In this document: one piece after another, positions 1 to 64,000 of the stretch
Layout: each line of letters opens with the position of its first letter
Position numbering within the stretch: the stretch's first letter is position 1
DNA from: an uncultured Chloroflexia bacterium
Lineage (GTDB): Bacteria > Chloroflexota > Limnocylindria > Limnocylindrales > CSP1-4
Length of the DNA stretch: 64,000 nucleotides
NCBI GenBank assembly: GCA_963757055.1
Contig: CAVWPX010000007.1
Span: 5,618-69,617, forward strand
Direction: 5' to 3'
Position numbers and translations under genes: made by a program
The notes under the pieces: model-generated
The model's input: only the letters and a program-made list of their open reading frames with translations
What the model was told of the DNA's origin: nothing
Database searches by the model: none

Positions 1-1
1 C

Positions 2-616
2 GCCACCGACATCTCCCCTGCGATCCTGGAATATGCCCAGGCTGAGGCCTCGAAGGCCGGGCTGTCGAACGTGACGACCCGAGTGATGGACGGCGAAGAT
101 CTCGAGGTGGAGCCCGGATCCTTCGATGCCGTGATCTCGCGCCTCGGATTGACCTACTTTCCCGACCAGCAACGGGCTCTCGGGGACATGCGCCGCGCAC
201 TGCGCGAGGGCGGACGGGTCGCGGCCATCGTCTACTCGACGCCCGAACGCAATCCGTTCAACTCCATCCCGATGTCGATCATCAGGCGACGTGGTGCGCT
301 ACCGCCGCTGCTCCCAGGACTGCCCGGACCGTTCAGCCTCGGGGCGCCGGGCGTGATCCCGGCCGCCTTCGAGACCGCCGGCTTTCATGATGTCGAAACC
401 CGCCTGGTCGACGCCCCGGTACGGCTGGCGTCGGCCGCCGAGTGTGTTCAATTCGAGCGGGAGTCGTTCGGAGGGCTGCGCCAGATGCTCTCCGGCTTGT
501 CGGAGTCCGACCGCAACGAGGCCTGGGGCGAGATCGAAACGGCCTTGGCCGCGTTCGAGGGTCCGGACGGTTTCGTCGGACCGTGCCAGCTGGTTGTCGC
601 CGCAGGGACCAGCTAG
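2..616 (+). CDS. Class I SAM-dependent methyltransferase (5'-truncated by window edge)
   Basis: Frame open from base 2 (ATDISPAILEYAQAEASKAGLSNVTTRVMDGEDL...FDAVISRLGL), typical UbiE-like methyltransferase motifs II/III. Confidence 0.85.
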   Translation, partial: ATDISPAILEYAQAEASKAGLSNVTTRVMDGEDLEVEPGSFDAVISRLGLTYFPDQQRALGDMRRALREGGRVAAIVYSTPERNPFNSIPMSIIRRRGALPPLLPGLPGPFSLGAPGVIPAAFETAGFHDVETRLVDAPVRLASAAECVQFERESFGGLRQMLSGLSESDRNEAWGEIETALAAFEGPDGFVGPCQLVVAAGTS

Positions 617-772
617 CTCGGCAACATCCACCGCCATCGGCTTGGACAGGTCGGCCATCACGCAGCGACGAGCGGCATGGCCCTGACCTGAAGGTATCCT
701 CCTCGCGCCCCACCCCCGCGCAAGAACGCGCTATGGTTGGTGCACGCGGAGGAGGCCCACCACAAGTTGCGA

Positions 773-1045
773 ATGGCGGATCTCCAGCCCGGCTGGGCGG
801 TGGTCGGGAATGATGGAAAGCGGGTCGGCGCCGTGCAGCGGGTCGGCCAGAACTACGTGCTCACCTCGATCGACGGGCGGGCCGGTGAGATCTACATTCC
901 CGCTTCTGCGATCGCCAACGTCGACCACGACGTCATCCATCTCTCGATGCCGCAGGGCGACGTCGCACAGATGGGATGGGGGCAGCCGCCGCGGGACGAC
1001 GACGTCCCGACCACGTCCGAGTCCGACCTCCACCGACATGTGTGA
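773..1045 (+). CDS. Small PRC-barrel-like / DUF2171-type protein
   Basis: MADLQPGWAVVGNDGKRVGAVQRVG...IYIPASAIANVD matches the 'V..DG..vG.V' PRC-barrel-like pattern; ATG at 773. Confidence 0.6.
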   Translation: MADLQPGWAVVGNDGKRVGAVQRVGQNYVLTSIDGRAGEIYIPASAIANVDHDVIHLSMPQGDVAQMGWGQPPRDDDVPTTSESDLHRHV

Positions 1046-1062
1046 CTCGGCGTCGACCGCGA

Positions 1063-1646
1063 TCAGCGGTGAAGCGTCGGCCGGTAGGTGAGCTCCAGGG
1101 TGTGGCCGTCGAGTGTCCTGCTCTCGATCAACTCGAGGTCGAAGTCGGCTGCACCTTCGAAGATCGGGCGCGCTCCGGTCTGGCCCGTGACCACGGGGAA
1201 GATGGTGACCTGCACGCGGTCGACCAGGCCGGCGGCCAAGAGCGCTCGGTTCATCGACAGGCTGCCGTGCGACCGCAGAGGCACGTCGGACTCCTCCTTG
1301 AGCCGGGCGACCACGTCGACGGCGTCGCCGCGCACCAGGGTCGCGTCCGGCCAATCGAGGGGTCATCGAGCGTCCTCGAGACGACCGTCGTCGGCAGGCT
1401 CCTCATCGCGCCGTTGACCGGGTCGACGTCCTTCAAGAACCCGGTGCGCGGGCCGATGGACTGCATGAACATCCGCATGGTGTTCGCGCCGACGACCAGC
1501 TGCTGCTGCTCGCGATAGAGGGCGAGGCGGCGATCGAGGAACTCTGGTCCCTGCTTGCCCCAGTACCCGCCCCAATCGCCTTCGGGACCGTAGGAGCCGT
1601 AGCCGTCGAGGGTCGAGAAGACGTCGAAGGTGTAGAGAGCGGTCAC
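1063..1646 (-). CDS. Dihydrofolate reductase / RibD C-terminal family protein (frameshift near 1360)
   Basis: GTG start at 1646 with GAGGAG RBS. N-part [12 protein letters not shown]...TTVVSRTL, C-part [11 protein letters not shown]...[29 protein letters not shown] lie in different frames. Confidence 0.8.
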
Positions 1647-1760
1647 GTTGGTCTCCTCGCGTTCTTGCCGACTGCTACATCCCGCGATCCGGGCGGTGTG
1701 ATCGCGCGCCGGTGGTCGTTGAAGAACCTCCTCGGAGCCGCAGCTCGACGATGAGGTGGG

Positions 1761-1839
<79 letters not shown>

Positions 1840-2046
1840 ACCGAGGTGCCCGTTGTACAGGGCCTGCGGATGATAGCGCACCGCGCCGCGGAGCCGCCGT
1901 CGAGGCCGATCCGTGCGGCCGGTGCCCTGGAAACCCTGACTCGCACCTGACCAAGGTCCCATCGAGGCCCGGACCACCGCGACCCTGACCACGCCTCGCG
2001 CGCGAGCCTATGGTGCAGAACGGCGACACCCTGCGGGCGGTGCCGC

Positions 2047-4496
2047 ATGCCAGTTGGAGCGCCACGCTTGGTCGATACCGGATCGGACGACCGACCACAC
2101 CTGGGACGCAGGCTTCCCCGGCCCCGATGGCCAGGACCGCGCGTGGTCCTCGTCGCCGCGGTGGTCGGCTCGCGTGCTGGGCGCCTCGGCCCTGACCGCC
2201 GAGGTCGTGTCGGACCATGTCCGTCAGTCCGCCACCGACGAGGCCGTCCACAGCGCCGAATCCGTCGTCCACGGGTTCGTCGACCCGCTCCTGACCGAGG
2301 GCGCGATGGCCGCCCCGGACAGCGCCGCCGGCCAGCAGATCGACGCCCAGCTCGAACAGCTCGTCGGGTCGGGCAACCTCCTCCGCGTCAAGATCTGGGG
2401 CCGCGACGGCACCGTGCTGTTCTCGGACCTGCCGGCCCTGCGCGGCCGCCAGTTCGAGGTCGACGACGACCTCGTGGAGGCCTTCGACGGCGAGATCTCG
2501 CATGACGTCTCGGACGGCACCGCGGCCGAGAACGAGTTCGAGCACGGCCTGGCCGACCGGCTCCTCGAGGTCTACCTGCCGGTCACCGGACCCGACGGCA
2601 AGGTCATCGCCGCCTACGAGGTCTATCAGAGCACGGCGGCCATCGACGCGAACATCGCCGCCACGAGACGTGACGTGTTCGCGATCGCCGTCGTCATCGC
2701 GATCGTCCTCGCGGCGCTGCTCATGGCCGCGTTCGATGGCACCTCCCGCCGGATGGGTCGCCAGAACCGCCAGCTCCGCCGGCTGACCGACACCCTCGCC
2801 GACAGCGAGGCACGCTTCCGCTCGCTGGTCCAGCACGCATCGGACCTGTTCGTCGTCGTCGACCGGGACGGCCGGATCCTGTACGAGAGCGTCGCCGTCG
2901 AGCGATTGCTCGGCTACCGGCCGGAGGATCGCGTCGGCCGGCGGTTCACCGACGGCGTCCACCCCGACGACCGCGACATCTTCACCCGCCATCTCGCGGC
3001 CATCGCCGAGCGCCCGGACGGGGAGATCGTCGGCGAGACCCGGTTCCTCCATCGCGACGGCCGATGGCTCGCCTTCGACTGGACCGCGCACAACCTCCTC
3101 GACGACCCGGCCGTCGGCGGGCTGGTCATCAACGCCCACGACGTCACCGAGCGGACCGACCTCGAGGCGCAGCTCCGCCACCAGTCGTTCCACGACCCGC
3201 TGACCGGTCTCGCCAACCGCGCCCTCTTCACGGACCGCGTCGGCCATTCGCTGGCCCGCCGCCGACGCGGTCGCGCGATGCCCGCGGTGCTGCTGATCGA
3301 CCTCGACGACTTCAAGAACGTCAACGACACCCTGGGCCACGGATCGGGCGACCGGCTGCTCGTCGAGGTCGCCCGGCGCCTCGGGGACACCATCCGGCCG
3401 GGCGACACGGCCTGCCGCCTGTCCGGCGACGAGTTCGCGGTCCTGCTCGAGGAGATCGGCGACATCGACCACGCGGTCGAGGTCGCGGACCGCGTCCTGG
3501 ACCAGATCGGCCGATCGGTCGACATCGGGCGCGAGGTCTCCGTGACGGCGAGCATCGGGGTCGCGATGGTCGACGCCGAGGTCGACGACGCCGACGACCT
3601 GCTGGCCCGCGCCGACGTCGCGATGTACGCGGCGAAGACGGCCGGCAAGGGGCGCTGCGAGCGCTACGAGCCGGCGATGCGGGCACGGGCCTGGTCCCGC
3701 CTCGAGCTGGAGGCCGAGCTCCGCCGCGCGATCGGCGCCGGCCAGATCGCGGTCGTCTACCAGCCGATCCTCGACCTGCACAGCCGTCTGCCGGTCGAGA
3801 TGGAGGCCCTCGTCCGCTGGGACCACCCGCAGCGCGGCCGGCTCGCCCCGGCGGACTTCATCGGCGTCGCCGAGGAGAGCGGGCTCATCGTGCCGCTCGG
3901 CCGGTTCGTGCTCGAGGAGGCGTGCCGGCAGGCGAGCGCGTGGCCGCACCAGCCCGGCGGCCGGCCGATCGACCTGAGCGTCAACCTCTCGAGCCGCCAG
4001 TTCCGCGACCCGGGCCTGCTCGACACGATCGCGTCGTCGCTGGCGCGGGCCGACCTCTCGCCGGCGAACCTGAAGCTCGAGATCACCGAGTCCGCGATGC
4101 TCGACGCCGACGCGTCGGACCTGCTGATGCGGCGCATCCGCGACCTCGGCGTGCGCATCGCCGTCGACGACTTCGGGACGGGGTTCTCCGGTCTCAGCTA
4201 CTTCCAGCGGTTCCCGCTGGACACGCTCAAGATCGACCGCTCGTTCGTCGCCGGGCTGGGCCGCGACCCGCGCAGCGGCGCCATCGTCCACGCCACGATC
4301 GCGTTCGCGAAGGCGCTCGGGCTGACGGTCACCGCCGAGGGCATCGAGACCGAGGACCAGTTCGAGCGGGTGCGCGCGCTCGGGCGCCGATCTCGGCCAG
4401 GGCTACCTGTTCTCGAAGCCGCTCGAGGCGGCCGGCGTCGCGGCGTATCTCGCGAGCACCCGAAAGGCGGGCACCAAGAAGGCCAGCGCGGCCTAG
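2047..4496 (+). CDS. Membrane-anchored PAS-GGDEF-EAL c-di-GMP enzyme (probable frameshifts near 2170 and 4385)
   Basis: Two TM segments flanking an extracytoplasmic domain, PAS (VHPDD), HDPLTGLANR, DLDDFK, RLSGDEF, EAL, DDFGTG; the C-terminal GQGYLFSKP lies in another frame ending TAG at 4496. Start position uncertain. Confidence 0.85.
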
Positions 4497-5740
4497 TCCC
4501 CGATCGCGATCTCGGCCTCGTGCGCGGCGTTCGAGCGGGCGCGCGCGTCGGCATGGATCGGCAGGGTGCCCAGGGCGGCCAGCACGAACGTCAGGGCCAT
4601 CAGCCCGAAGACGATGGGCACGCCGGTCGCCTCGCCGTAGGTCTGGATCACGATGCCGTACAGCGCCGTCCAGAGCGACCCGATGCCGAAGGCGAACGCG
4701 AAGTAGACCGCGTAGGACGCGTCGCGGATCGACGGCGGCGCGATGTCGCCGAGCAGCGCCTGGAGCTGCGGGCTCTCGGCGAAGCTGAACAGGCCCATCA
4801 GGACGATCCCGGCCCACAGCCAGACGAGCGAGGTCCCGGCCAGCAGGAACACGGCGAACCCGATGGCGCCGCCGAGGTAGACGCCGACGATCAGCGGCTT
4901 GCGCCCGATGCGGTCCGACAGCCAGCCGGCGACGAGCGGCATCGGTACGGAGAAGACGATGAGGGCGCCGTACATCAGCCCGGACGTCGCCTCGTCGAAG
5001 CCGAGGACCTGGGTCAGGTAGATCAGCACGAACAGGTTGACCACGCCGAGACCGCGCCCGCCGCCGCCGAGCGCGGACGTGAGGTACAGCCAGCGCAGGT
5101 CGCGGTCGCCGAAGATCCGCCGGAACGCGCTCCGGACGTTCCCGCTGGCGATGGCCGCGGCGCGGTCCGTGCCGCGCTCCTTGACCAGCAGCAGGATCAG
5201 CACCGCGATGACGATGGCCGGGATCCCGAAGATGACCGACGTCCAGCGCCAGCCGACCAGCGCGATGAGCGGGACGCCGACGATCGCGACGATCACGGTC
5301 CCGACGTTGCCGCCGGCGATGTGGGCGCTGATCGCGAAGCCGCGCCGCTCGGCCGGGAACTGCTCGGCGAGCAGGCCGTTGCCCACCGGGTGCTGGGGCG
5401 ACCCGCCGATGCGCGAGGCGATGTTGGGGATCGCGAAGGTCAGCAGGCTGACCGCGAGCGCCTGGAGCGCGAACCCGCCACCGAACAGGATCCCGCCGGC
5501 CCCGAGCAGCCATCGCCGGGAGAAGCGGCGGGTCAGCCCCGCGTAGCTCAGCTGCACGAGCCCCGACGACACCGCCCCGATCGCGGCGAGGAAGGCGATG
5601 CTCTCGACGCTGACCCCGAACTCCTCGATGAGCTTGAGGTAGATCAGCGGCAGGACGACGGCCTGCGCATGGTTGACCGCATGGGCCACCGAGAGCAGGC
5701 CGAGCGAGCGCATCGGCCGGATCTCGGCCACGTCGTGCAT
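4493..5740 (-). CDS. MFS transporter
   Basis: About 12 hydrophobic segments; motif GWLSDRIGRKP; ORF 4493..5812 with likely ATG at 5740 or 5758. Confidence 0.9.
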   Translation of the reverse strand: MHDVAEIRPMRSLGLLSVAHAVNHAQAVVLPLIYLKLIEEFGVSVESIAFLAAIGAVSSGLVQLSYAGLTRRFSRRWLLGAGGILFGGGFALQALAVSLLTFAIPNIASRIGGSPQHPVGNGLLAEQFPAERRGFAISAHIAGGNVGTVIVAIVGVPLIALVGWRWTSVIFGIPAIVIAVLILLLVKERGTDRAAAIASGNVRSAFRRIFGDRDLRWLYLTSALGGGGRGLGVVNLFVLIYLTQVLGFDEATSGLMYGALIVFSVPMPLVAGWLSDRIGRKPLIVGVYLGGAIGFAVFLLAGTSLVWLWAGIVLMGLFSFAESPQLQALLGDIAPPSIRDASYAVYFAFAFGIGSLWTALYGIVIQTYGEATGVPIVFGLMALTFVLAALGTLPIHADARARSNAAHEAEIAIGD

Positions 5741-5841
5741 CCGCGTATCGTGCGGCATCGTTGGCCTATCGCGTCGGTCCAAGTCGCGCGGCCCCGCACG
5801 ATGCGGTTGCAACGGGGGGCCGTTTCCGCCATCGTGCGTCG

Positions 5842-6234
5842 ATGACCACGGTCCTGATCGTCGACGACGAACCGAACATCCGCACGCTCATCGAGCAGGC
5901 CCTCGAGGACCTCACCGACGAGGGCGTCGAGATCGTCACGGCATCGGACGGCGACGAGGCGATCGAGGTCGTCCGCGCCCGCGAGCCGCGCCTCGTCTTC
6001 CTCGACGTGATGATGCCCAAGCGGAACGGCTTCGACGTCTGCCGGGCCATCAAGACCGAGCTCGGCCTGCCGGACACCTTCGTCGTGATGCTCACCGCCC
6101 GCGGCCAGTCGTACGACCGCAAGGCGGGCAGCGACGCCGGCGCGGACCTGTACCTGACCAAGCCGTTCGACCCGGACGTCCTCCTCGGACATGCCCGCGA
6201 GGCGCTCGGCCTCGGCAGCACCGAACCCGCTTGA
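5842..6234 (+). CDS. Single-domain response regulator
   Basis: TVLIVDDEPNIR...VFLDVMMPKRNGFDVC...MLTA...YLTKPFD receiver motifs; no output domain. Confidence 0.92.
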   Translation: MTTVLIVDDEPNIRTLIEQALEDLTDEGVEIVTASDGDEAIEVVRAREPRLVFLDVMMPKRNGFDVCRAIKTELGLPDTFVVMLTARGQSYDRKAGSDAGADLYLTKPFDPDVLLGHAREALGLGSTEPA

Positions 6235-6254
6235 CCCGTCGTCCGCCGCGGACC

Positions 6255-7920
6255 ATGGGCCCCGGGGCCATCGCCCTCGGGGTCGGCGCCTCCCTCCTCG
6301 TCATCGCGTATCTCGTCGGGCGCGGCCCGGCCGCGGAGTCGATCGCGATCGTCCTCGCGGCGATCCTGCCCGCGTCGCTCGTGCTGTACGGCGGCGCCGC
6401 GCGGCGCCGCTCGCGGGAGCTGCGCTACCAGCAGAGCCTGACCGAGCGCGCCTATCGCCAGTCCGAGGCGGCCAACCAGGACCTCACCGCGCGCCTCGCG
6501 GAGCTGATGACCCTCAACGAGCTCGCCGTGTCGGCCAGCTCCACGCTGGACCAGGACGAGCTGCTGGACCGCTCGCTCGAGGCGGTCATCCGGCACCTCC
6601 GCTTCGACCGGGCGCTGATCCTGCTCGCCGACGAGGAGCGGCGGGTCCTCGGCAAGGGCCGCTCGGTCGGCGGCAGCGCCGAGATGGCCGCGATGGTCGC
6701 CGGGCTGGAGCTGTCCTTCGATCTCGAGAGCTCGCAGCTGGTCCAGCTCTTCGAGTCCGATGGTCCGGTGCTGTTCCGCGACGTCAGCCGGGACCCGGAC
6801 GAGCGCAACCGGGCGCTCGCCGAGCTGCTCGAGGTCGATTCCTTCCTCGGGACGCCGCTGACCAGCAAGGGCCAGGTCGTCGGCATCCTCGCGGTCGACA
6901 ACCGCCTGTCCGGCCGCGACGTCATGCCGGGCGACGGGCCGCTCCTCTACACGATCGGCAACCTGATCGCCGCGGGCGTCGTGAACGCGCGCCTGTACGC
7001 CGAGGTCGAGAGCCAGAAGGCGGTCCTCGAGCAGCGCGTCGTCGAGCGGACGGCGGCCCTGGCGACCGCGATCGAGGAGGCCCAGGCCGCGCGGATCGCC
7101 GCCGAGGCCGCGTCCGAGGCCAAGGGGTCGTTCCTCTCGAACGTGAGCCACGAGCTGCGGACGCCGCTGACGTCGATGGTCGGCTTCTCCAAGCTGATCC
7201 GCCGCCGGCTGGAGGACGTGGTCTTCCCGGCCATCGAGCCGGGTGACCCGAAGCGCGACCGCGCGATGCGCCAGATCTCGGAGAACCTCGGGATCATCGT
7301 GGACGAGGGCGACCGGCTCACCTCGCTGATCAACGACACCCTGGACCTGGCCAAGATCGAGGCCGGCCGGATGGAGTGGCGGCGCGACCCCGTGGCGATC
7401 GGCGACGTCATCGCCCGCGCGACGGCAGCGACCTCGTCATTGCTCGACCGCGACGGCCCGACGCATGGTCGTCGCCGTGGCCGACGACCTGCCGCCGGTC
7501 ATCGGGGATCGCGACCGCCTGATCCAGGTGGTGATCAACCTGATCTCGAACGCGGTCAAGTTCACGCCGTCGGGGACGATCACGTGCGCGGCGCGGCTCG
7601 CGACCGCTCGACGCCGATGCGGCCGACCGGCCGACGGGGCGCGCTCGCCGTCCCAGGAGATCGTCGTCAGCGTGACCGACACGGGCGTCGGGATCGCCCA
7701 GGCCGATCACGAGAAGGTCTTCGAGCAGTTCGGCCAGGCCGGCGACACCCTCACCGACAAGCCGCGCGGCACCGGGCTGGGCCTGCCGATCTGCCGCGAG
7801 ATCGTGGAGCACCACGGCGGCCGGATCTGGGTCGACTCGGAGCTGGGCCACGGCGCCACGTTCAGCTTCGCCCTGCCCGTGCCGGTCCACGCGGAGACGA
7901 CGGCCTCGATCCTCGCCTGA
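6255..7920 (+). CDS. GAF-domain sensor histidine kinase (frameshift near 7460)
   Basis: Two N-terminal TM helices, GAF, H-box FLSNVSHELRTPL; N/G1/G2 boxes (NLISNAVKFT, DTGVGI, GTGLGL) in the next frame. Confidence 0.9.
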
Positions 7921-7975
7921 CGCCGGGGGCCGGCCGCAGACGGCCGAGCCGCCGCCCGCGAACCCGCGGCGCCCC

Positions 7976-8248
7976 CTACTTGTGCTTGGGGACCTCGTAG
8001 AGGTCGGCCTGCGTGGTCTTGTGGCTGGACCCCGAGCCGCTCGACCCGGACCCGCTCGATCCGCTGTCGTGCTGCTTCGGCAGGATGTACAGGATCATCA
8101 GGGCGATCGGCCCGAACACGATGCCGAGCGCACCCCAGACCGCGGGCCGTCGCCCGAACTTCCGTGCGCCCTGATACGCGTAGACCGCGCACACGACCCA
8201 GACCACGGCTCCGAGGATGAGTGCGCCACCGAAGTAGACCGGTTCCAT
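7976..8248 (-). CDS. Small two-TM membrane protein with Ser/Gly linker
   Basis: MEPVYFGGALILGAVVWVVCAVYAY...WGALGIVFGPIALMILYILP; GGAGA RBS upstream of ATG 8248. Confidence 0.7.
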   Translation of the reverse strand: MEPVYFGGALILGAVVWVVCAVYAYQGARKFGRRPAVWGALGIVFGPIALMILYILPKQHDSGSSGSGSSGSGSSHKTTQADLYEVPKHK

Positions 8249-8324
8249 CGAGTCTCCTTGCATCCGACGGCCTGGACTGGTCGAGGTTGCGTTCGACTCG
8301 GGGGCAGCGTCGCCGGACAAGGAT

Positions 8325-8355
8325 AAACCCGGCCGAGGGGGCCTCGACCGGGTTT
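8325..8355 (-). terminator. Intrinsic terminator downstream of glnA
   Basis: AAACCCGG/CCGGGTTT outer stem (8325-8332/8348-8355) plus CGAGG/CCTCG inner stem; followed on the minus strand by ATCCTT. Confidence 0.6.
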
Positions 8356-8395
8356 CCGGGTGACGTCGTTCCGCCCGCCGTCGGCGGGCTTGGTC

Positions 8396-10540
<2,145 letters not shown>

Positions 10541-10684
10541 GGGTCTCCTGTCAGGGTTCCTCGGCGTCCGTGGGACGCCCCATTGCAGGTCGTTCCGTAA
10601 CCCTAGCAGTGGGTCGGGTTGCGATTCAGTACCCGTCCGTCCGTCGCAACCTTGTGCATCGGCGTTAGCGGCGGAGGCCCTCGC

Positions 10685-12152
10685 TCAGGCGGTGCCGGGA
10701 GGCGACGGCTCCGGCGGCCGGCGGACCGCCACGAGGTCGTCGAGGAGGTGCCCGAACTCGCGCTCGACATCGACGTAGCGGTCCGATCGCCAGACGACGG
10801 CGAGGCGGCCGTCGGCGGTCAGCCGGGTCCAGACGCGGCGGCGCGGCAGGTAGAACGTGATGGTGATCCCGGCGATCAGCGAGATGAACGCGAGCCAGAT
10901 GATCCCCTGCCCCGGATCGTGCTTGGCGATCAGCAGCGTGTACGCCCCGACGTCCCGGAGCTGGACGGACAGGCCCAGCGCGTCCGAGACGCGGGTGTCG
11001 CCCGGGCTCAGGGCGGTCGCGTCGAAGTTCTCGGTGATCGGCGTCCCGTCCGGGTTCTCGCCGGTCACCCGGTACGGCAGCATCAGCACGACCGTCGAGC
11101 CGTCGTCGGCCTTGCGCAGCAGGAGCTGCAGGCCGATGTCGCGGCCCGGGACCGGCAGGATGCCGTACGGCGAGCCGTCGGCGGCATCGGTCAGCGGGAC
11201 CGCGCCGTCCCACAGCGGCCGACCGTCCGCGTCCTTGACGATGAGGTACGGCGCCGGCCCGAAGCCGTTCTGGTGGAACGTGTAGCCGCCGATCGAGAGC
11301 GGGTCGTTGACGCGGATCGTCTTGCGCGCGATCTGCTGGCCGTTCTGGTAGACCGCGAGGTCCGTGGTGAAGTCCGACGCCTGGCCGGTGTCGAACCCAG
11401 GCGCTTCGAAGTCGAGGTTCTTCACCAGCAGCAGCCCGGGCGTCCCGATCGGCTGGACCGTGAGCGATTCGCCCTCGGGCACGACCAGGCCCTGCTCGTC
11501 GCCGAGCCGCGAGGTCACGGCCGCGGCGACCAGGAACAGCACCAGCCCGGTGTGGGTGAGCAGCGTCGCCATCTTCGTGAACTGGTGGCGGTCGCCGTAC
11601 AGGATAGGTCGTGCCGTCGGCCGCGCTCGCCTCGCGGACCCGGAAATGGTTGCGCCGGAGGGCGGTCCGCGCGTCCGCGGCCGCGACCCCGGTCATCGCG
11701 GCACGGTCCGGGAGCCGCGGGTCGAAGTACGGCTCGGGCTGGTCGACCCGGATGTCCGCGACGCCGCGCCACAGCTTGGGCGTCCGGTCGAGGGTGCAGA
11801 CGACGATCGAGATCACCAGCAGGGTCAGCCCGGCGCTGAACCAGATCGAGCGGAAGATGTTGAAGACCGACAGCCGCTCGAGGATCTCGACGATCGCCGC
11901 GCCCATGACCGGGTCGTAGCGCGTGTGGATGTCCTCGATCGCGGCGGCGTAGTCGCCGGCGGAGCGGAACGCGAAGTCGGGCAGCTGCTTGATGGTCATG
12001 CCGATGAGGGCCATGACCAGCAGCGTGATGATCTGCGCGACCGCGAAGTCGACCGAGGTCAGCAGGCGCCAGATCCCACGCCCGACCCGGGCGAAGGCAT
12101 TCGACGGGGCGGGTCGGGTGATGGCGGCCGGGACGGCCGTCCGGGTCGCGAT
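10685..12152 (-). CDS. resB: Cytochrome c biogenesis protein ResB/Ccs1 (frameshift near 11610)
   Basis: IGMTIKQLP, IFRSIWF..L.LL.ISIVVCTLDR, LLTHTGLVLFL, IRVNDPLSIGGYTFHQNGFG, DPGQGIIWLAF. Start codon is non-canonical or an error (see findings). Confidence 0.85.
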
Positions 12153-12162
12153 GGCGGGACTC

Positions 12163-13416
12163 CTAGACGGCGGCCGGGGTCGCTGGTGCGCGGACCGCGC
12201 GGGCGACGGCGAGCGCGTCCGCGATGTCGGCCTCGATGTCCTCCACGTCCTCGAGGCCGACCGAGACGCGCAGCAGGCCGGGGCTGATCCCGGCCGCGAG
12301 CAGCTCGGCCTCGCTCATCTGGCGCTGCGACGTCGAGGGCGGGTGGACGACCATCGTGTGGACGCTGCCGAGCGAGGCGGTCAGCTCGGGGAGCGTCAGG
12401 GCGTCGATGAGCGCCTGGCCGGCGGCGCGCCCGCCGGCGACCTCGAACGCGAGCATCCCGCCCGCGGCACCCGGCCGGAACTGGCGCATGGCCGTGGCGT
12501 GCTGCGGATGGCTGGGAAGGCCCGGGTACAGGACGCGGTCCACGCCGTCCTGGCGCTCGAGCCACTCGGCGAGGGCCGCGGCGTTCCGCGCGTGCCGCTC
12601 GCCGCGGACGCCGAGGGTCAGCATCCCGCGCAGGACGAGGAACGCCTCGAGCGGGCCGAGCGTCGCGCCGGTCTCGATCTGGACGCGCTCGACGTCCGCG
12701 ATGCGCGCCGCCGATCCCGCCACCACGCCGGCGATCAGGTCGCTGTGCCCGCCGAGGAACTTCGTCGCCGATTCGACGACCAGGTCCGCGCCCAGCTCGA
12801 GCGGGCGGCAGATGTACGGGCTGGCGAACGTGTTGTCGACGACGTACGTGGCGCCGTGGCGATGGGCCAGCTCGGACAGCGCCGCGTGGTCGCTGACGGC
12901 GGTCGTGGGGTTGGCGATCGTCTCGGCATAGAGGACGCGCGTCGGCGCGGCCTGGAGCGCCTCGGTCACGGCGTCGAGGTCGGTCATGTCGACGATGTCG
13001 ATGCGGACGCCGAAGCCGCCGAAGGTCCGCAGCATCTGGGTCCGGGTCGAGCCGTAGACCGCGGCCGGCGCCACGATCCGGTCGCCGGTCCGGACCAGCG
13101 AGGCGAGCGCGGCGTGGATCGCCCCCATCCCGGACGCGACGGCGACGCCGGCCTCGCCCGAGGCGATCTCGGCGTAGGCCGCGCCGAGCGCGGACGTCGT
13201 CGGGTTGGCGATCCGGCTGTACGCGAACCCGCCGCGCGGGTCCCCGGCGGCCCGGCCCAGCTCTTCGGCGTCGCCCGAGGCGAACGTCGCGGTCTGGTAG
13301 ATCGGGACGCTCGTGGGCGTCTGCTCGATCCGCGGGATGCGCGATGCCGCCCGGATCGCGCGCGTGGAGAAGCCGCTCGCCCGTCCGGCGGGGTCGCGGG
13401 GATCGGGGTCGCTCAC
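12163..13416 (-). CDS. PLP-dependent trans-sulfuration enzyme (cystathionine gamma-synthase/lyase or methionine gamma-lyase family)
   Basis: PIYQTATF, YSRIANPT, SGMGAI, ETIANP, VVDNTFASP, SATKFLGGHSD (PLP lysine), LRVSVGLED. Confidence 0.92.
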   Translation of the reverse strand: MSDPDPRDPAGRASGFSTRAIRAASRIPRIEQTPTSVPIYQTATFASGDAEELGRAAGDPRGGFAYSRIANPTTSALGAAYAEIASGEAGVAVASGMGAIHAALASLVRTGDRIVAPAAVYGSTRTQMLRTFGGFGVRIDIVDMTDLDAVTEALQAAPTRVLYAETIANPTTAVSDHAALSELAHRHGATYVVDNTFASPYICRPLELGADLVVESATKFLGGHSDLIAGVVAGSAARIADVERVQIETGATLGPLEAFLVLRGMLTLGVRGERHARNAAALAEWLERQDGVDRVLYPGLPSHPQHATAMRQFRPGAAGGMLAFEVAGGRAAGQALIDALTLPELTASLGSVHTMVVHPPSTSQRQMSEAELLAAGISPGLLRVSVGLEDVEDIEADIADALAVARAVRAPATPAAV

Positions 13417-13460
13417 GGCCGGATGCTACACCGGACTCGCGCGGCGGGGACGGAGGCCGC

Positions 13461-14685
13461 CTAGGAGGCTCGCTGGAGCGGCATCGCGACGCCGGTCACG
13501 CGGTCCTTGCCGGCGCGCTTCGAGACGTACATCGCGTTGTCCGCGCTGATCATCAGCTCGTCCACGCTCCGGCCGTCGTCCGGGTACGCCACGACCCCGA
13601 CGGAGAGCGACGGCTGCGGCGCCCCGACGGGCAGCTCGAGCGGCATCGAGCGGACGCCGATCCGGATCTTCTCGGCCAGGACGAACGCCCCGGTCGGGTC
13701 GGTCTCGGGGAGGACCACGACGAACTCGTCGCCGCCGTAGCGGGCGGCCGTGTCGATGCGCCGGATGCTGGTCTCGATGACCTCGCCGACCGCCCGCAGG
13801 ACCCGGTCGCCGTGGAAGTGGCCGACCCGGTCGTTGATGGCCTTGAGCTCGTCGACGTCCATCATCAGCAGGCAGAACCCGCGGCCGGACCGCGCCGACC
13901 GGGCGATCTCGCGATCGATGGCCGCGAAGAAGAACGTCCGGTTGAAGAGGCCCGTCAGCGGGTCCACGGTCGAGAGGCGGATCGCGGCGTCGCGCGCGCG
14001 GCGCTGCTCCCGCCCGATGACCATCGCCACGAAGGCCAGCAGGATCAGCGCCGTCAGGTTGACGGCCACCAGCGCGACGGCCGTCGGACCGAGCGATCCG
14101 GCCGCGGAGCCGGCGAGCACCGCGATCACGTAGCCGAGGCCGGCGATCAGCGTCAGCACGATCGTCACGCGGCCCGGGACGACCAGCGCCGCGCCCGCCA
14201 CGATCAGCGGGAACGCGAAGAAGAACGGGCTCAGGGCGCCGCCGGTCAGCGCGACCAGCAGCGAGGCGCCGAGCAGCGCGGCCGCGCCCTCGAGCACGTA
14301 GCGCGACGAGCCCAGCAGCGAGGACGGCAGCAGGTCGTGGACGACCACGATGAACAGCCCGCCGAGCGCGAGGAGGACCAGGATCGCCGGCTGCGTCGCC
14401 GGCCACAGGCCCGTCACCGCGACGATGACGGTCGCCGCCATGAGGAAGACCCACGCCACGATGCGGACGACGCGGTCGTAGCCCGGGCATCGGGTCGTCG
14501 TCGGACGGGATGATGTCGTCGACCCCGAGGATCACGGCCCCCTCGGTGTTCCGCGGCGCCGTCGAGGCGGCCGTATCGCCCCAGCCGGAGGCGTTCACCA
14601 GGAACGGGACGAGGAGCGCGGCCATCAGCCCGAGGTTCGCCGCGACGGCGACCACGATGAGCGCGAGGAGCGCCTCGACGGGCAA
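13461..14685 (-). CDS. Membrane diguanylate cyclase (GGDEF; frameshift near 14490)
   Basis: Multiple TM helices, then DPLTGLFNR, MDVDELKAIND, ARYGGDEF; probable TTG start at 14685 after GTGAGG. Confidence 0.85.
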
Positions 14686-14824
14686 CGTCCGAACCTCACG
14701 ATGGGGTGCATCGGACGACACCCAGCGCGCGCCCGGCAGCGGCCATCTTAGCGGGTGGGAGGGTGGACTCCGGAGCGGAACGCAGACGTCTGGTGCGATG
14801 CGGCACCAGCTGGCGCGATCGGCC

Positions 14825-15322
14825 CTAGCGGACGCCCCACTGGTAGCTCTGCTTCACGAGCCGCAGATACACGAACGTCTCGGTCTCGCGCACGCCCTCG
14901 ATCGCCCGCAGTCGCTCGGCGAGGAAGCGCAGCAGCGACTCGTTGTCCTCGCAGACCGTCTCCACGAGGAGGTCGTACGTTCCCGCGGTGATGACGACGT
15001 AATCGACCTCGGGCATCGCCGCGAGCTCCTCGGCCACGGCCACGAGCCGGTCGCTCTGGCAGCGGACGCCGACCATCGCCATCTGGTGGAACCCGAGCTT
15101 CAGCGGGTCCGTGACCCCGACGACCTGGAGGATGCCGCGCTCGATCAGGCGGTTGGTCCGCGCCCGGACCGCGGCCTCCGAGACGCCGAGCTCGGCGGCG
15201 ATCTGGGTGAACGGCCGCCGGCCGTCGGCCTGGAGGTGCTCGATGATGCGCTTGTCGAGGTCGGACACCTCCTCGGCGCTCCGACCGCTCCGTGACCGGG
15301 GTGGGCGTCCGTTGGCCGTCAT
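14825..15322 (-). CDS. Lrp/AsnC family transcriptional regulator
   Basis: DLDKRIIEHLQADGRRPFTQIAAELGVSEAAVRARTNRL HTH plus AsnC ligand-binding domain (AGTYDLLV). Confidence 0.92.
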   Translation of the reverse strand: MTANGRPPRSRSGRSAEEVSDLDKRIIEHLQADGRRPFTQIAAELGVSEAAVRARTNRLIERGILQVVGVTDPLKLGFHQMAMVGVRCQSDRLVAVAEELAAMPEVDYVVITAGTYDLLVETVCEDNESLLRFLAERLRAIEGVRETETFVYLRLVKQSYQWGVR

Positions 15323-16020
15323 GGTCCCGTGGTCTCCCGTGGCGAGGGGCTGACGCCGATCGGCCCGCCGGCACCCGGGGTGTCGGTCGCCGTCGACGAT
15401 GGCGCGGGGGTGGGAGCGGCGTGGCTGGGCAGCGTGACCTTGATGATCGAGCGAGTCTGCAACGGCGACGCCAGTCCGTCCATCGCCTTGATCAGGGCCG
15501 CGAGCGCGGTCCGCTGTCGGGAGCTCGGCTTCGGAGGGCGCGCGCCGGTCGTCGGACCCCATTCGACGAGGATGTTCATGCCCTTCAGCGCGACCGGTGA
15601 CTCGCCCTGGCCCGGCTTCGATCCGGTCTTCCAGCCGGTCGCCTTCGCCAGGGCACTCACCGAACGGTACTGGCTGATGATGAGGGGCCAGTCCGCGTAC
15701 GTCGCGACGATGCGCTTGACGAGACCGCCCTTCCCCTTCCCGCCGGCGTTGCTGGGCGTGAGCCGGAGGCCGGCGGCGTTGAGCGCGGTGAAGACGGCAT
15801 CCGCGGTCGCGGGCGACCTGAGCCGGGTGACCGGGACGACCGATGTGACCACGGCGGGACGGGGCGTCGACGTCGGCTCGGGCGTGGTCGTGCCGCCGCA
15901 CGCGGCCGTCGCGCACGCGAGGACCGCGCCGACGGCGATGAGCCGCGGCGACCAGATGGCGTGGCCGCGGCTCGTTCCCCGACCGCGCCCCCGTCGCGCG
16001 AGTCGATTCGAGATTCGCAT
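15319..16020 (-). CDS. Putative lipoprotein of unknown function
   Basis: Basic N-terminus, hydrophobic stretch ending ATAAC (lipobox-like), Pro/Thr-rich linkers; stop overlaps the Lrp ATG (ATGA). Confidence 0.6.
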   Translation of the reverse strand: MRISNRLARRGRGRGTSRGHAIWSPRLIAVGAVLACATAACGGTTTPEPTSTPRPAVVTSVVPVTRLRSPATADAVFTALNAAGLRLTPSNAGGKGKGGLVKRIVATYADWPLIISQYRSVSALAKATGWKTGSKPGQGESPVALKGMNILVEWGPTTGARPPKPSSRQRTALAALIKAMDGLASPLQTRSIIKVTLPSHAAPTPAPSSTATDTPGAGGPIGVSPSPRETTGP

Positions 16021-16095
16021 CGCGGGCCGGATGCTAGCACCGGGTTCGCACGCTGCCGCCCGTACGGAGGTCCCGGTACCGCCACTCGGCGGCGA

Positions 16096-17017
16096 TCAGC
16101 CGCGATCGAGCTCCGTCAGGGCCTTCGCGACCGCCTGGATCGAGGGCACGGTGATCGGGTCGAGGACCAGCTGGACCGTGCCGATCCCTTCGCGGGCGTA
16201 CGCGCGGAGCGCATCGGCCATGGCGGCCGGGATCGCCGGTCAGCGGCGGGATCGCGGCCTGGGTGGCGTCGCCCGACAGCCGTCCCGTGCCGCCGGGCAG
16301 CCCGACGAGCACGGCGACGGTCCGCTCGATCGCCGCCGGATCGCGTCCGACGTCGCGGCACGCCTCGTCCACGACGTCCCGCAGCGGGGCGATGCCCGCC
16401 GGCGTGTTGCCGATGTCCGCGTACCACGTGTTCCAGGCGTCGGCGTAGGGCAGCGCGATCCGCAGCATCCGCGGCCCGTTGGAGCCGATGAGCAGCGGCG
16501 GGCCGCCGGGACGGGCGCTGCGCGGCAGGAGCTCGCAGTCGCGCGCCTGGTAGTAGCGCCCGTCGAAATCGATGGCGCCCTCGCCAAGGAGCGTGCGGAT
16601 GATCGTGAACGCCTCCTCGAAGCGGTCCACGCGGTGGTCGTACGGGAAGCCGAAGGCCTTGAACTCGGTCTCGTTCCAGCCGGCGCCGAGGCCGAGGATG
16701 AACCGGCCGCCGCTGATCTCGTCGATCGTCGCGGCCTGCTTCGCGAGCAGGGCGGGGTTGTGGAAGCTCGTGCACGCGACGAACGGGCCGAACTCGACCC
16801 GCGACGTGGTCGCGGCGATGGCCGCCATCAGCGTCCAGGCCTCCCACGGTCCGCGGGCGGGCCGGCCCTCCCAGCGGTAGAGCAGGTGCTCGCCGAGCCA
16901 GATGGAGTCGAACCCGAGGTCCTCGATCGCCCGGATCATGTCGAGCAGCTCCGGCCAGCGGACCTCGCGCTCGACCTCGGGGAGCTGGACGCCGACCTTG
17001 AGCGGCCGTCCCGCCAT
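16096..17017 (-). CDS. LLM-class flavin/F420-dependent oxidoreductase (frameshift near 16235)
   Basis: KVGVQLPE, EDLGFDSIWLGEH, HNPALLAKQAATIDEISGGRFILGLGAGW, PLLIGSNGPRM. Confidence 0.9.
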
Positions 17018-18088
17018 CAGCCGCCGGCCGTCGACGGCCGCGGCGATCGCCCGGAGGTGGTCGGGCGTGCTCCCGCAGCAGCCGCCGACGATGGTCGCCC
17101 CGGCCTCGCGCATCTCGAGCACCTGGCCCGCCATGGTGTCGGGGTCCGCGCGGTAGACGGCGCGCATGTCGACCAGCTCGGGCATCCCGGCATTCGACTT
17201 GGCGACCAGCACGACATCGGGTCGCGCGGCATGCATCTTCGCGATGACCGGGATCAGCTCGTCCGGGCCGTTCCCGCAGTTGCCGCCCACCGCGTCCGCG
17301 CCCCACGCGTCGAGCGCGGCGACGGCCTGCTCCGGCGAGACGCCCATCATCGTGTGCCCGCGCGTGTCGAACGTCATCGTGGCGATGAGCGCGATGCTCG
17401 GCGACGCGCGCCGGACGCCCTCGATCGCCGCCTTGATCTCGTTCAGGTCGGACATCGTCTCGATCCAGATGAGGTCCACGCCCCCGGCGATCAGCGACGC
17501 GGCCTGCTCGTGGAAGATGTCGACCGCCTCCGCGTACGGCAGCGTCCCGAGCGGCTCGACGATCTCGCCGGACGGGCCGATGTCGCCGGCGACCAGCGCG
17601 TGCCCGCCCGCGGCATCGACCTCGGCACGGAGCAGGATCGCCGCGGTCCGGTTCAGCTCGTCGACCGAGTCGGCGTGGCCGCTGAGCTTCAACCGCGCCC
17701 GGTTCCCGCCGAAGGTGTTGGTGAGCAGGATCTGCGAGCCCGCGTCGATGTAGGCGCGCTGGATCCGGCGGATGACGTCCGGGTGGGCGAGGTTCCAGAC
17801 CTCGGGCGGGTCGCCGAACTGCAGGCCGTTCGCGAAGAGCATCGTGCCCATCGCGCCGTCGGCGCAGACCGGGCCACCGGCGTCGAGGAGCGCGCGGAAC
17901 TTCGCGCTCGCGGCGCCGCCGTCGATCGAGCGGCGGGTCGCGACGTCCGGGAAGGCCGCGCGGTCGACGTCCTCGGGCGGAGCGGCCGGCCCGTCATCGT
18001 GGCTCGCGCCGTTCGTGGCGCGCGCGGCGGCCTCGTCGAGCCGCCGGTTCCTGGTGCCGCGTCGAACGCTGTCCATGCCCGGCATCAT
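17017..18088 (-). CDS. Homocysteine S-methyltransferase family protein (stand-alone MetH N-terminal-type domain)
   Basis: DGAMGTML, YIDAGSQILLTNTFG, AGDIGP, ETMSD, GGNCGNGP and GGCCGSTP zinc-binding Cys motifs. Confidence 0.9.
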
Positions 18089-18103
18089 CCCACGCTCGGC
18101 GGG

Positions 18104-18133
18104 TTGACAGCGACATCCCGCGTCCCGCACCCT
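18104..18133 (+). promoter_or_regulatory. Putative sigma70 promoter of leader-peptide/LysE transcript
   Basis: Perfect TTGACA at 18104-18109; weak -10 CACCCT at 18128-18133 (18-nt spacer). Confidence 0.45.
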
Positions 18134-18142
18134 GCGCCCGAC

Positions 18143-18214
18143 ATGCATCACGCCATCGCGCCGACCCTCGCGACCACGTCGCAGCAGCAGCCCTGGAGGG
18201 CCTGCTCGACCTGA
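18143..18214 (+). CDS. Putative 23-aa attenuator leader peptide MHHAIAPTLATTSQQQPWRACST
   Basis: Short ORF between the promoter-like element and a terminator hairpin, upstream of the LysE gene. Confidence 0.45.
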   Translation: MHHAIAPTLATTSQQQPWRACST

Positions 18215-18256
18215 TGCGCCGCGCCCGGAACGGGCGCCACGACACGGTGAGACGAC

Positions 18257-18291
18257 CGCCCTCAGCTCGGATGCTGAGGGCGTTTCCTTTT
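18257..18291 (+). terminator. Intrinsic terminator in the 5' leader of the LysE gene
   Basis: Perfect 10-bp stem CGCCCTCAGC/GCTGAGGGCG, 6-nt loop, then TTTCCTTTT, immediately before GGAGG and ATG 18305. Confidence 0.8.
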
Positions 18292-18304
18292 GATGGAGGC
18301 AACG

Positions 18305-18928
18305 ATGGATCCCGCGCTCCTCGCCAGGGGCTTCATCCTCGGGTTCACGATCGCGGCGGCGGTCGGGCCGATCTCGGTGCTCGTCATCCGCCGGACGCTC
18401 GCCGAGGGCCGCACGGTCGGGCTGGCGTCCGGGCTGGGCGTCGCCACGGCGGACGCGATCTATGGCGGCATCGCCGCGTTCGGCCTGTCGGCGATCACGG
18501 ACGTGCTCGTGGGCGGCGGCCGCTGGCTCGGCCTGATCGGCGGGATCTTCCTGCTGTTCCTCGCCTGGAGGACGGCGCGGTCGGAGCCCGGTCCCGCGGC
18601 GACCGTCACGGAGCGACGCGGCGGCCTGGCCGGCGCCTACCTCTCGATCCTGGGCCTCACGATGACGAACCCGATGACGATCATCTCGTTCGGCGCGCTC
18701 TTCGCCGGGCTGGGCGTGACCGGCGAGAACGCGGTCGAGTCCACGCTGATCACGCTCGGCGTCTTCCTGGGCTCGGGCAGCTGGTGGGTGATCCTGACCT
18801 TCGTCGTCGGCCGGCTGCGCACGCGCGTGACGCCCCGCGCGCTCCGGATCGTCAACGTCGTCTCCGGCGTCGTGATCGGGGCGTTCGCGATCTCGTCGAT
18901 CGTGCTGGCGCTGCGCGGACCGGCCTAG
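18305..18928 (+). CDS. LysE/RhtB family amino-acid exporter
   Basis: GFTIAAAVGPISVLVIRRTL.EG...GLGVATAD.IYG, LTMTNPMTI; GGAGG RBS at 18295-18299. Confidence 0.92.
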   Translation: MDPALLARGFILGFTIAAAVGPISVLVIRRTLAEGRTVGLASGLGVATADAIYGGIAAFGLSAITDVLVGGGRWLGLIGGIFLLFLAWRTARSEPGPAATVTERRGGLAGAYLSILGLTMTNPMTIISFGALFAGLGVTGENAVESTLITLGVFLGSGSWWVILTFVVGRLRTRVTPRALRIVNVVSGVVIGAFAISSIVLALRGPA

Positions 18929-19329
18929 GCGTCGGCCGGCTTCTCCTGGATCGTCCAGCTGTTGCCGTCCGGGTCGTCGAAGAAGATGAACGAGTTCCAT
19001 GGGCCGCCAGGGCCGTCGATCCAGGTGCCGGCATCGTTGTGGCGCACCGGGGTGACGTCCAGCCCGCGGCCGGCGAGCTCCTCGCGGCAGGCCGCGATGT
19101 CCGCGACCACCAGCTGCATGCCCTTGACCGAGCCCGGCGCGGCGTCATTGAGCCCCTTGCCGATGGTCACCGAGCACGCCGAGCCGGGCGGCGTCAGCTG
19201 GACGACCCGGAACGCGTCGCCGAACGACTGGTCGACGTCGACCACGAAGCCCAGCTTGTCCGCGTAGAACGCCTTGGAGCGGTCGACATCCGAGACGGGG
19301 ATGACGACGACCTCGAGCTTCATGTCCAT
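18925..19329 (-). CDS. VOC / glyoxalase family protein
   Basis: MDMKLEVVVIPVSDVDRSKAFY..LGF...FFDDPDGNSWTIQE. Confidence 0.9.
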   Translation of the reverse strand: MDMKLEVVVIPVSDVDRSKAFYADKLGFVVDVDQSFGDAFRVVQLTPPGSACSVTIGKGLNDAAPGSVKGMQLVVADIAACREELAGRGLDVTPVRHNDAGTWIDGPGGPWNSFIFFDDPDGNSWTIQEKPADA

Positions 19330-19382
19330 CGGATGGCCTCCTCGATGCCGGAGGGCGTCGCCTGGTGCGGCGCCGTCTCCCC

Positions 19383-19442
19383 ATGGAACGACGGGAGAGC
19401 CGCGAACGCATCGGTGAGTCCGGGCTGACGTCGGCGTTCTAT
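19383..19442. promoter_or_regulatory. Pair of divergent ECF-type promoters
   Basis: Plus strand CGGTGA-N18-GTTCTAT (19412-19442); minus strand CGATGC-N18-GTTCCAT (19413-19383). Confidence 0.55.
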
Positions 19443-19487
19443 GGGCATGGACCGCACGCCCCGCTCCGATGGTACGGTCGCTCGCGG

Positions 19488-20440
19488 ATGAGCGCGACCG
19501 TCGACGACACCGCCTTCGCCGCCCTCGCCGAGCCCCATCGGCGCGAGCTGCACGTGCATTCGCTACCGGATGCTCGGCTCCTTCGACGAGGCCGAGGACG
19601 CCGTGCAGGAGACGTTCCTGCGCGCGTGGCGAGCGCGCGAGACCTTCGACGGCTCCGCCGCGTTCCGGGCGTGGCTGTACAAGATCGCGACCAACGTCTG
19701 CCTCGACGCGATCCGGCGCGCCAACCGGCGGCTCCCCTCGCGCTCGCTCCAGTCGCTCGGCGAGATCCCCTGGCTCCAGCCGTACCCGGACGACCTGCTC
19801 GACGAGATCGCGCCCCGCGAGGACGAGCCCGACGCGGTCGCCGTGTCGCGGGAGACCATCGAGCTGGCGTTCCTCGCGGCGATCCAGCTGCTGCCGCCGC
19901 GCCAGCGCGCGGTCCTGATCCTGCGCGACGTCCTCGAGTGGTCGGCGAAGGAGACCGCGGCGCTCCTCGAGATGACGGTCGTCGCGGCCAACAGCGCCCT
20001 CCAGCGGGCCCGGGCGACGATGGCGGCGAACCGGCCGCACGGTCGCGATGGTCCGCCGCCGCCCGTGCCGACCGAGGCCGAGCTGGAGCTGCTCCGGCGG
20101 TCGATCGAGGCGCACGAGCGGGCCGATGTCGCCGCGATGGCGGCGATGCTCCGCGACGACGTCCGCATCGCGATGCCACCGAACCCGTTCTGGTTCAACG
20201 GGCAAGGACGTGTTCGTGCCCGGGCTCGAGGTCGGGATCACCGGCCCGGGCGAGTGGCGGCTCGTGCCGATCCGGGCCAACCGCCAGCCGGCGTCGGCGA
20301 CCTACCTGCGGGAGCATGGCGACACGGTGTTCCGTGCCTTCAAGCTCGACGTGATCCGCTTCGAGGGCGGGTTGTGCGCCGAGGTCGTCACGTTCGGCGC
20401 GTACCTGTTCCCGGTGTTCGGGCTGCCACCGACGCTCTGA
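19488..20440 (+). CDS. ECF sigma factor with C-terminal SnoaL-like domain (SigG/ECF56-like; frameshifts near 19560 and 20210)
   Basis: [63 protein letters not shown].ETA; C-terminal WRLVPIRANRQPA. Confidence 0.88.
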
Positions 20441-20629
20441 CGGGTGGGTTGCGCGAGGGCTATGATGCGTGGGACGGCGCTCCCTCGCGCCGCACCTCCG
20501 TCCCGGTGCTCACGCCACCGGCCCGTGGAGGCAAAGGGGCTCCGCCTCGAGGTCGTGTCGTGTGCAGACCCTGGTCGCTTGGTCCCAGGAGCGTGAGTCC
20601 GGATCGACGGCCGGATGGGAGTCGCACAC

Positions 20630-21352
20630 ATGACCACCGACAAGGCCCGCAAGCGGGCCGTCCGCACCCGGATGCAGAAGACCGGCGAGCGCTATGCCGC
20701 CGCGCGCCGACACGTCACCACGATCGCCGACGCCACGCCGGCGTCGCCGGCGGCACCGGCAGAGGCCGTCGAACCCGCCAAGACCCTGTCCGCGGACCTG
20801 CCGCCGCGGGTCGCCGACCCCGGCATGGCCGAGGACGGGATCCGCAAGGGCACGGGCCAGGGCTGGGACGACTGGTTCCGCGAGCTCGACGCCTGGGGCG
20901 CCACGTCGAGGACCCACACCGAGATCGCCCGCCACGTCGGGACGTCGTATGACATCACCGGCTGGTGGGCCCAGACCGTCACGGTCGGGTACGAGCGGGC
21001 GCGCGGGATGCGCGCGAAGCACGAGACCACGCGCGGGTTCGAGGTGAGCGTCTCCAAGACGGTCGCCGCGCCTCCCGAGGTCGTCTGGCCGGCGGTCGCG
21101 GAGCCCGATCGACGGACCGCCTGGATGGGTCCCGAGAAGCTGGAGGTCCGTGCTCGTGGCTCGAAGGCCGGCGTCCGGATCCGGTTCGACGTCCCCGGCG
21201 ATGGGACACGGGTGGGCATCTTCCTGACGCCGAAGGGCGAGACCAGGACGGTGCTGACCGTGACCCACGAGCGCTTGAGCGGCCCGGAGGCCGTCGCCGA
21301 GCGGCGCGCGTACTGGCGTGAACGTCTGGGGCGGTTGGCCGCCTCGGTCTGA
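20630..21352 (+). CDS. Uncharacterised protein: basic N-terminal arm + DUF4287-like helical domain + SRPBCC-like domain
   Basis: MTTDKARKRAVRTRMQKTGERYAAARRH; TGQGWDDWF...WWAQTVTVGYE; VSKTVAAPPEVVWPAV...LTVTHERL; GGGAG RBS. Confidence 0.7.
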   Translation: MTTDKARKRAVRTRMQKTGERYAAARRHVTTIADATPASPAAPAEAVEPAKTLSADLPPRVADPGMAEDGIRKGTGQGWDDWFRELDAWGATSRTHTEIARHVGTSYDITGWWAQTVTVGYERARGMRAKHETTRGFEVSVSKTVAAPPEVVWPAVAEPDRRTAWMGPEKLEVRARGSKAGVRIRFDVPGDGTRVGIFLTPKGETRTVLTVTHERLSGPEAVAERRAYWRERLGRLAASV

Positions 21353-21412
21353 CCGACGCTCGCCCGCCGGCGACCTCGTGCCGCCGGCGGGCCAAGCCCC
21401 TACAGTGCGCCG

Positions 21413-22073
21413 ATGGCCGCCTCGTCCCGTGCGTTCATCCTGCGCGAGACCCGTCTGCGCCCGGTCCCGGGCGTCGACGCGATCCGGCTCCACCTGGCCG
21501 ACGAGGTCCTGCCGCTCTGGCATGCGGTCCAGCTCGAGACGGGCGACCCCGACACGGCCCTGCCCTACTGGGCCTTCGCCTGGGGCGGCGGTCTGGCGAT
21601 GGCCCGCTATCTGGGCGAGCATCCCGAGGCGGTCGCCGACCGGCGCGTCCTCGACGTCGGCTCGGGCTCGGGGCTCGCCGCGATCGCCGCGATGCGAGCC
21701 GGCGCGAGCGAGACCGTCGCCTGCGACATCGACCCGTACGCGGTCGCCGCGATCCCGCTCAACGCCCGCGCCAATGGCGTGCGTCTCGACACCGTCCGCC
21801 GCGACCTCCTCGACGAGGAGCCGCCGCCCGACATCGACGTCATCCTCGCCGCCGACACCTGGTACGAGGCTGGGCTGGCCCGTCGCGTGCTGCCATGGCT
21901 CCAGCGAGCGCACGCGGCGGGCATCGACGTGCTCGTCGGCGACCCCGGTCGCGCCGACCTCCCGATCGATGCCCTGACCGAGCTCGCGGTCTACGACGTC
22001 CGGACGACGACGGACATGGAGGACCTCAGGCTCACGCGCGGCCGCGTCTACCGGCTCCGCGCGCACGGCCTGA
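21413..22073 (+). CDS. SAM-dependent methyltransferase, lysine-methyltransferase (family 16)-like; 3' end probably frameshifted
   Basis: LPYWAFAWGGGLAMARY, VLDVGSGSGL, DVILAADTWY. As given the ORF runs to 22381, antisense into the channel gene; an out-of-frame TGA sits at 22071-22073. Confidence 0.8.
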
Positions 22074-22099
22074 TCCGCGAGAGCCGGGCGGCCCGGACC

Positions 22100-22942
22100 T
22101 TAGCCGGCGCTCCCCAGCGACGCCCGGAGCGCGGCGATCTCCGCGCGCAGACCGGCCAGCTCCTGGACGATCGCATCCGGGACTGGATCGGGGCGGCCAC
22201 GGCGGCCACGGCCGCTTCGATCGCCGGCTCGACGGCGGTCGCCGGTCCGAGCTCGGGCTCGGGGCTTGACGGAGGCGCGACGAGCAGGCTGGCGAGGATG
22301 CTCGCGAGCGCGCCGATGATCCCGATGCCGCTGAACATCACGAAGACGGCGGTCAGTCGCCCGAGGGTCGTCACCGGGTAGTAGTCGCCATAGCCGACCG
22401 TCGTGATCGTGACGATGGCCCACCAGAGCGCGTTCCCGCCGGTCCTGATGTTGGCGTCCGGCGACCGGCTCTCCTGCTGGAGCACCAGGATGCTCGCGAC
22501 CGACAGCACCATCCCGGCAAGCAGGACCGTGATGAACGTCGCATACGAGCTGCGGTTGTCGAGGACGTCCCGGACGAGCTGCCTTGCGGTTCTGGCCGCC
22601 CAGGAGGCGGGTGATCCGCGCGAGGCGGCTCAGGCGGGCGAGCCGGAACAGCGCGGTGAACGGGAAGAACCCGAACGTCGGGATCGAGCCCAGCAGGTCC
22701 AGCCAGCCCCGCCGGCCGATGAAGTACGCGCGCTTCGGCTTCGATCCGAGGAGGTTCATCGTGAAGTCGAGCAGGAAGATCACGCAGATCGCGTTGTCGT
22801 AGACCGTGACGAGCTCCCGCGTCCCTTCGTTCAGCGGGAGGAGGGTCAGGACCATCAGGGCGAGCGAGAAGATGGTCAGGACCAGGATGAAGATGTTGTA
22901 GGCGTTCCCGTGCTCGCGGAACGTCGGTGCAGCGGCAGCCAT
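22100..22942 (-). CDS. Voltage-gated-type potassium channel / ion transporter (frameshift near 22590)
   Basis: S4-like FRLARLSRLARITR, pore ALWWAIVTITTVGYGDYYP, GRLTAV. Confidence 0.9.
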   Translation of the reverse strand: MAAAAPTFREHGNAYNIFILVLTIFSLALMVLTLLPLNEGTRELVTVYDNAICVIFLLDFTMNLLGSKPKRAYFIGRRGWLDLLGSIPTFGFFPFTALFRLARLSRLARITRLLGGQNRKAARPGRPRQPQLVCDVHHGPACRDGAVGREHPGAPAGEPVAGRQHQDRRERALVGHRHDHDGRLWRLLPGDDPRATDRRLRDVQRHRDHRRAREHPRQPARRASVKPRARARTGDRRRAGDRSGRGRRGRPDPVPDAIVQELAGLRAEIAALRASLGSAG

Positions 22943-23042
22943 GGCCAGCGCGTCCTCCTCGAGATCCGCCCCGGTCGGGGCTGGCGCCCATCCTAGGGAG
23001 TCGAGGGGCGGCGCATCGGGCGGTCCGGGGCCGGCGAGGGGA

Positions 23043-23119
23043 TGGTCGGGGAGGCGGGATTCGAACCCACGATCTCGTGCTCCCAAAGCACGCGCGTTGC
23101 CAGGCTACGCTACTCCCCG
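23043..23119 (-). tRNA. tRNA-Pro(TGG)
   Basis: 77 nt, CGGGGAG...CTCCCCG-A-CCA, anticodon arm CGTGC-TTTGGGA-GCACG, T-loop GGTTCGAATCC. Confidence 0.97.
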
Positions 23120-23164
23120 GTGACCGACGGGCGGTCGCCTAGCCTACACTGCCGCGCCCGACGC

Positions 23165-24061
23165 TCAGGCCGACGCCACCTGGCGACCCGCCAGCCAGTC
23201 GAGCTCGCGCGCCGCGTCGGCGTCCTCGCCGAAATGACCGAAGTCGCTCGCGAAGACCTCCACGTCGGGATGTGCGCCGCCAGCCAGTCGCCATGGGCCG
23301 CCGGCACCAGCGTGTCCGAGCGCCCGAACCAGAGCGACGTCTGGACCGCGATCGATCCGGACGTCGAAGCCCCACGGCGTCACGAACGCGAGGTCGTCGT
23401 CGACCCAGCCGTCGACGCCGTCGCGGAGCGTGTCGGTCATCACCTCGTCGAAGACGGCCCGGTCCTTGCGCTGCTGCTCGCGGTCGGACTCGGTGAGCTG
23501 GTACGCCTCCGGCAGGGCATCGACGGCGCCGCTGGCGACCCGATCGAGGATGGTCCGCCGGTCCTCGTCGAGCTGCTCGCGCAGCGCCGCCTCGCCGACG
23601 AGCGACAGCTCGCCCTCGCGGACGTTGCCGGCCGTCTGGCCGGCGAACCAGTCGAGCCCGTCCGCGTCGAACGGCGCGACGGCGACGACCGCGGCGCAGC
23701 GGATCACACGTTCGGGCAGGAGCGCGGCACAGGCCAGCGAGTGCGGGCCGCCGCCCGAGCGACCGGTGACCGCGAACCGCTCGATGCCGAGCGCGTCGGC
23801 GATCGTCCGGACGTCCTCCGCGATATCCGCCACGCGCCGGCCGGGCCGCCTCGTGGACTGGCCGTATCCGGCACGATCGAACGTGATGCGGCGGATCCCG
23901 GCGCGGGCGTAGATCGACGGATCCCGCCAGCGACCGAGCCGGCTGCCGGGCGTGCCGTGGATCGCGACGACCGGGAACCCGGACGGGTCGCCCCATTCGG
24001 CGACGGCGAGGGTCCGGCCGTCGGGCGCCTGGATCCGTCGCTCGATGGGGCGGTCCGGCAT
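23165..24061 (-). CDS. Alpha/beta-fold hydrolase (frameshifted near 3' end)
   Basis: PDGRTLAVAEWGDPSG.PVVAIHGTPGSR, FDRAGYG.S, GRSGGGP nucleophile elbow, PWGFD. Confidence 0.85.
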   Translation of the reverse strand: MPDRPIERRIQAPDGRTLAVAEWGDPSGFPVVAIHGTPGSRLGRWRDPSIYARAGIRRITFDRAGYGQSTRRPGRRVADIAEDVRTIADALGIERFAVTGRSGGGPHSLACAALLPERVIRCAAVVAVAPFDADGLDWFAGQTAGNVREGELSLVGEAALREQLDEDRRTILDRVASGAVDALPEAYQLTESDREQQRKDRAVFDEVMTDTLRDGVDGWVDDDLAFVTPWGFDVRIDRGPDVALVRALGHAGAGGPWRLAGGAHPDVEVFASDFGHFGEDADAARELDWLAGRQVASA

Positions 24062-24063
24062 CC

Positions 24064-24697
24064 CTAGACGGTCCACGCCGCGCCGCTCCGGCGCTCGCGC
24101 AGCGCGTTGCCCGCCGCCATCGTCGCCGCGCCGATCGCGAGGAAGCCCACGAAGATCCCGACGACATAGACGGCAACGCTGGCGTACCCGCCGTTCGCCG
24201 GGTCGAGGAACGGATAGGGGTACCAGCCATCGATGGCGCCGCGGACGAGGGTCACGGCCACCCAGACGAGCGGGAACACCAGCCAGACGAGCGTCTGCCG
24301 CCCGGTCAGACGGGTCGAGGGCGGATCGATGAGCCAGTCGACGACGAGGTAGACCGGGACGAGCTTGTGGACGACGAAGTCCACCCAGTTCACCGCGACC
24401 TGGAGGTCCTCGCCGGAGAGGAACAGGATCACGACGATGAAGGTGACGACCAGGTAGACGACCGCTGCCCCGCGGAGCAGGTCGACCCGCCGCGAGTGGA
24501 CGTCGCGCCAGACCGTCGCCATCGCGAGCAGCAGGAACGCCGCGAACAGGTTGCTCAGGACGGTGAAGAACGCGAAGAACCGGAGCGGGTCGAACGTCCC
24601 GGCCTGATGCCGAGGTCGCGATCTGATAGCCGAGCGCGATCAGCCCGAGCAGGCCGACCGTCGCCCGGACCACGGGGAGCGCCGACCGTCGATCCAT
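24064..24697 (-). CDS. Pr6Pr-family membrane protein (frameshift near 24600)
   Basis: FFAFFTVLSN, LLRGAAVVY, VVH...P...VVDWL, GWYPYPFLDP. Confidence 0.8.
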
Positions 24698-24719
24698 CGC
24701 GACCGATGGTAGCGGCGGG

Positions 24720-25145
24720 TCAGCCCTCCGGCTTGACCTCGGGGTCGAGCTTGAGCGACGCGGAGTTGATGCAGTAGCGCAGGCCGGTCGGGTTCGGGCC
24801 GTCCTCGAAGACGTGGCCCAGGTGGCCGCCGCACGCCGAGCACATCGCCTCGGTCCGCTTCATGAAGAACGAACGGTCGGTTTCGGTCGCGACCGCGGCC
24901 TCGTCGACCGGGGCGAAGAAGCTCGGCCAGCCGGTCCCGGACTCGAACTTGGTCTCGGATCGGAACAGCGGCTCGCCGCAGCCGGCGCAGCGGTAGGTCC
25001 CGGCCCGGTGCTCGTCCCACAGCTCGCCGGTGAAGGCGCGCTCGGTGCCCTTCTGGCGAAGGACGCGGTACTGCTCGGGAGTGAGTTCGGCACGCCATTC
25101 GGCGTCGGTCCTGGTCTGGGCGGACTTGCCCTTGGTCTCATGCAT
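24720..25145 (-). CDS. msrB: Peptide-methionine (R)-S-oxide reductase
   Basis: [55 protein letters not shown]. Confidence 0.96.
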
Positions 25146-25353
25146 GCCGTGATGATGCACCCGATATGTGGCGCTCTGATGACGTCCGGGCGTCACGCCG
25201 GCGGCCGACCGGTCGTCCCTGAGCCAGACGCCGGGTGGTCAAGGCAGGCTGAATCGACCGCCCGGCGTCTCCACACCCGACTCGACCGTCGCAGCTACAA
25301 TCGGATGCGACCACCGGCGCCAGGCGCCCTCGAACGGAGGTACCGAAGCCCGC

Positions 25354-26751
25354 GTGCAAGCCCGCCGGATCCGGCCAGACACCGGCCCGACCGACCGTCG
25401 CCGCCTCGCCGCGGCCGGTCTGTCGGCGGTCCTCCCGGGACTCGGCCAGGCGTTCAACCAGCGGCGCCGGCTGGCCCTCTGGTTCCTCATCCCATCGCTC
25501 ATCGTCCTGATCGTCGCGTTCGTCGTCGTGCGGACGCAGTCGCTGACCCATCTCGCGGCCTGGGCGATCGCGCCGGCCGTCCTCGGCACGCTGCTGATGC
25601 TCAACCTCGTGCTCCTCGCGTGGCGGCTGACCTCGGTCGGCCAGGCGTTCCTCGACACGCGGCGGGCCGGGCCGACCGGCAAGCTCGGGGTCATCGGCCT
25701 GGCCGTGATCATCGTCGCGGTGATCGTGCCGCACGCCCTGGCGTGGCACTACGGCGGCATCCTGGGCAGCACGTTCGGCAAGGTCTTCGCGGGTCGCGAG
25801 CTGACCGCCGCGGCCGACGGCGCCCCCACGGCCTCCCCGGGACCCGGCGTCACCGAGCGGGTCAACATCCTCCTCATCGGCGTCGACGCGACCTCGAAGC
25901 GGACGACCGAGCTGACCGACACGATGATGGTCGCCTCGCTCGACCCGGTCGGCCACACCGTGTCGATGGTGTCGATCCCGCGCGACCTCGTGAACGTCCC
26001 GCTCAAGGGCGGCAACGTGTACGGCCCGAAGCTCAACTCGCTGATGTCCTACGCCGACCGACACAAGGACGCCTTCCCCGCCGGCGGCATCGCCGCGCTC
26101 GAGGACGCGGTCGGGACGCTCCTGGGCATCCCGATCCACTACTACGCGCGGATCGACTTCGTGGGGTTCATCGGCATGGTCGATGCCGTCGGCGGCGTCG
26201 ACATCGATGTCGCCAAGGGCTTCTCCGACCCCGGCTACGACGGCTTCGGGCTCGACGGCCGCGGGTTCACGGTGACCAAGGGCCCGCACCACTTCACCGG
26301 CGCCGAGGCGCTCGCCTACGCCCGCGTCCGCAAGGCGCCCGGCGAGAGCGACTTCACCCGGGCGGCCCGGCAGCAGGAGGTCATCGTCGCGCTGCGCGAC
26401 CGGGTGCTCCGCGGCGGGAGCGTGCTCTGGGAGCTCCCGAAGCTGCTCGACGTCGTGGGCGACACGGTCCACACGGACATGCCGGTCGAGCGGCTGCCGG
26501 ACCTGGCGGCCGTCATGGACGAGATGGGCCGCGGCTCCATGGTCCGGGCGGTCATCAAGTTCCCGCTCGTCCACCCGATCAGCACCCGCTACGGCGACTC
26601 GCAGAACCCCGACATCACCGCGATCCGGGCGATGGCCGCGGCGCTGTTCACGGCGCCCGGCGTCGAGCCGCTCCCCTGGCCGACGCCCAAGCCGACGCCG
26701 AAGCCGAAGCCGACGAAGGCCCCGAAGGCGACCCCGACGGCCGACTCCTAG
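25354..26751 (+). CDS. LCP (LytR-CpsA-Psr) family cell-wall polymer ligase
   Basis: N-terminal TMs, NILLIGVD, TDTMMVAS, SIPRD, ALAYARVR, SDFTRAARQQ; Pro/Thr/Lys-rich tail. Confidence 0.92.
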   Translation: MQARRIRPDTGPTDRRRLAAAGLSAVLPGLGQAFNQRRRLALWFLIPSLIVLIVAFVVVRTQSLTHLAAWAIAPAVLGTLLMLNLVLLAWRLTSVGQAFLDTRRAGPTGKLGVIGLAVIIVAVIVPHALAWHYGGILGSTFGKVFAGRELTAAADGAPTASPGPGVTERVNILLIGVDATSKRTTELTDTMMVASLDPVGHTVSMVSIPRDLVNVPLKGGNVYGPKLNSLMSYADRHKDAFPAGGIAALEDAVGTLLGIPIHYYARIDFVGFIGMVDAVGGVDIDVAKGFSDPGYDGFGLDGRGFTVTKGPHHFTGAEALAYARVRKAPGESDFTRAARQQEVIVALRDRVLRGGSVLWELPKLLDVVGDTVHTDMPVERLPDLAAVMDEMGRGSMVRAVIKFPLVHPISTRYGDSQNPDITAIRAMAAALFTAPGVEPLPWPTPKPTPKPKPTKAPKATPTADS

Positions 26752-27324
26752 GCTCGCTCCTGGGACGCCCAGCGCGGGCCGGGCGGCACCCAGCGGTCGA
26801 AGCGCTCGAGGAGCGCGGGCAGGTCGGCATCGACGGTGACGAGCGTCCGGTGGTCGGGCGAGATGAACCCGTCCGCCACCGCCCGGTCCAGCCACGCGAG
26901 CAGCCCGTCCCAGTAGCCGTCCGGGCCGAGGAGCCCGATCGGCTTGCGATGCAGCTCCAGCTGCGCCCACGAGGCGACCTCGGCGAGCTCCTCGAGCGTG
27001 CCGAGCCCGCCCGGCAGCGCGATGAACCCGTCGGCCAGCTCGGCCATGCGGGCCTTGCGCTCGTGGAGCGTGTCGACGACGTCGAGCTCGGTCAGGGCCG
27101 GGTGCGCGAGCTCGCGATCGACCAGCCGCCGCGGGATCACCCCGACCACCTCGCCGCCCGCGGCGAGCGCGGCGTCCGCGAGCGCCCCCATCAGGCCGAC
27201 GCGGCCGCCGCCGTAGACCACGCCGATGCCCCGTCGCCGCCAGCCCGGCACCGACCTCGCGCGCCAGCGCGGCGTACTCGGGCGTCCGGCCGGGGCTCGC
27301 GCCGCAGAAGACGCAGATCCGCAT
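26748..27324 (-). CDS. LOG family nucleotide phosphoribohydrolase (TIGR00730-like; frameshift near 27235)
   Basis: MRICVFCGASPG, VYGGGRVGLMG, HERKARMAELADGFIALPGGLGTLEE. Confidence 0.9.
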
Positions 27325-27333
27325 GCCGGCCGC

Positions 27334-27966
27334 CTAGAAGCCGAGCGCCCGCAGGTGGGGCGTCATCCGCCGCGCCGCGGCCGACCGGTGCGAGATCGCG
27401 TGCTTCTCGGCCGGGGTCCACAGCCCCAGCGTCCGGCCGCCCGGCGGCTCGCTCGCCGGCTCGAAGATGGGGTCGTAGCCGAACCCGCCCGTCCCGCGCG
27501 GCTCCGTGGCGATCCGGCCGCGGCACGTGCCCCGCGCCAGCGTGACCGGCAGGCCGCCGCGCGGGCCGTGGACGTCGGGGAGCGCCAGCGCCAGCACGCA
27601 GACGTAGCGCGCGCCCCGGCGGTCCGCCGGCAGCCCGTCGAGCGCGCCGAGGAGCTTGCGGTTGTTGTCGTCGTCGGTGGCGTCCTCGCCGGCATACCGG
27701 CGCGTGCGGACGCCCGGCTTCCCGTCGAGCGCGTCCACCTCGATGCCGGAATCGTCGGCGAGCGTCGGCAGGCCGCTGGCGCGCGCGCCGAAGCGCGCCT
27801 TGAGCGCGGCGTTCGTCTCGAACGTCTCGCCGTCCTCGACCGGGTCGCCCGGGATGCCCAGCTCGTCGAGCGAGACCAGCTCCCCGTGGTCCAGGTGGAG
27901 CAGCTCCCGCAGCTCGCGCAGCTTGTGCGTCGAGCGGGTCGCGACCAGCAGCCGCGGACGAGCCAC
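27334..27966 (-). CDS. rdgB: Non-canonical purine NTP pyrophosphatase (ITP/XTP)
   Basis: LVAT....KLRE, EDGETFETNAALKA, LADDSGIEVDALDGKPGV, GFGYDPIF, SHR. Confidence 0.93.
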   Translation of the reverse strand: MARPRLLVATRSTHKLRELRELLHLDHGELVSLDELGIPGDPVEDGETFETNAALKARFGARASGLPTLADDSGIEVDALDGKPGVRTRRYAGEDATDDDNNRKLLGALDGLPADRRGARYVCVLALALPDVHGPRGGLPVTLARGTCRGRIATEPRGTGGFGYDPIFEPASEPPGGRTLGLWTPAEKHAISHRSAAARRMTPHLRALGF

Positions 27967-27973
27967 CGCCCGT

Positions 27974-28708
27974 CTACCGCTTGACGGTGGCGAGGATGGC
28001 GGCCTGCGCCGCGAACAGCTGCGCCAGCCCCGCGTCCGCCAGGTCGATCAGCCCGTTGGCCGCCTCGCGGTCGAAGGCCTTGCCCTCGGCGGTGCCCTGC
28101 AGCTCGACATAGGCGCCGCTGTCGGTGCCGACCACGTTGAAGTCGACGTCCGCGCGCGAGTCCTCCGAGTAGTCGAGGTCGAGCAGCGGCACGCCGTCGA
28201 CGAGGCCCACCGAGACCGCGGCGACCTTGCCCACGAGGTGGCGGTCCATGCCGTAGGTGATGAGCGCCGCGGCGAGCGCGACGTAGCCGCCGGTGATCGA
28301 CGCGGTGCGCGTCCCGCCGTCGGCCTGGAGGACGTCGCAGTCGACGGTGATCGAGCGCTCGCCCAGCCGGGTGAGGTCGACGACGCCGCGCAGCGAGCGC
28401 CCGATGAGGCGCTGGATCTCGTGCGTCCGGCCGCCGATCCGGCCCTTCGCGGACTCGCGGTCGGTGCGCTCGGCGGTGGCGCGCGGCAGCATCGAGTACT
28501 CGGCGGTGACCCAGCCGGTCCCCTTGCCGCGGAGATGGGGCGGGACGCGGTCGACGACCGTGGCCGCGCAGAGGACCTCGGTGTCGCCCATCCGGACGCG
28601 GCACGAGCCCTCGGCCCACTTCTGGACCCCCAGCTCGAAGCTGACCGGCCGGAGATCGCGGGGGCCGCGTCCGTCGGCTCGCACCGTCGGGGGATTGCCG
28701 ATGCTCAT
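27974..28708 (-). CDS. rph: Ribonuclease PH
   Basis: RADGR....[59 protein letters not shown]. Confidence 0.97.
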
Positions 28709-29853
28709 GTCGTCGCCTTCTCCTCTGCCTTGGCCGCGTCCCACAGCGCGTCGAGCGACGCGAAGTCCATGTCGCGCAGGGCCACGCCCTTGCCGGCCGC
28801 CTGCCGTTCCACGCTGCCGAAGCGGCGCCGGAACTTGGCGTTCGCCGCGCGCATCGCGGCCTCCGCGTCGACGCCCTGCTTGCGCGCCACGTTGACCAGC
28901 ACGAAGAGCAGGTCGCCGAACTCCTCCGCCCACGCCCGGTCGTCGCCGTCCGCGGCCGCCTCGCGCAGCTCCTCGGTCTCCTCGATGACCTTGTCGAGCA
29001 CGCCATCGAGCGAGGGCCAGTCATAGCCGAGGTGGGCGGCCCGCTCCTGCATCTCCTGGCTGGCCGCGAGCGCGGGCAGCGAGGTGCTGATGCCGTCGAG
29101 CGCGCTCTTCGCGGCCGTCTCGCCGCCGGCGTCCGCGCGCTCCGTGGCCTTGATCCGCTCCCACTGGCGGTTGACGTCCGACGCGGTCTCCGCCTCGGCG
29201 TCGCCGAACACGTGCGGGTGGCGGCGGACGATCTTCGTCGCGAGCGCGGCCTGGACGTCGGTCAGGTCGAAGACGCCCTCCTCGGCGGCGAGCTGGGCGT
29301 GCAGGATGACCTGCAGCAGCAGGTCGCCGAGCTCGCCGGCCAGCTCGGGCGTCGCGCCGCCCTCGAGCGCGTCGTAGACCTCGTACGCCTCCTCGAGCAG
29401 GTGGCTGCGCAGCGAGGCGTGGGTCTGCTCGCGGTCCCACGGGCAGCCGTCCGGCTGGCGCAGCCGGTCGCTGATCCACGGCATCGCCCACGTCCCGGCG
29501 ACGGCCGCCTCGGGTGCGAGCGGGGCGAGATAGCAGGGCGTGGCGAGCACCGCGGCATCGAGGGCGCCGATGGTCGTCGCCTCGGCCGCGCCGAACCGCC
29601 CGACCGGGTGGTCCGCCGGATAGAGCCGGCGGAGGACGGCCAGCGGATCGTCGCCGCCGGGTCCGTGCCGACCGGGCAGCGGCGTGACGGCCCCGCTCGC
29701 GGATGCCCCGAGCAGGGCGGCCGGCACGATCAGCACGGGCCGCGAGGGCTCGATGGGCGTGCCGATGAGCCGCTCGGCGGCGACCAGCTGGACGCCCGCG
29801 CCCGGATCCAGTCCCCAGCGCAGTCGCGCCTCGGCCAGGAGGGCATCCAGCAT
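28705..29853 (-). CDS. mazG: MazG nucleoside triphosphate pyrophosphohydrolase with N-terminal extension
   Basis: [53 protein letters not shown]. Confidence 0.93.
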
Positions 29854-29863
29854 GCGGCGCCCG

Positions 29864-31610
29864 CTAGCCCGCGCTGGATCCCGTGATCGACGGGTCGCGC
29901 TCGATCTTGACCACGGCCTTCTGGGCCGTGTACCAGTTCGAGAACGCGTTCGTCTTGATGGCCTCCAGCTGCCGGCCCTCCGGCGTCCGGTTCTCCTCGG
30001 CGAGGACCTTGAACAGGTACGTCCCGTCGCCGGTGATCGAGACGATGCTGCTGGTCTTGCCGACCTCCGCCGCGAAGATCGCGTCGGTCAGGCGCGGGTC
30101 GAGCTGGTTCGGCGCGACCCAGCCGAGGTCGCCGCCCTTGCTGGCGGTCTCGGCCTCGGAGTTGTCGCGGGCCAGCGCGGCGAAGTCCGCCCCGGCGTCG
30201 GCATCGGTCTTGAGCTTGGCCATCCAGGTCGCATCCGGCGCGTGGTACATGACCTGGATCACGTGCCAGCCGATGTCGGTCTTCACCGGCGCGAGCAGCT
30301 GGCCGGGCTGGAGGCCCGGGGCGAGGATCGCGGCCTTGAAGTCCTCGGCCTGCGAGAGGTCCGACTCGGCGCTGATGTAGCCGAGCTTCCCGCCCGTGCC
30401 GGTGTCGCCCTTGGCGCTCTCCTCGTCGCTCGTGGTCCGCGCCATCGAGTCGAACAGGGACGGGTCGGCCTGGAGCTTCGCGTAGGCGGCGTCGGCGTCG
30501 GCCTTGGCGGTGGCCCAGGCCGGGTCCGTGGCGGGGAGGTCGGCGGCGCCCGTCGGGTCGTCCTTCGGGGAGAACTGGATGTGGCGGACCTTGACGGCGT
30601 CCACCGGCGGCGTGGGCGAGGTCTCGGCGATGTAGATCTCGCTGACCTGGCGCTGCAGGCCGGCCTTGGACGCGTCGGCGACGATCTTGTCCTCGAGCTT
30701 CTGGTGGATCACGTCGCCCGCGACGATGTCGCGGTACTTGGCGAGGTCGATCCCGGCGTTCTGGATCTTGGCCTGGTAGGCCGCGTCGACGGTCTCGGCG
30801 GCGATCTCGCTCGCCCGGCCGATCCGGTAGATCCCGTCCGCCCCCTCGACCACGGCGGTCGGGGTGTTGGCCGCGGCCGCGAAGACCGCGTCGATGAACG
30901 CCTCGTCGCTGCCGGCGTCGTCCTTCTGGATCCAGCCGAGGTCGCCGGCCTGCGGCGCGGTGGCCGTGTCGGTCGAGACGACCTTGGCGACCTCGTCCCA
31001 GGCCTTGCCGGACTTCAGGTCGGCGAGGGCCGCGTCGGCCTTGGCCTTGGCGGCGGCCTTCTGCGCCTCGGTCGGCGCGGTCGCGCCGGCAGTCGGTCGC
31101 GGGGGCGACCTCGATGACCCACGCGTGGCGGGACTCGGGCGAGGTCGCCTCCGTCACCAGGCGGGCGTCGATGTCCTCGGGGGTCGCGGCGATCCCCTGC
31201 GCGGCCGCGAGCTTCGCCTGGAGCTTGGCGTCGATGATCCGCTCGAGGGAGTTCGGGGCCAGCTGCTGGGTCTGCTGGTCGAGGTACTGCTGCGCGGTCT
31301 GCGCCTGCGCGTCGGTCAGGCGGCCCACCTGGCGCTCGTTGACGATGCGGCTGGCGGCTTCGCTGATCCGGAACTGCTCGGCGAGGTAGCGGTCCTTGAA
31401 GTCGTCCTTGGTGATCGACTGGCCGTCCACGCTCCCGACCGAGGCCAGGTGCGTGTTGTACCAGGACAGGCCTGCGGCGAAGAGCAGGATGAGGACGGCC
31501 GCCAGGACGACGAGGCCGAAGGCAAGGTTGGTGTAGAAGTTCCGCCGGTCCTGGCTCTCCCACTGCGCCTTGTGGGTGCGCTTGACGACGGGTTTGGCTC
31601 GAAAGGTCAT
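29864..31610 (-). CDS. Membrane-anchored PrsA/SurA-like peptidyl-prolyl isomerase with two parvulin domains (frameshift near 31100)
   Basis: N-terminal TM, SurA-N-like region, VRHIQF, GGKLGYI, GWHVIQV, ASKGGDLGWV. Confidence 0.85.
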
Positions 31611-31716
31611 GGGGTGGCTGGATCCTGTTCGAATGGCGTGGCCGGTCGGCTCCGGGGAGAGACGGGGCGCGTATCGTACCGCAACGTCGCGCGAGGCCAG
31701 TCCGCGCGGATCCCGC

Positions 31717-32940
31717 TCATCGGCGCATCGTCCGGTCGACCAGGTCGAGGTAGGCACGGCCCTCGCGCTCCCATGACAGCGCGGCCACTCGCGCGTGAGC
31801 GCGCGCGACCCTCGCCTCCCGGGCCGCGGGGTCGTCGACGATCCCTTCGAGGGCGGTCGCGAGGTCCGCGGCGTCACCCGGCGCGTAGGTCACGACGTCA
31901 TCGCCGAAGGTGCGCTCGACGAGCGGCAGGCGGCTCGCGACCACGGTCCGGTCCATCGCGGCGTACTCGTACGCCTTGGTCGAGAGCGAGTAGTCGGTGA
32001 ACTCCGTCCGTCGGGTCGGCGCCAGGCCGACATCGGCGGCGGCGATGGCCGCCGGCACCTCGCCGATCGGGATGCGCCCGTGGAACGTGACCGCGTCGGC
32101 GATCCCGAGGCGCTCGGCCTGGTCGTGGAGCGGCACCTCCTCGAAGTCCCGGCCGTACAGCTCGAGGGCGACCGGGAGCGCCGGCCGGCGGGTCCGCAGG
32201 ATCCCGATCGCGTCGAGCACGACGTCGAGCTCGTAGATCGGGCTGAGCCCGCCCGCGTAGACCAGCACGAGCCGGCCGTCGGCCATGAACGGGCGGGGCG
32301 GGCTCGCGGCCGGGTCGAACCGGGCCAGCGACGGCACGTTGGGGACGATCGTCAGCTTCTCGGGCGGGACGCCCAGCCCGAGCAGCCGGTCCCCGAGGGC
32401 CTCGTTGACCGTGATGACGGCGCTCGCGTAGCGCGTCGCCAGCCGCTCCTGCAGCCCGAGGACCGCCCGCGCGATCCCGCCGAGCCGCGAATGGAAGCGG
32501 CTGCCGAAGAAGACCGGCATGGCCTCATGCAGGTCGAGGATCACGGGGACGCCGACCATCCGGAGGGGCAGCGTCGCGAAGACGAGGAAGTCGGGCAGCG
32601 TGTGCACCTGGACCAGGCCGTAGCGGCGCCTGGGGTGGGCGCGGACGAGGGCGAACCCGGCGCGGAGGAAGAACGCCAGGTACTCCGCCAGGTAGATGCC
32701 GAGCCCGGCGCCCTGGTGGCGCTGGACGCCGAGCCGCCGGACCGCGACGCCCGCGATCGTCTCCTGCCCGGGATCGGACGGGCGGCGCAGCGCATAGACG
32801 TCGACCGCATGGCCGGCCGCGGCGAGCGCCTCCGCCTCGCGCCGCACGCGCGGATCCTCCTCGTAGTAGGAGTGGGTCAGCATCGCGATGGGACGGCGTG
32901 CCGGGCCGATCGCGCCTGACGGGTCGGTCGCCCTGTCCAT
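31717..32940 (-). CDS. Glycosyltransferase family 4
   Basis: DPRVRREAEAL, VILDLHE, YAGGL, LSTKAYEYAAM. Confidence 0.88.
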   Translation of the reverse strand: MDRATDPSGAIGPARRPIAMLTHSYYEEDPRVRREAEALAAAGHAVDVYALRRPSDPGQETIAGVAVRRLGVQRHQGAGLGIYLAEYLAFFLRAGFALVRAHPRRRYGLVQVHTLPDFLVFATLPLRMVGVPVILDLHEAMPVFFGSRFHSRLGGIARAVLGLQERLATRYASAVITVNEALGDRLLGLGVPPEKLTIVPNVPSLARFDPAASPPRPFMADGRLVLVYAGGLSPIYELDVVLDAIGILRTRRPALPVALELYGRDFEEVPLHDQAERLGIADAVTFHGRIPIGEVPAAIAAADVGLAPTRRTEFTDYSLSTKAYEYAAMDRTVVASRLPLVERTFGDDVVTYAPGDAADLATALEGIVDDPAAREARVARAHARVAALSWEREGRAYLDLVDRTMRR

Positions 32941-33040
32941 GCCCGAAGAGCGTACCGCAGCGCGTGCGCGCGGACCGGATCGCCGACCGGATCGCGTGCC
33001 GTCCCGACCCGGGCCGACACCCGTGTTACCCTCCGGCCCG

Positions 33041-33907
33041 ATGAACCTCCAGGCCGATGTGCCCACCCATTTCCGGAGCAGCGCCACCCGTCCGGGCGCG
33101 ATCGGCCTCCTTCGCGAGTCGGTCCACGACATCACGTCGCGGCGCCGGCTGATCGGCTATCTCGTCCAGGCCGACCTCCGCAAGAAGGGCTCCGACACCC
33201 TCCTCGGCAACGTCTGGTGGGTCCTCGACCCGCTCCTCCAGATGGCGGTCTACGTGATCGTGGTGTCCGTCATCTTCGACCGCGGCGGGCCGGACTATCC
33301 GCTCTTCGTCTTCGCCGCGATCCTCCCCTGGAAGTGGTTCTCGTCGTCGGTCACGGACGGCATCATCTCGGTCACGGGGCAGGACAAGCTGATCCGCCAG
33401 ATCCATTTCCCCAAGCTCGTGCTGCCCGTGTCGAGCGTCGTGTCGGGGATCGCCAACTTCGCCTTCGGCCTGATCCCGCTGTTCGGCCTCGCGCTGCTCT
33501 TCTACCGGGACCGCCTCACCTGGACGGTCCTGCTCATCCCGGCCATCGCGGTCGTCCAGTTCGTGTTCACGCTGGGCGTGACCATCCTGCTGGCATCGCT
33601 CAACGTCTTCTACCGCGACATCGGCAACGTCGCCCGGCACTTCCTGCGGCTGTGGTTCTACCTCTCGCCCGCGCTCTACTCCATCGAGCAGCTGCGCCAC
33701 GCCACGGAGTCGCTGCCGTTCCTCGGCCGGATCCTGCTGCTGAACCCGTGGGCCACGCTCTTCTCGGCCTATCACGACGTGATCTTCTACGGCGTCCTGC
33801 CCGACTGGAAGATGCTCCTCGAGGTCCTGCTCGGGTCGATCGTCTTCCTCGCGATCGCCACGCTGCTGTTCAAGCGCCTCGAGCCGTCCTTCGCCAAGGT
33901 CCTGTGA
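33041..33907 (+). CDS. ABC-2 polysaccharide exporter permease (Wzm/TagG-like)
   Basis: DLRKKGSDTLLGNVWWVLDPLL, YPLFVF.AILPW, YRDIG, LWFYLSP.LY, LNP. Confidence 0.92.
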   Translation: MNLQADVPTHFRSSATRPGAIGLLRESVHDITSRRRLIGYLVQADLRKKGSDTLLGNVWWVLDPLLQMAVYVIVVSVIFDRGGPDYPLFVFAAILPWKWFSSSVTDGIISVTGQDKLIRQIHFPKLVLPVSSVVSGIANFAFGLIPLFGLALLFYRDRLTWTVLLIPAIAVVQFVFTLGVTILLASLNVFYRDIGNVARHFLRLWFYLSPALYSIEQLRHATESLPFLGRILLLNPWATLFSAYHDVIFYGVLPDWKMLLEVLLGSIVFLAIATLLFKRLEPSFAKVL

Positions 33908-34773
33908 TGGTCGAGACGGAAGAACGGCTCAGCGCCGCGGTCCCCGATGCGGTCCGGCTCGGCGCGCCGGTGGCCATCGAGGTGCACGGGCTCGGCGTCC
34001 AGTACAGCCTGAAGTTCACCCGCAAGACGACGCTGCGGCATTCGTTCACGAACCTGTTCAAGCGCGAGCAGCTCGACGACTTCTGGGCGCTCCGCGACGT
34101 GGACTTCAAGCTCGTCCACGGCGAGTCCCTCGGCGTCATCGGGCCGAACGGCGCGGGCAAGAGCACGCTGCTCCAGGTGCTCGCCGGGATCATCACGCCG
34201 TCGGCGGGCTCGGTCGAGGTCGACGGCCGCATCTCCAGCCTGCTGACGCTGGGCGCGGGCTTCGACCAGGACCTGACCGGCCGCGAGAACATCCGGCTCG
34301 CCGGCGCGTTCATGGGCATCGAGGGCCCGGCGATGAGCACGCTCACCCCGAGCATCATCGAGTTCGCCGACATCGGCCCGTTCATCGACGCGCCGATCAA
34401 GACCTACTCCTCGGGCATGCGGGCCCGCCTCGGCTTCGCGATCGCCACCTCGGTCGACCCCGACATCCTGCTGCTCGACGAGGTCCTCGCGACCGGCGAC
34501 CAGGTCTTCCGGACCAAGTCCAAGGCGCGCGTGCTCGACCTCGTCCGCGGCTCGAAGGGCGTGGTCCTCGTCACCCACGACATGAACTGGGTCCTCGAGT
34601 TCTGCAACCGGGCGATCCTGCTCGAGCGCGGCCGGATCGTCGCCGAGGGCGAGCCGGCCGATGTCGTCGAGATCCACCGCGAGCACTCGCAGCAGACGCG
34701 GGCCGAGCGCGACGCCGCGCTGGCGAAGACGTCGCTGCCACCCGACGCCGCGAGGACCGGGCTCGTCGGCTGA
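33907..34773 (+). CDS. ABC polysaccharide exporter ATPase (Wzt/TagH-like, no C-terminal binding domain)
   Basis: GPNGAGKST, YSSGMRARLGF, LLLDEVL; TGATG coupling with the permease. Confidence 0.93.
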   Translation: MVETEERLSAAVPDAVRLGAPVAIEVHGLGVQYSLKFTRKTTLRHSFTNLFKREQLDDFWALRDVDFKLVHGESLGVIGPNGAGKSTLLQVLAGIITPSAGSVEVDGRISSLLTLGAGFDQDLTGRENIRLAGAFMGIEGPAMSTLTPSIIEFADIGPFIDAPIKTYSSGMRARLGFAIATSVDPDILLLDEVLATGDQVFRTKSKARVLDLVRGSKGVVLVTHDMNWVLEFCNRAILLERGRIVAEGEPADVVEIHREHSQQTRAERDAALAKTSLPPDAARTGLVG

Positions 34774-34783
34774 GGCCGGGCTC

Positions 34784-36103
34784 CTAGGACGCGGGCGCGG
34801 CGGTCGCCGCCGAGCGCAGCCGCTCGACCAGGTCGAGGTACGGCTGCACCACGATCTCCCAGGCGTACCGGTCGCGCGACGCGGCGAGGCAGCGGGCCCG
34901 CATCGCCGCGTAGTCCTCGGGTGACTGCTCGATGACCTCGCGCAGCGCGCGGGCGAGGTCGTCGGGGTCGGCCGGGTCGGCGACGGCCCCCAGCCGGTCC
35001 GCCTCGACGATCTCGCGCATGACCTCGAGATCGCGGCCGAGGACGACGGGCGTGCCCGCGGCCAGGCTCTCCCAGAACTTGTTGGGCGTCGAGAGCCGCT
35101 GGTTGAGCGAGTTGGCCGGCACCGCGATGATCGAGACGTCGGCCGAGGCGGCCCAGATCCGGACGTCGTCCGGGTGGACCGGCGGCAGCGTCACGTGCCG
35201 GCCGGCATAGCGCGGGTCCGCCTCGCGTTCCTGGAGCTCGCGGTCCCAGCCCGTCGTCACGGCGAAGCCGAGCATCACCAGCGCCGCGTCGCGCAGGCGG
35301 ATGACCGCGTCCGCGGCCTCCTCGAGCCCGCGCTGGCGGCCGAGCCGGCCGAGGAACAGCACGATCGCGCGCTCCGGCGGCAGCCCGGCCGCCTCGCGGA
35401 TGAGGTCCGGACGGACGGCCGGCGGGTCCCAGCGGGGCTGGCCGTTGAGCAGCACCGTCGGGCGCTCGCGGAACGGCCAGATCCGCTCGCAGTGGTCGGC
35501 GAGGGCGTCGTTGACGGTCACCACCGCATCGACCTGGCGCACCCAGCCGGCCTCCTTGGCCTTGTACCGGGCGAGGACCGGCCCGGGCACGTGCTGGTAG
35601 TTGTTCGAATCGAGGATCGCGTCGATGACGTCGTAGACGACGATCCCATCACGCCCGGCCCGCCGGGCGGCCTTCCCGAGCTCGATGGCGACGGGGAGCG
35701 TGAGGATGCCGAAGGCGTGATAGAGGTCGGCCGGCGGGACGCCCTTGCGGAGCGCCGCCCACCAGCCGCGGACGTGGATCGGCCAGAACCAGGCCTTGAT
35801 GCCCTTGTCGGCGCGTCGGACGAGGTTGCGCAGGACCTGGGTCGGCGGCTTCGGCGGCGGCGGCTGGTCCGACCACCGGCGGAAGACGCCCGTCGGCCGG
35901 AACCGCCGGATGCGGACCGCGCCATCGTGCTCGTCGTCCGCGACGCCAGGGCCGGCTACCGCGGCGATCTCGACCTCCCAGCCGGCCTCGACCAGGCTGC
36001 GCGCCACGCGGAGGCCGCGCGAGTACGGAGCGGCGGTGTTCGCGATGAGGAGGACGGCGCGCGGACGACGGCCTGATGCGCCGGTCGCCGACTCGGGCGC
36101 CAT
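34784..36103 (-). CDS. Glycosyltransferase family 4
   Basis: RGLRVARSL, VYDVID, VLFLGRL...RGLE, STPNKFWESLAAG.PVV. Confidence 0.88.
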   Translation of the reverse strand: MAPESATGASGRRPRAVLLIANTAAPYSRGLRVARSLVEAGWEVEIAAVAGPGVADDEHDGAVRIRRFRPTGVFRRWSDQPPPPKPPTQVLRNLVRRADKGIKAWFWPIHVRGWWAALRKGVPPADLYHAFGILTLPVAIELGKAARRAGRDGIVVYDVIDAILDSNNYQHVPGPVLARYKAKEAGWVRQVDAVVTVNDALADHCERIWPFRERPTVLLNGQPRWDPPAVRPDLIREAAGLPPERAIVLFLGRLGRQRGLEEAADAVIRLRDAALVMLGFAVTTGWDRELQEREADPRYAGRHVTLPPVHPDDVRIWAASADVSIIAVPANSLNQRLSTPNKFWESLAAGTPVVLGRDLEVMREIVEADRLGAVADPADPDDLARALREVIEQSPEDYAAMRARCLAASRDRYAWEIVVQPYLDLVERLRSAATAAPAS

Positions 36104-36108
36104 GCCGG

Positions 36109-37421
36109 TCAGGGGCGGGCCGACCAGCCGGCTCCCAGGCGCAGGACCTGCCGGGGACGGGTCTCGACGCCGTGCGAGCTGTCCACGGTGTCCACGACGA
36201 GGTCGGCGCGCGCATAGACGTCGGCCCAGTCGATGGCCCGATGGGCCGTGACCACGACCACGAGGTCCGTGCCGGTCAGCAGGTCGTCGATCCCGACGCC
36301 CTCGCGGCGGACCCCGTCCGCGTCGGTGAAGGACGTGACGTGCGGGTCGTGGAAGGCGACGTCCGCACCGCGTGCGGCGAGGCCCGCGATCACGTCGGCC
36401 GCCGGGGAGTTGCGCGCGTCCTGCACGTTCGGCTTGAAGGCCACGCCGAGGACGCCGACCCGCGCGCCCTTGAGCGCCCGGCCGCGCTCGTTGAGGGCCT
36501 CGGCCGCGAGGTCCACCACGTGGCGCGGCATGGCCAGGTTGATGTCGCCGGCCAGCTCGATGAAGCGGTCGACGAAGTCGAACTCGCGCGCCCGCCACGA
36601 GAGGTAGTACGGGTCGACCGGGATGCAGTGGCCGCCGACGCCCGGGGCCCGGCGTGAACCGCATGAAGCCGAACGGCTTGGTCGCCGCCGCGTCGATGAC
36701 CTCCCAGACGTCGAGGCCCATCCGCTCGCACAGCAGGGCGAGCTGGTTGACGAGGGCGATGTTGACGTTCCGGAACACGTTCTCGAGCAGCTTGGCCAGC
36801 TCGGCGGCATCGGGCGACGAGAGCTCGACCACGTGGTCGTTGATGCGGCGCAGCAGCGCCGCCGCGCGTGCCGTGCTCTGCAGCGTGGTCCCGCCGACCA
36901 GCCGCGGGATCGTCTTGGACGCGCTGGCCGGGTCGCCCGGGCTGACGCGCTCGGGCGCGAAGGCGAGGTCGAAATCGGGGCCGGCGAGCAGCCCGGTCGA
37001 CTCGAGCACCTCGCGGAACGCGCCGACCGTGGTCCCCGGGAAGGTCGTCGACTGGAGGACCACGAGCTGGCCCGCGTGCAGGTGCGGCGCGATCGTCTCG
37101 GCCGCGCCGATGACGGGGCGGAGGTCCGGGTCCTTGGTGGTGGTCACCGGCGTCGGGACGCACACGAAGATCGCGTCGGCGGCGTCGAGACCGGCCTCGT
37201 CCGGGACCACGGACGCTCAGGCCGTCGGCGAGCGCGGCGGCCAGCCGTTCGTCGGAGATGTCGTCGATCGGGGAGTGGCCGCGTCGCAGGTCGTCGATCC
37301 TGGCCGGGTTCGCGTCCACGCCGGTGACGTCGAGGCCGGCCTCCGCGAACGAGATGGCGAGGGGCAGGCCGACGTATCCGAGGCCGATGACGGCGACGTT
37401 GCGGTCGGGGGCGTCGGTCAC
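36109..37421 (-). CDS. UDP-N-acetylhexosamine 6-dehydrogenase (WbpA/WecC family; frameshifts near 37215 and 36650)
   Basis: VIGLGYVGLPLA, CVPTP, LQSTTFPGT, FAPER, AKLLEN.FRNVNIA, GVGGHCIPVDP, GVAFKPNV.D.RNSP. Confidence 0.9.
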
Positions 37422-37470
37422 CGGTCGATCTCCATGGTGCGATGAGGGAATCGTGCGTCTGACATGGCCG

Positions 37471-39218
37471 TCATCCTCCCACAGCATCTGCGGGTGCGTC
37501 CTGCCGATCGGCGAGCCAGCGCAGCGACCCCGGAGCGAGGTGGTCGCGGCCCGCATCGCCCAGCGCCTCGATGACCGCGGAGACGTCGTCGGCATCGGCC
37601 GCGACGATCGCCCGGCCGCTCCCCGATCCTGAGGTGGCGAGGTCGTCCCACCCGGTGCGGATGGCGGCGAGCGTGGTGGCGTGGCGCTGGGCGGCCGGCG
37701 TGGGGCCGGCCGGCCCCAGGCGGCGCCGGAGCCCGACGCGACCCGCTGGATCCCGCCGCTCGCGGCGAGCGGCCGGGGCCGGGGGCGGACCCACGACCCG
37801 GACGGCGACCGGGCCGTCCGGCAGGGCCGCGACGCGCTCGGCGGACGACGGGTGGACGGCGATCACGAGCGCGGACCGGACGGTGTCGGGGTGGCGCTCC
37901 CGGCGCGCTCGAGGCGGCCGGCGAGGGCCCCGGTCCCGCCGGACCGTCGAGCGCCGCACCGGCCTCGCGATAGAGGTCGAGGGTCCGCGCGGTGGTGACC
38001 TCGGCGCCGAAGCGGGCCTCGATGTCGTCGCGGAACCGTCGTCGGTCCAGCTCCGGCAGCCGGTCGCGAAGCCGGACGATGGCATCCGCGAGCGGCCCCG
38101 GGCCGTCGGCGGCGGCGATCTCGCCCAGCCGGCCGTCCCGCCCGACGATCCCCTCGACGCCGCCCGACGGGGTGGCCGCGACGGGCGCACCCGAGGCCAG
38201 GGCCTCCGCCGCGACCATCCCGAAGGTCTCCCAGGGACTCGGATGGACGAACAGCCCCGTCCGCCGCATCGCCGCGCCGACGGCCTCCCGGTTCGCCGCG
38301 GGCTCGAAGCGGACGGCATCGACGATGCCGAGGTCGCGCGCCATCGCGATCCAGCGAGCCTCATCGTCCCGCGTCGACGGCCCGATCATCCGGAGGTGGA
38401 GCGCCGGGCGTCGCTCGCGGGCGACGGCCACGGCGCCGAGCAGCGTCTCGATCCCCTTGTGCGGGGCGCGGGCGCCGACCCAGAGCAGCTCATCGTCGTC
38501 CCGCGGCTCGTCGGTCCACGCCGGGAAGAGGTCCATGGGCACGACGTTCGACAGGACGCCGACCGGCGATCCCTCGCCCGCGCCGCCGCCATCGAGCGCG
38601 GAGCGGATCCGGTCGGCCAGCGCCTGGCTGACCGCGACGATCGTCGCCGAGGACAGCAGGCGGCGATATGCCGCGGCCGCGTGCGGGTCCTCGAGCCGAC
38701 GCGGGATCGTCGAGTCGTGCTCGGTGACCACCAGCGGCAGCCCGCAGCTCGGCGGCCAGCGGGACCGCCGCGAGCCCGTCCGGCAGCCCCGTGTGGGCGT
38801 GGATCAGCGTCAGCGGCCGTCCCTCGGCGGTGGCGCGGCGCGCGAGCGCCCGGCCGAACGCCGCCGAGGACGCCCGCGTGGCGCGCGGCATGCTCGTCGG
38901 CCTCCGACCCGTCGACGGCACCCCAGGTCCGCACGACCGGCAGCCGGGCCACCGGGACGCCGGCCGCGCCCCAGTGCTCGCGGGAGCGTTGGTCGCCGCG
39001 GCGCCTTCCACCGCGCGCGCCCAGGCGGATTCGACGTCGGCGAGCCGCGCCGCACGGGTCGAGCTGTCGCCGCGGATCTGGACCGTCTCGAACGAGGCGA
39101 CCGTGACGTCCGCGCCGGCGGCGCGCAGGAGCGCCACGTGATCGGCGACCGAGCTGCCCCGTCCCGGCGCGTCGTGCGACGGGTAGCCGCGGGCGACCAC
39201 GAGGACCCGCAGGGTCAT
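37471..39218 (-). CDS. Glycosyltransferase family 4 with C-terminal extension (multiple frameshifts)
   Basis: MTLRVLVVARGYP, IHAH, VTEH, LLWVG....HKG, ETFGMVAAEALASG.PV. Confidence 0.75.
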
Positions 39219-40689
39219 CGAGCGTCCTCGCGACCCTGACGACGTTTGCGGCGCCGGCAGCCCGCGGTAGAGCTCGAGCAGCCGCGCCGATTCGAGCTCC
39301 CAGTTCCAGCGCAGCGTCGCGGCCCGGTGGCAGCGGCGGCGGAGGTCGTCGGCCGCCGCCGGGTCGAGGTCAAGGACGCCGGCCAGCGCACGGGCGAGCT
39401 CGGACGCCCGGGTCGGGTCGCACACGGCCCCCAGCGGTCCGTCGGGATCGTCGATCACGATCCGGCGCCGCTCCGGGAAGTCGCTGCTCACGACCGGCGT
39501 GCCGACGGCGATGCTCTCGAACAGCTTGTTCGGCGTCGAGTAGCGCTCGTTGAGCGTCCGCGGCTGGTTGGGCATCGCGGAGACGTCCGCGGATGCCACC
39601 CAGTCGAGGAGCACGCCGGGGTCGACCGCAGGGAGGACGTGGATGCGGCCGACGAAGCGCGGGTCGGCGGCGATCGCCTCGAGCGACGCCTGGAGCGGTC
39701 CGAACCCCATGTAGACCAGGTGCGCCGCCGCCATCGACGGCTCGAGCATCGCCTCCGCGAGGACCTCGAGCCCCCGATCGCGCTGGAACCCGCCGTGATA
39801 CAGGACGACCTTGGCGCCGGCCGGGATGCCCGCGGCGATGCGCAGGTGGTCGGGGCGCGGCTCGGGCAGCGACGTCTTCGGCGGCGCGTTCCGGACGATC
39901 ACGGGGTCGGGACCGCCGTACCGCCGGTGCAGCTCGCCCGCGATCGATTCGTTGACCGTGACGATGCCGGCGACCTGCGCGATCCAGCGCCGCTCGAGGG
40001 ACGCGAGGACGCGCCGGACCCACGGGGACTGGCGGGCGGTGTCCCCCGCCTCGATGAACAGCTCGTGGCTGTCGTAGATGACCGATGCCGCACCGCCCTG
40101 GCGGCGGCTGGCGCGGATCGCCGCGGGAAGGCCGGTCAGGTCGTGGCCGTGGTGGACGTCGGCGACCGGGGCGGCCGCGGCCGCGGCGGCGGCCCACCCG
40201 AGGACCGACAGGCGCCACCAGGCGAGGCGGTCGACGCCGTCCTCCTCGGCGTGCGGCGTCGGACTCGCGCGCCGGCTGACGACGTAGCGGATCCCCTGGA
40301 CGGTCGCATACGGCAGCGCGGCGATGGCCGTCAGGACGATCGAGGCGGCCTCGGTCCCGCCGATCCGGGTCGTCGGCACGGGCGCGCCGAACCTCCGAGG
40401 GGACCGTCCGGATCGCTCGCCACGGGTAGTAGCGCATGTCCCGCCAGCGTCGCCGCCAGTCGCCGGGCGACGGGCACCGGACGATGCGGATCCCGTCCCG
40501 CGTCTCCGATGCCGGCAGATCCGCCCCGCTCGGGAGCAGCGCCATGATCGTGACCGTCCAGCCGTCGTCGCGCAGGGTGGCCGCCTCGCGCAGCACGCGG
40601 ACATCGTTCGTGCAGGCGTTGCGGACATACATGACGACGCGTCGTCCGCTGCCCGGCGCGTCGGCGCGAGGGATGGCCGTCGCCGTCAC
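39215..40689 (-). CDS. Glycosyltransferase family 4 (frameshifts near 40390 and at the 3' end)
   Basis: DVRVLREAATL, HGHDL, IYDSHEL, VLYHGGF...RGLE, STPNKLFESIAVG.PVV; GTGA coupling at 40686-40689. Confidence 0.8.
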
Positions 40690-42119
40690 CACCGGCGCCC
40701 GGTGAGACGGGTGTACTCGGCGAGCAGCGTGTCCATCTGCCGCTCCCAGTTGTAGGTCTCGTCCGCCGCGCGTCGGATCCGCTCGAGCCGTGCGGCGGCC
40801 TCGTCGGGCGGCGCATCGAGGATCCGGCGGCACGCGTCGGCGATCGCCACGGGGTCGGCGGGATCGACGAGCAGCCCGGCGCCCACCTCGCGGACGATCG
40901 GGGCCATGCCCGGCAGGTCGCTCGCGACCACCGGGACGCCGGCGGCCATCGCCTCGAGGAGCTTGTTGGGCGTCGTGAGACGGTGGTTGAGCGTCGTCGG
41001 CTGGATCGGCATCGCCACGACGTCCGCGGAGGCGACCCAGTCGAGCAGCTCGGCCGGCGGGACGGCCGCCAGGACGTGCACGCGGCCGAGCGACTCGGGC
41101 TGCGCCGCCCGCTCCCGGAACTCGGCGTCGAGGCGGCCGTAGCCCAGCAGCACCAGGACCGCGTCGTCGACCAGGCGGATCGCCTCGAACAGCTGCTCGA
41201 CGCCGCGGTCGGGCGAGAAACCGCCCTGGTAGAGGACCACCCGCGTGCCTGGCGCGAGGCCGAGCCGCTCGTGGAAGCGCCGTGGTCGCGGCGACGCGGG
41301 CGTGTAGCGGTACGAGCAGTTCATCACCACGAGCGGCGACATGACGTCGAAGCGGGTCGCCATCACGTCCGCGTAGGGCTGGTTCACGGTGATGACGCGG
41401 TCGGCGCGACGGGCCCAGCGCCGCTCGGCGCGCGCGATCGTCCAGCGCATCGGTCCGCGCATCCGGGCGAGGTTCGCGGCGTCCATGTAGATGTCGCGGG
41501 CGTCGTACACCACCTTGGCCCGGACCGGCTGGCGGCCGGCCAGGTCGAGCGCCACGGGCACCCCCATGTAGGCCATGCCGTGGATGAGGTCGGCCTGTGG
41601 GGCGACGCCGCGCGCCCGCTGCGTCTGCGAGCGGATCGTCAGCAGGATCGAGCCGCGCCGCACGATGTCGCTCGCCGCACGGCGGATGAACGGCGCCGGG
41701 CGGGTCGCGGCCTCGTCGGCCGGGCCTGCGGCGACACCCGCCGCGGCGGGATCGGCACCGGCGGCGGCGTCCGCGCCGGTCGCGGCGCCCGTGGTCTGCG
41801 TCCCCGCGACCTCGGGCGGGTCGCCGCGCAGCCGCCGCACGAGCCGACGGACGTGCGCCCGGAACGGGAGCGCCTCGCCGGCCACGACCTTGACCCGGAT
41901 GATGTCGTAGCCGTTCGGATCGCGTTCCGCGGTCGGCAGGCCCTGCCGCCACCGCCCCAGCACCGTGACCGTGTGCCCGCGACGGGCCGCCGCCGAGGCG
42001 ATCCGCCACGTCCGCGAGTCGTACTCGCCGGTGGTGGGCAGCACGAGGAGGAGGCGCTGCGGGATCACCTCATCCAGGTCGCGGTCGTCCTGCTCGGTCG
42101 ATGCCGCGACCTCGGTCAT
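40686..42119 (-). CDS. Glycosyltransferase family 4
   Basis: DSRTWRIA, VVYDARDIY, VLYQGGF...RGVE, TTPNKLLEAMAAGVPVV. Confidence 0.88.
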   Translation of the reverse strand: MTEVAASTEQDDRDLDEVIPQRLLLVLPTTGEYDSRTWRIASAAARRGHTVTVLGRWRQGLPTAERDPNGYDIIRVKVVAGEALPFRAHVRRLVRRLRGDPPEVAGTQTTGAATGADAAAGADPAAAGVAAGPADEAATRPAPFIRRAASDIVRRGSILLTIRSQTQRARGVAPQADLIHGMAYMGVPVALDLAGRQPVRAKVVYDARDIYMDAANLARMRGPMRWTIARAERRWARRADRVITVNQPYADVMATRFDVMSPLVVMNCSYRYTPASPRPRRFHERLGLAPGTRVVLYQGGFSPDRGVEQLFEAIRLVDDAVLVLLGYGRLDAEFRERAAQPESLGRVHVLAAVPPAELLDWVASADVVAMPIQPTTLNHRLTTPNKLLEAMAAGVPVVASDLPGMAPIVREVGAGLLVDPADPVAIADACRRILDAPPDEAAARLERIRRAADETYNWERQMDTLLAEYTRLTGRRW

Positions 42120-43207
42120 CCCAGCGCCCCGACGATCGCGTCCACGGCGCCCGCGGGCGGGATCCGGGCGGCGGCGGCCCGGGCGCGGGCGTGCTCGGGC
42201 GCGTCGGATGCCGGGGCGAGGCGAGCCAGCTCGCGGACCGCCAGGTCGCGGTCGAGCCCGATGACCACCATCCGGCCCTCGGACGCGGCCACCGCCTCGA
42301 CCCATTCGGTCGTGCCCCGCAGGATCAGGCACGGGACCCCGAGCCAGGCGGCCTCGCGCTGGACGCCGCCCGAATCGGTCAGGACGGCCGCGGCGTGGAG
42401 CTGGAGCGCCAAGGTCGTGCGGTAGCCCTGCGGCTCGACGACCCGGACCCCGGCGGGCAGGTCGATCCCGGCGTCGGCGAGGGCGACCCGGGTTCCCGGG
42501 TGGAGCGCCAGCACGACCGGCCGCTCCGCGGTCGCGACCGCGCCGAGCAGGGCCGCCCAGGCGGTCATCGCCTCGACCGAGCGGTTCTCCGCGCGGTGGA
42601 CCGTGGCGAACAGGTAGCCGCCGGTCTCGAGCCCCGGCTCCACGCCGACCAGGGCCGCCACGTCCCGGATCTCCGGCACGGTCCGCGCCGCGAGGTCCTG
42701 CATCACGTCACCGACCTCGGTCACGCCATCGACGATGCCCTCGGCCGCCAGGTTGGCCACCGCGGTCGGCGTGGGGGCGAAGAGCCAGCGCGAGAGGTGG
42801 TCGGCGACGACGCGGTTGACCTCCTCGGGCATCCGCCGGTCGAATGAGCGCAGCCCGGCCTCGACGTGCGCGACCGGGACGGTCAGCTTGGCCGCGACCA
42901 GGGCCCCGGCAAGCGTCGAGTTCGTGTCGCCGTAGACGAGGACCGCGTCGGCCCCGGCGTCGCGCACGATGGGGTCGAGGGCGGACAGCATCCGCGCGGT
43001 CTGCTCCGCGTTGCTCCCGCCGCCGATGCCGAGGCCGTGGTCCGGCCGGGGCAGGCCGAGCTCGGCGAAGAAGGCGCCGGCCATCGCCTCGTCCCAGTGC
43101 TGTCCCGTGTCGACGAGGATCTCCTCGTGGCGGGCACGCAGGACCGGGCTGAGCGCGGCCGCCTTGATGAGCTGGGGTCGCGTCCCCACGACGCTGACGA
43201 TGCGCAT
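42116..43207 (-). CDS. Non-hydrolysing UDP-N-acetylglucosamine 2-epimerase (WecB/WbpI family)
   Basis: VVGTRPQLIK, TGQH, YGDTNSTLA, HVEAGLRS, MPEEVNR, HRAEN, TDSGGVQREA. Confidence 0.95.
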   Translation of the reverse strand: MRIVSVVGTRPQLIKAAALSPVLRARHEEILVDTGQHWDEAMAGAFFAELGLPRPDHGLGIGGGSNAEQTARMLSALDPIVRDAGADAVLVYGDTNSTLAGALVAAKLTVPVAHVEAGLRSFDRRMPEEVNRVVADHLSRWLFAPTPTAVANLAAEGIVDGVTEVGDVMQDLAARTVPEIRDVAALVGVEPGLETGGYLFATVHRAENRSVEAMTAWAALLGAVATAERPVVLALHPGTRVALADAGIDLPAGVRVVEPQGYRTTLALQLHAAAVLTDSGGVQREAAWLGVPCLILRGTTEWVEAVAASEGRMVVIGLDRDLAVRELARLAPASDAPEHARARAAAARIPPAGAVDAIVGALG

Positions 43208-43228
43208 GCCGAGAGGGTAGCCGTCCCC

Positions 43229-44674
43229 CTACGGGACGGGGACGCCGCCGGGTCGACCCGCCGTCCCGACCCCCTGGAACCCGACCGAGGCCGGGAGCCC
43301 CGCCGCGAGGCCGCCGAGGCTGTTCCGGCCGTCGTAGATCATCGCGAGGCTCGGGAACCACGCCATGTCGAGCTGGTCCCAGAGCGGGTCCGCGGTCTGG
43401 GTCACGATCGCGCGGACGTCGGGCGCGGGCTCGCCCCAGGTCCACGGCGTGGCGCCGGTCCGGGCGATCTCCTCGTCGGTGAGCAGCGGGTCATGGGCGA
43501 GGACGCGGGCACCCGCGAGCACCAGCCGCTCGATCAGCGGCATCGCGCGCGAGTAGGCGAGCTCCTTGACCCCGTGCCGGTAGGTCAGGCCAAGCACCAG
43601 CACCTCGACGCCGTCGAGGCCGCCGAGCGCGAGCTGGAGGCTGCGGATCGCCACGCCGACCTGGCCGTCGTTGACGCGCCGGCTGAGCGCGACGATCTCG
43701 AGCTCCGGTGCGCGGTCGAGCAGGAAGTGCGGGTAGACCGGGATGCAGTGGCCGCCGACGCCGATGCCGGGCTGGTGGATGTGGCTGTACGGCTGGCTGT
43801 TCGCGGCCGCGATCACCTCGGTGATGTCGACGCCGATGCGGTCCGCATAGCGGCTGAACTCGTTGGCGAGCGCGATGTTGACGTCGCGATAGGTCGTGTC
43901 GGCGAGCTTCGCGAACTCCGCGGCCTCGGCCGAGCTCATCGCCACGACCTCGGCGTCCAGCACGCTCTCGTAGAACGCGGCGGCGCGGGCCGTGCCGGCC
44001 GGGCCGAGCCCGCCGACGAGCTTCGGGTAGGTGGCCAGGTTCACGAGGGCGGCGCCGCTGTAGAGCCGCTCGGGCGAGAACGCGACCACGAAGTCGTCCG
44101 TGTCGGCGCCGGTCGAGCGGAGGCCGGTCACGGCCTCGAGCCGCGGCGCGTATCGCCCGCGGGTGTCGCCGACGGGTAGCGTGGTCTCGAAGATGACCGT
44201 CGAGCCGGCATGCACGCCGGGCGCGATGGCCTCGACCGCGGAATCCATCCAGCGGTGGTCGGGCCGCGACTCGTCGTCGAGGATGACCGGGACGATCAGC
44301 ACGACGACGTCCGCCTCGCGGGCCGCCTCGGCGCCGTCGAGCGTGGCGCGGAGCTGGCCGGCGGCATGGGCGTCGCGGACGAGGTCCGCCAGGCCCGGCT
44401 CCTCGCCGACATGCGACTTCCCGGCGTTGATCGAGTCGACGACGCGCGGGTCGATGTCGACCGCGATCACCGACCAGCCGTGCGAGGCGAACTGCCCCGC
44501 GAGCGGCAGGCCCATCTTGCCGGCGCCGACGACGGCCACGGTCCCGGCGGTGCCGGGCTCGCCGACCCATGGCGAGACGTGGCGTGCCGCGCCGTGACGG
44601 CAGGGGTTGGGCGGCAGCGAGATCGAGCCGCCGGCGAGGCTGTTCGTGATGCTCGGGCGCGTGCTCGGGCTCAT
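43229..44674 (-). CDS. Second nucleotide-sugar dehydrogenase (WbpA/WbpO-like)
   Basis: VGAGKMGLPLA, ETTLPVG, FSPERL, AKLADTTYRDVNIALANE, GVGGHCIPVYP. Confidence 0.92.
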   Translation of the reverse strand: MSPSTRPSITNSLAGGSISLPPNPCRHGAARHVSPWVGEPGTAGTVAVVGAGKMGLPLAGQFASHGWSVIAVDIDPRVVDSINAGKSHVGEEPGLADLVRDAHAAGQLRATLDGAEAAREADVVVLIVPVILDDESRPDHRWMDSAVEAIAPGVHAGSTVIFETTLPVGDTRGRYAPRLEAVTGLRSTGADTDDFVVAFSPERLYSGAALVNLATYPKLVGGLGPAGTARAAAFYESVLDAEVVAMSSAEAAEFAKLADTTYRDVNIALANEFSRYADRIGVDITEVIAAANSQPYSHIHQPGIGVGGHCIPVYPHFLLDRAPELEIVALSRRVNDGQVGVAIRSLQLALGGLDGVEVLVLGLTYRHGVKELAYSRAMPLIERLVLAGARVLAHDPLLTDEEIARTGATPWTWGEPAPDVRAIVTQTADPLWDQLDMAWFPSLAMIYDGRNSLGGLAAGLPASVGFQGVGTAGRPGGVPVP

Positions 44675-45702
44675 GCCGACACCAGCTCGACCGCGCGGCG
44701 GTCGCGCGCCGACGTCAGGAGGGCGTGGGCCAGGACGACGGCCCAGCGGCCGTCATCGACGTCCACGACCGGGCGGTCGCCCGTGCGGACGACGTGGATG
44801 AAGGCGGTCAGCTCGGCCAGCAGCGGCTCCTCGGTCGGGACCGGGAGCTCGGCGACCTCGCCGGCGAACGTCGGCGCGTAGCCGGCGATCATCCGCGGGT
44901 TCGTCAGCTCGGACGATCGCGTGAACGTCAGCCGCTGGGTGAGGTAGTCGAGTTCGAACATGCCCTCCTCGCCGACGACGGTGAGCTGTCGTCGCTTCGC
45001 CGGGGTCAGCCAGTCGACGTCGAGCATCGCGACCGTGCCCGATTCGAAGGACATCAGCCCGAACAGCAGGTCCTCGTGGTCCGCGTGGATCCGCTGGGCG
45101 GTCTCGGCGTACACGCGGATCGGCCGCTCGCGGGCGATCCACGACAGGATGTCGACGTCATGGGTCGCGAGGTCGATGGTCACGCCGACGTCGCGGATGC
45201 GCGCCGGGAACGGCCCGGCGCGGCGGCTGGTGATCGCGTACACGCTCGAGAGCCAGCCGGCGGTGAGGAGGCGTCCGAGCTCGAGCACGGCCGGGTTGAA
45301 CCGCTCGACGTGGCCGACCTGGATCGGCACGCCCCGCGCCCGGGACGCGGCCACGATGGCGTCCGCCTCGGGCGGGGTGGCGGCCAGCGGCTTCTCGATC
45401 AGCGCCGCGATCCCGCGGTCGATGGCCGCGAGGGCCAGTCCGACATGGGTCGTGGTCGGTGCGGCGATGACGACCGCGTCGAGGTCGGCCTCGGCGAGCA
45501 GCGCGAGCGGCTCGGCGAACCCGAGCGCGCCGGTCGCGGCCGTGGCGGCGGCCAGGGCGGTGTCATCGGGGTCGGCGACCGCCACGAGACGGGCGCCCTC
45601 CATCGAGGCAAGGATGCGCAGGTGGTTGCGACCCATGGAGCCGAGCCCGATCAGCCCGACGCGAACGTCCCCATCCCCCACCGGGGACCAGCTGGCCGTC
45701 AT
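44671..45702 (-). CDS. Gfo/Idh/MocA oxidoreductase, WbpB/WlbA-like 3-dehydrogenase
   Basis: VGLIG.GSMG.NH, EKPLA, GHVERFNP, DLATHD.D. Confidence 0.88.
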   Translation of the reverse strand: MTASWSPVGDGDVRVGLIGLGSMGRNHLRILASMEGARLVAVADPDDTALAAATAATGALGFAEPLALLAEADLDAVVIAAPTTTHVGLALAAIDRGIAALIEKPLAATPPEADAIVAASRARGVPIQVGHVERFNPAVLELGRLLTAGWLSSVYAITSRRAGPFPARIRDVGVTIDLATHDVDILSWIARERPIRVYAETAQRIHADHEDLLFGLMSFESGTVAMLDVDWLTPAKRRQLTVVGEEGMFELDYLTQRLTFTRSSELTNPRMIAGYAPTFAGEVAELPVPTEEPLLAELTAFIHVVRTGDRPVVDVDDGRWAVVLAHALLTSARDRRAVELVSA

Positions 45703-46808
45703 CCGGCGGCGACGCCCTGGGTCGCTCGTGGGTTCGAGACCTGGTCGCGGACCGCGGCGATCACCTCGTCCTGCTCCGCCTCGGCGAGGCCGGGGTACAT
45801 CGGCAGCGACAGGGTCCGGGCGGCGGCCCGGTCGGTGATCGGCAGGTCGGCGTGGATCCCGCGCTCGAGCACGTACGGCTGGCGGTGGACCGGGATCGGG
45901 TAGTAGATCCCGGTGCCGATGCCCGCGGCGGTCAGGCCCGCGATGATCTCGTCGCGTCGCTCGCCGACGTCGATGGTGTACTGGTGGAACACGTGCACGC
46001 GGCCCTCGGGCGTCACCGGGGTCCCGATCGGGAGGTCCGCGAACCCGGCGTCGTAGCGCGCGGCGATGGCCTGGCGGCGGGCGGTGTTGCGGGCCAGCTT
46101 GTCCATCTGGACGAGCCCGATCGCCGCGGCGATGTCCGTCAGGCGGAAGTTGTAGCCCAGGATCTCGTGGTGGTAGCGCTCGCGCATGCCCTGGTTGCGG
46201 TAGAGGCGGATCCAGTCGGCGAGGCGGTCGTCGTCGGTCGTGATGAGGCCGCCCTCACCGGTGGTCATGTTCTTCGTGCCGTAGAGGCTGAAGGCCGACG
46301 GGCCGAAGCTGCCGACCTTCCGGCCGCGGAACTCCGCGCCGTGCGCCTGGCAGGCGTCCTCGACGACCGCGAGGCCGTGGCGGTCGGCGATGGCCTGGAT
46401 CATCGCCATGTCCGCGGGGAGCCCGAACAGGTGGACCGGGCAGATGGCCTTGGTCCGCGGCGTGATCGCCGCCTCGATCCGGGCGGCATCGATGACGTAG
46501 GTGTCGGCCTCGATGTCCACGAAGACCGGCGTCGCGCCGGTGAAGAGGATCGAGGACACGGTCGCGTTGAACGTGTGGCCGACCGTGATGACCTCGTCGC
46601 CCGGGCCGAGCGCGAGCGCCTCGAAGATGGCCATCAGGGCGATGGTCCCGTTCGAGACGGCGATCGCGTGGCGGGTGCCGATGAACTCGGCCCAGCGCTC
46701 CTCGAGCTCGACGACGCGCTTGCCGCCCGCCAGCATGCCGCTGCGCAGGACGGCCGTGACGGCCTCGACCTCCTCGTCTCCGATGTCTGGGCGGGCGACG
46801 GGGATCAT
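45699..46808 (-). CDS. DegT/DnrJ/EryC1/StrS aminotransferase, WbpE/WlbC-like
   Basis: NGT.AL, PVHLFGLPADM, EDACQAHG, FSLYGTKNMTTGEGG, GYNFRL. Confidence 0.93.
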   Translation of the reverse strand: MIPVARPDIGDEEVEAVTAVLRSGMLAGGKRVVELEERWAEFIGTRHAIAVSNGTIALMAIFEALALGPGDEVITVGHTFNATVSSILFTGATPVFVDIEADTYVIDAARIEAAITPRTKAICPVHLFGLPADMAMIQAIADRHGLAVVEDACQAHGAEFRGRKVGSFGPSAFSLYGTKNMTTGEGGLITTDDDRLADWIRLYRNQGMRERYHHEILGYNFRLTDIAAAIGLVQMDKLARNTARRQAIAARYDAGFADLPIGTPVTPEGRVHVFHQYTIDVGERRDEIIAGLTAAGIGTGIYYPIPVHRQPYVLERGIHADLPITDRAAARTLSLPMYPGLAEAEQDEVIAAVRDQVSNPRATQGVAAG

Positions 46809-47482
46809 GAGCGGGCTCCTTGTGGGACGACGGCCGCGGGAAGCTCGCGCAGCGACTCGTCGTCGGGGACATAGATGTAGCGGCGCCCGCAGTCCGGGCA
46901 CGACAGGTGCGGGTCGCGAGCGTAGCGCTCGACGTCGGGCGGGGCGGCGTGACCGGTCGAGTCGGCCAGGCGGGCGCCGCAGGCGCACACCCAGCCCAGG
47001 CGGCGGGCCGGATTGCCGGCCACGAGCGCGTAGCTGCCGACCGCCTTCGTGACGATGGCGCCGGCGCCGACCATGGCGAAGGGGCCGATGTCGCAGCCGG
47101 CGACGACCACCGCGCCGGCGCCGATGGACGCGCCGTCGGCGATGGCGATCGGGGTGACGGTCCAGTCGGCCGCGCGGGCCAGGTCACCGGTCGAGGTGAC
47201 GGCGCGCGGGTGCCGGTCGTTGGTGAGGATGGCGCCGGGTCCGATGAAGACGCCGTTCCCGATCGTGACGCCGTGGTAGATCAGCGCGCCGTTCTGGATC
47301 TTGACCCGGTCGCCGATGACGACCCCCTCGTCGATGAACGCGTCGCGGCCGACGATGCAGTCGGCCCCGAGGGTCGCGCCGCTGCGAACCTGGGCTCGCT
47401 GCCAGATCGATGTGCCCGGTCCGACGGTCACTTCGGGCTCAAGGTCGGCACTCGCGTGGACGCGAGCCGATGGGTCGATCAC
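46805..47482 (-). CDS. Hexapeptide-repeat N-acetyltransferase, WbpD/WlbB-like, with C-terminal Cys4 ribbon
   Basis: IG..VKIQN, GVFIGP...TND..PR, GA.IGAGA.V, GNPAR..GWVCACG...CPDCG. Confidence 0.9.
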   Translation of the reverse strand: MIDPSARVHASADLEPEVTVGPGTSIWQRAQVRSGATLGADCIVGRDAFIDEGVVIGDRVKIQNGALIYHGVTIGNGVFIGPGAILTNDRHPRAVTSTGDLARAADWTVTPIAIADGASIGAGAVVVAGCDIGPFAMVGAGAIVTKAVGSYALVAGNPARRLGWVCACGARLADSTGHAAPPDVERYARDPHLSCPDCGRRYIYVPDDESLRELPAAVVPQGARS

Positions 47483-47576
47483 GGGGCGTGGGCTCCTGAC
47501 GGCGTGGATGGGTGCACGAGTATAGCCGAAGGTCCCCGATCTCCCGGCCCGGGGTCCGTGCTCCCGGCGCGCGCGG

Positions 47577-48267
47577 TCAACGGCGGCGCAGCAGCCCCAC
47601 CGCGACGCCCATGGCGGCCCCGAGGGCGAGGGCGCCTCGCCAATCGAGCAGCGTCTTGACGTTGCCCTCGACGCGACCGGCGATCAGCACCAGCACGCCG
47701 GCGTTGCGCTCGAACCGCGCCTGGCCGGCGATCACGGTGCCGATCAGGCCCTGGTCGACGTGCGCCTCGCGGGCCACCAGCGTTCGAGCCGCGCCCTGGG
47801 TGAGCCGCAGCTCGTTGGCGAGGCCCACGCCGAGCCCGCCGAGCTCGACCGAGACGCGCTCCCCGCGCGCCAGCACGATGCCGCCCATGCTCACGCGCGA
47901 CGTCCTCGGCCTGGACGGCCACGATGCCGCCCTGGTGGACGTCGACGTGCTCGGCGGTCGCGTTGCGGAGGCCGCCCTGGGTGATCGAGACGGACTCCGC
48001 CTGCACGTCCCGTGCGCCGCCCTGCGTGATCGAGATCGAGCTGGCGGTGAGGTCGCGGGCGCCGCCCTCGACGATCTCGAGCCGATCGACCGGGGCGGTC
48101 GCGTCGTCCGGCCTGGCATCGGGCGCCATGACCGGCGCCGGGGCGCGCTTCGAGGCGGCCGACGACGCGGCGGTCGCGGTCGTCTCGGTCTCCGCCGGCT
48201 TCGCGACGGCAGGCTTGGCAGGGACGGTGGGCTTCGGCTTCGGGGTCGCGGGATCGGTGTCGGCCAT
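47577..48267 (-). CDS. Uncharacterised 15-residue-repeat (beta-solenoid-like) protein with C-terminal membrane helix (frameshift near 47900)
   Basis: Pro/Ala/Lys-rich N-terminus, repeats such as QGGARDVQAESVSIT, ending WRGALALGAAMGVAVGLLRRR; GAGGA RBS. Confidence 0.7.
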
Positions 48268-48461
48268 GGGGTCCTCGAGGGGCGCATCGGTGCGGGGAGC
48301 CGCGGGTGGACGGCGTTCCGGTCCAGCGTACTCGCCACCCCGCCTCATCGCATCCATGCCTCGCCGGACGCCGATCCTCGACACCTCCTGTATCCTGCGG
48401 CGCGACGCAGCCTCCACCGAGGCGCGACGGGGTTATTGAGGGGTCCGAGATCGTGGCGACG

Positions 48462-49665
48462 ATGAACCGTCCGTTGGCGCTGGGCATCGGGGCCGTGGCG
48501 CTCGTCGTCGTGGTGGGCGGCGCCGTCCTCGCCGGCAACGCGTCGTCCACGCCCAAGCCATCGGGGAGCGGCGAGGCCGTGGCCACGGCGGCGCCCTCCT
48601 CGTCGAACTCGGGCGAGCCCACGACCTCGCCGACGCCGACCGTCTCCCCGACACCGACCGCGGAGCCGACGCCGACCCCGGAGCCGACGCCCGTCCGGGT
48701 CCCCGACCCGCTGACCGGCCGCATGGTCACCGAGGCGGCCGCGAACCGCCGGCCGATCGCGGTGATGATCGACGACCTCGGGCCGGCACGGCCGCAGTCC
48801 GGGTTCAACGCGGCCTCGATCGTCTGGCAGGCGCCCTGCCGAGGGCGGCATCCCGCGCTACATGATGATCTTCAACTCGACGATCCCCGGGCTGGTCGGG
48901 CCGGTCCGCAGCTCGCGCTTCTACTACATCACATGGGCCGCCGAGTGGAAGGCGCTCTACGGGCACGTCGGCGGCTCGCCGCAGGCGATGTCGACGCTCC
49001 AGCAGAAGGGCAGCGGCCAGTACGTCTTCAACGCGGACGAGTTCCGCTGGGGCGGCTACTACTGGCGCATCAAGCAGCGCTTCGCCCCGCACAACATGTA
49101 CACCGACGGGAAGCACCTCCGGCGGCTCGCGGCCAAGGTCGGGGCCAAGGACGGCCCGGTCAAGGCGCACTGGCAGTTCGCCCCGGACGCGCCGCTCGAG
49201 GCGCGGCCGCAGGGCGGCACGATCGTCGTGACCTACCCGCAGAACAAGATCACGTACCGCTACGACCGCGCGAGCAACACCTACCTGCGCTCGGTGACGG
49301 GCGAGGCCAAGCAGATCGACAAGGCCGACGGCAAGCGCGTGGCGCCCAAGAACGTCGTGATCATGAACATGATCTTCGGCCCGCTCAACGACGGCCATCC
49401 GAACAAGCACCGCCTCGAGGCGAACGTGGTCGGGACCGGCAAGGCCTGGATCGCGACGAACGGGAAGACCATCAAGGGCACGTGGCGCAAGAAGTCGAAC
49501 ACCGCGCCCACGCTGTTCTTCGACTCGGCCGGCAAGCCGGTCACGCTGACCGTGGGCCAGACGTTCGTCCAGGTCCTGCGGGTCGGGCAGGGCTACTCGG
49601 CCGTGATCAAGGACGGCAAGGTCCCGACCGCGGCGCCGTCGCCGAGCGCCAGCGCGCCGTCCTGA
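48462..49665 (+). CDS. DUF3048 (YerB-like) exported protein (frameshift near 48840)
   Basis: N-terminal TM, PT-rich linker, DPLTG...RPIAVMIDD...ARPQSG...A.IV, GPVRSSR, RFAPHNMY. Confidence 0.85.
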
Positions 49666-49722
49666 CCGCCTGAAACCCTGACCGACGCCGGCATCGGCCG
49701 ATCCGGGCCGGCGGCCCGGGTC

Positions 49723-50972
49723 TCAGCCGGACCGGCGCCCGACCTCCGCGTAGACGGCCCGCGTCTCGGCGGCCACCTCGGCCCACGTCCGTCGCCCCTT
49801 GGTGGCGCGGCGCTTCGCGGCGGCGGCCAGGCGCCCGTGGACGCGGTCGTCGGCCCAGATCGCCCGCAGGGCCGTGGCCAGCCGGTCCGGGTCGCGCGGC
49901 TCGACGAGGACCCCGGCGTCCCCGACGATCCCGGGCAGGATGCCGACGGCCGACGCGACCACCGGCGTCCCGCAGGCGAGCGCCTCGATCGCGGCCAGCC
50001 CGGCCGCCTCGGACACCACGGGGAGGATGGCCGCGCGGGCGCCGCGCAGGAGCCCGGCCGCCGTCGGCGTGGCCAGGGCCGGCGCGTAGGCCAGGCACTC
50101 GCCGATGCCCTGTCGCGCGGCGGCGCGCGCCAGCGACGCCCGGTCCTCCGGGCTCGCCCCCAGCAGGAGGATCCGCGGCGGCCAGGCGACGTCGTCGGGC
50201 AGGTCGGCCGGCCGGCCGGCCTCGGCGAGGGACGCGAGCGCGTGGAGGAGCGTCGCAAGGTCCTGGCGGGCGTCGTACCGGCCGGGATAGACGAGGTAGC
50301 GACCGGTCAGCCCGAGCCGCTCGCGCTCCGCGGCGGCATCGTCATCGGCCGCGGCGGTCGGTCCGGTCCCCCGGCGCCCGGTCGCCGGGGCGAACGGCGC
50401 CCGTCGGGGCGAGCGGGATCACCCGGACCCGGTCCGGGCGGAGATGGAGCAGGCGGCGGGCCGCGGTCTTCACCTCCGGGCCGGCCACGAGCACCGCGGC
50501 CGCGTCGCGCAGCAGCCGGCCGCGCAGGCGCTGCCCGAACCGCGCGGAGGCGGTGCGGCCGAAGGCCTCGGGCAGCTCCCACGGCGCCAGGTCGAGGAGC
50601 GTCGCGACGATCGGGCAGCCCCGACGCGATCGGCAGCGGTCCCGCGCCGGCCGTGTGGTAGAGCGCGCCGGCGGCCCCGCCGCGATCGGCCCGCCACGCG
50701 GCCCCGAGCGACGCCCCGCGCAGCAGGAACGGGTCGACGGTCATCGCCGCCGAGCGGAGGAGGTGCGTCGGCGGCAGCTGGCGGCGGCCGACGACGTCCA
50801 GGTTCGCGTAGGCCGGCGTCGGGTCGTCGAGGTCGCTGCGCAGCAGGAACGCGAACAATTCGCCGTCGACGGGCGCCTGGTCGAAGGCGCCGAGCAGGCC
50901 GTCGAGATAGGCGGCGGTGACCGGCGCGCGCCCCGGCTCCTGGAGCGGCCTCGCATCGAGGACGACGCGCAT
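49723..50972 (-). CDS. Glycosyltransferase family 4 (multiple frameshifts)
   Basis: MRVVLDARPLQ, YLVYPGRY..R.DL..L, SEAAGLAAIEALACGTPVVAS. Confidence 0.75.
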
Positions 50973-51056
50973 GCCGGGCGACGGGTCCGGCTCTCGCCCG
51001 GCCGCTCCCGAGCGCGCCCTGGCCCAGGGCGTCGGGCGGCGGACCGCCCGGATCGG

Positions 51057-51855
51057 TCATCGTCCGCTGCGGCGCCGCCGCAGCCGGTCGCGCAGCTCCT
51101 CGGCGCGGAGCTGGACCACGACCACCAGCGCTTCCACGATGATCCGCCGCGACATCTTGCTCTGGCCGACGCGGCGGTCGCGGAACGTGATCGGCACCTC
51201 GAGGATGCGCGCGCCGGCCCGGTCCGCCCGGAAGGTCATCTCGATCTGGAAGACGTAGCCGCCGGCGTGGACCCCGTCGAACGGGACCTCGGCGAGCGTC
51301 GACGCTCGCCACGCCTTGAAGCCGCCCGTCAGGTCTCGCGGACCCAGGCGGAGGACCGTCCGCGCGAAGACGCTGCCGCCGCGCGAGATGACCCGGCGGA
51401 ACGAGCGACCAGTCCATGACCCCGCCGCCCGGCGCATAGCGCGAGCCGATGACGACGTCGGCGGCGCCCTGGACGACCGGGGCGATCAGGTCGGGCAGCA
51501 CGGCCGGGTCGTGGCTGAAGTCGGCGTCCATCTGGACGACGATCTCGGCGCCGCCCTCGAGGGCGCGGGCGAAGCCGTCGAGATAGGCGCGGCCCAGGCC
51601 TGCCTTCACGGAGCGGTGGCGGACGCGGATGCGCGCGTCGGCCGACGACATCTCGTCGGCGAGCCGGCCCGTGCCGTCCGGCGACCCGTCGTCGACGACC
51701 AGCAGCGTCGCGCCCGGGAGGGCCTCGAGGATGGCGGCCGCGATCGGGCCGATGTTCTCGGCTTCCTGGTAGGTGGGGAGGACGACCCAGGCGCCCGATC
51801 CGGCCGGGCGGTCGCCGACGGGCGCGCCGGCCCGGGGCTGGGGTGGGGTCGTCAT
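51057..51855 (-). CDS. Polyprenol monophosphomannose synthase (GT2; frameshift near 51410)
   Basis: VLPTYQEAENI, VVDDGSPDGTG, GLGRAY..GF, QMDADFSHDP, DLTGGFKAW, GY.FQIEM, SKMS. Confidence 0.9.
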
Positions 51856-51880
51856 GGCCGGCAAGTGTACGAGCCGCCGC

Positions 51881-54370
51881 TCAACGAGACCGGACGGTCA
51901 CGTTCCGGGCGACCGCGGTCGTGCCGATCCAGCTGGTCGCGGTGATCACGAGCCGATAGGTCCCGGGTCGGGCCCAGGTGCCGGCCGCCGTCTTGCCGTC
52001 CCAGGCCAGGGCGTGCGTCCCCTTCGTCGTGGCGCGGTTCGCCCAGATCGTCCGGACCAGCGTGTTCGCGTGGTAGACCGCGACGGACACCCGCGCGGCC
52101 CGGATCAGCTGGAACCGGGCGCCGGCGGCCCCGGCGCGCGGCTCGAAGGATCCGACCGTCCAGGCCGCCGAGCGGATCGTCCGGTCGACGAGGACCGTCG
52201 CCTCGCGGGCGACCGGGTTGCCGGCACGGTCGACCCCGTCGACCCGCAGCCGGTAGCGGCCGTCGACGACGACCGCGCCGCCCGGACGCGTGCCCTTCCA
52301 GGTCATCGACCAGCGGGACGCCGTGCCGATCGGCCAGCGCCAGAGGGCCGCCCCGTTCCGGTCGAGGAGGCGGACCGTGCCGCTGATCGGCTCGCTGGCC
52401 GTCCAGTGCAGCGTCAGCTGGTCGTTCTGGCCGTTGCCGTCCGGCGTGATGAAGCCCGGCGAGGCCCCCGCGGAGACCACCGGATGCCGCGTGTCGACGA
52501 GCACGTCGAAGCTCCGCGTCGAGCGGTTGTTCGAGGCGTCCGCGGTCCAGATGGTGATCCGGTAGCGCCCGTCGCGGACGACCTTCCCGCCCGTCCCGAC
52601 CCCGTTCCAGGTGAACGTCGCCGCCCGTCCGGGCCGGCTGCCGCTGCGGATCGCCTTCCCGACCTTCGAGCCGCTCAGCGGCGCGACGACGTACCCCCAG
52701 CGGATCAGGCCGGTGGCCGCGACGCTCGCGGTGACCGTGTCCTGCCGCCGGTCGCCGTCCGGCGAGAAGGCCGGCGCGGAGAGCCGCGTGGCGGTCACGG
52801 TCGGCGGGACCTTGTCGGTGATGAACTTGGCCTTGAGCGCCGCGTACAGCTCGGGACGCGTCCCGTCGTAGCCGAGCGCCCAGATGCCGACGCCACGCAG
52901 GCCGACCCGGTTGACCAGGTCGTACTTCGCCCTGAGCGCGGTGGCGTCGTCGTAGTAGAGCTGGCGCCACGGCGTCACGCAGCCGTAGGCGGTGGTGCAG
53001 TTCTGGCGCCGGTAGGCGAGCCACGAGACGCCCTCGACCCGGTCGTACTTGCGCCCGTACGCCCTGGCGAACTCGCGCGCCGTCGCGTACGGGATGGCGA
53101 CCGATGCGCCGTACTTCGTGCCCGAGATGTTCCTCGCGTGCAGGCTCGCGGTCGCGGTCGACCAGGCCCGGCCGTAGTACGGCACGCCGAGGATCACCTT
53201 GGATGCCGGGACGCGGGCGAGGAACGCGGCGACCGTGTCCCCGACGTCGTACGCCGGCCCGCCGATCGGCGCGAGCGAGCCGACCGGGCTCGAGCCGGCC
53301 GTGCGGTAGTCGTAGCCCATGATCACGACGGCGTCGGCGGCGCCCCGCGCCGTCGCGTCCTGGATGGGGTAGTTGCCGATCCAGCCGGTCGTGTCGAAGG
53401 TCAGCTGGTAGCCCTTGTGGACCCGGTTCAGCTGCGTGCGGACCGCCCGGACGAGCGAGGTGAACTCGTCCGAATAGCCCGAGGCGATCGGCTCGAAGTC
53501 GAGGTTCACGCCGTCCGCGCCGCGGTCGCGGACGGCCAGCGCGATCTGGCGTGCGAGCCGGTTGCGGTAGGTGGAGCTGCCCAGCAGCGACTTCTGGCGG
53601 GCCAGCTGGTTCGAGGTCCACGCGAAGCTCTGCACGGTCAGCACGACCCGGGCGCCGCTCCGGTGGGCGGCGTTGATGACGGTGGTCATCCGCGAGCTGG
53701 TCCAGCCGCTCCAGCCGACGGTGGACGAGCCGTCCGGGTCCCGCTTCTGGAGGTTCCCGGTGCCGTCGGCGCCGACGCCGAAGTAGGCCACGGTCGAGAG
53801 CTTCTCCCAGTCGAGCCGGGTGGAGGGGTCGACCAGCTCCCAGTACGGCAGGAACCCGAAGACCTCGCGGCGGAGGCCGCCCGGGTCGACGGCCGCGGCG
53901 AGGCCGAACGTGGGCTGGCCGGCCGTGCTGTCCCAGCTCGCGGTGTCGGCCGCGATGACCGTGGAGGGGTCCACGACCGGTCGGTCGTCGCCGAAGCCGG
54001 CGAGCGCGACCGCGTCGTGGGCGGGATCGGACGCCGCGGTCGCGGCGTCGCGCATCGTGCCGCCCGAGACGCGCCCGGAGGGGAGGACGGTCGGCGACCC
54101 GCCGTCGACGGCCCAGTGATCGTCGGCGCGCGGCGTGAACGGGACGCTGACCCGCGCGCCGGGCTTGAAGGCGATGCGGTCGCCGGCATGGGCGAGCGCC
54201 TCGAGGTACTGGACGGTCGGCTGGATCCCCGGTGTCGCCGGTCCGACGGCGCTGTCCGCTTCGGCCGCGTCCGCGGTGCCCGGCAGCAGTCCGCCGAGCA
54301 CCAGCAGCGCGAGGCCCACAGCGAGGCGACGCGGGGTGGCAGACGGCAGGCGGCGGGGGGCGATCGGCAC
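51881..54370 (-). CDS. Secreted GH18 glycoside hydrolase with C-terminal FlgD-type Ig-like domains
   Basis: Signal peptide, EVFGFLPYW, DGVNLDFE, IMGYDY, ILGVPYYG, GIWALGYD; then SPDGD/TPDGNG Ig modules. Confidence 0.88.
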   Translation of the reverse strand: MPIAPRRLPSATPRRLAVGLALLVLGGLLPGTADAAEADSAVGPATPGIQPTVQYLEALAHAGDRIAFKPGARVSVPFTPRADDHWAVDGGSPTVLPSGRVSGGTMRDAATAASDPAHDAVALAGFGDDRPVVDPSTVIAADTASWDSTAGQPTFGLAAAVDPGGLRREVFGFLPYWELVDPSTRLDWEKLSTVAYFGVGADGTGNLQKRDPDGSSTVGWSGWTSSRMTTVINAAHRSGARVVLTVQSFAWTSNQLARQKSLLGSSTYRNRLARQIALAVRDRGADGVNLDFEPIASGYSDEFTSLVRAVRTQLNRVHKGYQLTFDTTGWIGNYPIQDATARGAADAVVIMGYDYRTAGSSPVGSLAPIGGPAYDVGDTVAAFLARVPASKVILGVPYYGRAWSTATASLHARNISGTKYGASVAIPYATAREFARAYGRKYDRVEGVSWLAYRRQNCTTAYGCVTPWRQLYYDDATALRAKYDLVNRVGLRGVGIWALGYDGTRPELYAALKAKFITDKVPPTVTATRLSAPAFSPDGDRRQDTVTASVAATGLIRWGYVVAPLSGSKVGKAIRSGSRPGRAATFTWNGVGTGGKVVRDGRYRITIWTADASNNRSTRSFDVLVDTRHPVVSAGASPGFITPDGNGQNDQLTLHWTASEPISGTVRLLDRNGAALWRWPIGTASRWSMTWKGTRPGGAVVVDGRYRLRVDGVDRAGNPVAREATVLVDRTIRSAAWTVGSFEPRAGAAGARFQLIRAARVSVAVYHANTLVRTIWANRATTKGTHALAWDGKTAAGTWARPGTYRLVITATSWIGTTAVARNVTVRSR

Positions 54371-54502
54371 GACGGGTCCTCATCCGGATGACGGCGGTCG
54401 GTCGACGCTACCCGTGAACGCCGCCCGCGGGTAGGCGACGAAGGTCCCGGTGCGGACTGGTACGGTGCGGTCTTGGGCGGTCCGGTGGCATCCCGCCGGC
54501 GC

Positions 54503-56803
54503 CTAGTGGAGGGGCAGGCTCACCTGGGTCCAGGACGAGCGCCCGGCCGCGTCCGCGCCGTACACGCGGAACTTGATCGTGCCCGCCCCACCACCGGTCT
54601 TGATCGTCAGGACGGCCTGGTAGCGGCCCGGGCCGAGCCGGACCATGGCCACGCTCCAGGTGGCCTTGCCGGGCTGGACGACCGACACGCGAGGCGCCGC
54701 GTTCTGCGGCTCGGCGGCGGTCGCGGAGATGGTGACCTTCTGGCCGCGGGCCGGCGTCGTGTCCGAGGCCGCGATGGCGTACGCGTTCATCTCGAACGCG
54801 GCCGAGTGGGTGGTCGTGGTCAGGTCGTCGGTCGCCACGACGTACGAGGTGTACTTGCCGATCGGCAACCGCGCCGAGTGGTCGAGCTTCATCCCGTCGA
54901 AGGTGAGGGAGTAGGTGCCCGCAGCCTGCGGCTGGGCGTCCACGAGCGTCTCCACGATGGCCCCGGCGCTGTTGCGGATCGTCCAGGTGACGGTCGCCGG
55001 CCGGGCGAGGCGATAGCCGAGCGCCGTCACCGTCGCGTAGGCGTCGCCGTCCTGCGGGAAGAACACGGCCTTCGACGACGTCACGAAGCCCAGGGTCGTG
55101 CTGAGGCGGACGGTGCGCGTGACCTGCGGCGACGGATTGCCCGCCGCGTCGGCCAGCGAGAGCCGGATGTCGTACTCGCCGTCGGGGGCGATGGCGCCAT
55201 GCACGTCGCGGCCGTCCCACGGCATCGCCTTCGAGCCGGCCGCCACGGGCACGATGTCCTTGCGGATGACCGCGCCGGCGCCGTTCACGACCCGCATCGT
55301 CAGCGTGCCGGCCTCGGGCAGCGCGGCCGTCAGGCTCACGGTGTCGCGGCTGCCGTCGCCGTTCGGGCTGAACCACGGCTCGGGATCCGCGGCCGGGGTG
55401 ACCGTCCCGAGCACGGGTGCGACCGTGTCGATGGTGAGCTTGCCCGCGCTCGAGCTCGACGCGTTGCCCCACGCGTCCACGGCGTCGATGCTGACGGTGT
55501 ACGTGCCGTCCGCCGCGGTGCCGCCGCCGGACGCGCCGTCCCAGGTCAGGCTGAACGCGGCGCCGTTCCCGGTCGCGGTCTTGACGGTGCCGCCGCCGGC
55601 GTCCTTGACCGTGGCGGTCCAGGCCGCCGTCTCGGAGAGGTTGCCCGTCACGGTCGCGGTGTCGCCGGTGCCGTCGCCGTTGGGCGAGAACCGGGCCGTG
55701 CCGCCCTCGACGCCCCAGACGCGCGGGGCGACGCTGTCCTTCGGGACGAGATCGCCGGCGACGACCCAGCCGTCGATCGAGGCGTCGTCGATGCCCTGGA
55801 CGTGGACCGCGGTCCCGGCGACGGTGGCGGCGGCCGTGCTGCTGACGACGCGCAGGCGGGTGCCCGCCGGGAGGATGGCCGGCGGCGCGCCCTCGGCGTC
55901 CGGGGTCATGCTCGGGCTCTCGAAGATCTCCGCCCCGGCGGCGCCGGCCTGGGCATTGCCCGGGACGACGAGCTTGGCCGGATCGGTGCCGGTGTCGGCC
56001 GAGGTGGCGCCCGTGACGGCGTCGGTGGTGAGGCCGGGCTTGGCGACCAGCGAGCGGTAGTAGCCGGCCGTCGTGCTGTCGGTGTCGGTGTAGGCCGTGG
56101 CGCCCGGCGTCCGGGTCGAGGCGAACGCCTTCACGTGGTTGTTGAAATTCGGGGCGCTGCGCCACACGTCCTCGATGGTCGTGTGCATCGTGAAGAGGGC
56201 CCGGATGTACGGCTCGGGGCTGCCGTGGCCGTCGGCGATGACCGCGCGGGCGTTGCCCTTCAGGAAGCCGGCGCCGTAGTTGTCGACGCGCTGGCGGGCC
56301 ACGGTGACCGACGGGGCCGCGTTGCCCGGCTCGGAGTTGCCCGAGGCATAGCAGAGGTGGCCCAGGATGATGACCGCGTTCGGCGCCAGGGCGAGGGTGG
56401 AGACGTAGGGCTCGCCGTAGTACTTGTTGTTGTAGTCGCCGGCGCCGGCCGTGGCGTTGAGCCCGAACCCGTCCTTGGTGGCGTACTTGGCGTCGTAGGT
56501 GTACGGGCTGGGCCAGCCGTTCCCGTGGCCGAAGTAGATGAGGATCGACGCACCCTTGGCGGCCGCCTGCACCTTCGCCCAGGTCGCGTTCGGGCTGTAG
56601 ACCTTGACGACGTTCGAGGTGTACTTGATCGCCTCGGCGTAGGCCCGGTCGGCATCGGCGCGATATCCGGCGGTCGCTCCGTGCGTGGCCCCGACGACGA
56701 TCACCACCTTGGCTCCGGCGGGAGCGGCCGCGCTCGCGGCCGGGGCGAACGCGCCCAGGGCGGCGAGCATGGCGAGGACGAGGGCGGCGACGGGTCTGCG
56801 CAA
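54503..56803 (-). CDS. Secreted multidomain protein: putative clan CD cysteine peptidase domain + SH3-like + FlgD-type Ig repeats
   Basis: Signal peptide; ILIYFGHG and VIILGHLC motifs; GTRLRVV...GWV; FSPNGDG twice and FFPQDGD modules with WDG motifs. Confidence 0.7.
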   Translation of the reverse strand: MRRPVAALVLAMLAALGAFAPAASAAAPAGAKVVIVVGATHGATAGYRADADRAYAEAIKYTSNVVKVYSPNATWAKVQAAAKGASILIYFGHGNGWPSPYTYDAKYATKDGFGLNATAGAGDYNNKYYGEPYVSTLALAPNAVIILGHLCYASGNSEPGNAAPSVTVARQRVDNYGAGFLKGNARAVIADGHGSPEPYIRALFTMHTTIEDVWRSAPNFNNHVKAFASTRTPGATAYTDTDSTTAGYYRSLVAKPGLTTDAVTGATSADTGTDPAKLVVPGNAQAGAAGAEIFESPSMTPDAEGAPPAILPAGTRLRVVSSTAAATVAGTAVHVQGIDDASIDGWVVAGDLVPKDSVAPRVWGVEGGTARFSPNGDGTGDTATVTGNLSETAAWTATVKDAGGGTVKTATGNGAAFSLTWDGASGGGTAADGTYTVSIDAVDAWGNASSSSAGKLTIDTVAPVLGTVTPAADPEPWFSPNGDGSRDTVSLTAALPEAGTLTMRVVNGAGAVIRKDIVPVAAGSKAMPWDGRDVHGAIAPDGEYDIRLSLADAAGNPSPQVTRTVRLSTTLGFVTSSKAVFFPQDGDAYATVTALGYRLARPATVTWTIRNSAGAIVETLVDAQPQAAGTYSLTFDGMKLDHSARLPIGKYTSYVVATDDLTTTTHSAAFEMNAYAIAASDTTPARGQKVTISATAAEPQNAAPRVSVVQPGKATWSVAMVRLGPGRYQAVLTIKTGGGAGTIKFRVYGADAAGRSSWTQVSLPLH

Positions 56804-56833
56804 ACGGGCGCTCCTGCGACGGGGATCGGTCGA

Positions 56834-57571
56834 TCAGGTCCTCAGGCTCGTGGACGGGCGCGGTTCGCGACATCGCGGGATGGTCCCGCCACCTCGTAGG
56901 CCCATCGGGGCGGGCTGGTGCGGTCGCGGGCGGGGCGATGGGGTTGGGGTGCGGTCTGGGGTCCGCCCCGTCATTGTCCCCCGTGCGCGCAAGCGCACCA
57001 CCAGATCGGCCAGCGTCGGCGCGGTGCGGTCCCGGTCCGAGACGATCGGGCGCCCGTCGGCGGTCGAATCGACGGCGGGCCAGCCGACCCCGGCGATCGG
57101 GTCGTCCCAGGCGAAGCCCAGCTCGTCGCTGCCGTCGTACGGGTTCGTGACGAGGTACAGCATCCCGAGCGCCTCGAGGGCCAGGAACCCGTGCGCCACC
57201 CCGGCCGGGATCACGACCCACTCGTCCTCGCGGAGCTCGCGCGTCTCGACGACCGGCTGGTCGCCCGTCCCCCGCAGGATCGGCCGGAGGTCGACCAGCG
57301 CCACGAACGCACGCCCCGAGGCGACGACCCAGTAGTCGAGCTGGCGGCGGTGGTAGTGCAGGCCGCGCAGGACGCCCGGCGCGGAGGTCGACAGGTTCGC
57401 CTGGACGAACGTCGGCGTTGCCGACGGGTCCGCGCCCGCGTCGCCCGGCTCGATCGCCCCGAACGCGTCGGCCCGCCACAGCTCGCGGAACGCGCCGCGC
57501 GCATCGGCCATCCGCGCGACCGCCCCGTAGCGGACGCCGGGCAGCGACGACGGGGCCCGATCGAGGCTCAT
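56834..57571 (-). CDS. rfbC: dTDP-4-dehydrorhamnose 3,5-epimerase (true stop probably near 56971)
   Basis: DARG.FRE, FVQAN.S.S..GVLRGLHYH, VALVDLR, IPAGVAHGF, WDDP. Confidence 0.9.
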   Translation of the reverse strand: MSLDRAPSSLPGVRYGAVARMADARGAFRELWRADAFGAIEPGDAGADPSATPTFVQANLSTSAPGVLRGLHYHRRQLDYWVVASGRAFVALVDLRPILRGTGDQPVVETRELREDEWVVIPAGVAHGFLALEALGMLYLVTNPYDGSDELGFAWDDPIAGVGWPAVDSTADGRPIVSDRDRTAPTLADLVVRLRARGTMTGRTPDRTPTPSPRPRPHQPAPMGLRGGGTIPRCREPRPSTSLRT

Positions 57572-58487
57572 CGCGTGCCCGCCGCCTGCCGCCGTGCCCG
57601 CTCGAGCGCGGGGGCGTAGTCGGCCATCGCGTCGGGCCACGGCCGGAGCGGCTCGCCGGACGGCAGCGGCGTCGCGGCCAGGACGCCCCAGCGCGGCGGG
57701 ACCGACGCGCGTTCCCAGGTCGTCCCGGGGACCGGCTCGACGCGGACCGGCAGCCCGAACCGCCCGACGAGGTACTCGGCCCACAGCGCCCGCGTGGCGG
57801 TCAGCCCGTTGACGACGTGGTGGATGCCGGCGTGCGCGTCCTCGGCCAGGAGCTCCACGATCGCGTCGGCGGCATCGTGCGTGTAGGTCGGGCGTGCCCC
57901 ACTCGTCGGCGACGGCGCGGAGCGGCTCCCCGGCGGCGGCCGCCCGGTCCGCCGCCGCGAGGATCTTCCGCGGGAAGTCCGGCTCGCCCGGGCCGAACAG
58001 CCATGCCGTGCGCACGATGCCGAGGCGCGCGCCTGCGCTCGCACCGGCGTACGCGGCGGTCGCCGCGCGCTCCCCGGCGAGCTTCGAGGCGCCGTACGGA
58101 TTGCCCGGCGCGGGCTGGTCATCGGGGCCGTACCCGACGCCATCGGTCCGCGTCCCGTCGAAGACCTCGTTGGTCGACACCATCACGAGGTCGATGCCGC
58201 GCGCCGCGCAGCTCGCCGGCGAGGACGCCGGTCGCGGTGCCGTTGCGGGCGAGCGCGCGGTCCGGCTCTCGGGCGCAGCCGTCCACATCGGTCCAGGCCG
58301 CGACGTGCACCACGACCTCCGGGCGGTCGCGGTCCAGCGCGGCCGCCACGCCCTCGGGCGCATCGAGGTCCAGCTCGCGCCGGCCCCAGGCGAGCGGCCC
58401 GCCCGGGCCGGGGAACGGCGCATCGGCGAGCGCACTGACGAGCGCCGACCCGAGCCGCCCGGTCGCGCCGGTCACGGCGATCCGCAT
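57568..58487 (-). CDS. rfbD: dTDP-4-dehydrorhamnose reductase (multiple frameshifts)
   Basis: [51 protein letters not shown]. Confidence 0.88.
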
Positions 58488-59530
58488 CAGCCGGCCGAGC
58501 GGAGGCGCGCCCCGTACTGGCGCTCGTAGTAGGCGTCCCAGTCGTCCGAGCGGGCGGCCCGCCACCAGGCCTCGTTGGCGAGGTACCAGTCGATCGTCTC
58601 CGCCAGGCCCGGTCGAACGGGGTCTGCGGCCGCCAGCCGAGCGCCGCGATCCGCGTGCCGTCCATGGCGTACCGCCGGTCGTGGCCGGGGCGGTCCTCGA
58701 CGTGGCGGACCAGCGACCACGGCTTGCCGAGGTGCTCGAGCAGGAGCCGGACGATCTCCCGGTTCTCCATCTCGGACCCGCCGGGCACGTTGTAGGTCTC
58801 GCCGGTCGTCCCGTGCCGCAGCACCGTGTCGATCGCCGCCGCGTGGTCGGCGACGTAGAGCCAGTCGCGTCGCTGTCGCCCGTCGCCGTAGAGCGGCAGC
58901 GGCCGGTCGTCGATGGCGTTGGTCACGAACAGCGGGATCAGCTTCTCCGGGTGGTGGTACGGGCCGTAGGTGTTCGCGCCGCGGGTCACCACCGCGTCGA
59001 GGCCGTGGGTCACGACGTAGCTGCGGACCAGCAGCTCCCCCGCTGCCTTCGCGGCCGCGTAGGGCGAGCGCGGCGCGAGGCGATCGCCCTCGACCGACGC
59101 CCCGGTCTCGACCGAGCCGTAGACCTCGTCGGTCGAGACCTGCAGGAAGCGCGGCCGGGCCGGCGCCGTCCGGCAGGCCTCCAGCAGCACGTGCACGCCG
59201 ATCACCCCGGTCCGCAGGAACGCCTCCGGGTCGAGGATGGAGCGGTCGACGTGCGTCTCCGCGGCGACGTTGATCACCGCGTCCGCGTCGGCGACGAGCG
59301 GCGTCACGACAGCCGGGTCCGCGATGTCGCCGCGCACGAAGCGCAGCCGGGCCGCCATCTCCGGGTCGTCGAGGACCGGGAGCCAGGTTGGCCTCGTTGC
59401 CGGCGTAGGTCAGCTTGTCCAGGACGGTGATCTCGGTGCCGTCCCGGCGGCCGAGGACGTCGCGGACGTAGCACGAGCCGATGAACCCGGCGCCGCCGGT
59501 GACCAGCAGGCGGCGGTACCGGTCGGTCAC
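58487..59530 (-). CDS. rfbB: dTDP-glucose 4,6-dehydratase (frameshifts)
   Basis: [64 protein letters not shown]. Confidence 0.93.
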
Positions 59531-60289
59531 GACGGCCGGCGCTCCACGGGTGGTGCCAGCCGGCCGGCGGCGTCGTCGTCGCGGGCCAGCTCGGAGGCGC
59601 GCAGCAGCGACGGCACCGTCCCGGCATCGGTCCAGTGGCCCTCGTAGACCGGGGCGTACAGCCGTCCGTCGGGGACGTAGTGGTTCAGCACGTCCGTGAT
59701 CTCGAACTCGCCGCGACCCGAGGGCGACAGCCCGTCGATGACGTCGAAGGCGTCCGGCCGCAGGAAGTAGACCCCGATGGGGATGAGGTCGCTCTTGGGC
59801 GTCTCGGGCTTCTCCTCGAAGCCGATCACGCGTCCGTCGCGGTCCAGCTCGGCGACGCCGAACCGGCCCGGATCGGGGACCTGGTAGAGCAGCGTGCCGG
59901 CCCCGTACGGCCCCGCCTCGAAGGCGTTCGCGACCGGTGCGAGGGCCGGGCCGCGGAGGACGTTGTCGCCGAGGATGCAGCAGAACGCGTCGTCGCCGAC
60001 GAAGTCGCGGGCGAGCCCGATGGCGTGGGCGATGCCGAGCGCGCCGGGCTGGTAGCGGTAGGTCAGGTCGAGCCCGAAGTGCGTGCCGTCGGCGAGCAGC
60101 TCCACGACGTCGCCCGACGCCCTTCCCGCCGACGATGACCATGACCTCGCGGATGCCCATCCCCGCCAGCGTCTCGATGGGGTAGTAGATCATCGGCCGG
60201 TCGTAGATCGGCAGCAGGTGCTTGTTGGTGACGATCGTCAGGGGATAGAGCCTGGTCGCGGTCCCGCCCGCCAGGACGATCCCCTTCAT
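59527..60289 (-). CDS. rfbA: Glucose-1-phosphate thymidylyltransferase (short RmlA type; frameshift near 60120)
   Basis: [17 protein letters not shown]...[48 protein letters not shown]. Confidence 0.93.
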
Positions 60290-60328
60290 CGGATGGGCCT
60301 TCATCGCGCCCAGCCTACCAGCCGGGGA

Positions 60329-61294
60329 TCAGGGTTTCGGGGTCGATCCGGCGTGCCCCGACGGTGCCGGCGTGTAGCACGGCTGCTCGCCCTGGGGCAG
60401 CACATCCGTGCCGCTGCAGTCGACCGGCTGCTGGTTGATCGGCGGCAGCCCGCCCTCGTAGTCGAGCACGACGAGGACGTACTCGAGCTTGTCGAGGTCC
60501 GCGGTCGGGCGGAGGTAGGCGGTCTGGACGACGTCGTTGGCGTCGAGCCGGACGTCGACGACCTGGCCGATGAGGAGGCCCTTGGGGAAGGGCGAGCGGA
60601 TGCCGCCCGCGAGCTCGATGCCGGCCGTGACGACCTCGTCGCCCAGCGAGATCTTCTCGCCCGAGTCGATCTGGCTCATGACCATCACGCCGCCCAGCTG
60701 GCCGACGACCTCGCCGCGGGCCGCGCTCGGGACGAGCTGGCCGACGACGGTCGAGTCGGCATCGGTCAGCAGCGTGACGGTCGCGCTGTCGGGCCCGACC
60801 GCGGTGACCCGGCCGGCGAGCGCGCCGCCGGTGGTGACCACGCTGTCGCCGAGCTCGATGGCGGCGTTGGTCCCCTTGTCGATCGTCACGACCCGGCGGA
60901 GCTCGAGCGAATCGCGGCCGATCACGGCCGCCGCGGCGGTCTTGTGGTTGAAGCCGGCCTGGAGCTGGAGGAGGCCGGTCAGCAGGTCGTTCTCGCGGCG
61001 GATCTCGTCGACCTGCGTGTTCTCGGTGGCCAGTCGCTCGTTCTCGTCGCGGAGCTGGGCGTTGTCGGTCCGCAGCCGGTCGATCTCGGTGATCGCGGTC
61101 GCCACCGAGGCGATCCCGCCGGCGACGCTGTCGAGCGCGCCCTGGATCGGCCGGAAGGCGTAGCCCACGCCGCTCTGGAGGTCGCGGACGCCCGGGTTCG
61201 ACGAGAAGGCCATCATCAGGACGGTCACGACCAGCAGCACCGTGAACACGATGCCGCGCCGCCGCGCCGCCCGATTGGCGAAGGCCGAGCTCAT
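60329..61294 (-). CDS. mreC: Rod shape-determining protein MreC
   Basis: TM, coiled coil (LRDENERL...ENDLL), AAVIGRD, IDKG, GRV, GDEVVTAG, FPKGLLIG.V. Confidence 0.92.
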   Translation of the reverse strand: MSSAFANRAARRRGIVFTVLLVVTVLMMAFSSNPGVRDLQSGVGYAFRPIQGALDSVAGGIASVATAITEIDRLRTDNAQLRDENERLATENTQVDEIRRENDLLTGLLQLQAGFNHKTAAAAVIGRDSLELRRVVTIDKGTNAAIELGDSVVTTGGALAGRVTAVGPDSATVTLLTDADSTVVGQLVPSAARGEVVGQLGGVMVMSQIDSGEKISLGDEVVTAGIELAGGIRSPFPKGLLIGQVVDVRLDANDVVQTAYLRPTADLDKLEYVLVVLDYEGGLPPINQQPVDCSGTDVLPQGEQPCYTPAPSGHAGSTPKP

Positions 61295-61319
61295 CGCAGG
61301 ATCCCCGTCATCGCGTGCC

Positions 61320-62372
61320 TCAGCGCGGCGGCCGCGAGTAGGTCTCGGCGACCAGCACGCGGTCCATCCCGTCGAGCTCCTCGAGCACGATCCCGGTCCC
61401 GCGGGCCACGCAGGTCAGCGGGTCGTCGGCGACGTGGACCGGCATCTGGGTCGCCTCCGCCACGCGCCGGTCGAGGCCGGCGAGGAGCGCGCCGCCACCG
61501 GCCAGCACGATGCCCTGGTCCATGATGTCGGCGACGAGCTCCGGCGGGGTCTCCTCGATGGTGTCCTTGACCGTGTCGACGATCTGCGCGACCGACGGCT
61601 CGATCGCCTCGCGGATCTGGTCGGCGCCGACCTCGACGCTGCGCGGCAGACCGGTCAGCAGGTCGCGGCCGCGGAGGGTCACGCGCTGCGCGTCCCACTC
61701 GCCGGGGTAGGCCGAGGCGATGGCGATCTTGATGTCCTCGGCCGTGCGCTCGCCGAGGAAGAGGTTGTACTCGCGCCGGGCGAACGTGACGATGTCCTGG
61801 TCCATCTCGTCGCCGCCGATGCGGATCGAGCGCGAGACCACGATCCCGCCGAGGCTGAGGACCGCGACCTCGGTCGTCCCGCCGCCGATGTCGACGATGA
61901 GGCTGCCCGACGGCTCGCTGACGGGGAGGCCGGCCCCGATCGCCGCGGCCATCGGCTCCTCGATGAGGCGGGCCCAGCGGGCGCCGGCGTTGAGGGCGGC
62001 GTCGCGGACGGCGCGCTTCTCGACCTCGGTCACGCCCGACGGGATCCCGAGGAGCATCCGCGGCCGCGGGATGAGCCCGACGCGGTCGTGGACCCGGTTC
62101 ACGAAGTACTTGATCATCTGCTCGGTGACGTCGAAGTCGCTGATGACGCCGTCGCGCAGGGGCCGGATCGCGATGATGTTCGCGGGCGTCCGGCCGACCA
62201 TCCGCTTGGCCTCGGCGCCGATGGCCAGGACCTTCCTGGTCTTGGCGTCGATCGCCACGACCGACGGCTCGCTCATGACGATGCCGCGGTTGCGGACATG
62301 GACCAGGGTGTTGGCGGTCCCGAGGTCGATTCCGATGTCGCGGGAGAAGAGGCCGAGGATCCGGTCGATCAT
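61320..62372 (-). CDS. mreB: Rod shape-determining protein MreB
   Basis: DIGIDLGTANT, EPSVVA, RPLRDGVI.DF, IEEPMAAAIGAGL, DIGGGTTE, GIVLAGGGALL. Confidence 0.97.
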   Translation of the reverse strand: MIDRILGLFSRDIGIDLGTANTLVHVRNRGIVMSEPSVVAIDAKTRKVLAIGAEAKRMVGRTPANIIAIRPLRDGVISDFDVTEQMIKYFVNRVHDRVGLIPRPRMLLGIPSGVTEVEKRAVRDAALNAGARWARLIEEPMAAAIGAGLPVSEPSGSLIVDIGGGTTEVAVLSLGGIVVSRSIRIGGDEMDQDIVTFARREYNLFLGERTAEDIKIAIASAYPGEWDAQRVTLRGRDLLTGLPRSVEVGADQIREAIEPSVAQIVDTVKDTIEETPPELVADIMDQGIVLAGGGALLAGLDRRVAEATQMPVHVADDPLTCVARGTGIVLEELDGMDRVLVAETYSRPPR

Positions 62373-62549
62373 GGTCGGGGGGCGCGTCCTTGCAGCGTCG
62401 GTCAGGTCCCGGCGCGGCCACCGCGAAGCGAAGCGGGTCGCGCGAGATGGGCGCACGGATGGGGAAAGCCCGGGCAGTATACCCGGTCACCCCCGGACCT
62501 CCCCTCAGCGGCCCAGCCTCGCGGCCCCGCGGCGCGGGATCCCGTGCCG

Positions 62550-63293
62550 TCACGCCTCGCGCGGCGGAGCTCCCACCCGGTCGAACGCGACGCCGCGATC
62601 GCGCATCGAGACGTAGGCGTCGTGGCCGATCACGAGGTGGTCGAGGAGCTGGATGTCGAGCATCCGGCCGGCGGCGAGCGCCTCCGCGGTCAGGTGCAGG
62701 TCGTCGGGCGACGGCGTCGGGTCCCCGGACGGGTGGTTGTGGACGAGGATGACCCCGGCCGCGTTCAGCCGGACCGCGTCCCGGTACAGCTCGCCGACGC
62801 GCACCAGCGACGAGCTGACGTTCCCCTGGTACACCGTGGCGACGCGGAGGACGTGGTTCTTCGTGTCGAGGATCACGACCCGGAGCTCCTCGCGCTCCAG
62901 CCGGCCCATCTGCAGGATCAGCCGGTCGGCGACGTCGCGCGGACCGCGGATCGACCAGCGACCCGATGGCCAGTCCGCGAGCAGGCGCCGACCCAGCTCG
63001 AAGGCCGCGATGAGCTGCGCCGACCGCGCCGCGCCGATCCCGGCCAGGCCCGCGAGCTCGACGTCCGTCGCCCGGGCGAGGCCCGTCAGCCCGTCGTGTG
63101 CCGCCAGCGCGTCGTCGGCGAGGTCGACCGCCGAGCGCCCGCGCGACCCGGATCCCCAGATGAGCGCGATCAGCTCGGCCGTCGTGAGGCCCGCGGCGCC
63201 GCGCAGCGCCAGCCGCTCGCGTGGCCGCTCCGTCGGCGGGACCTCCCGGATGGCCCGGCCGCGACGGGCCGGGGCGGCCTGATCCTCGCCCAC
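62550..63293 (-). CDS. radC: RadC / JAB-domain protein
   Basis: ERPRERL, GIG.ARSAQL.AA.ELGRR, HNHPSGDPTPSPDD, LLDHLVIG; GTG start after GGAGG. Confidence 0.93.
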   Translation of the reverse strand: MGEDQAAPARRGRAIREVPPTERPRERLALRGAAGLTTAELIALIWGSGSRGRSAVDLADDALAAHDGLTGLARATDVELAGLAGIGAARSAQLIAAFELGRRLLADWPSGRWSIRGPRDVADRLILQMGRLEREELRVVILDTKNHVLRVATVYQGNVSSSLVRVGELYRDAVRLNAAGVILVHNHPSGDPTPSPDDLHLTAEALAAGRMLDIQLLDHLVIGHDAYVSMRDRGVAFDRVGAPPREA

Positions 63294-63456
63294 CGGGCAC
63301 CTCCGCAGCGACGACATCGGCGGTCGAGGCGTCCCCGGGCCCGGACGACGGGAGCCCGCCGATTCCCCCCGCCATCCGGACCTCGAGGACGTGGTCCAGC
63401 CTATCGAGGAGGGCTCACCCGGCCGTCAACGGCCGCTTCCGCGGCGCTCACCGGGA

Positions 63457-64000
63457 TCAGGTCGAGCGGAGCGCCGCCTCGGCCAGGATCAGCAGGATGG
63501 CGTTGAACGTCGCGTGCAGGCCGAACGACGACCAGATCGACCCGTTCCGGACGAACAGCCAGCCAAGCGCCAGGGCGACCGGCACGCGGGTCGCGAAGCC
63601 GATGATCGCCAGCCCCGCCGTCTCCCCGAAGGTGCTCCCGGCGACGCCGATGATGTGCGCGAGCGCGAAGACCAGCGCGGCGCGGACGATCCCCCGCCGG
63701 ACCCCGAGCGAGCGGACCCACGCCGTCGTGGCCAGGCCGCGGAACAGCATCTCCTCGCCGAAGGGCGCGATGATCGCCCCGGCCAGCAGCTGCAGGGCGA
63801 ACCCGGTGTTCTCGCCCGCGGGTGGCAGCGGGCTGTCGGGCGTCACCCGGAGGAGGCTGATGAGGATCGCCGAGATCGGCACCGTCACGACGATCACCGG
63901 GACGGCCCAGAGCGCCCCGCCGCCCATCTGCACGAGGGCGCGCCCGTCCAGCCGCCGGAGGCCCATCTCGGCCCAGGTGAGCGCCCCGGCGTCGACGACG
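63457..64000 (-). CDS. CPBP (CAAX protease/Abi) family intramembrane metalloprotease, 5'-truncated by window edge
   Basis: APFGEEMLFRG, FALAH, GSIWSSFGLHATFN. Confidence 0.9.
   Translation of the reverse strand, partial: VVDAGALTWAEMGLRRLDGRALVQMGGGALWAVPVIVVTVPISAILISLLRVTPDSPLPPAGENTGFALQLLAGAIIAPFGEEMLFRGLATTAWVRSLGVRRGIVRAALVFALAHIIGVAGSTFGETAGLAIIGFATRVPVALALGWLFVRNGSIWSSFGLHATFNAILLILAEAALRST

Follow-up and report, generated by a model that had tools for sequence, protein, structure and literature searches.

Ribosome-mediated transcription attenuation in bacteria, as exemplified by the trpL, hisL, pheL, leuL, thrL, and ilvL leaders, employs a short leader ORF whose regulatory codons lie within or beside region 1, 1:2, 2:3, and 3:4 hairpins that exclude one another, and, ahead of the structural gene, an intrinsic terminator that is read through when the cognate charged tRNA is scarce. 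To our knowledge, leader-peptide attenuation has been described almost only in Proteobacteria, Firmicutes, and Actinobacteria, for operons that synthesise one of a few amino acids, and almost no gene regulation has been characterised in the Chloroflexota. In ermC-like leaders, vmlR, bmrCD, mef/msrD, and the whiB7 uORF, a uORF and a premature terminator control a transporter or resistance function in response to antibiotics. Exporters of the LysE family are controlled differently in Corynebacterium glutamicum and E. coli, where a LysR-type protein (LysG and ArgP, respectively) senses an excess of substrate and induces LysE or ArgO. [quoted passage not shown]

The leader described here precedes a LysE-family exporter gene in a window of 64,000 nucleotides from a soil Chloroflexota MAG (Limnocylindrales; ~72% G+C). 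With trpL-type attenuators it shares the short leader ORF, the position of the regulatory codons, the exclusive hairpins, and the terminator, and read-through upon scarcity of a charged tRNA is proposed for it as well. Unlike them, it has Gln or Asn control codons, its output is an exporter instead of a biosynthetic operon, its uORF appears to be leaderless and ends past region 2 instead of between regions 1 and 2, regions 2 and 3 are separated by a fourth, covarying hairpin, and its host belongs to the Chloroflexota. A putatively leaderless sensory ORF, in which pausing on a codon tract would alter downstream expression through mRNA structure, is also the essence of the mycobacterial cysteine ORFs; these act on translation, whereas the switch of the LysE leader is an intrinsic terminator with the ribosome-binding site outside the stem, its codons are Gln/Asn, and its target is an exporter. 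The combination of uORF, premature terminator, and transporter is likewise found in the antibiotic-responsive uORFs, which depend on arrest by a drug and a peptide motif, whereas the invariant of the LysE leader is a codon type that follows the tRNA-charging pathway. Relative to LysG and ArgP, the regulated family is the same, but sensing would be accomplished by the ribosome, and no linked regulator gene is present at the locus.

Taken as a whole, the leader is best read as a classical 1:2/2:3/3:4 ribosome-mediated transcription attenuator, in which control of the LysE-family exporter would lie with the first ribosome to translate a leaderless uORF of 23 codons, and this reading is given a probability of roughly 0.7. 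An earlier note made from the sequence of the window had proposed a leader-peptide attenuator before LysE, and a conserved reading frame, indels of whole codons, the exchange of TGA and TAG stops, and covarying hairpins now support it. Direct reading of the sequence recovered each element it had named (TTGACA, the 23-codon ORF, two hairpins, the T-run, and the RBS with its ATG) at unchanged positions (Table 1); the -10-like hexamer, the hairpin inside the uORF, and the Gln codons abutting region 1 had been missed.

Table 1. Features of the LysE leader and its gene (positions within the 64,000-nt window)
Feature	Position	Strand	Basis
-35 box TTGACA	18104..18109	+	Sequence; kept in relatives; putative promoter role
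-10-like hexamer CACCCT (xAxxxT)	18128..18133	+	Sequence and conservation in relatives
Leader uORF MHHAIAPTLATTSQQQPWRACST, 23 codons + TGA	18143..18214	+	ORF reading and coding signature in relatives
Control codons CAG CAG CAG (Gln14-16)	18182..18190	+	Codon statistics across leaders
Region 1, 5' arm of hairpin 1 (core GCCC 18190-18193)	18178..18193	+	Fold and covariation
Region 2, 3' arm of hairpin 1	18196..18210	+	Fold, covariation, 2:3 complementarity
Antiterminator strand GAGGGC, inside region 2	18196..18201	+	Complementary to GCCCTC 18258-18263
Middle hairpin GCGCCCG-GAA-CGGGCGC, 6 nt past the uORF stop	18221..18237	+	Covariation
Region 3, terminator 5' arm CGCCCTCAGC	18257..18266	+	Terminator scan, covariation, fold
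Region 4, terminator 3' arm GCTGAGGGCG and T-run TTTCCTTTT	18273..18291	+	Terminator scan, covariation, fold
Shine-Dalgarno GGAGG of the LysE gene	18295..18299	+	Sequence
LysE-family exporter gene, 207 aa, monocistronic	18305..18928	+	PF01810 match; ATG at 18305

Across six genera of a single family, 64 distinct versions of the same leader, each upstream of a LysE gene, were aligned, and about 16 further versions were inspected. A covariance model was built from 22 leaders and then used to search relatives; every one of the 64 distinct cases sits upstream of a LysE homolog, the downstream gene being an exporter in 64/64 and not a gene that makes or charges the sensed amino acid. The leader occurs as one copy per genome, and some relatives have it cleanly deleted while retaining the LysE gene. 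A search of 400 other Chloroflexota genomes with the model yielded no genuine leader. Matches below ~32 bits in other genera or phyla proved on inspection to be ordinary gene-end terminators, and two low-scoring matches (L092 and L093) are genuine leaders nonetheless. In genome G000, a genome-wide scan for leaderless short ORFs joined to a terminator found one such unit, the LysE leader itself.

The -10-like hexamer starts 18 nt downstream of the -35 box and ends 9 nt upstream of the ATG at 18143; CACCCT matches TATAAT poorly, and a promoter scan did not call it. Among the homologous leaders, TTGACA or a variant with one mismatch is found 16-19 nt upstream of the hexamer in 61/64, and the hexamer itself varies (CACCCT, CACAGT, CACGAT, TATGAT, or TAGTCT) within the pattern TTGACA-17/18-xAxxxT. 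The start codon (ATG, GTG, or TTG in conserved leaders) follows after only 5-10 nt, mostly 7, and no Shine-Dalgarno sequence was seen between hexamer and start, which points to a leaderless or nearly leaderless uORF. Transcription would accordingly begin a few bases before the ATG at 18143.

In a genome of 72% G+C, an open frame of 23 codons means little by itself, and the weight of evidence for the uORF comes from comparison with relatives. In 61 of the 64 aligned leaders, the start codon tied to the promoter and the conserved stop share one reading frame, a coding signature for a uORF whose translation is putative. The uORF ranges from 18 to 24 codons among relatives, its length changes are always multiples of three, and its stop alternates between TGA and TAG with the frame kept, whereas there is free variation, by whole codons, over the N-terminal half of the peptide. 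In one leader (L074), GAGGG is read in a different frame and the ORF is nevertheless open, which indicates that each of the two, RNA element and ORF, is conserved in its own right. The 23-codon frame is also the tail of a spurious 961-codon ORF.

The clearest regularity in the peptide concerns its Gln and Asn codons. Two codons before the one that holds the start of region 1, Gln is encoded in 56 leaders and Asn in seven, accounting for 63/63. Within a five-codon interval, Gln and Asn make up 146 of 315 residues, relative to 11 of 1006 elsewhere in the leader peptides, a local enrichment of roughly 40-fold, and the codons themselves vary synonymously (CAG/CAA and AAC/AAT). In the window, the Gln codons abut the core of region 1, and by geometry a ribosome with a control codon in its A site would cover region 1 and not region 2. 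The earlier note had listed His-His, Thr-rich, Gln, and Trp/AGG codons as candidate signals, of which Gln alone is conserved across genera. The MHH that is common at the N-terminus is separated from region 1 by more than 35 nt, and the AGG Arg codon is accounted for by the GAGGG pairing strand.

The leader as a whole folds more stably than its own shuffles (z = -2.67), and its three hairpins covary across the regions upstream of orthologous LysE genes. Hairpin 1 lies within the uORF, with a core of GCCC (18190-93) and GGGC (18198-201) and an extended form from 18178 to 18210 (dG -20.3); in the alignment, 90.9% of its cells are paired, with G-C to U-A exchanges in other genera. The hairpin at 18221-18237, already noticed in the earlier note, is present and shows double-sided changes in 6/6 pairs (96.6% of cells paired), but it is a separate, middle hairpin and not the 1:2 pairing. 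It may serve as a pause site or close the 2:3 loop. A further possibility, that it acts as an alternative antiterminator, was rejected; the window sequence does allow its 3' arm to pair with region 3 (GGGCG/CGCCC), yet this fails in relatives whose terminator arm is CACCC. The terminator helix has double-sided changes in 6/11 pairs, with 96.7% of cells paired. Jointly, the three helices have 95.3% of cells paired and double-sided changes in 14/22 pairs, a level reached by 0/500 shuffles, while slid helices give 36-51% paired.

A scan of 3 kb called this terminator alone, with 0.4 expected from shuffles, and in the window it comprises a 10-bp, G+C-rich stem and a T-run (dG -22.2). An intrinsic terminator is conserved in 64/64 leaders, those of genus g24 being without a clear U-run. 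The GGAGG of the LysE gene sits outside the stem, so sequestration of the ribosome-binding site is not indicated.

The 1:2, 2:3, and 3:4 pairings are mutually exclusive; 1:2 and 3:4 covary, while 2:3 is supported by complementarity only. That complementarity (CGAGGG/CCCTCG) is conserved, with 85% of cells paired versus 37-58% for slid controls. With region 1 masked and region 4 not yet made, ViennaRNA finds precisely the GAGGGC:GCCCTC antiterminator that had been suggested earlier, and it forms in 63/64 leaders under the same restrictions, although the G-rich region 2 accepts shuffled C-rich controls as partners as well, the true antiterminator being better by only 3.4 kcal/mol. A column-wise search of the leader alignment for 2:3 covariation found none, as both strands are invariant. 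RNAalifold on a MAFFT alignment of the segment from region 2 to region 3 returned nothing useful and also missed the middle hairpin, which is attributable to misalignment. Once region 4 is present, the window fold favours the terminator thermodynamically over 2:3, such that the switch would have to be kinetic.

These features suggest the following mechanism. Whether the ribosome proceeds unhindered to the uORF stop (18212-18214) or the uORF goes untranslated, region 2 would be either covered or paired with region 1; the terminator (18257-18291) would form and transcription would end before the LysE gene. A ribosome waiting at the Gln codons (18182-18190) for Gln-tRNA(Gln) would cover region 1 only, thereby freeing GAGGGC (18196-18201) to pair with GCCCTC (18258-18263) before the 3' arm of the terminator is made, and RNA polymerase would read through into the LysE gene. 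In relatives that own GlnRS (glutamine--tRNA ligase), the waiting codon would be Asn. The exporter is thus most likely switched on when Gln- or Asn-charged tRNA runs short. An exporter induced by starvation follows a counter-intuitive logic.

What the ribosome senses may be judged from the tRNA-charging genes of the hosts. The gene for GlnRS, glnS, was found in 10 of 66 leader-bearing genomes. In a first set, an Asn codon was present in the control interval of 8/9 genomes with GlnRS and 1/55 without, and a later set of 14 genomes agreed with the prediction. The totals are 10/11 and 1/66 (Fisher 1e-10, a figure that ignores kinship and rests on GlnRS calls in MAGs 59-95% complete). The two exceptions are G016, which has GlnRS with one Gln codon and no Asn, and G315, which has Asn codons and no GlnRS found. 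On the LysE tree, the GlnRS/Asn state requires at least four independent changes. No relative had asnS over the cut-off (0/33), and gatB was matched in 13/14, 12 of them over the cut-off. Since Asn codons track GlnRS, AsnRS is absent, and GatB is present, the attenuator seems to read aminoacyl-tRNAs made by GatCAB; in lineages with GlnRS, Asn-tRNA(Asn) would still be such a product, given the absence of AsnRS. The sensed quantity is therefore most likely the supply of amide aminoacyl-tRNAs made by GatCAB transamidation, which would in turn be set by GatCAB capacity and by glutamine, the donor of the amide. It is tempting, if decidedly tentative, to suggest that the leader senses GatCAB output and not an amino-acid pool, and that the exporter is induced to remove whatever starves the pathway. 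The control codon might then be Gln where Gln-tRNA(Gln) is transamidated, with a switch to Asn at least four times in lineages acquiring GlnRS, and possible cargoes would include an amino acid, or a glutamine antimetabolite of natural origin, with the capacity to block GatCAB or the synthesis of glutamine.

Other explanations of the leader account for parts of this evidence. Ribosomes arrested on the uORF by drugs, as in the ermC, vmlR, bmrCD, and whiB7-uORF type, could relieve termination in response to antibiotics or translation stress, LysE then serving in efflux or resistance. The controlled gene is an exporter, there are well-documented cases (BmrCD, mef/mel, and whiB7) in which drugs that target the ribosome control transporters through a uORF and a terminator, and many versions carry an Arg-x-Arg after the Gln codons that resembles the '+x+' motif of macrolide arrest. 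That motif is missing from the window peptide (WRAC) and from several genera, however, the sole invariant codon is Gln/Asn, a drug sensor gives no reason for this codon to follow the presence of GlnRS, and we know of no LysE-family (PF01810) protein acting as a drug pump, all of which makes the explanation unlikely. Somewhat less likely again is an arrest peptide of the TnaC/SpeFL type, in which the nascent chain would act jointly with a free amino acid in the exit tunnel to halt the ribosome, the exporter being induced by an excess of the compound it exports. Such logic is intuitive for an exporter, and Pro and Arg after the Gln codons are partly conserved within genus g1. Between genera, however, the peptide differs (QQRPARARSS, QQQSRTRDGSA, NPNPSTRDCSD, and NRSNRNPQPRGASS), and apart from Gln/Asn no peptide sequence is conserved; the residues that are conserved coincide with RNA stems, the Pro, Arg, and Ala codons with the paired arms of hairpin 1, and in L074 GAGGG falls in a different frame. 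Stalling close to the stop codon would moreover leave the ribosome on region 2 and favour termination instead of read-through, and the association with GlnRS would be left unexplained.

The three well-covarying hairpins and the terminator, as an expression platform, would also suit a new riboswitch or a site for an attenuator protein, with the open frame incidental, as chance frames are common at 72% G+C. Rfam offers no family for such an RNA: Rfam 15 gave no match below E = 1 for positions 17950-18450, nor did Rfam match the sequences preceding LysE orthologs in other phyla, in line with the absence of a known riboswitch signature remarked upon earlier. Furthermore, neither sequence nor structure is conserved in the 5' half of the leader, yet its frame, promoter-to-start distance, and stop are kept, and what stays invariant is a type of codon that varies synonymously, making a ligand- or protein-binding RNA improbable. 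The least probable alternative is that the terminated transcript of ~150 nt is primarily a trans-acting sRNA, its place before LysE being secondary. Trans-acting sRNAs derived from attenuators exist (rnTrpL), and the leader owns a putative promoter and a terminator; against this, the linkage to LysE is exclusive (64/64) at one copy per genome, and the LysE gene stays where the leader has been cleanly deleted. An sRNA would be compatible with attenuator function.

The preferred reading, a ribosome-mediated attenuator, extends a textbook mechanism to a Gln/Asn signal, an exporter, a leaderless uORF, and the Chloroflexota. A literature search found neither a Gln-codon (or Asn) attenuator nor, in agreement with the earlier note, any attenuator of a LysE gene. 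A sensor codon that follows the route of tRNA charging is an unusually sharp comparative argument for the quantity sensed, and it provides a handle on the open question of how GatCAB-dependent bacteria monitor that pathway. If the leader does read GatCAB output, it would represent the first cis-acting regulatory element known to sense indirect tRNA aminoacylation.

The leader also offers a lead toward the substrate of an uncharacterised LysE subfamily. The window protein matches PF01810 over residues 15-197 (E 6.4e-22) and does not reach the thresholds of the subfamily models for RhtB/RhtC and LysE; its best NCBIfam match, TIGR00949 (homoserine/threonine efflux), scores 58 bits, so far under the cut-off that no substrate is assigned. 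A PDB sequence search found no relative of the protein, and synteny of the locus gave no clear clue to the substrate. The gene that follows LysE is convergent and encodes a glyoxalase/VOC protein.

Comparison of related genomes suggests, with a probability of roughly 70%, that the LysE-family exporter gene of the window is preceded by a leaderless transcription attenuator with Gln or Asn control codons. All of the features listed in the earlier note (TTGACA, uORF, hairpins and ribosome-binding site) were located where it had placed them, and its reading of the leader as a leader-peptide attenuator is now backed by a conserved uORF frame, three covarying helices and the placement of Gln/Asn codons. 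Only one terminator, at the leader, was found in the 3 kb scanned (0.4 expected), and it does not belong to an upstream gene, since the upstream neighbour, a homocysteine S-methyltransferase-like gene on the minus strand (ATG at 18076), is divergent. The leader also folds more stably than its shuffles (z = -2.67). Because the G+C content of the genome is 72%, the open 23-codon frame, which in the window forms the end of a spurious frame of 961 codons, is not evidence on its own, and comparison with relatives is therefore needed.

Features of the leader and exporter gene in the window
Feature	Coordinates	Strand	Remarks
-35 box TTGACA	18104-18109	+	sequence read
-10-like hexamer CACCCT	18128-18133	+	ATG 9 nt downstream; predicted promoter and start site
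uORF, 23 codons	ATG 18143, TGA 18212-18214	+	sequence read
Hairpin 1	18178-18210	+	dG -20.3 kcal/mol
Middle hairpin GCGCCCG-GAA-CGGGCGC	18221-18237	+	dG -13.9 kcal/mol
Terminator, perfect 10-bp stem, then TTTCCTTTT	stem 18257-18282	+	dG -22.2 kcal/mol
GGAGG	18295-18299	+	sequence read
LysE-family gene, 207-residue product	ATG 18305	+	PF01810, E 6.4e-22

The leader is present at 22 of the 30 orthologous LysE loci of the window's genus. A covariance model built from same-genus leaders was used to search 401 genomes of the order, and after inspection the genuine matches all belonged to one family, spread over six of its genera (g1, g7, g9, g24, g29 and g37); a further 400 genomes of the phylum gave just three weak matches, all ordinary gene-end terminators. 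Alignment to the model took in 64 distinct leaders, and a LysE homolog lies 3' of the leader in all 64; each genome has a single copy. The Rfam scan proposed in the earlier note matched the leader to no known family, and a pattern scan of the window's own genome (2.8 Mb in 10 contigs, ~75% complete) for other leaderless short-ORF and terminator units returned none besides the LysE leader. Natural variants have lost the leader wholly or in part: it is missing before the orthologous LysE gene in four g1 genomes (L014, L016, L017 and L024), and the terminator alone remains at L003 and L028. At another locus, L115 (150-400), the promoter is fused to a remnant of the terminator 3' arm. Such loci would be natural constitutive or uninducible controls.

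Conservation of the uORF among LysE orthologs was borne out in 61 of the 64 leaders, where a start codon (ATG, GTG or TTG) follows conserved TTGACA-N17/18-xAxxxT boxes at a distance of 5-10 nt, mostly 7, and is in frame with a stop whose place is fixed, past hairpin 1 and ahead of the middle hairpin. No Shine-Dalgarno sequence was found between the -10-like box and the uORF start in these leaders. Two of the three exceptions, L074 and L080, have a good -10 (TATGAT, TATCCT) without a -35 box, and the third, L025, comes from a genome whose LysE gene is also frameshifted. The leader peptides have 18-24 residues with an unconserved N-terminal half, their length differences are always whole codons, and the stop is TGA, except for TAG in three lineages. 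The uORF thus seems real and apparently leaderless. A start with Met-His-His or Met-His-Arg is shared by most g1 and many g9 peptides (18146-18151 in the window), the rest of the N-terminal half being variable; this start may reflect a sequence preference of leaderless initiation or of the initially transcribed region.

The stem covariation that the earlier note proposed to examine backs the middle hairpin and the terminator as well as hairpin 1, which lies within the uORF. For the three helices together, 95.3% of cells in the alignment of 64 are paired, with double-sided changes at 14 of 22 pairs; none of 500 shuffles reached these values, and sliding the partners by 1-3 columns reduced pairing to 36-51%. 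For example, the hairpin 1 arms GGCCC/GGGCC become GTCCC/GGGAC, CCCTC/GAGGG and CCCGC/GCGGG in other genera. The terminators of genus g24 (L070, L071, L072, L074) are long stems, GGGAACGCCCTCAGC...GCTGGGGGCGTTCCC, with no U-run behind, and termination there may lie outside the canonical intrinsic rule.

The antiterminator postulated in the earlier note would pair region 2, the 3' arm of hairpin 1 (CGAGGG in most leaders, GAGGGC in the window), with region 3, the 5' terminator arm (CCCTCG or GCCCTC). Its complementarity stood up, being kept in 85% of cells versus 37-58% when slid, and covariation is absent because both strands are invariant. In one g1 subclade, region 2 has become CCGGG and region 3 has concurrently lost its T (GCCC-CGGC), so that a 5-bp 2:3 duplex is retained, for which the terminator pays with a bulged A; this is suggestive, though a single event. 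With region 1 (the 5' arm of hairpin 1) masked and region 4 (the 3' terminator arm) absent, regions 2 and 3 form 6-11 pairs with each other in the minimum-free-energy fold of 63 of the 64 leaders, though a shuffled region 3 often pairs too and the real energy advantage is just 3.4 kcal/mol. Once region 4 is present, the terminator wins in the window's leader, and therefore any switch must be kinetic, as in classical attenuators.

When peptides are aligned on the codon in which region 1 begins, the codon two before it (-2) is Gln in 56 and Asn in 7 of 63 leaders, and the position after -2 is Gln in 51. Over the five-codon control stretch, 146 of 315 residues are Gln or Asn, versus 11 of 1006 elsewhere, with synonymous variants (CAG and CAA; AAC and AAT) in use. 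Among the signals suggested in the earlier note, Gln survived comparison between genera; His-His, Thr, Trp and AGG-Arg were rejected, as they either are not conserved or coincide with paired RNA arms. At L074 another frame reads the GAGGG strand, and the ORF is still open. When the -2 codon occupies the A site, the distance from the first P-site base is 9-11 nt to the start of region 1, within the roughly 12-15 nt that ribosomes cover or unwind, and ~18 nt or more to that of region 2. A ribosome waiting at this codon would cover region 1 and leave region 2 free, while one reaching the stop would have traversed both arms, and upon its release hairpin 1 would re-form and the terminator act.

Gln-tRNA(Gln) and Asn-tRNA(Asn) are made by GatCAB transamidation in the indirect pathway. 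AsnRS (TIGR00457) was above cut-off in none of 33 relatives; GatB was matched in 13 of 14 genomes, including the window's own, and above cut-off in 12; and GlnRS (TIGR00440, matches >700 bits) was found in 10 of 66 leader-bearing genomes, the window's own not among them. It follows that most of these organisms must make both amide aminoacyl-tRNAs through GatCAB. The control stretch contains Asn in 8 of 9 GlnRS-positive versus 1 of 55 GlnRS-negative genomes, with 0.8 versus 2.3 Gln codons per leader, an association to be read with the incompleteness of the MAGs and with two exceptions (G016, with GlnRS and one Gln codon but no Asn; G315, with Asn codons and GlnRS not found). Within g24, three GlnRS-positive genomes have Asn and one GlnRS-negative genome has Gln-Gln, and the LysE tree requires the combined state to have changed at least four times. 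In a check set of 14 further genomes, two with intact glnS read Gln-Asn-Gln, 11 without glnS have no Asn, and one with disrupted glnS reads Gln-Gln, giving Asn-codon totals of 10/11 versus 1/66 (Fisher 1e-10, a statistic that ignores kinship). Sensing of free glutamine alone would work equally well with Gln codons under GlnRS, and the switch to Asn thus points to GatCAB-made aminoacyl-tRNAs; from these sequence patterns, the attenuator might tentatively be taken to report on GatCAB-dependent tRNA charging, with the odds somewhat against it. In a g9 genome (G074:C2:440-2000), glnS is split in two frames with a TGA inside, so that the gene is decaying or else misassembled, and the leader reads Gln-Gln without Asn.

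The LysE/RhtB assignment in the earlier note holds for the family, and the subfamily models for RhtB/RhtC and LysE match the protein below their cut-offs. No solved relative of the protein and no riboswitch before LysE orthologs in other phyla were found, and synteny was uninformative as to substrate, g9 excepted. Specifically, in g9 (L130 2854-4907, L131 2786-4935), cofC (PF01983) and cofE (PF01996), the latter encoding F420-0:gamma-glutamyl ligase, follow LysE on the same strand within 27 nt, and all three genes may there form an operon under the attenuator. Speculatively, the exporter could remove a compound depressing glutamine synthesis or GatCAB; as precedents, canavanine is exported by ArgO, and E. 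coli glutamate dehydrogenase is inhibited by homoserine. The leader shares the structural hallmarks of trpL/hisL-type attenuators, but in those the controlled genes serve to make the amino acid being sensed, whereas here the output is an exporter. Full-text literature searches returned neither an attenuator with Gln control codons nor one acting on a LysE gene. Closest in style are the mycobacterial leaderless poly-Cys short ORFs, which unmask a ribosome-binding site and involve no terminator (10.1101/834739).

The divergent homocysteine S-methyltransferase-like gene seems to be leaderless as well, with a -10-like GATGAT 7 nt before its ATG (18076-18100, minus strand); in relatives TATCAT lies 6-8 nt before the ATG (plus-strand reading CATGATAG; L004, L009, L015, L021, L023, L028). 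Messages of this kind may be common in the lineage. At the divergent gene, a single 684-codon frame (16034-18088, minus strand) encodes two domains, homocysteine S-methyltransferase at residues 76-352 and F420-type luciferase-like oxidoreductase at residues 373-594. Beyond about residue 600 the frame is low-complexity, and a 41-codon ORF in another frame (16096-16221) looks like the true C-terminus; the gene may encode a fusion protein whose frame is shifted near 16220-16300, perhaps through an indel in the assembly. Finally, single-base frame shifts break several uORFs or LysE genes of related MAGs (L025, L145; LysE in L049, L053, L054 and L027), which limits gene-presence calls in these assemblies; they are probably long-read indel errors and not pseudogenes.

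Follow-up and report, generated by a model that had tools for sequence, protein, structure and literature searches.

The 5′ leader of a gene for a 240-residue protein, ~160 nt at 20473–20629 of the window (the whole 64,000-nt stretch of Chloroflexota DNA that was analysed), belongs to a class of conserved, structured RNAs that is absent from Rfam 15. Among ~115 copies of this RNA that we checked, every intact one is followed 29–37 nt on by an open reading frame that opens with the same short basic arm. The leader most likely uses alternative folds to gate the initiation of translation, as judged from sequence comparison and folding energies, and we tentatively propose that the arm itself is the trigger.

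Promoter, leader and gene

The window is GC-rich. The leader lies ahead of ATG 20630, and the promoter-like site, leader and gene are all on the + strand. A promoter-like site at 20437–20466 comprises CTGACG (−35), an 18-nt spacer and TATGAT (−10, 20461–20466). It is the only σ70-like site in 20200–21500, where shuffled sequences gave 0, and it contains the TATGAT from which the original prediction had started. Because a TAnnnT hexamer is found 7–11 nt 5′ of the first helix (P1) in nearly all related loci, the leader transcript probably begins at P1. No terminator-like site was found at the locus. The 5′ neighbour is an ECF-type sigma gene, whose frame apparently shifts near 20200 and ends at 20440.

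A Shine-Dalgarno (SD) sequence, GGGAG (20617–20621), and the start codon ATG (20630–20632), together spanning 20617–20632, were read from the sequence. The gene (20630–21352, 240 aa) encodes an N-terminal arm, a disordered Ala/Pro linker, a DUF4287-like helical domain and an AHSA1/SRPBCC domain. The protein begins MTTDKARKRAVRTRMQKTGERYAAARRH, which bears out the basic arm proposed for ATG 20630. The two domain assignments made earlier differ in strength. The match to DUF4287 (PF14117) is weak (15.5 bits, E 0.018, below the Pfam gathering score of 27 bits), whereas that to AHSA1/SRPBCC (PF08327) is clearer (26.5 bits, E 8e-6, above the gathering score of 22.1 bits). 'DUF4287-like' is nevertheless a fair label, because relatives match PF14117 (15 of 60, best E 3e-11) and reach its gathering score.

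The AF2 model of the protein (mean pLDDT 89.9) has a helix at residues 5–18, a TGE turn, a second helix at residues 22–35, and a disordered linker to residue 66, followed by a helical domain and then a START-like domain. Residues 1–35 (20630–20734) make up the arm, a basic helix, TGE turn and helix, which is confidently modelled as a helical hairpin on a disordered tether. The tether is the Ala/Pro linker of the original prediction, seen in the model as a low-confidence segment at residues 36–66. The best Foldseek PDB matches of the START-like domain are AHSA1/START proteins, including CalU16 and DynU16 (E 1e-5).

Conservation and covariation of the leader

A search of 60 related genomes gave ~15 orthologues of the window gene and a second family of proteins, ~450 aa long with BtrH_N and DUF4872 domains, that has only the first ~30 residues in common with the first. 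In both families the 160 nt ahead of the gene can be aligned one block at a time, and compensatory changes can be seen. From three invariant blocks we wrote the pattern CACGC..GYAAAGGGG..GYGTGRG and scanned one genome per GTDB species, which gave at least 120 loci. The taxa include Micromonospora, Nonomuraea, Acrocarpospora, Pilimelia, Pseudonocardiaceae and Solirubrobacterales, as well as Thermoleophilaceae, Thermomicrobiales, Limnocylindria and a Gemmatimonadaceae MAG. A covariance model (R1) built from 48 leaders scores 42–114 bits at the arm loci of the pattern scan and leaves chance matches to the pattern (e.g. in Enterobacter and Stutzerimonas) unscored.

Structure statistics were computed on a model-based alignment of 67 leaders. 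Paired positions account for 96.1% of cells as against 84.2% in shuffles (0 of 500 shuffles reach this value), both-sided changes occur in 22 of 32 pairs, and the covariation score is 0.39 as against 0.07–0.11 with the partners slid, in a sample of phylogenetically related leaders, part of which was ascertained with the pattern. The leader thus has what is expected of a riboswitch aptamer, a conserved fold supported by covariation. The evidence for the RNA is conservation and covariation across ~115 loci rather than the single-sequence fold, which for the window leader is only marginally below shuffles (z = −2.0).

A cmscan of 20000–21500 against Rfam 15 with permissive filters and E values up to 10 gave no family match; the output was miRNA-like noise at 19–20 bits, compared with gathering scores of 83–100. 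The claim that this is a structured cis-regulatory RNA with no named match is thereby upheld, both by the covariation in the 67 leaders and by the empty Rfam 15 scan. A literature search found no paper connecting DUF4287, BtrH or DUF4872 with an RNA motif, and these families go unmentioned in the GC-IGR discovery papers examined. As far as Rfam 15 and the literature searches show, the class has been undescribed so far. A hidden leader peptide or coding region was also considered and rejected: no reading frame is preserved, and the leader is non-coding because the spacing of the conserved blocks takes every value modulo 3.

Architecture of the leader RNA

The leader core, P1–P6, lies at 20473–20605 and matches R1 with 93.9 bits (E 1e-21). 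P1 is a hairpin (20476–20491) in which GGCGC (20476–20480) pairs with GCGCC (20487–20491) around a C/U-rich loop, UCCCUC (20481–20486). In the 67 leaders this helix (helix 1) is 97.7% paired, with both-sided changes in four of five pairs. The invariant A20494-C20495 stands just before and at the start of P2 (20495–20531), where CCUCC (20495–20499) pairs with GGAGG (20527–20531) and encloses P3. P2 (helix 2) is 98.5% paired, and its middle pair is UA in 37 leaders, CG in 17, GC in 6 and UG in 5. The P3 hairpin (20503–20521) is formed by CCGGUG (20503–20508) and CACCGG (20516–20521) with a 7-nt loop, CUCACGC (20509–20515); this helix (helix 3) is 96.7% paired, with both-sided changes in six of six pairs. 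P3 is followed by the invariant GCAAAGGGG.

An invariant GCAAA linker (20531–20535) leads into the P4 hairpin, in which GGGGC (20536–20540) pairs with GCCUC (20544–20548), the two elements together occupying 20531–20548. The sequence GcAAAGGGg is kept in at least 97% of 66 leaders. P4 is 97.7% paired, and its outer stem covaries visibly (GGGGAU/AUCCUC, GGGGAAC/GUUUCCCC). The P5 region (20549–20585) is variable, and its segment 20551–20565 has the SD-to-start region as its predicted partner. P6 (20586–20602) pairs 20586–20590 with 20598–20602, with one A·G mismatch, around a 7-nt loop, GCGUGAG (20591–20597).

The P3 loop (CUCACGC) pairs with the P6 loop (GCGUGAG) in a kissing interaction. In the 67 leaders the kissing helix (helix 4) is 99.6% paired and covaries; its second pair (43/200) is U-A in 30 leaders, C-G in 28, U-G in 6 and unpaired in 1. 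There are three versions of the kissing loops in all, with each variant compensated. CCCCAGC:GCUGGGG occurs in two paralogues reached via the arm protein (L159 and L160), and CCUGCGC:GCGCAGG in a Chloroflexota genus reached with the covariance model (L163–L171); both represent multiple simultaneous compensations. Because the search pattern left only two of the seven loop pairs free, these loci, reached by other routes, provide the strongest evidence for the kissing interaction. In Nonomuraea and Acrocarpospora, paralogues in the same genome differ in kissing-loop code, with CCCACGC or UCCACGC alongside CCCCAGC. RNAalifold, run on the first MAFFT alignment, had instead paired GCGUGAG with the P1 3′ strand; this pairing has four C-A mismatches and was rejected because the P3-loop partner fits every sequence.

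About half of the stems first proposed for the leader were wrong. The long-range pairing GCTCACGC/GCGTGAGT (20508–20515/20591–20598) is real, being the kissing helix just described, but it joins two hairpin loops and does not close a multi-way junction; with the P3 and P6 loops kissing, the architecture is not that of a simple multi-way junction. Two of the five stems, GGGACGG/CCGTCCC and GAGGC/GCCTC, find no support (76.5% paired in the 67-sequence alignment compared with 75.2% in shuffles); where they were drawn, the conserved pairings are instead those of P1–P4. A third, CCTGG/CCAGG, falls within P5, where the sequence is variable, and overlaps P6. AAAGGGG, which had been taken for a loop, divides into the conserved GCAAA linker and the GGGG of the P4 5′ strand. 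TCCGG/CCGGA (20598–20602/20611–20615) does exist, but not as an additional stem: because it overlaps the P6 3′ strand, it is an alternative to P6. As seen in the sequence and in folding of the 3′ tail, this hairpin (UCCGG/CCGGA, 20598–20615) would reuse the P6 3′ strand and adjoin the SD.

Predicted pairing with the ribosome-binding site

The unconstrained minimum free energy (MFE) structure of the window leader reproduces P1–P4 and P6, and pairs 20551–20565 with the SD-to-start region (about 20617–20635). Other clades would achieve the equivalent pairing with different sequences; in Micromonospora, CACAUGC and CUCC of P5 face GGGAGCAUGUG ahead of the AUG. We compared the pairing of each P5 region with its own ribosome-binding site (RBS) region and with those of other loci. 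For the RBS region (−22 to +7), the energy was −29.8 kcal/mol for cognate and −23.5 kcal/mol for non-cognate pairs (p<2e-4). The cognate duplex is thus better by 6.3 kcal/mol, and the difference holds for the SD/start part alone. Cognate and non-cognate energies were alike for two control segments, one in the coding region at +120 to +148 (−24.1 vs −24.4 kcal/mol, p 0.69) and one upstream of the promoter (−22.3 vs −22.2 kcal/mol, p 0.41). Support for the P5-RBS helix comes from this energy test rather than from covariation in an alignment, and the comparison defined no one helix that aligns across loci.

The SD is predicted to be paired with a mean probability of 0.69. At many loci the SD is an alternative partner for the P6 3′ strand, in place of the P6 5′ strand, as in Micromonospora (UCCCGGU/ACCGGGAG). 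The co-evolution of P5 with RBS complementarity suggests that the RNA probably gates translation.

Coupling of the RNA to an N-terminal arm

The arm is a basic peptide of ~30 residues with the consensus MTxxKxFKxRVRxRMxKTGExYxxAR, in which M1, T2, K8, R12, R14, T18, G19, E20, Y22, A25 and R26 are invariant. These residues are encoded by varied synonymous codons, and since synonymous sites vary freely we conclude that the arm is selected as a peptide; for the same reason we rejected conservation of the arm as part of the RNA structure. No match to the arm was found in Pfam, NCBIfam, PDB sequences or PADLOC. A relationship to the ribosomal protein bL34 was considered as well: hhalign aligns the expected stretch with a probability of only 4.6%, which is not significant.

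In a library of 1.84 billion representatives, the arm profile matches 4,137 clusters with E ≤ 0.001, of which 856 have E ≤ 1e-10. The arm is at the protein start (residues 1–34) in nearly all of the best 150 of the 4,137 clusters. Sixty longer arm proteins carry DUF4287, DUF4872, BtrH_N, AHSA1, LRR, peptidoglycan-binding, GerE, alanine-racemase and hydrolase domains. The earlier statement that such arms are fused to diverse domains is thus borne out by 4,137 cluster representatives with unrelated domains.

Association of RNA and arm was followed in both directions. Of the 120 pattern loci listed, a first screen found an arm-led ORF just downstream of 43, and R1 scores only these 43 and four further loci (L041, L067, L106 and L124) whose arms the screen had missed. 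The distance from the P6 loop to the start codon is 29–37 nt in the 43 measured loci except L031. At L031 the arm is frameshifted. Searches by phylum found the RNA in 11 of 301 Chloroflexota genomes and 42 of 401 Actinomycetota genomes (about 10% of those sampled), in 1–3 copies per genome, and gave 40 loci (39 new ones and the Micromonospora reference locus), all 40 of them followed by the arm. In the other direction, seven genomes searched with the arm profile contained 11 arms, each with the RNA directly upstream. Two arm proteins from metagenomes that have different C-terminal parts are likewise preceded by the RNA; one contains a CxxCH motif (L204) and one has no Pfam family on record (L207).

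There are two exceptions. At L070 the RNA copy is truncated and apparently separated from the gene through insertion of an AbrB-like cassette, and at L203, an arm-LRR gene, R1 finds no match, the short leader having only a similar GAGGCAAGAGG stretch. The genes behind the leader encode unrelated domains, with the arm as their only common feature, and do not make up a set for the metabolism or transport of one ligand. By sequence comparison the RNA and the arm look like a portable module spread across at least three phyla (Chloroflexota, Actinomycetota and Gemmatimonadota). Such portability had been predicted, and agrees with the arm behind all intact R1 matches checked and the RNA ahead of 11 of 11 arms in seven genomes. 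The prediction had placed the module in high-GC bacteria, which is apt in that the motif is common in Actinomycetota; the host genome is itself a Chloroflexota MAG, so the term does not hold in an actinobacterial sense only.

Proposed mechanism and alternatives

We propose that the P5 region, and often the P6 3′ strand too, pairs with the Shine-Dalgarno and start region, and that the fold of the upstream domain would set whether ribosomes initiate. The arm of a newly made protein, on its flexible linker, would bind its own mRNA at the folded leader and shift the balance of folds, giving autogenous control of translation by repression or activation. Such an RNA-arm module could be moved ahead of any protein. 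We infer from the strict RNA-arm coupling that the arm binding its own leader is the most likely trigger, an assignment that we hold tentatively; it is placed first because the controlled genes share only the arm and the association is near one-to-one across three phyla. The arm would not read the kissing loops by sequence, because it is unchanged when the loops change. Somewhat more tentative is the fuller reading, a portable cassette consisting of promoter, kissing-loop leader (160 nt) and arginine-rich N-terminal tag (30 residues), in which the tag, on a nascent or finished protein, binds the leader of its own mRNA, used by several unrelated families in Chloroflexota, Actinomycetota and Gemmatimonadota. 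Against the arm as the trigger count its constancy when the loops change, its lack of a detectable relative of known function, the missing R1 match at L203, and the invariant bases (AC and GCAAAGGGG), which would suit a small-molecule pocket equally well.

We rank a small-molecule riboswitch next, as the main rival, followed by a non-regulatory RNA-protein complex. In the former, a small molecule or ion in a pocket made by the junction bases and kissing loops would switch the RBS, and the arm, with a separate job such as nucleic-acid anchoring, would travel with the RNA by adjacency. The complex fold with its tertiary loop-loop contact and few invariant unpaired bases would suit this, as would a leader size typical of aptamers and an RBS-occluding alternative helix that resembles an expression platform; moreover, the commonest family has ligand-binding START/AHSA1 domains at its C-terminus, whose best matches include CalU16 and DynU16. 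We nevertheless consider it unlikely. The controlled genes (DUF4287-SRPBCC, BtrH_N-DUF4872, LRR, GerE, hydrolase and CxxCH) have no common pathway, the arm is the sole thing common to them, and adjacency alone leaves a near-perfect two-way association over three phyla unexplained.

The strict RNA-arm coupling would also fit a stable ribonucleoprotein, in which the arm tethers each protein to its own mRNA at the 5′ end, or the processed leader is a cofactor or scaffold, for localisation, assembly or protection and not for feedback. The long flexible linker that precedes the catalytic or binding domains resembles a tether, and the differing kissing codes of the Nonomuraea and Acrocarpospora paralogues would stop their RNAs from cross-pairing. 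Control of initiation is indicated instead by the co-evolving helix that would occlude the RBS and by the constant spacing to the start codon, and nothing in this analysis supports processing or stability of the leader, which makes such a complex improbable.

Far less probable is an effect of the nascent arm (~30 residues), which would fill the exit tunnel and stall or slow early elongation, with the leader sensing or relaying its state. The arm invariably occupies the extreme N-terminus, is about the length of the tunnel and is conserved as a peptide; however, AF2 gives a confident folded helical hairpin, which is atypical of arrest peptides, the known examples are mostly encoded by leader ORFs of their own, and the data hold no link between the RNA fold and elongation. 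That the leader arose by chance from GC-rich sequence, or is a conserved operator or promoter element acting as DNA, is scarcely credible in spite of the marginal single-sequence fold and weak R1 matches on the reverse strand (20–31 bits), given compensatory changes in all helices and the loop-loop contact, G-U pairs that are meaningful on just one strand, R1 scores of 42–114 bits on the plus strand compared with 14–31 bits on the reverse strand, and a position fixed between the −10 box and the start codon.

Comparison with known systems

The proposed control by the arm would resemble that of the autogenous operators of ribosomal proteins and phages (the S15-rpsO pseudoknot, the L20 leader, T4 gp32 and RegA). 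In both, a structured 5′ leader adjoins the RBS of the gene for a (here presumed) RNA-binding protein, and alternative folds set, or here would set, ribosome access. In those systems the RNA-binding protein is a dedicated one, whereas the binder presumed here is a tag of 30 residues at the N-terminus of unrelated proteins. Mimicry of a primary RNA target, as in autogenous leaders, was not found; R1 has one site only in the window's genome.

Arginine-rich peptide-hairpin pairs (λ N-boxB, HIV Tat-TAR and Rev-RRE) likewise join a short basic helical N-terminal peptide with a structured RNA on the same transcript, although here the pairing is by co-occurrence. Those pairs act on transcription antitermination or export through a small hairpin RNA, in contrast to the 130-nt fold with kissing loops described here. 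Unlike those peptides, the arm has a fixed, helix-turn-helix-like predicted shape and an invariant TGE-Y-AR.

Riboswitches with loop-loop contacts (e.g. L2-L3 of the purine riboswitch) and translational platforms resemble the leader in their covarying helices, long-range loop-loop pairing and few invariant junction bases, and translational platforms also in an RBS-sequestering alternative helix, suggested here by the energy test. The leader differs in having no Rfam riboswitch match, in regulating genes with no common pathway, and in its strict link to an encoded peptide, which is not a feature of riboswitches.

The BglG/SacY-type antiterminators (CAT domain, RAT RNA) are similar in that a small N-terminal module, for which RNA binding and action on a leader RNA are here presumed, is joined to other domains. 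The CAT domain, however, is a β-stranded dimer that acts on terminators of target operons and is joined to PRD domains only, whereas the arm is joined to many different families.

Significance

With strong covariation, kissing loops in three versions and a presence in ~10% of sampled Actinomycetota genomes, the leader RNA is a well-founded addition to the bacterial regulatory RNAs. It appears to be keyed to the encoded N-terminal peptide and not to the function of the gene, an unusual coupling; we know of no described bacterial leader that is keyed in this way. The novelty would lie in a new leader RNA class together with this unusually strict link to the N-terminal peptide. The tag also gives a handle on about 4,100 uncharacterised protein clusters, and a 35-residue peptide, the leader RNA of 160 nt and a reporter would suffice for a direct test of the RNA-arm idea. 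Should the peptide bind the RNA, the two would form a compact, transferable autoregulation unit, of use for expression homeostasis and as a synthetic-biology part, and if the cassette reading is true, it would be a natural cellular counterpart of λ N-boxB working on translation.

Genomic context and encoded protein in the window

The structured 5' leader RNA (window 20473–20629) lies downstream of a gene for an ECF-type sigma factor (19570–20440) with Sigma70_r2 and r4_2 domains. The reading frame of this gene appears to change near 20195–20215, and its C-terminal part runs in another frame to a stop at 20440. The gene could carry a frameshift or be a pseudogene, or the break could stem from misassembly.

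Downstream of the leader, the closest structures to the C-terminal START/AHSA1 domain of the window protein (residues 136–239; gene 20630–21352) include CalU16 and DynU16, both from organisms that produce enediynes. These matches hint at a small hydrophobic molecule as ligand.

Variation among leaders at other loci

A GATGAGTTTC-like element, located ~55 nt upstream of the first leader helix (P1) and upstream of the −10 box, is common to several loci (L039, L117, L128, L146 and L149), two of them labelled Solirubrobacteraceae. It may be an additional promoter or operator element.

Locus L070 (2078–3100) carries a second, 3'-truncated leader copy (70 bits with the leader covariance model) that retains P1–P4 intact but lacks P6; the complete leader follows 865 nt further downstream. 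The intervening DNA, with seemingly lower GC, contains a small AbrB/MazE-like ORF (2205–2345) and PIN-like fragments. This arrangement suggests that a toxin-antitoxin cassette was inserted within the leader and that the 5' part of the leader was duplicated in the process.

The most divergent leaders matching the model (42–49 bits) precede a third family of proteins led by the conserved basic N-terminal arm (L159, L160). Upstream of the gene for an arm-LRR protein, L203 1–274 gave no match to the model. There, ~110 nt separate a TAGCAT box from the start, and the sole core-like feature between them is a GAGGCAAGAGG stretch; this leader may have been reduced to a shorter variant or may be decaying.

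Where one genome has the module (leader RNA plus arm) in triplicate, the kissing-loop sequences differ between paralogues: Nonomuraea (L157, L159, L161) and Acrocarpospora (L154, L158, L160) have CCCACGC or UCCACGC alongside CCCCAGC. Such differences may prevent cross-pairing between the paralogous RNAs.

Follow-up and report, generated by a model that had tools for sequence, protein, structure and literature searches.

The locus analyzed here lies within a window of 64,000 nucleotides from an uncultured soil Chloroflexota bacterium of the class Ca. Limnocylindria, and it raises the question of which sugar its enzymes make and where the resulting polymer is placed. Pfam, NCBIfam and PDB matches bore out the gene list and gene order of the first-pass annotation and supported its reading as a diacetamido-uronate nucleotide-sugar cassette joined to GT4 glycosyltransferases and Wzm/Wzt. 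Judged from sequence, this would be an ordinary ABC-exported surface-polysaccharide cluster with a five-gene 2,3-diacetamido-uronic acid cassette. It comprises the following genes, listed with a nearby ligase candidate:

46805..47482, minus strand: hexapeptide-repeat sugar 3-N-acetyltransferase, WlbB/WbpD-like (Pfam Hexapep), first gene of the operon
45699..46808, minus strand: DegT/DnrJ/EryC1 PLP sugar aminotransferase, WbpE-like (Pfam PF01041, 2e-126)
44671..45702, minus strand: Gfo/Idh/MocA NAD-dependent sugar 3-dehydrogenase, archaeal/GnnA-like (Pfam PF01408/PF22725)
43229..44674, minus strand: DH1, nucleotide-sugar 6-dehydrogenase of the N-acetylhexosamine (WecC/WbpA) branch (passes TIGR03026, 315 bits)
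42116..43207, minus strand: UDP-2,3-diacetamido-2,3-dideoxy-glucuronate 2-epimerase, WbpI/WlbD-type (Epimerase_2; PDB match 8SXV)
40686..42119, minus strand: GT1, intact GT4 glycosyltransferase (Pfam Glyco_trans_1_4 / Glycos_transf_1 / Glyco_transf_4)
39219..40689, minus strand: GT2, GT4 glycosyltransferase in two frames (both matched by the single-ORF GT2 of relatives)
37471..39218, minus strand: GT3, long GT4 glycosyltransferase (~580 aa) in three frames (single-ORF homologue in L020)
36109..37421, minus strand: DH2, second nucleotide-sugar 6-dehydrogenase of N-acetylhexosamine type, in three frames (Pfam fragments across three ORFs; tblastn)
34784..36103, minus strand: GT4d, intact GT4 glycosyltransferase that ends the operon and converges on wzt (GT4 domains by Pfam, within ORF 34787-37216)
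33907..34773, plus strand: wzt, 288-aa ABC ATPase (Pfam ABC_tran, residues 62-193 only)
32888..33907, plus strand: wzm, ABC-2 type polysaccharide export permease (Pfam ABC2_membrane; alternative start codons listed)
31717..32883, minus strand: GTdiv, GT4 glycosyltransferase divergent from wzm (Pfam Glyco_trans_4_4 and Glyco_trans_1_4)
25354..26751, plus strand: LytR-CpsA-Psr (LCP) protein, candidate ligase (Pfam PF03816, 5e-34)

The ten minus-strand genes from acetyltransferase to GT4d form an operon (47482→34784) in the order acetyltransferase, aminotransferase, oxidoreductase, DH1, 2-epimerase, three GT4s, DH2 and GT4, convergent with wzm/wzt, beyond which lies the divergent GT4. The coupling proposed earlier is seen as ATGA or GTGA start/stop overlaps at five junctions, among them acetyltransferase/aminotransferase (ATGA). 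Near the cluster lie dTDP-rhamnose genes and genes for two secreted enzymes that bear Ig-like tails.

The epimerase is the only Epimerase_2 copy found in the genome. Between WbpI and WecB, the alternatives raised by the first-pass annotation, it falls with the WbpI/WlbD type, as its top PDB match is the biochemically characterised Thermus thermophilus UDP-GlcNAc3NAcA 2-epimerase (8SXV; 1.1e-83, 285 bits), versus 220 bits for 4NEQ and 134 bits for Escherichia coli WecB (1F6D). Ligand-contact residues of the 8SXV-type enzyme are listed in PMC10622841; in our alignment the epimerase keeps Arg12, Gln14, Lys17, Asp98, Glu120, Glu132, His208, Arg209, Ser284, Glu290 and Trp307, whereas two allosteric-pocket residues differ from those of the Thermus enzyme (Arg242 to Gly and Lys245 to Val). 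The acetyltransferase best matches Bordetella petrii WlbB (3MQG; 1.5e-30), followed by QdtC/WxcM-type 3-amino-sugar N-acetyltransferases. For the aminotransferase, whose orthologues in Limnocylindrales metagenome-assembled genomes (MAGs) are 71-93% identical, the matches are 7B0D (1.5e-87) and WbpE (3NU7/3NYU, ~1e-79), with perosamine synthase and ArnB scoring nearly equally, so that the match has no power to tell 3-amino from 4-amino chemistry. DH1 is nearest to UDP-ManNAc dehydrogenase equivalogs (~225 bits; TviB, 104 bits) and scores 191 bits with 4R16 and 174 bits with Cap5O.

The 3-dehydrogenase departs from this pattern. It scores 261 bits against the archaeal UDP-GlcNAc 3-dehydrogenase model (NF040723), below the 450 equivalog cutoff, and among PDB entries 99 bits with 7BVJ and 79 bits with WlbA (3Q2K); being nearer to the archaeal model and 7BVJ, it was rejected as a WbpB/WlbA orthologue. 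The earlier designation of the pathway as WbpA/B/E/D/I-type is thus only partly right: it holds for the epimerase and the acetyltransferase but not for this enzyme.

We propose that the five translationally coupled enzymes would convert UDP-GlcNAc to UDP-2,3-diacetamido-2,3-dideoxy-mannuronate through C3 oxidation by the Gfo/Idh/MocA protein, transamination by the DegT enzyme, 3-N-acetylation by the hexapeptide transferase, C6 oxidation by DH1 (before or after the C3 steps) and 2-epimerisation by the WbpI-type epimerase. Gene content and order, family assignments, the epimerase type and the negative searches for LPS and outer-membrane markers are direct observations, whereas substrates and step order, like the primer and final acceptor discussed below, are what we infer. 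If the cassette instead made another amino sugar (4-amino or 3-amino-6-deoxy), or ManNAcA through a WecB/WecC-like pair, the indifferent aminotransferase scores, the affinity of DH1 for UDP-ManNAc dehydrogenase models and the passing score of the epimerase with the generic wecB model would all fit. However, the operon holds no 4,6-dehydratase, the epimerase resembles the UDP-GlcNAc3NAcA-specific enzyme much more than it does any UDP-GlcNAc 2-epimerase, the acetyltransferase falls among the 3-amino-sugar N-acetyltransferases, and the five-gene set stays together in different phyla; we regard such a product as very unlikely. The order acetyltransferase-aminotransferase-oxidoreductase-DH1-epimerase is kept in ~20 Limnocylindrales loci, and the first three genes, with or without dehydrogenase or epimerase, recur in Anaerolineae, Ktedonobacteria, Methanosarcina and Methanolobus; within the genus the cassette is accessory (25 of 61 genomes). 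We are confident in a diacetamido-uronate cassette serving an ABC-dependent glycan.

Downstream of the cassette, the reading frames themselves need explanation, as GT2, GT3 and DH2 together carry 5-6 frame breaks that the first-pass annotation did not record. The second dehydrogenase is present, not as an intact 401-aa ORF at 36390-37595 but split across three frames over 36109-37421. Relative to the intact genes of G007, G014, G019 and G024, it has one +1 insertion near 37211 and another near 36647, the latter in a GGGCCCCGGG run. Its stop is at the position homologous to that of intact relatives, and each piece has high GC3 and 77-82% identity to intact orthologues. One of these, from L019, scores 400 bits with TIGR03026, 265 with the archaeal UDP-ManNAc dehydrogenase model and 197 with TviB; DH2 scores 225 bits with 4R16 and 202 bits with 3G79, and is predicted to supply a second N-acetylhexosaminuronic acid. 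The start of GT1 overlaps the epimerase stop (ATGA), and GT2, which overlaps the GT1 stop (GTGA), is broken between 40337 and 40465. At the GT2/GT3 junction no in-frame stop precedes GT3, and an ATGA is seen in the neighbouring frame; either the tail carries an indel or the two genes are truly fused. The GT3 homologue of the short-read MAG L020, a single ORF with a GT4 N-domain and a Glycos_transf_1 domain (Pfam), matches the window in frames -1, -2 and -3, with one break near 38747 and another somewhere from 37734 to 37934. The ATG of GT4d lies 7 nt past the DH2 stop.

These breaks could mean that GT2, GT3 and DH2 are real pseudogenes in a strain losing part of its glycan operon, with the polymer truncated or not made. 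They crowd into 4.6 kb (5-6 breaks) and are absent from the cluster's remaining 11.2 kb, a clean stretch with P ~0.006 under a uniform break rate, and the closest relative, L036, lacks the whole GT2-GT3 segment, which is therefore evolutionarily labile. Against decay, 24 of 58 conserved syntenic orthologues across the assembly are likewise split (41%), three housekeeping orthologues having three breaks each, and the 34 frame switches in 75.3 kb of orthologues (0.45 per kb) predict 7.1 breaks in 15.8 kb, versus the 5-6 seen. The broken pieces have coding-type GC3 and orthologue-level identity, each stays open in its own frame, one insertion falls within the GGGCCCCGGG run, and the pattern recurs in two other few-contig, low-completeness congeners (G011 and G012). 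Among named relatives, the nearest are MAGs of the Microflora Danica set, assembled from Nanopore reads alone with a single round of Medaka (PMC12313526). Because so many orthologues are also split, we consider it very likely that the breaks are Nanopore indel errors in the assembly, and gene decay unlikely.

The host is a monoderm, without outer membrane or LPS, as the first-pass annotation had supposed. It had held that LPS biosynthesis in the genome would speak against its reading; neither LpxC nor Omp85 was found in this genome (completeness score only 75%) or in 40 congeners (0 of 41 genus genomes for each), and the reading withstands this test.

For export, Wzt is short, as noted before: Pfam detects ABC_tran alone and no C-terminal carbohydrate-binding domain. 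It scores 192 bits against the NCBIfam TagH model and 181 bits against galactan Wzt, both below cutoff, as is the match of Wzm to the galactan Wzm/RfbD model (1e-12). The true wzm start may be at 32939-33059, later than annotated. GTdiv likewise adjoins wzm in L016, L020 and L021, at 72-75% identity. Matches to PF00953, PF02397, PF04932 and PF01943 are all on other contigs, in agreement with the earlier observation that the window holds no initiating transferase, Wzx or Wzy; the tagO-like candidate looked for in the genome is present as a WecA-like gene distinct from MraY, on another contig. In our model, a polyprenyl-diphosphate primer, probably from this WecA/TagO-like enzyme, would be extended by the five GT4 transferases, the finished lipid-linked chain would be exported by Wzm/Wzt, and an LCP enzyme would then, most likely, move it to peptidoglycan. 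Leaving the acceptor aside, this whole chain of events seems reasonably probable.

Attachment to peptidoglycan is more tentative, at somewhat under an even chance. The LCP gene does lie ~5 kb from the cluster, as reported, with housekeeping genes (RNase PH, MazG and PPIase) in between; it is weakly linked to the cluster, and no LCP match was present in the relatives' loci, whose fetched flanks are short. The glycan might instead decorate surface or S-layer-like proteins (cf. Geobacillus slg), be lipid-anchored or form free capsule or exopolysaccharide, which we consider possible but somewhat doubtful. The nearby rhamnose genes and Ig-like-tailed enzymes, the noncontiguous LCP gene, the Wzy_C-domain and Bac_transf proteins on contig C10, and the failure to find a TagA/WecG linkage-unit enzyme in the 75% complete genome would suit such a fate. 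However, the Wzy_C gene apparently belongs to a separate Wzy-type locus on another contig, the genome has three LCP genes, and LCP proteins are general in Chloroflexi except Dehalococcoides (PMC2632651). No SLH domain was found in our search, which speaks against such a fate too and leaves the S-layer-anchoring role suggested earlier unsupported.

Comparison with known systems places the locus further. It shares five clustered enzyme classes with the UDP-ManNAc3NAcA pathway of Pseudomonas aeruginosa (WbpA-B-E-D-I), Bordetella (WlbA-D) and Thermus thermophilus HB27, and differs from the Wbp/Wlb systems in its 3-dehydrogenase. In Archaea, UDP-GlcNAc 3-dehydrogenase, aminotransferase and acetyltransferase, then dehydrogenase and epimerase, reportedly act in that order (Namboori and Graham, 2008). 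The methanogen cassettes of Methanosarcina and Methanolobus share the gene order through the dehydrogenase, with an aminotransferase ~50% identical to ours, whereas their oxidoreductases are only 33-36% identical, and their sugar enters a dolichol-linked N-glycan rather than, as proposed here, a Wzm/Wzt-exported bacterial polymer. Methanococcus voltae glycans contain GlcNAc3NAcA and ManNAcA (PMC2952790). The locus and its genome resemble the systems for ABC-dependent wall glycopolymers (teichuronic and teichoic acids, mycobacterial galactan) in Wzm/Wzt-type export, in a WecA/TagO-like initiator and in the presence of LCP enzymes; they differ from these and from the Geobacillus polymer in phylum and in the lack of detected TagA/WecG and SLH proteins.

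In conclusion, we propose that this locus would make and export an acidic surface heteropolysaccharide. As the host lacks LPS and an outer membrane, the product would not be an O-antigen, unlike those of the Wbp/Wlb systems. [quoted passage not shown]

Frame-resolved GC3 plots, Pfam and NCBIfam searches and inspection of the gene junctions resolve most of the region from 31717 to 47482 as a single minus-strand operon (47482 to 34784), faced by a pair of ABC transporter genes.

Genes of the polysaccharide locus, with window coordinates, strand or orientation, and product
46805-47482, minus, hexapeptide acetyltransferase (AcT), operon gene 1
45699-46808, minus, DegT aminotransferase (AT), operon gene 2
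44671-45702, minus, Gfo/Idh/MocA oxidoreductase (GFO), operon gene 3
43229-44674, minus, nucleotide-sugar dehydrogenase DH1, operon gene 4
42116-43207, minus, 2-epimerase (Epimerase_2; Epi), operon gene 5
40686-42119, minus, GT4-family glycosyltransferase GT1, operon gene 6
about 39219-40689, minus, GT4-family glycosyltransferase GT2, operon gene 7
37471-39218, minus, GT4-family glycosyltransferase GT3, operon gene 8
36109-37421, minus, nucleotide-sugar dehydrogenase DH2, operon gene 9
34784-36103, minus, GT4-family glycosyltransferase GT4d, operon gene 10
33907-34773, facing the operon (convergent), wzt, 288 aa, ABC_tran domain (PF00005) only
32888-33907, facing the operon (convergent), wzm, ABC-2 permease (PF01061)
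31717-32883, divergent, GT4 glycosyltransferase beyond wzm/wzt

Junction inspection found ATGA or GTGA start/stop overlaps at AcT/AT, AT/GFO, GFO/DH1, Epi/GT1 and GT1/GT2. Given the domain searches, the order and these overlaps, the first-pass annotation was correct in its list of genes, their order and its remark that they are mostly coupled. At the head of the operon, where it had placed a protein of 15-residue repeats, a coding-like GC3 signal with three phase switches extends over 47500-48870, and Pfam searches of all frames gave no match at 47.5-48.8 kb. Since a GT2-family gene (Glycos_transf_2, possibly a polyprenol-phosphate glycosyltransferase) and another GT4 lie at 49726-51897 (minus strand, over several frames), the glycan neighborhood reaches past the coordinates of the locus. 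Between these and the rml genes are two large secreted proteins (51884-56803, minus strand), one of them GH18 chitinase-like, which share FlgD_ig/Big_13/CHU_C-like C-terminal repeats.

The epimerase and the acetyltransferase give the firmest indications of what the first five genes make. The best PDB match of Epi is 8SXV, the biochemically characterized UDP-GlcNAc3NAcA 2-epimerase of Thermus thermophilus (285 bits), compared with 220 bits for the UDP-GlcNAc 2-epimerase of M. jannaschii (4NEQ) and 134 bits for Escherichia coli WecB (1F6D). All eleven ligand contacts of the Thermus enzyme (Arg12, Gln14, Lys17, Asp98, Glu120, Glu132, His208, Arg209, Ser284, Glu290 and Trp307 [PMC10622841]) are kept in the alignment, whereas two residues of its allosteric pocket are changed (Arg242 to Gly and Lys245 to Val). 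By these sequence measures, Epi, the sole Epimerase_2 protein found in this incomplete genome, is clearly a predicted UDP-GlcNAc3NAcA-specific 2-epimerase of the WbpI/WlbD type rather than of the WecB type. AcT, for its part, best matches WlbB of Bordetella petrii (3MQG; 1.5e-30), followed by other 3-amino-sugar N-acetyltransferases, which places it with the WbpD/WlbB-type 3-N-acetyltransferases.

The remaining steps fit the WbpA/B/E/D/I label less uniformly. The family model closest to GFO is that of the archaeal UDP-GlcNAc 3-dehydrogenase (NF040723), at 261 bits and thus below its equivalog cutoff of 450. Among structures, 7BVJ (99 bits), which we take to be GnnA, scores ahead of WlbA (3Q2K; 79 bits), and no WbpB-named entry occurs among the 35 PDB matches at E<=1e-10; literature searches returned no confirmation of the identity of 7BVJ. 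Judged by these matches, GFO is not an orthologue of WbpB/WlbA, the 3-dehydrogenases acting on UDP-GlcNAcA. AT scores 297 bits against 7B0D, 271 against WbpE and 265 to 268 against perosamine synthase and ArnB, so that WbpE does no better than 4-aminotransferases, and regiospecificity is not readable from such PDB scores. In comparisons with NCBIfam models and PDB structures, both DH1 and DH2 pass TIGR03026 and lie nearest to UDP-ManNAc dehydrogenase models; they are predicted to belong to the N-acetylhexosamine branch and are clearly not UDP-glucose dehydrogenases. NCBIfam has no Wbp-specific equivalogs and therefore does not decide membership in the WbpA/B/E/D/I set. Of that proposed pathway type, then, the epimerase and the acetyltransferase stand and the 3-dehydrogenase does not. 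The end product of the cassette is very probably UDP-ManNAc3NAcA, the sugar of which is known from Pseudomonas and Bordetella LPS. Wbp homologues are also present in Thermus, whose outer membrane bears glycolipids, not LPS (PMC10622841), and GlcNAc3NAcA, a relative of ManNAc3NAcA, occurs in methanogen N-glycans (PMC2952790).

With respect to export, the permease and ATPase genes are coupled and neither Wzx nor Wzy was found in the locus, which is the arrangement of an ABC-transporter-dependent system; the first-pass annotation had likewise seen no Wzx or Wzy in the window, and the genome's only Wzy_C and Polysacc_synt matches are on other contigs. The only Wzy_C and Bac_transf genes sit together on contig C10, in a second polysaccharide locus (G000:C10:247747-264216) that also carries a paralogue of the GT2 region (69% identical at the DNA level) and is probably a Wzy-dependent system. 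A candidate WecA/TagO-like PF00953 protein, distinct from MraY, is encoded on contig C8 (best model WecA, 124 bits; cutoff 326). The genome has three LCP genes, of which one is separated from the cluster by 5 kb that include RNase PH, MazG and PPIase genes; the loci compared from relatives, with their short flanks, contain no LCP match. LCP proteins are general in Chloroflexi except Dehalococcoides (PMC2632651).

On the most economical model, which runs in four steps, a polyprenyl-PP-GlcNAc primer would be extended in the cytoplasm by the GT4 enzymes, the chain would be exported by Wzm/Wzt, and an LCP protein would transfer it to peptidoglycan. Genomic support is limited to the first three of these, and we infer the acceptor; protein glycosylation, or a lipid-anchored or free capsule, are live alternatives to peptidoglycan attachment. 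We rejected an S-layer model, and with it the S-layer anchoring suggested in the first-pass annotation, after the search of the genome for SLH domains came back empty. A classic teichoic linkage-unit model was rejected on the search for the linkage-unit transferase TagA/WecG (PF03808), which found none in this 75%-complete genome, a level at which absence is unproven.

Limnocylindria are abundant in soil and freshwater, and we know of no cultured member. The closest loci to AT come from "Candidatus Limnocylindrales" and "uncultured Chloroflexia" MAGs (71 to 93% identity), and the host therefore belongs to the Chloroflexota, class Ca. Limnocylindria, also called Ellin6529 (PMC10608941). These matches rejected an actinobacterial origin, which the GC content of 73% and the size of 2.8 Mb had suggested. 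Searches of this genome and of 40 congeners, nine with a completeness of 90% or more, found neither LpxC nor Omp85/BamA, and control searches gave the expected matches. The description of the host as an apparent monoderm, which LPS biosynthesis would have contradicted, thus stands.

The first-pass annotation missed that DH2 is not an intact ORF: the N-terminal Rossmann piece, the middle of the protein and the C-terminal portion are each in a different frame. Compared with four relatives in which the gene is intact, it carries two single-base insertions, near 37211 and near 36647, the latter in a GGGCCCCGGG run, and its stop codon is at the homologous position. Against the single-ORF homologues of short-read MAGs, GT3 is spread over three frames and GT2 over two. 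No in-frame stop separates GT2 from GT3, and the neighboring frame has an ATGA overlap at 39218-39215; the junction reflects either a further indel or a genuine fusion.

Such breaks could mark decay of DH2 and GT3 or errors of assembly. We searched 70 intact ORFs (at least 250 aa) from 280 kb of G024, a good-quality congener (4 contigs, 92% complete), against the genome under study, sampling its contigs C3 and C4. A syntenic orthologue was found for 58 of the 70, and 24 of these 58 (41%) are split over two to four frames, which amounts to 34 frame switches over 75.3 kb (0.45/kb); genes of 85 to 90% identity are hit too. At this rate, 7.1 breaks would be expected in the 15.8-kb locus, and 5 to 6 are seen. 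They are clumped: the remaining 11.2 kb of the cluster is free of them, for which a uniform rate gives P of about 0.006; clumping is also found in housekeeping genes, three of which have three breaks each. In every broken piece, GC3 is still of the coding type and identity is still that of an orthologue, and the indel pattern, which explains the 75% completeness score despite only 10 contigs (2.8 Mb, about 73% GC), recurs in other few-contig, low-completeness congeners. The nearest named relatives of the locus are Microflora Danica MAGs, which are Nanopore-only assemblies with one round of Medaka polishing (PMC12313526). Pseudogenization of DH2 and GT3 is thus largely rejected by the genome-wide orthologue test, and we regard assembly error as the highly likely cause of the breaks in GT2, GT3 and DH2.

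Elsewhere in the window, the DUF3048 gene, the GT4 gene at 49.7-50.7 kb and the rml genes are broken as well. The DUF3048 protein (48132-49670, plus strand) has an N-terminal domain that begins in one frame and goes on in another, with the break near 48850. The apparently frame-broken dTDP-rhamnose genes (56837-60105, minus strand) comprise RmlD and RmlC domains in one ORF (56837-58435), an RmlB-like dehydratase (58186-59358) and a truncated RmlA-like nucleotidyltransferase (59530-60105), with MreC and MreB next (60332-62456). A 988-aa ORF at 16037-19000 (minus strand), which joins homocysteine S-methyltransferase and luciferase-like monooxygenase domains, could be a true fusion, or an indel may have joined two separate genes. 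As the assembly has roughly one indel in every 2 kb, any apparent pseudogene, fusion or odd ORF length in this genome is suspect unless backed at the read level, and the same caution likely applies to similar few-contig, low-completeness MAGs.

The AcT-AT-GFO-DH1-Epi order is kept in about 20 Limnocylindrales loci, and the block is intact in short-read MAGs; DH2 and the set of glycosyltransferases differ from locus to locus. The closest relative, L036 (14770-21091, against window 34784-42119; AT 93% identical), retains DH2 and wzm/wzt but does not have GT2-GT3. Even among near neighbors, therefore, the glycosyltransferases are swapped as a block. Within the genus, a GFO orthologue occurs in 25 of 61 genomes (5 of the 13 of high quality), which makes the cassette an accessory, species-variable surface trait. 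The class-level epimerase tally (60 of 101 genomes) lumps more distant epimerases together with true orthologues, takes in two unpublished genomes (G157 and G166) and supports no conclusion here. The AcT-AT-GFO(-DH/-Epi) arrangement is also found in Anaerolineae, Ktedonobacteria, Methanosarcina, Methanolobus and other archaea. In five Methanosarcina and Methanolobus loci (L063, L064, L080, L082 and L083), the order is AcT-AT-GFO-DH and AT is about 50% identical. The order shared by methanogens and Chloroflexota suggests an old common cassette or interdomain transfer.

The locus is a known kind of system in a poorly studied class, with two modest twists: unlike the Wbp/Wlb pathway, it has a non-WbpB 3-dehydrogenase, and it has its gene order in common with methanogen loci. 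A bolder combination, which we consider rather unlikely, is that the pathway follows an archaeal order (UDP-GlcNAc C3 oxidation first, C6 oxidation and 2-epimerization last), that methanogens and Chloroflexota exchanged the cassette, and that it gives soil Limnocylindria a major anionic wall polymer resembling teichuronic acid. If this is true, the wall chemistry of this uncultured class would become genetically accessible for the first time. As it stands, the diacetamido-uronate sugar cassette is common to many Chloroflexota and methanogens, and the locus predicts that some Limnocylindria species display an acidic diacetamido-uronate polysaccharide.

Follow-up and report, generated by a model that had tools for sequence, protein, structure and literature searches.

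A predicted exported cysteine peptidase with a clan-CD-like fold, encoded beside cell-wall genes, probably founds a new family in Limnocylindria

What is the function of a long secreted protein that public annotation names FlgD, and whose gene lies among cell-wall genes of an uncultured soil/freshwater Chloroflexota bacterium? The gene is located in a stretch of 64,000 nucleotides that was analysed as a whole (the window). The caspase-like predicted fold, the His/Cys pair and the strongly conserved cell-wall cluster together make a new family of cysteine peptidases at the cell surface probable. On balance we favour, with a fair degree of confidence, a Sec-exported, envelope-associated cysteine peptidase of the caspase/hemoglobinase fold (MEROPS clan CD), which would found an unannotated family apparently confined to Limnocylindria.

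The open reading frame at positions 54503..56803 lies on the minus strand, as do all of the features described below, ends at a stop codon at 54503-54505 and encodes a secreted multidomain protein of 766 residues. It alone among the frames has the codon bias of a gene (GC3 0.97), and the closest homologues have the same length, at 765-768 residues. The start codon is TTG, located 7 nt beyond an AGGAG ribosome-binding site (56811..56815) read from the sequence. Residues 1-26 (MRRPVAALVLAMLAALGAFAPAASAA; 56726..56803) read by eye as a signal peptide of the Sec type, with RR, a hydrophobic run and ASA/AAP at the N-terminus, in agreement with the original prediction. A promoter and terminator scan of the region 51.5-57.5 kb found none, a scan that is uninformative in a genome of 74% G+C.

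For residues 28-262, no model of Pfam or NCBIfam reaches its cut-off, and searches against PDB sequences with the domain, a full-family profile and a domain-only profile gave no meaningful match. The domain is thus unannotated, as had been claimed, the source labels being 'FlgD' or 'hypothetical'. The JGI annotation names the protein FlgD, but a flagellar hook assembly protein was rejected, as the highest-scoring FlgD model of NCBIfam reaches 68.7 bits, where the cut-off is 230, and covers the Ig modules only. The label is therefore an over-annotation that arises from the match to the Ig domain.

An AF2 model, Foldseek searches and recurrent weak Pfam matches point to a clan-CD-like, caspase-fold catalytic domain at residues 28-262 (56018..56722). 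The model of residues 28-290 has a pLDDT of 93.5 and a pTM of 0.88. Its top fold match in the PDB is a secreted Bacteroides C11 protease (6n9j_B), with an E-value of 5.3e-6 and a probability of 1.00 over 267 aligned columns, followed by separases (5mz6, 9hn0, 5fby), legumains and a peptide asparaginyl ligase (7f5j); clan CD peptidases make up the majority of the top ten matches. The TM-scores against solved clan CD structures are modest, at 0.28-0.41, with a single PDB match at E <= 0.001, and flavodoxin and Rossmann-like generic folds appear among the PDB matches from E ~0.01. In the viral library BFVD, caspase and metacaspase proteins of giant viruses are among the top matches.

The clan CD fold has been described as an alpha/beta/alpha sandwich on a beta-sheet of caspase strand order with five flanking helices, in which loops L3 and L4 carry the catalytic dyad and L3 carries a small sheet (PMC4357240). 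The elements of our model follow the order beta1-alpha1-beta2-alpha2-beta3-His, a small beta section, beta4-Cys and alpha4-beta5-alpha5-beta6, which is the same topology, with the His after beta3 and the Cys after beta4. In the predicted structure, this order and the fold matches are consistent with the sandwich and strand order of clan CD, and the caspase-like fold originally proposed is borne out at the level of the model. Altogether, the domain probably represents a new clan-CD-like family, as judged from its predicted structure.

The original prediction had singled out a His and a Cys, 58 residues apart and each preceded by a hydrophobic stretch, and the pair was found exactly so. His93 (codon CAC, 56525..56527), the candidate general base, sits in the context ILIYFGHGNGW with the motif G-H-G-N-G, directly after beta3 (in the model, ILIYFG-H93-G94 comes after the strand at 60-64). 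Cys151 (codon TGC, 56351..56353), the candidate nucleophile and the sole cysteine among the 766 residues, directly follows beta4 in the context VIILGHLCYASG, with the motif LCYASG (AVIILGHL-C151 comes after the model strand at 116-121). Among 244 homologues, both residues are conserved at ~98% (His in 239, Cys in 238), Gly94 is present in 243, and G92, G94 and G96 vary hardly or not at all. Both His and Cys are also present in all ten distant relatives, which share 31-56% identity over the parts matched in a genome search, and in a stand-alone paralogue of the catalytic domain encoded in the same genome. The five sequences in which the His is replaced by Arg lack the Cys as well (S, A, A, R and D, respectively) and all belong to one clade, revealing a joint loss of the pair. 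This lends indirect support to side chains that would lie close together at the C-terminal edge of the sheet, as is characteristic of clan CD. At the sequence level, the motif pair exceeds chance, and the expected conservation holds.

In clan CD, the catalytic His lies in a His-Gly motif that comes after hydrophobic residues, a pattern that His93 and Gly94 follow, and the catalytic Cys classically stands in an Ala-Cys motif. In the subfamily of the window the residue preceding the Cys is Leu, as against the canonical Ala, which is found in sister-family members among the distant relatives (N-A-C-Y). The residue two positions before the Cys, on which S1 mainly depends in C11, C14 and MALT1 (PMC4850288), is His, Asn or Arg, so that P1 specificity is not readable from the sequence. 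Thr44, His149, Glu158 and Asp191 are candidates for the S1 pocket.

A scan of 27 family members against 24,736 Pfam models for weak matches revealed only three recurring families, Peptidase_C25 (nine members), CHAT (four members, best E 7e-4) and Peptidase_C50 (four members), all sub-threshold. All three, CHAT included, are caspase-fold groups. The weak matches to C25 and to the NCBIfam model of PorU cover the stretch up to the His motif.

Comparison with the individual families showed that the target most resembles C11 (clostripain, PmC11 and the B. thetaiotaomicron structures 6n9j/6nag), its best fold match, both being secreted bacterial enzymes. They share a motif H-G-x-G/S-W after the His strand, GHGNGW in the target and DHGASW or DHGGSW in Chloroflexota C11 genes, and a Cys after the next core strand, with a His-Cys spacing of similar magnitude (58 compared to ~46-47 in C11). 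An hhalign comparison against an alignment of C11 domains from 18 Chloroflexota loci matched in local mode the His strand only (E 0.063, probability <1%), without gain upon addition of distant members, so that homology to C11 is not demonstrable at the sequence level; a PF03415 search of this genome gave no match. Membership of C11 was rejected on this non-significant profile similarity and on the replacement of the S1 aspartate of D-A-C by His, Asn or Arg. Moreover, the mostly helical C-terminal domain of C11 is absent from the target, which has SH3-like and Ig modules, and no autoprocessing site is evident.

In the C25 family (gingipains) and PorU, as in the target, a catalytic domain is joined to Ig-like domains in an enzyme exposed at the surface, and C25 is the most frequent weak Pfam match (9/27, best E 0.0023, from alpha1 to the His motif). 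However, the scores fall short of the curated cut-offs of C25 (PF01364; 15.4-15.7 bits against 23) and PorU (NF033707; 9.2 against 420). A T9SS C-terminal sorting domain (CHU_C, TIGR04131) was likewise rejected: its match is internal, at residues 372-441, and overlaps an Ig module, and is thus most simply explained by similarity between Ig modules. Separase (C50), legumain and the peptide asparaginyl ligases (C13) and CHAT share the arrangement of strand-His-Gly and strand-Cys at the fold level only; separase and the C13 enzymes are eukaryotic, CHAT proteins are mostly intracellular, and the domain contexts of all three families are unrelated to that of the target. A precedent is provided by YabG, a protease of sporulation whose assignment to clan CD was proposed in 2025 (PMC12445089), in which a bacterial His/Cys family was placed in the clan by its dyad and structure, without sequence similarity. 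YabG acts on envelope (spore coat) proteins but is located inside the sporangium and has neither an SH3 nor an Ig tail; the Pfam scans gave no similarity of the target to YabG.

Downstream of the catalytic domain, a low-complexity linker (residues 263-282) leads to a putative SH3-like beta-barrel at about residues 283-354 (55742..55957). The AF2 model of residues 270-362 has a pLDDT of 80, and its top 50 Foldseek matches are nearly all SH3 domains, with probabilities of 0.85-1.0 and weak E-values (0.03-0.6), including those of the SH3b-bearing wall hydrolases LytB and NlpC2. Pfam SH3_3 is matched weakly by 4 of 44 members (best E 0.0033), the copy in the window being unmatched. Of the SH3b-like segment claimed before, the SH3-like fold is supported, whereas assignment to any named SH3b family (PF08239 and relatives) is not.

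The C-terminal region matches the Pfam family FlgD_ig (PF13860) at 83.2 bits against a gathering threshold of 27, in three stretches. Pfam, internal alignment and alignment with the tail of a neighbouring enzyme (see below) delimit module 1 at residues 362-465 (55409..55720), module 2 at residues 466-570 (55094..55408) and module 3 at residues 571-668 (54800..55093), the last with its best FlgD_ig stretch at 593-659. The three modules had been foreseen as being of the FSPNGDG type; the exact motif occurs only twice, at residue 372 and at residue 478, whereas module 3 begins with FFPQDGDA. Internal alignment revealed a fourth C-terminal Ig-like module (residues 669-766; 54506..54799), which lies outside the tail alignment and had escaped the original prediction. 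A Pfam scan of ten representatives of differing length for other fused domains yielded Ig-type domains or nothing, and one apparent RmlC fusion among the representatives is most likely a gene-calling artefact.

Immediately downstream of the gene lies a secreted GH18 glycosidase (51881..54370), whose FlgD-Ig tail aligns collinearly with modules 1 to 3 of the target, at 32% identity with an E-value of 2e-22; the fourth module of the target has no GH18 counterpart. Upstream, rmlC (dTDP-4-dehydrorhamnose 3,5-epimerase; 56834..57547) ends 30 nt before the target start. This arrangement is widely kept: the GH18 gene follows on the same strand in 61 of the 65 related loci with enough sequence, a GT2 gene is downstream in 56/59, the directly upstream gene is rmlC in 56 of 75 loci and mreC in seven more, and mreC lies within 8 kb in 51/55. 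In most of the best-matching 80 Limnocylindria species loci, the order mreB-mreC-rmlABDC-target gene-GH18-GT2-GT4 is preserved. Such conserved context suggests a general role in the envelope and points to no particular substrate. It is also the one basis on which the enzyme may be assigned to the maturation or cross-linking of surface-layer proteins, as originally put forward.

Within the taxonomic family to which the organism of the window belongs, each of the 24 genomes sampled carries the gene. The protein family comprises at least 1154 clusters at 50% identity and has over 590 matches in GTDB species genomes, and from the sequences found it appears to be confined to the class Limnocylindria of Chloroflexota. 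All relatives found are MAGs.

Taken together, we propose that the protein acts as a cysteine peptidase of the envelope. Judging by the fold, Cys151, located where beta4 ends, would attack the peptide carbonyl, the leaving amine would be protonated by His93 of the G-H-G motif at the end of beta3, and water would resolve the thioester intermediate. The SH3-like domain and the four Ig-like modules might serve as a stalk or wall-binding tail. The collinear three-module tail on the adjacent GH18 indicates that the peptidase and the glycosidase probably reach the same layer of the envelope, and the near-fixed order mreB-mreC-rmlABDC-peptidase-GH18-GT2-GT4 suggests that the pair processes or remodels a wall-linked layer made by the cluster. 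This layer might be a wall-linked protein, peptide or glycopolymer, processed during cell elongation.

The same fold and dyad could alternatively belong to a transpeptidase or ligase, in which the thioester is resolved by an amine of peptidoglycan, a glycopolymer linker or a protein, such that surface proteins are attached or cross-linked, as by PorU (a C25-like T9SS sortase), GPI8 or the peptide asparaginyl ligases (C13). Clan CD includes several transpeptidases; the ligase 7f5j is among the fold matches, PorU is the weak NCBIfam match, the gene belongs to a cluster for wall-polymer biosynthesis beside mreBC, and one three-module tail on two different enzymes would suit a shared handling step. 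Nevertheless, we consider this outcome unlikely: the sequence offers nothing that tells a ligase from a hydrolase, no sorting motif common to candidate substrates was identified, and the CHU_C (T9SS CTD) match falls in an Ig module rather than at the C-terminus. In addition, 24 of the 31 genomes of the family encode classical sortases (PF04203), this genome two of them, which leaves no vacant anchoring role, and replacement of a missing sortase was accordingly rejected.

Similarly improbable in our estimate is an endopeptidase or amidase of peptidoglycan stem peptides, an autolysin acting alongside the GH18 glycan hydrolase and the elongation machinery of MreBC, in which the SH3-like domain binds peptidoglycan. 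In line with it, many wall hydrolases have the same layout of catalytic domain, SH3-like domain and repeats, the SH3 model matches LytB and NlpC2, mreC directly precedes the gene in seven loci and is within 8 kb in 51 of 55, and some members of GH18, the family of the paired glycosidase, act on spore-cortex peptidoglycan. However, the SH3 similarity does not extend beyond the fold (E 0.03-0.3), and we know of no clan CD enzyme that cleaves peptidoglycan peptides, with their D-amino acids and iso-peptide bonds. The known cysteine wall peptidases belong to NlpC/P60 or CHAP (clan CA) or to YkuD. The NlpC/P60 and CHAP wall hydrolases resemble the target in having a Cys/His catalytic domain, an SH3-like domain and repeats in order, as well as a cell-wall gene context, but have a papain-like clan CA fold, in contrast to the clan-CD-like fold predicted here. 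An autolysin would, moreover, be a sub-case of the envelope peptidase that we favour and not a contradiction to it.

Going further, the peptidase and GH18 might form a lineage-specific wall-assembly module, in which the clan CD enzyme, as a transpeptidase, links proteins or peptides either to peptidoglycan or to a wall polymer that contains rhamnose. The common three-module tail and the locus with mreBC, rmlABCD and GT2/GT4 across the best-matching 80 loci are consistent with such a module, which we regard as a long shot. If this holds, the enzyme would stand as a non-T9SS equivalent of PorU in a monoderm, and no clan CD enzyme before it would have been dedicated to building the cell wall.

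Least of all do we expect a generic three-layer alpha/beta/alpha (flavodoxin/Rossmann-like) domain for binding or for a non-proteolytic thiol enzyme, with His and Cys kept for a different purpose, for example to bind a metal or a ligand. In favour of such a domain, the flavodoxin/Rossmann-like matches have TM-scores like those of the clan CD matches other than C11, the C11 profile comparison is not significant and the family matches are all sub-threshold. Against it, clan CD peptidases account for the single strong fold match and for most of the top ten, the viral library independently gives caspase-domain proteins, the recurrent weak Pfam matches are to three caspase-fold families only, the His and Cys take exactly the clan CD dyad places in the strand order of the model, and both are lost jointly in one clade.

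Eight MEROPS families were assigned to clan CD as of March 2025 (PMC12445089). Recognition of a further one would be uncommon, YabG having been proposed only in 2025, and the present family would be both large and lineage-restricted, behind public labels of 'FlgD' or 'hypothetical'. A Pfam, NCBIfam or MEROPS model built on residues 28-262 would correct thousands of these 'FlgD' labels. As Limnocylindria are widely known as MAGs of soil and fresh-water origin, and every relative found is such a MAG, the envelope of this class is essentially undescribed; an exported pair of peptidase and glycosidase, core to the lineage and fixed beside mreBC and the rhamnose pathway, would, by heterologous expression, offer a concrete and tractable entry to it.

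The gene at 54503-56803 on the minus strand is the only gene-like frame across the finding, with a third-position G+C of 0.97 in a window of ~73% G+C. It starts at a TTG codon seven bases 3' of an AGGAG sequence and encodes 766 residues, matching the length of its closest homologues (765-768 residues). The original prediction of a catalytic His-Cys dyad proved exact in its coordinates: the CAC codon at 56525-56527 encodes His93 within ILIYFGHGNGW, and the TGC codon at 56351-56353 encodes Cys151 within VIILGHLCYASG, the sole cysteine of the protein. The N-terminus, likewise predicted to be a signal peptide, reads by eye as a Sec signal. Pfam and NCBIfam recognise the C-terminal half only, with three FlgD_ig stretches and overlapping Big_13 and CHU_C matches. 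Residues 28-262, the putative catalytic domain, were predicted to be unannotated; indeed, they reached no curated cut-off in either database, and searching PDB sequences with the domain alone and with two profiles returned no match. The public names of homologues are 'flagellar hook assembly protein FlgD', 'FlgD immunoglobulin-like domain containing protein' or 'hypothetical', of which the FlgD identity is an over-annotation, the best FlgD equivalog scoring 68.7 bits versus a cut-off of 230. We found no paper describing this family in the literature.

The AlphaFold2 model of residues 28-290, built on an alignment of 123 diverse homologues (42-76% identity), has a mean pLDDT of 93.5 and a pTM of 0.88, and is uncertain only in the linker past residue ~265. 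In the model, β1 (33-37), α1, β2, α2 and β3 (87-91) lead to His93, followed by a small β hairpin, a short helix, β4 (143-148) and Cys151, and finally by α4, β5, α5, β6 and two more strands. This order is that of the clan CD layout (McLuskey and Mottram, PMC4357240), in which loops L3 and L4 carry the dyad, L3 also bears a small sheet and the main sheet is flanked by five helices. Structural search of the PDB using Foldseek gave one strong match, 6n9j_B, a secreted cysteine protease of family C11 from Bacteroides thetaiotaomicron (E 5.3e-6, probability 1.00, 267 columns, TM 0.41), which is the best fold match of the domain. The next matches are separase protease domains (5mz6, 9hn0, 5fby and 9hm7), followed by legumains, the same C11 enzyme in its apo form and a peptide asparaginyl ligase, while giant-virus caspase-domain and metacaspase-like proteins are among the top matches in a viral structure library. 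These matches and the element order argue for the predicted caspase-like fold. Generic flavodoxin and Rossmann-like folds are interleaved among the PDB matches from E ~0.01 and the TM-scores are modest, so the modelled domain is only distantly related to clan CD structures.

Scanning 27 family members singly against all 24,736 Pfam models (E <= 10) revealed just three families matched by more than one member, namely Peptidase_C25 (9 of 27, best E 0.0023), CHAT (4 of 27, best E 7e-4) and Peptidase_C50 (4 of 27); the remaining six matches are singletons. Peptidase_C25 and Peptidase_C50 are caspase-fold groups, as is CHAT. The C25 match spans α1 to the His motif, as does a faint NCBIfam match to the T9SS sortase PorU. 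A profile-profile comparison of the domain against aligned C11 sequences from 18 Chloroflexota loci was not significant, its first run aligning the His strand alone (ILIYFGHGNGWP versus ALIIWDHGGSWL). The domain therefore lies outside C11, C25 and other Pfam-defined families, for none of which a cut-off was reached; it forms a separate family, with resemblance at the clan level. A 2025 review of clan CD (PMC12445089) lists families C11, C123, C13, C14, C25, C50, C80 and C84 and proposes YabG, a precedent showing that additions to the clan rest on this type of evidence plus enzymology. We rate the protein as a new family-level variant of a known enzyme type.

Across 244 homologues spanning the domain, His93 is present in 239 and Cys151 in 238; G92, G96 and P98 do not vary, and G94, Y152, G155 and R172 are almost invariant. 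G-H-G and the Cys are also kept in all ten distant relatives, which come from the sister family and two outlying genomes (31-56% identity over the parts matched in the genome search). Together with the fold matches and element order of the model, this conservation supports the original structural interpretation. The five His-to-Arg homologues (P0194, P0201, P0223, P0252 and P0259, all from the search of representatives), with GRG replacing GHG, have lost the Cys as well, the position holding Ser, Ala, Ala, Arg or Asp. Since these paralogues belong to one clade, they count as a single loss, after which the partner position drifted freely. Such joint loss is what would be expected of a catalytic pair turned pseudo-enzyme, and the five proteins are probably pseudo-enzymes retaining the fold.

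In C11 and MALT1, S1 specificity is set mainly by the residue at position -2 relative to the Cys (Asp177 in PmC11, Asp462 in MALT1), which in caspase-7 is Gln184 (PMC4850288, PMC4357240). Among the 244 homologues this position holds His (72%), Asn or Arg, and P1 specificity cannot be read from the target sequence. Of the ten distant relatives, the eight from the sister family have N-A-C-Y (T-C-Y in one of them), Ala-Cys being the classical clan CD motif. The sister-family loci L115, L116, L119 and L122-L124, of the same class, have canonical N-A-C-Y and a 20-30-residue insertion after the YxGE motif with two additional cysteines (VYCGE...YCGG or FCSGG), suggestive of a disulphide-stapled loop near the active site. 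Thr44, Glu158 and Asp/Glu191 are also conserved in the family, at positions that sit on pocket-lining loops in other clan CD enzymes and may have a corresponding role.

The model of residues 270-362, built with 43 homologous segments, is a small all-β domain (pLDDT 80). Nearly all of its Foldseek matches are SH3 domains (Src and Fyn SH3), and among them are the SH3b-bearing wall hydrolases LytB and NlpC2, with probabilities of 0.85-1.0 yet weak E-values (0.03-0.6). Pfam SH3_3 is weakly matched by 4 of 44 members. For the predicted SH3b-like segment, these matches support an SH3-like fold and fall short of showing membership of a named SH3b family, and 'SH3-like' is a fair description of the model. 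The three predicted FlgD-Ig modules are present at residues 362-465, 466-570 and 571-668, followed by a fourth Ig-like module (residues 669-766). The three-module tail is collinear with the tail of the GH18 protein encoded downstream (32% identity across ~300 residues, E 2e-22). In this partner (51881-54370, minus strand), ~150 unassigned residues separate the signal peptide from the GH18 domain and could be a pro-segment; its catalytic motif, DGVNLDFE, has Asn at the middle Asp of DxxDxDxE, with D-x-E kept.

A word-indexed search found 2936 homologous proteins among 8000 candidates scored, and an exhaustive search of 50%-identity representatives yielded 1154 clusters at E <= 0.001, 417 of these at E <= 1e-30, in which the domain nearly always directly follows the signal peptide, with tails of varying length behind it. 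Among GTDB species genomes, at least 591 relatives were found by scanning, the best 80 of which come from MAGs labelled Chloroflexota, Candidatus Limnocylindrales/Limnocylindria or 'uncultured Chloroflexia', with few exceptions (Anaerolineaceae, Thermomicrobiales and one Verrucomicrobiia) that we attribute to mislabelling or binning noise, since their gene order is identical. When 401 genomes were sampled evenly across the phylum, all 24 from the window's own family and 15 of 16 from the sister family of the same class had the domain. It was absent from four small genomes belonging to another family in the order and from two of a further family, and turned up in only two genomes elsewhere. Genomes carry one to three copies. 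The second copy in the window's own genome (locus L002, on another contig, C3, ~36.9-37.7 kb, minus strand; 50% identity) consists of a signal peptide and the catalytic domain alone, without SH3 or Ig tail; it keeps both dyad residues (GHGNG and LCYAAG) and is flanked by an amidohydrolase-like gene and a DEAD-box helicase gene.

The minus-strand gene order is radC, mreB and mreC (mre genes, 60329-62486), rmlA, rmlB, rmlD and rmlC (56834-60304), the target, which starts 30 nt after rmlC, GH18-FlgD_ig, and GT2 and GT4 (49723-51864). Past an opposite-strand DUF3048 gene (48769-49665, plus strand), whose position is as conserved as the rest of the cluster, with the same orientation in most related loci, lie genes for a hexapeptide acyltransferase, a DegT aminotransferase, a Gfo/Idh/MocA oxidoreductase and further sugar-modifying enzymes (UDP-sugar dehydrogenase and UDP-GlcNAc 2-epimerase). 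Among the best 80 related species loci, counting those with enough sequence, GH18 lies downstream on the same strand in 61 of 65, GT2 follows GH18 in 56 of 59, and mreC is within 8 kb on the same strand in 51 of 55. Directly upstream is rmlC in 56 of 75 loci, or mreC in 7 of 75 with no rml gene between (L076, L082, L093, L099, L102, L107 and L109). Within the class, the cluster is a core envelope locus that is fixed in position, and the context supports an envelope role in general rather than any particular substrate.

Several cluster genes are broken across reading frames: rmlD occupies three, and rmlA, rmlB, GT2 and GT4 each occupy two. They are less likely to be pseudogenes: rmlA is a single intact 261-residue ORF in the 91%-identical relative L035, which points to indel errors of the long-read MAG assembly. 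Despite its split neighbours, the target gene is intact. Apparent fusions of an RmlC domain (PF00908) to homologues in public gene calls (P0042, 1111 residues; P0174, 474 residues) are most likely annotation errors in which the gene caller read through the 30-nt junction between rmlC and the peptidase gene.

The enzyme does not fill the role of an absent sortase, since sortases are present in most genomes of the window's family. The best-supported reading is an exported caspase-fold cysteine peptidase, for which modelled fold, position and conservation point to catalysis by Cys151 and His93. Its SH3-like domain and Ig stalk would hold the peptidase at the wall, where it would work beside a GH18 glycosidase bearing the same three-module tail. 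It could be either a hydrolase or a transpeptidase, acting on protein or wall peptide. The family is relevant to peptidase classification and to correcting a widespread 'FlgD' mis-annotation, and offers a handle on the cell envelope of Limnocylindria.
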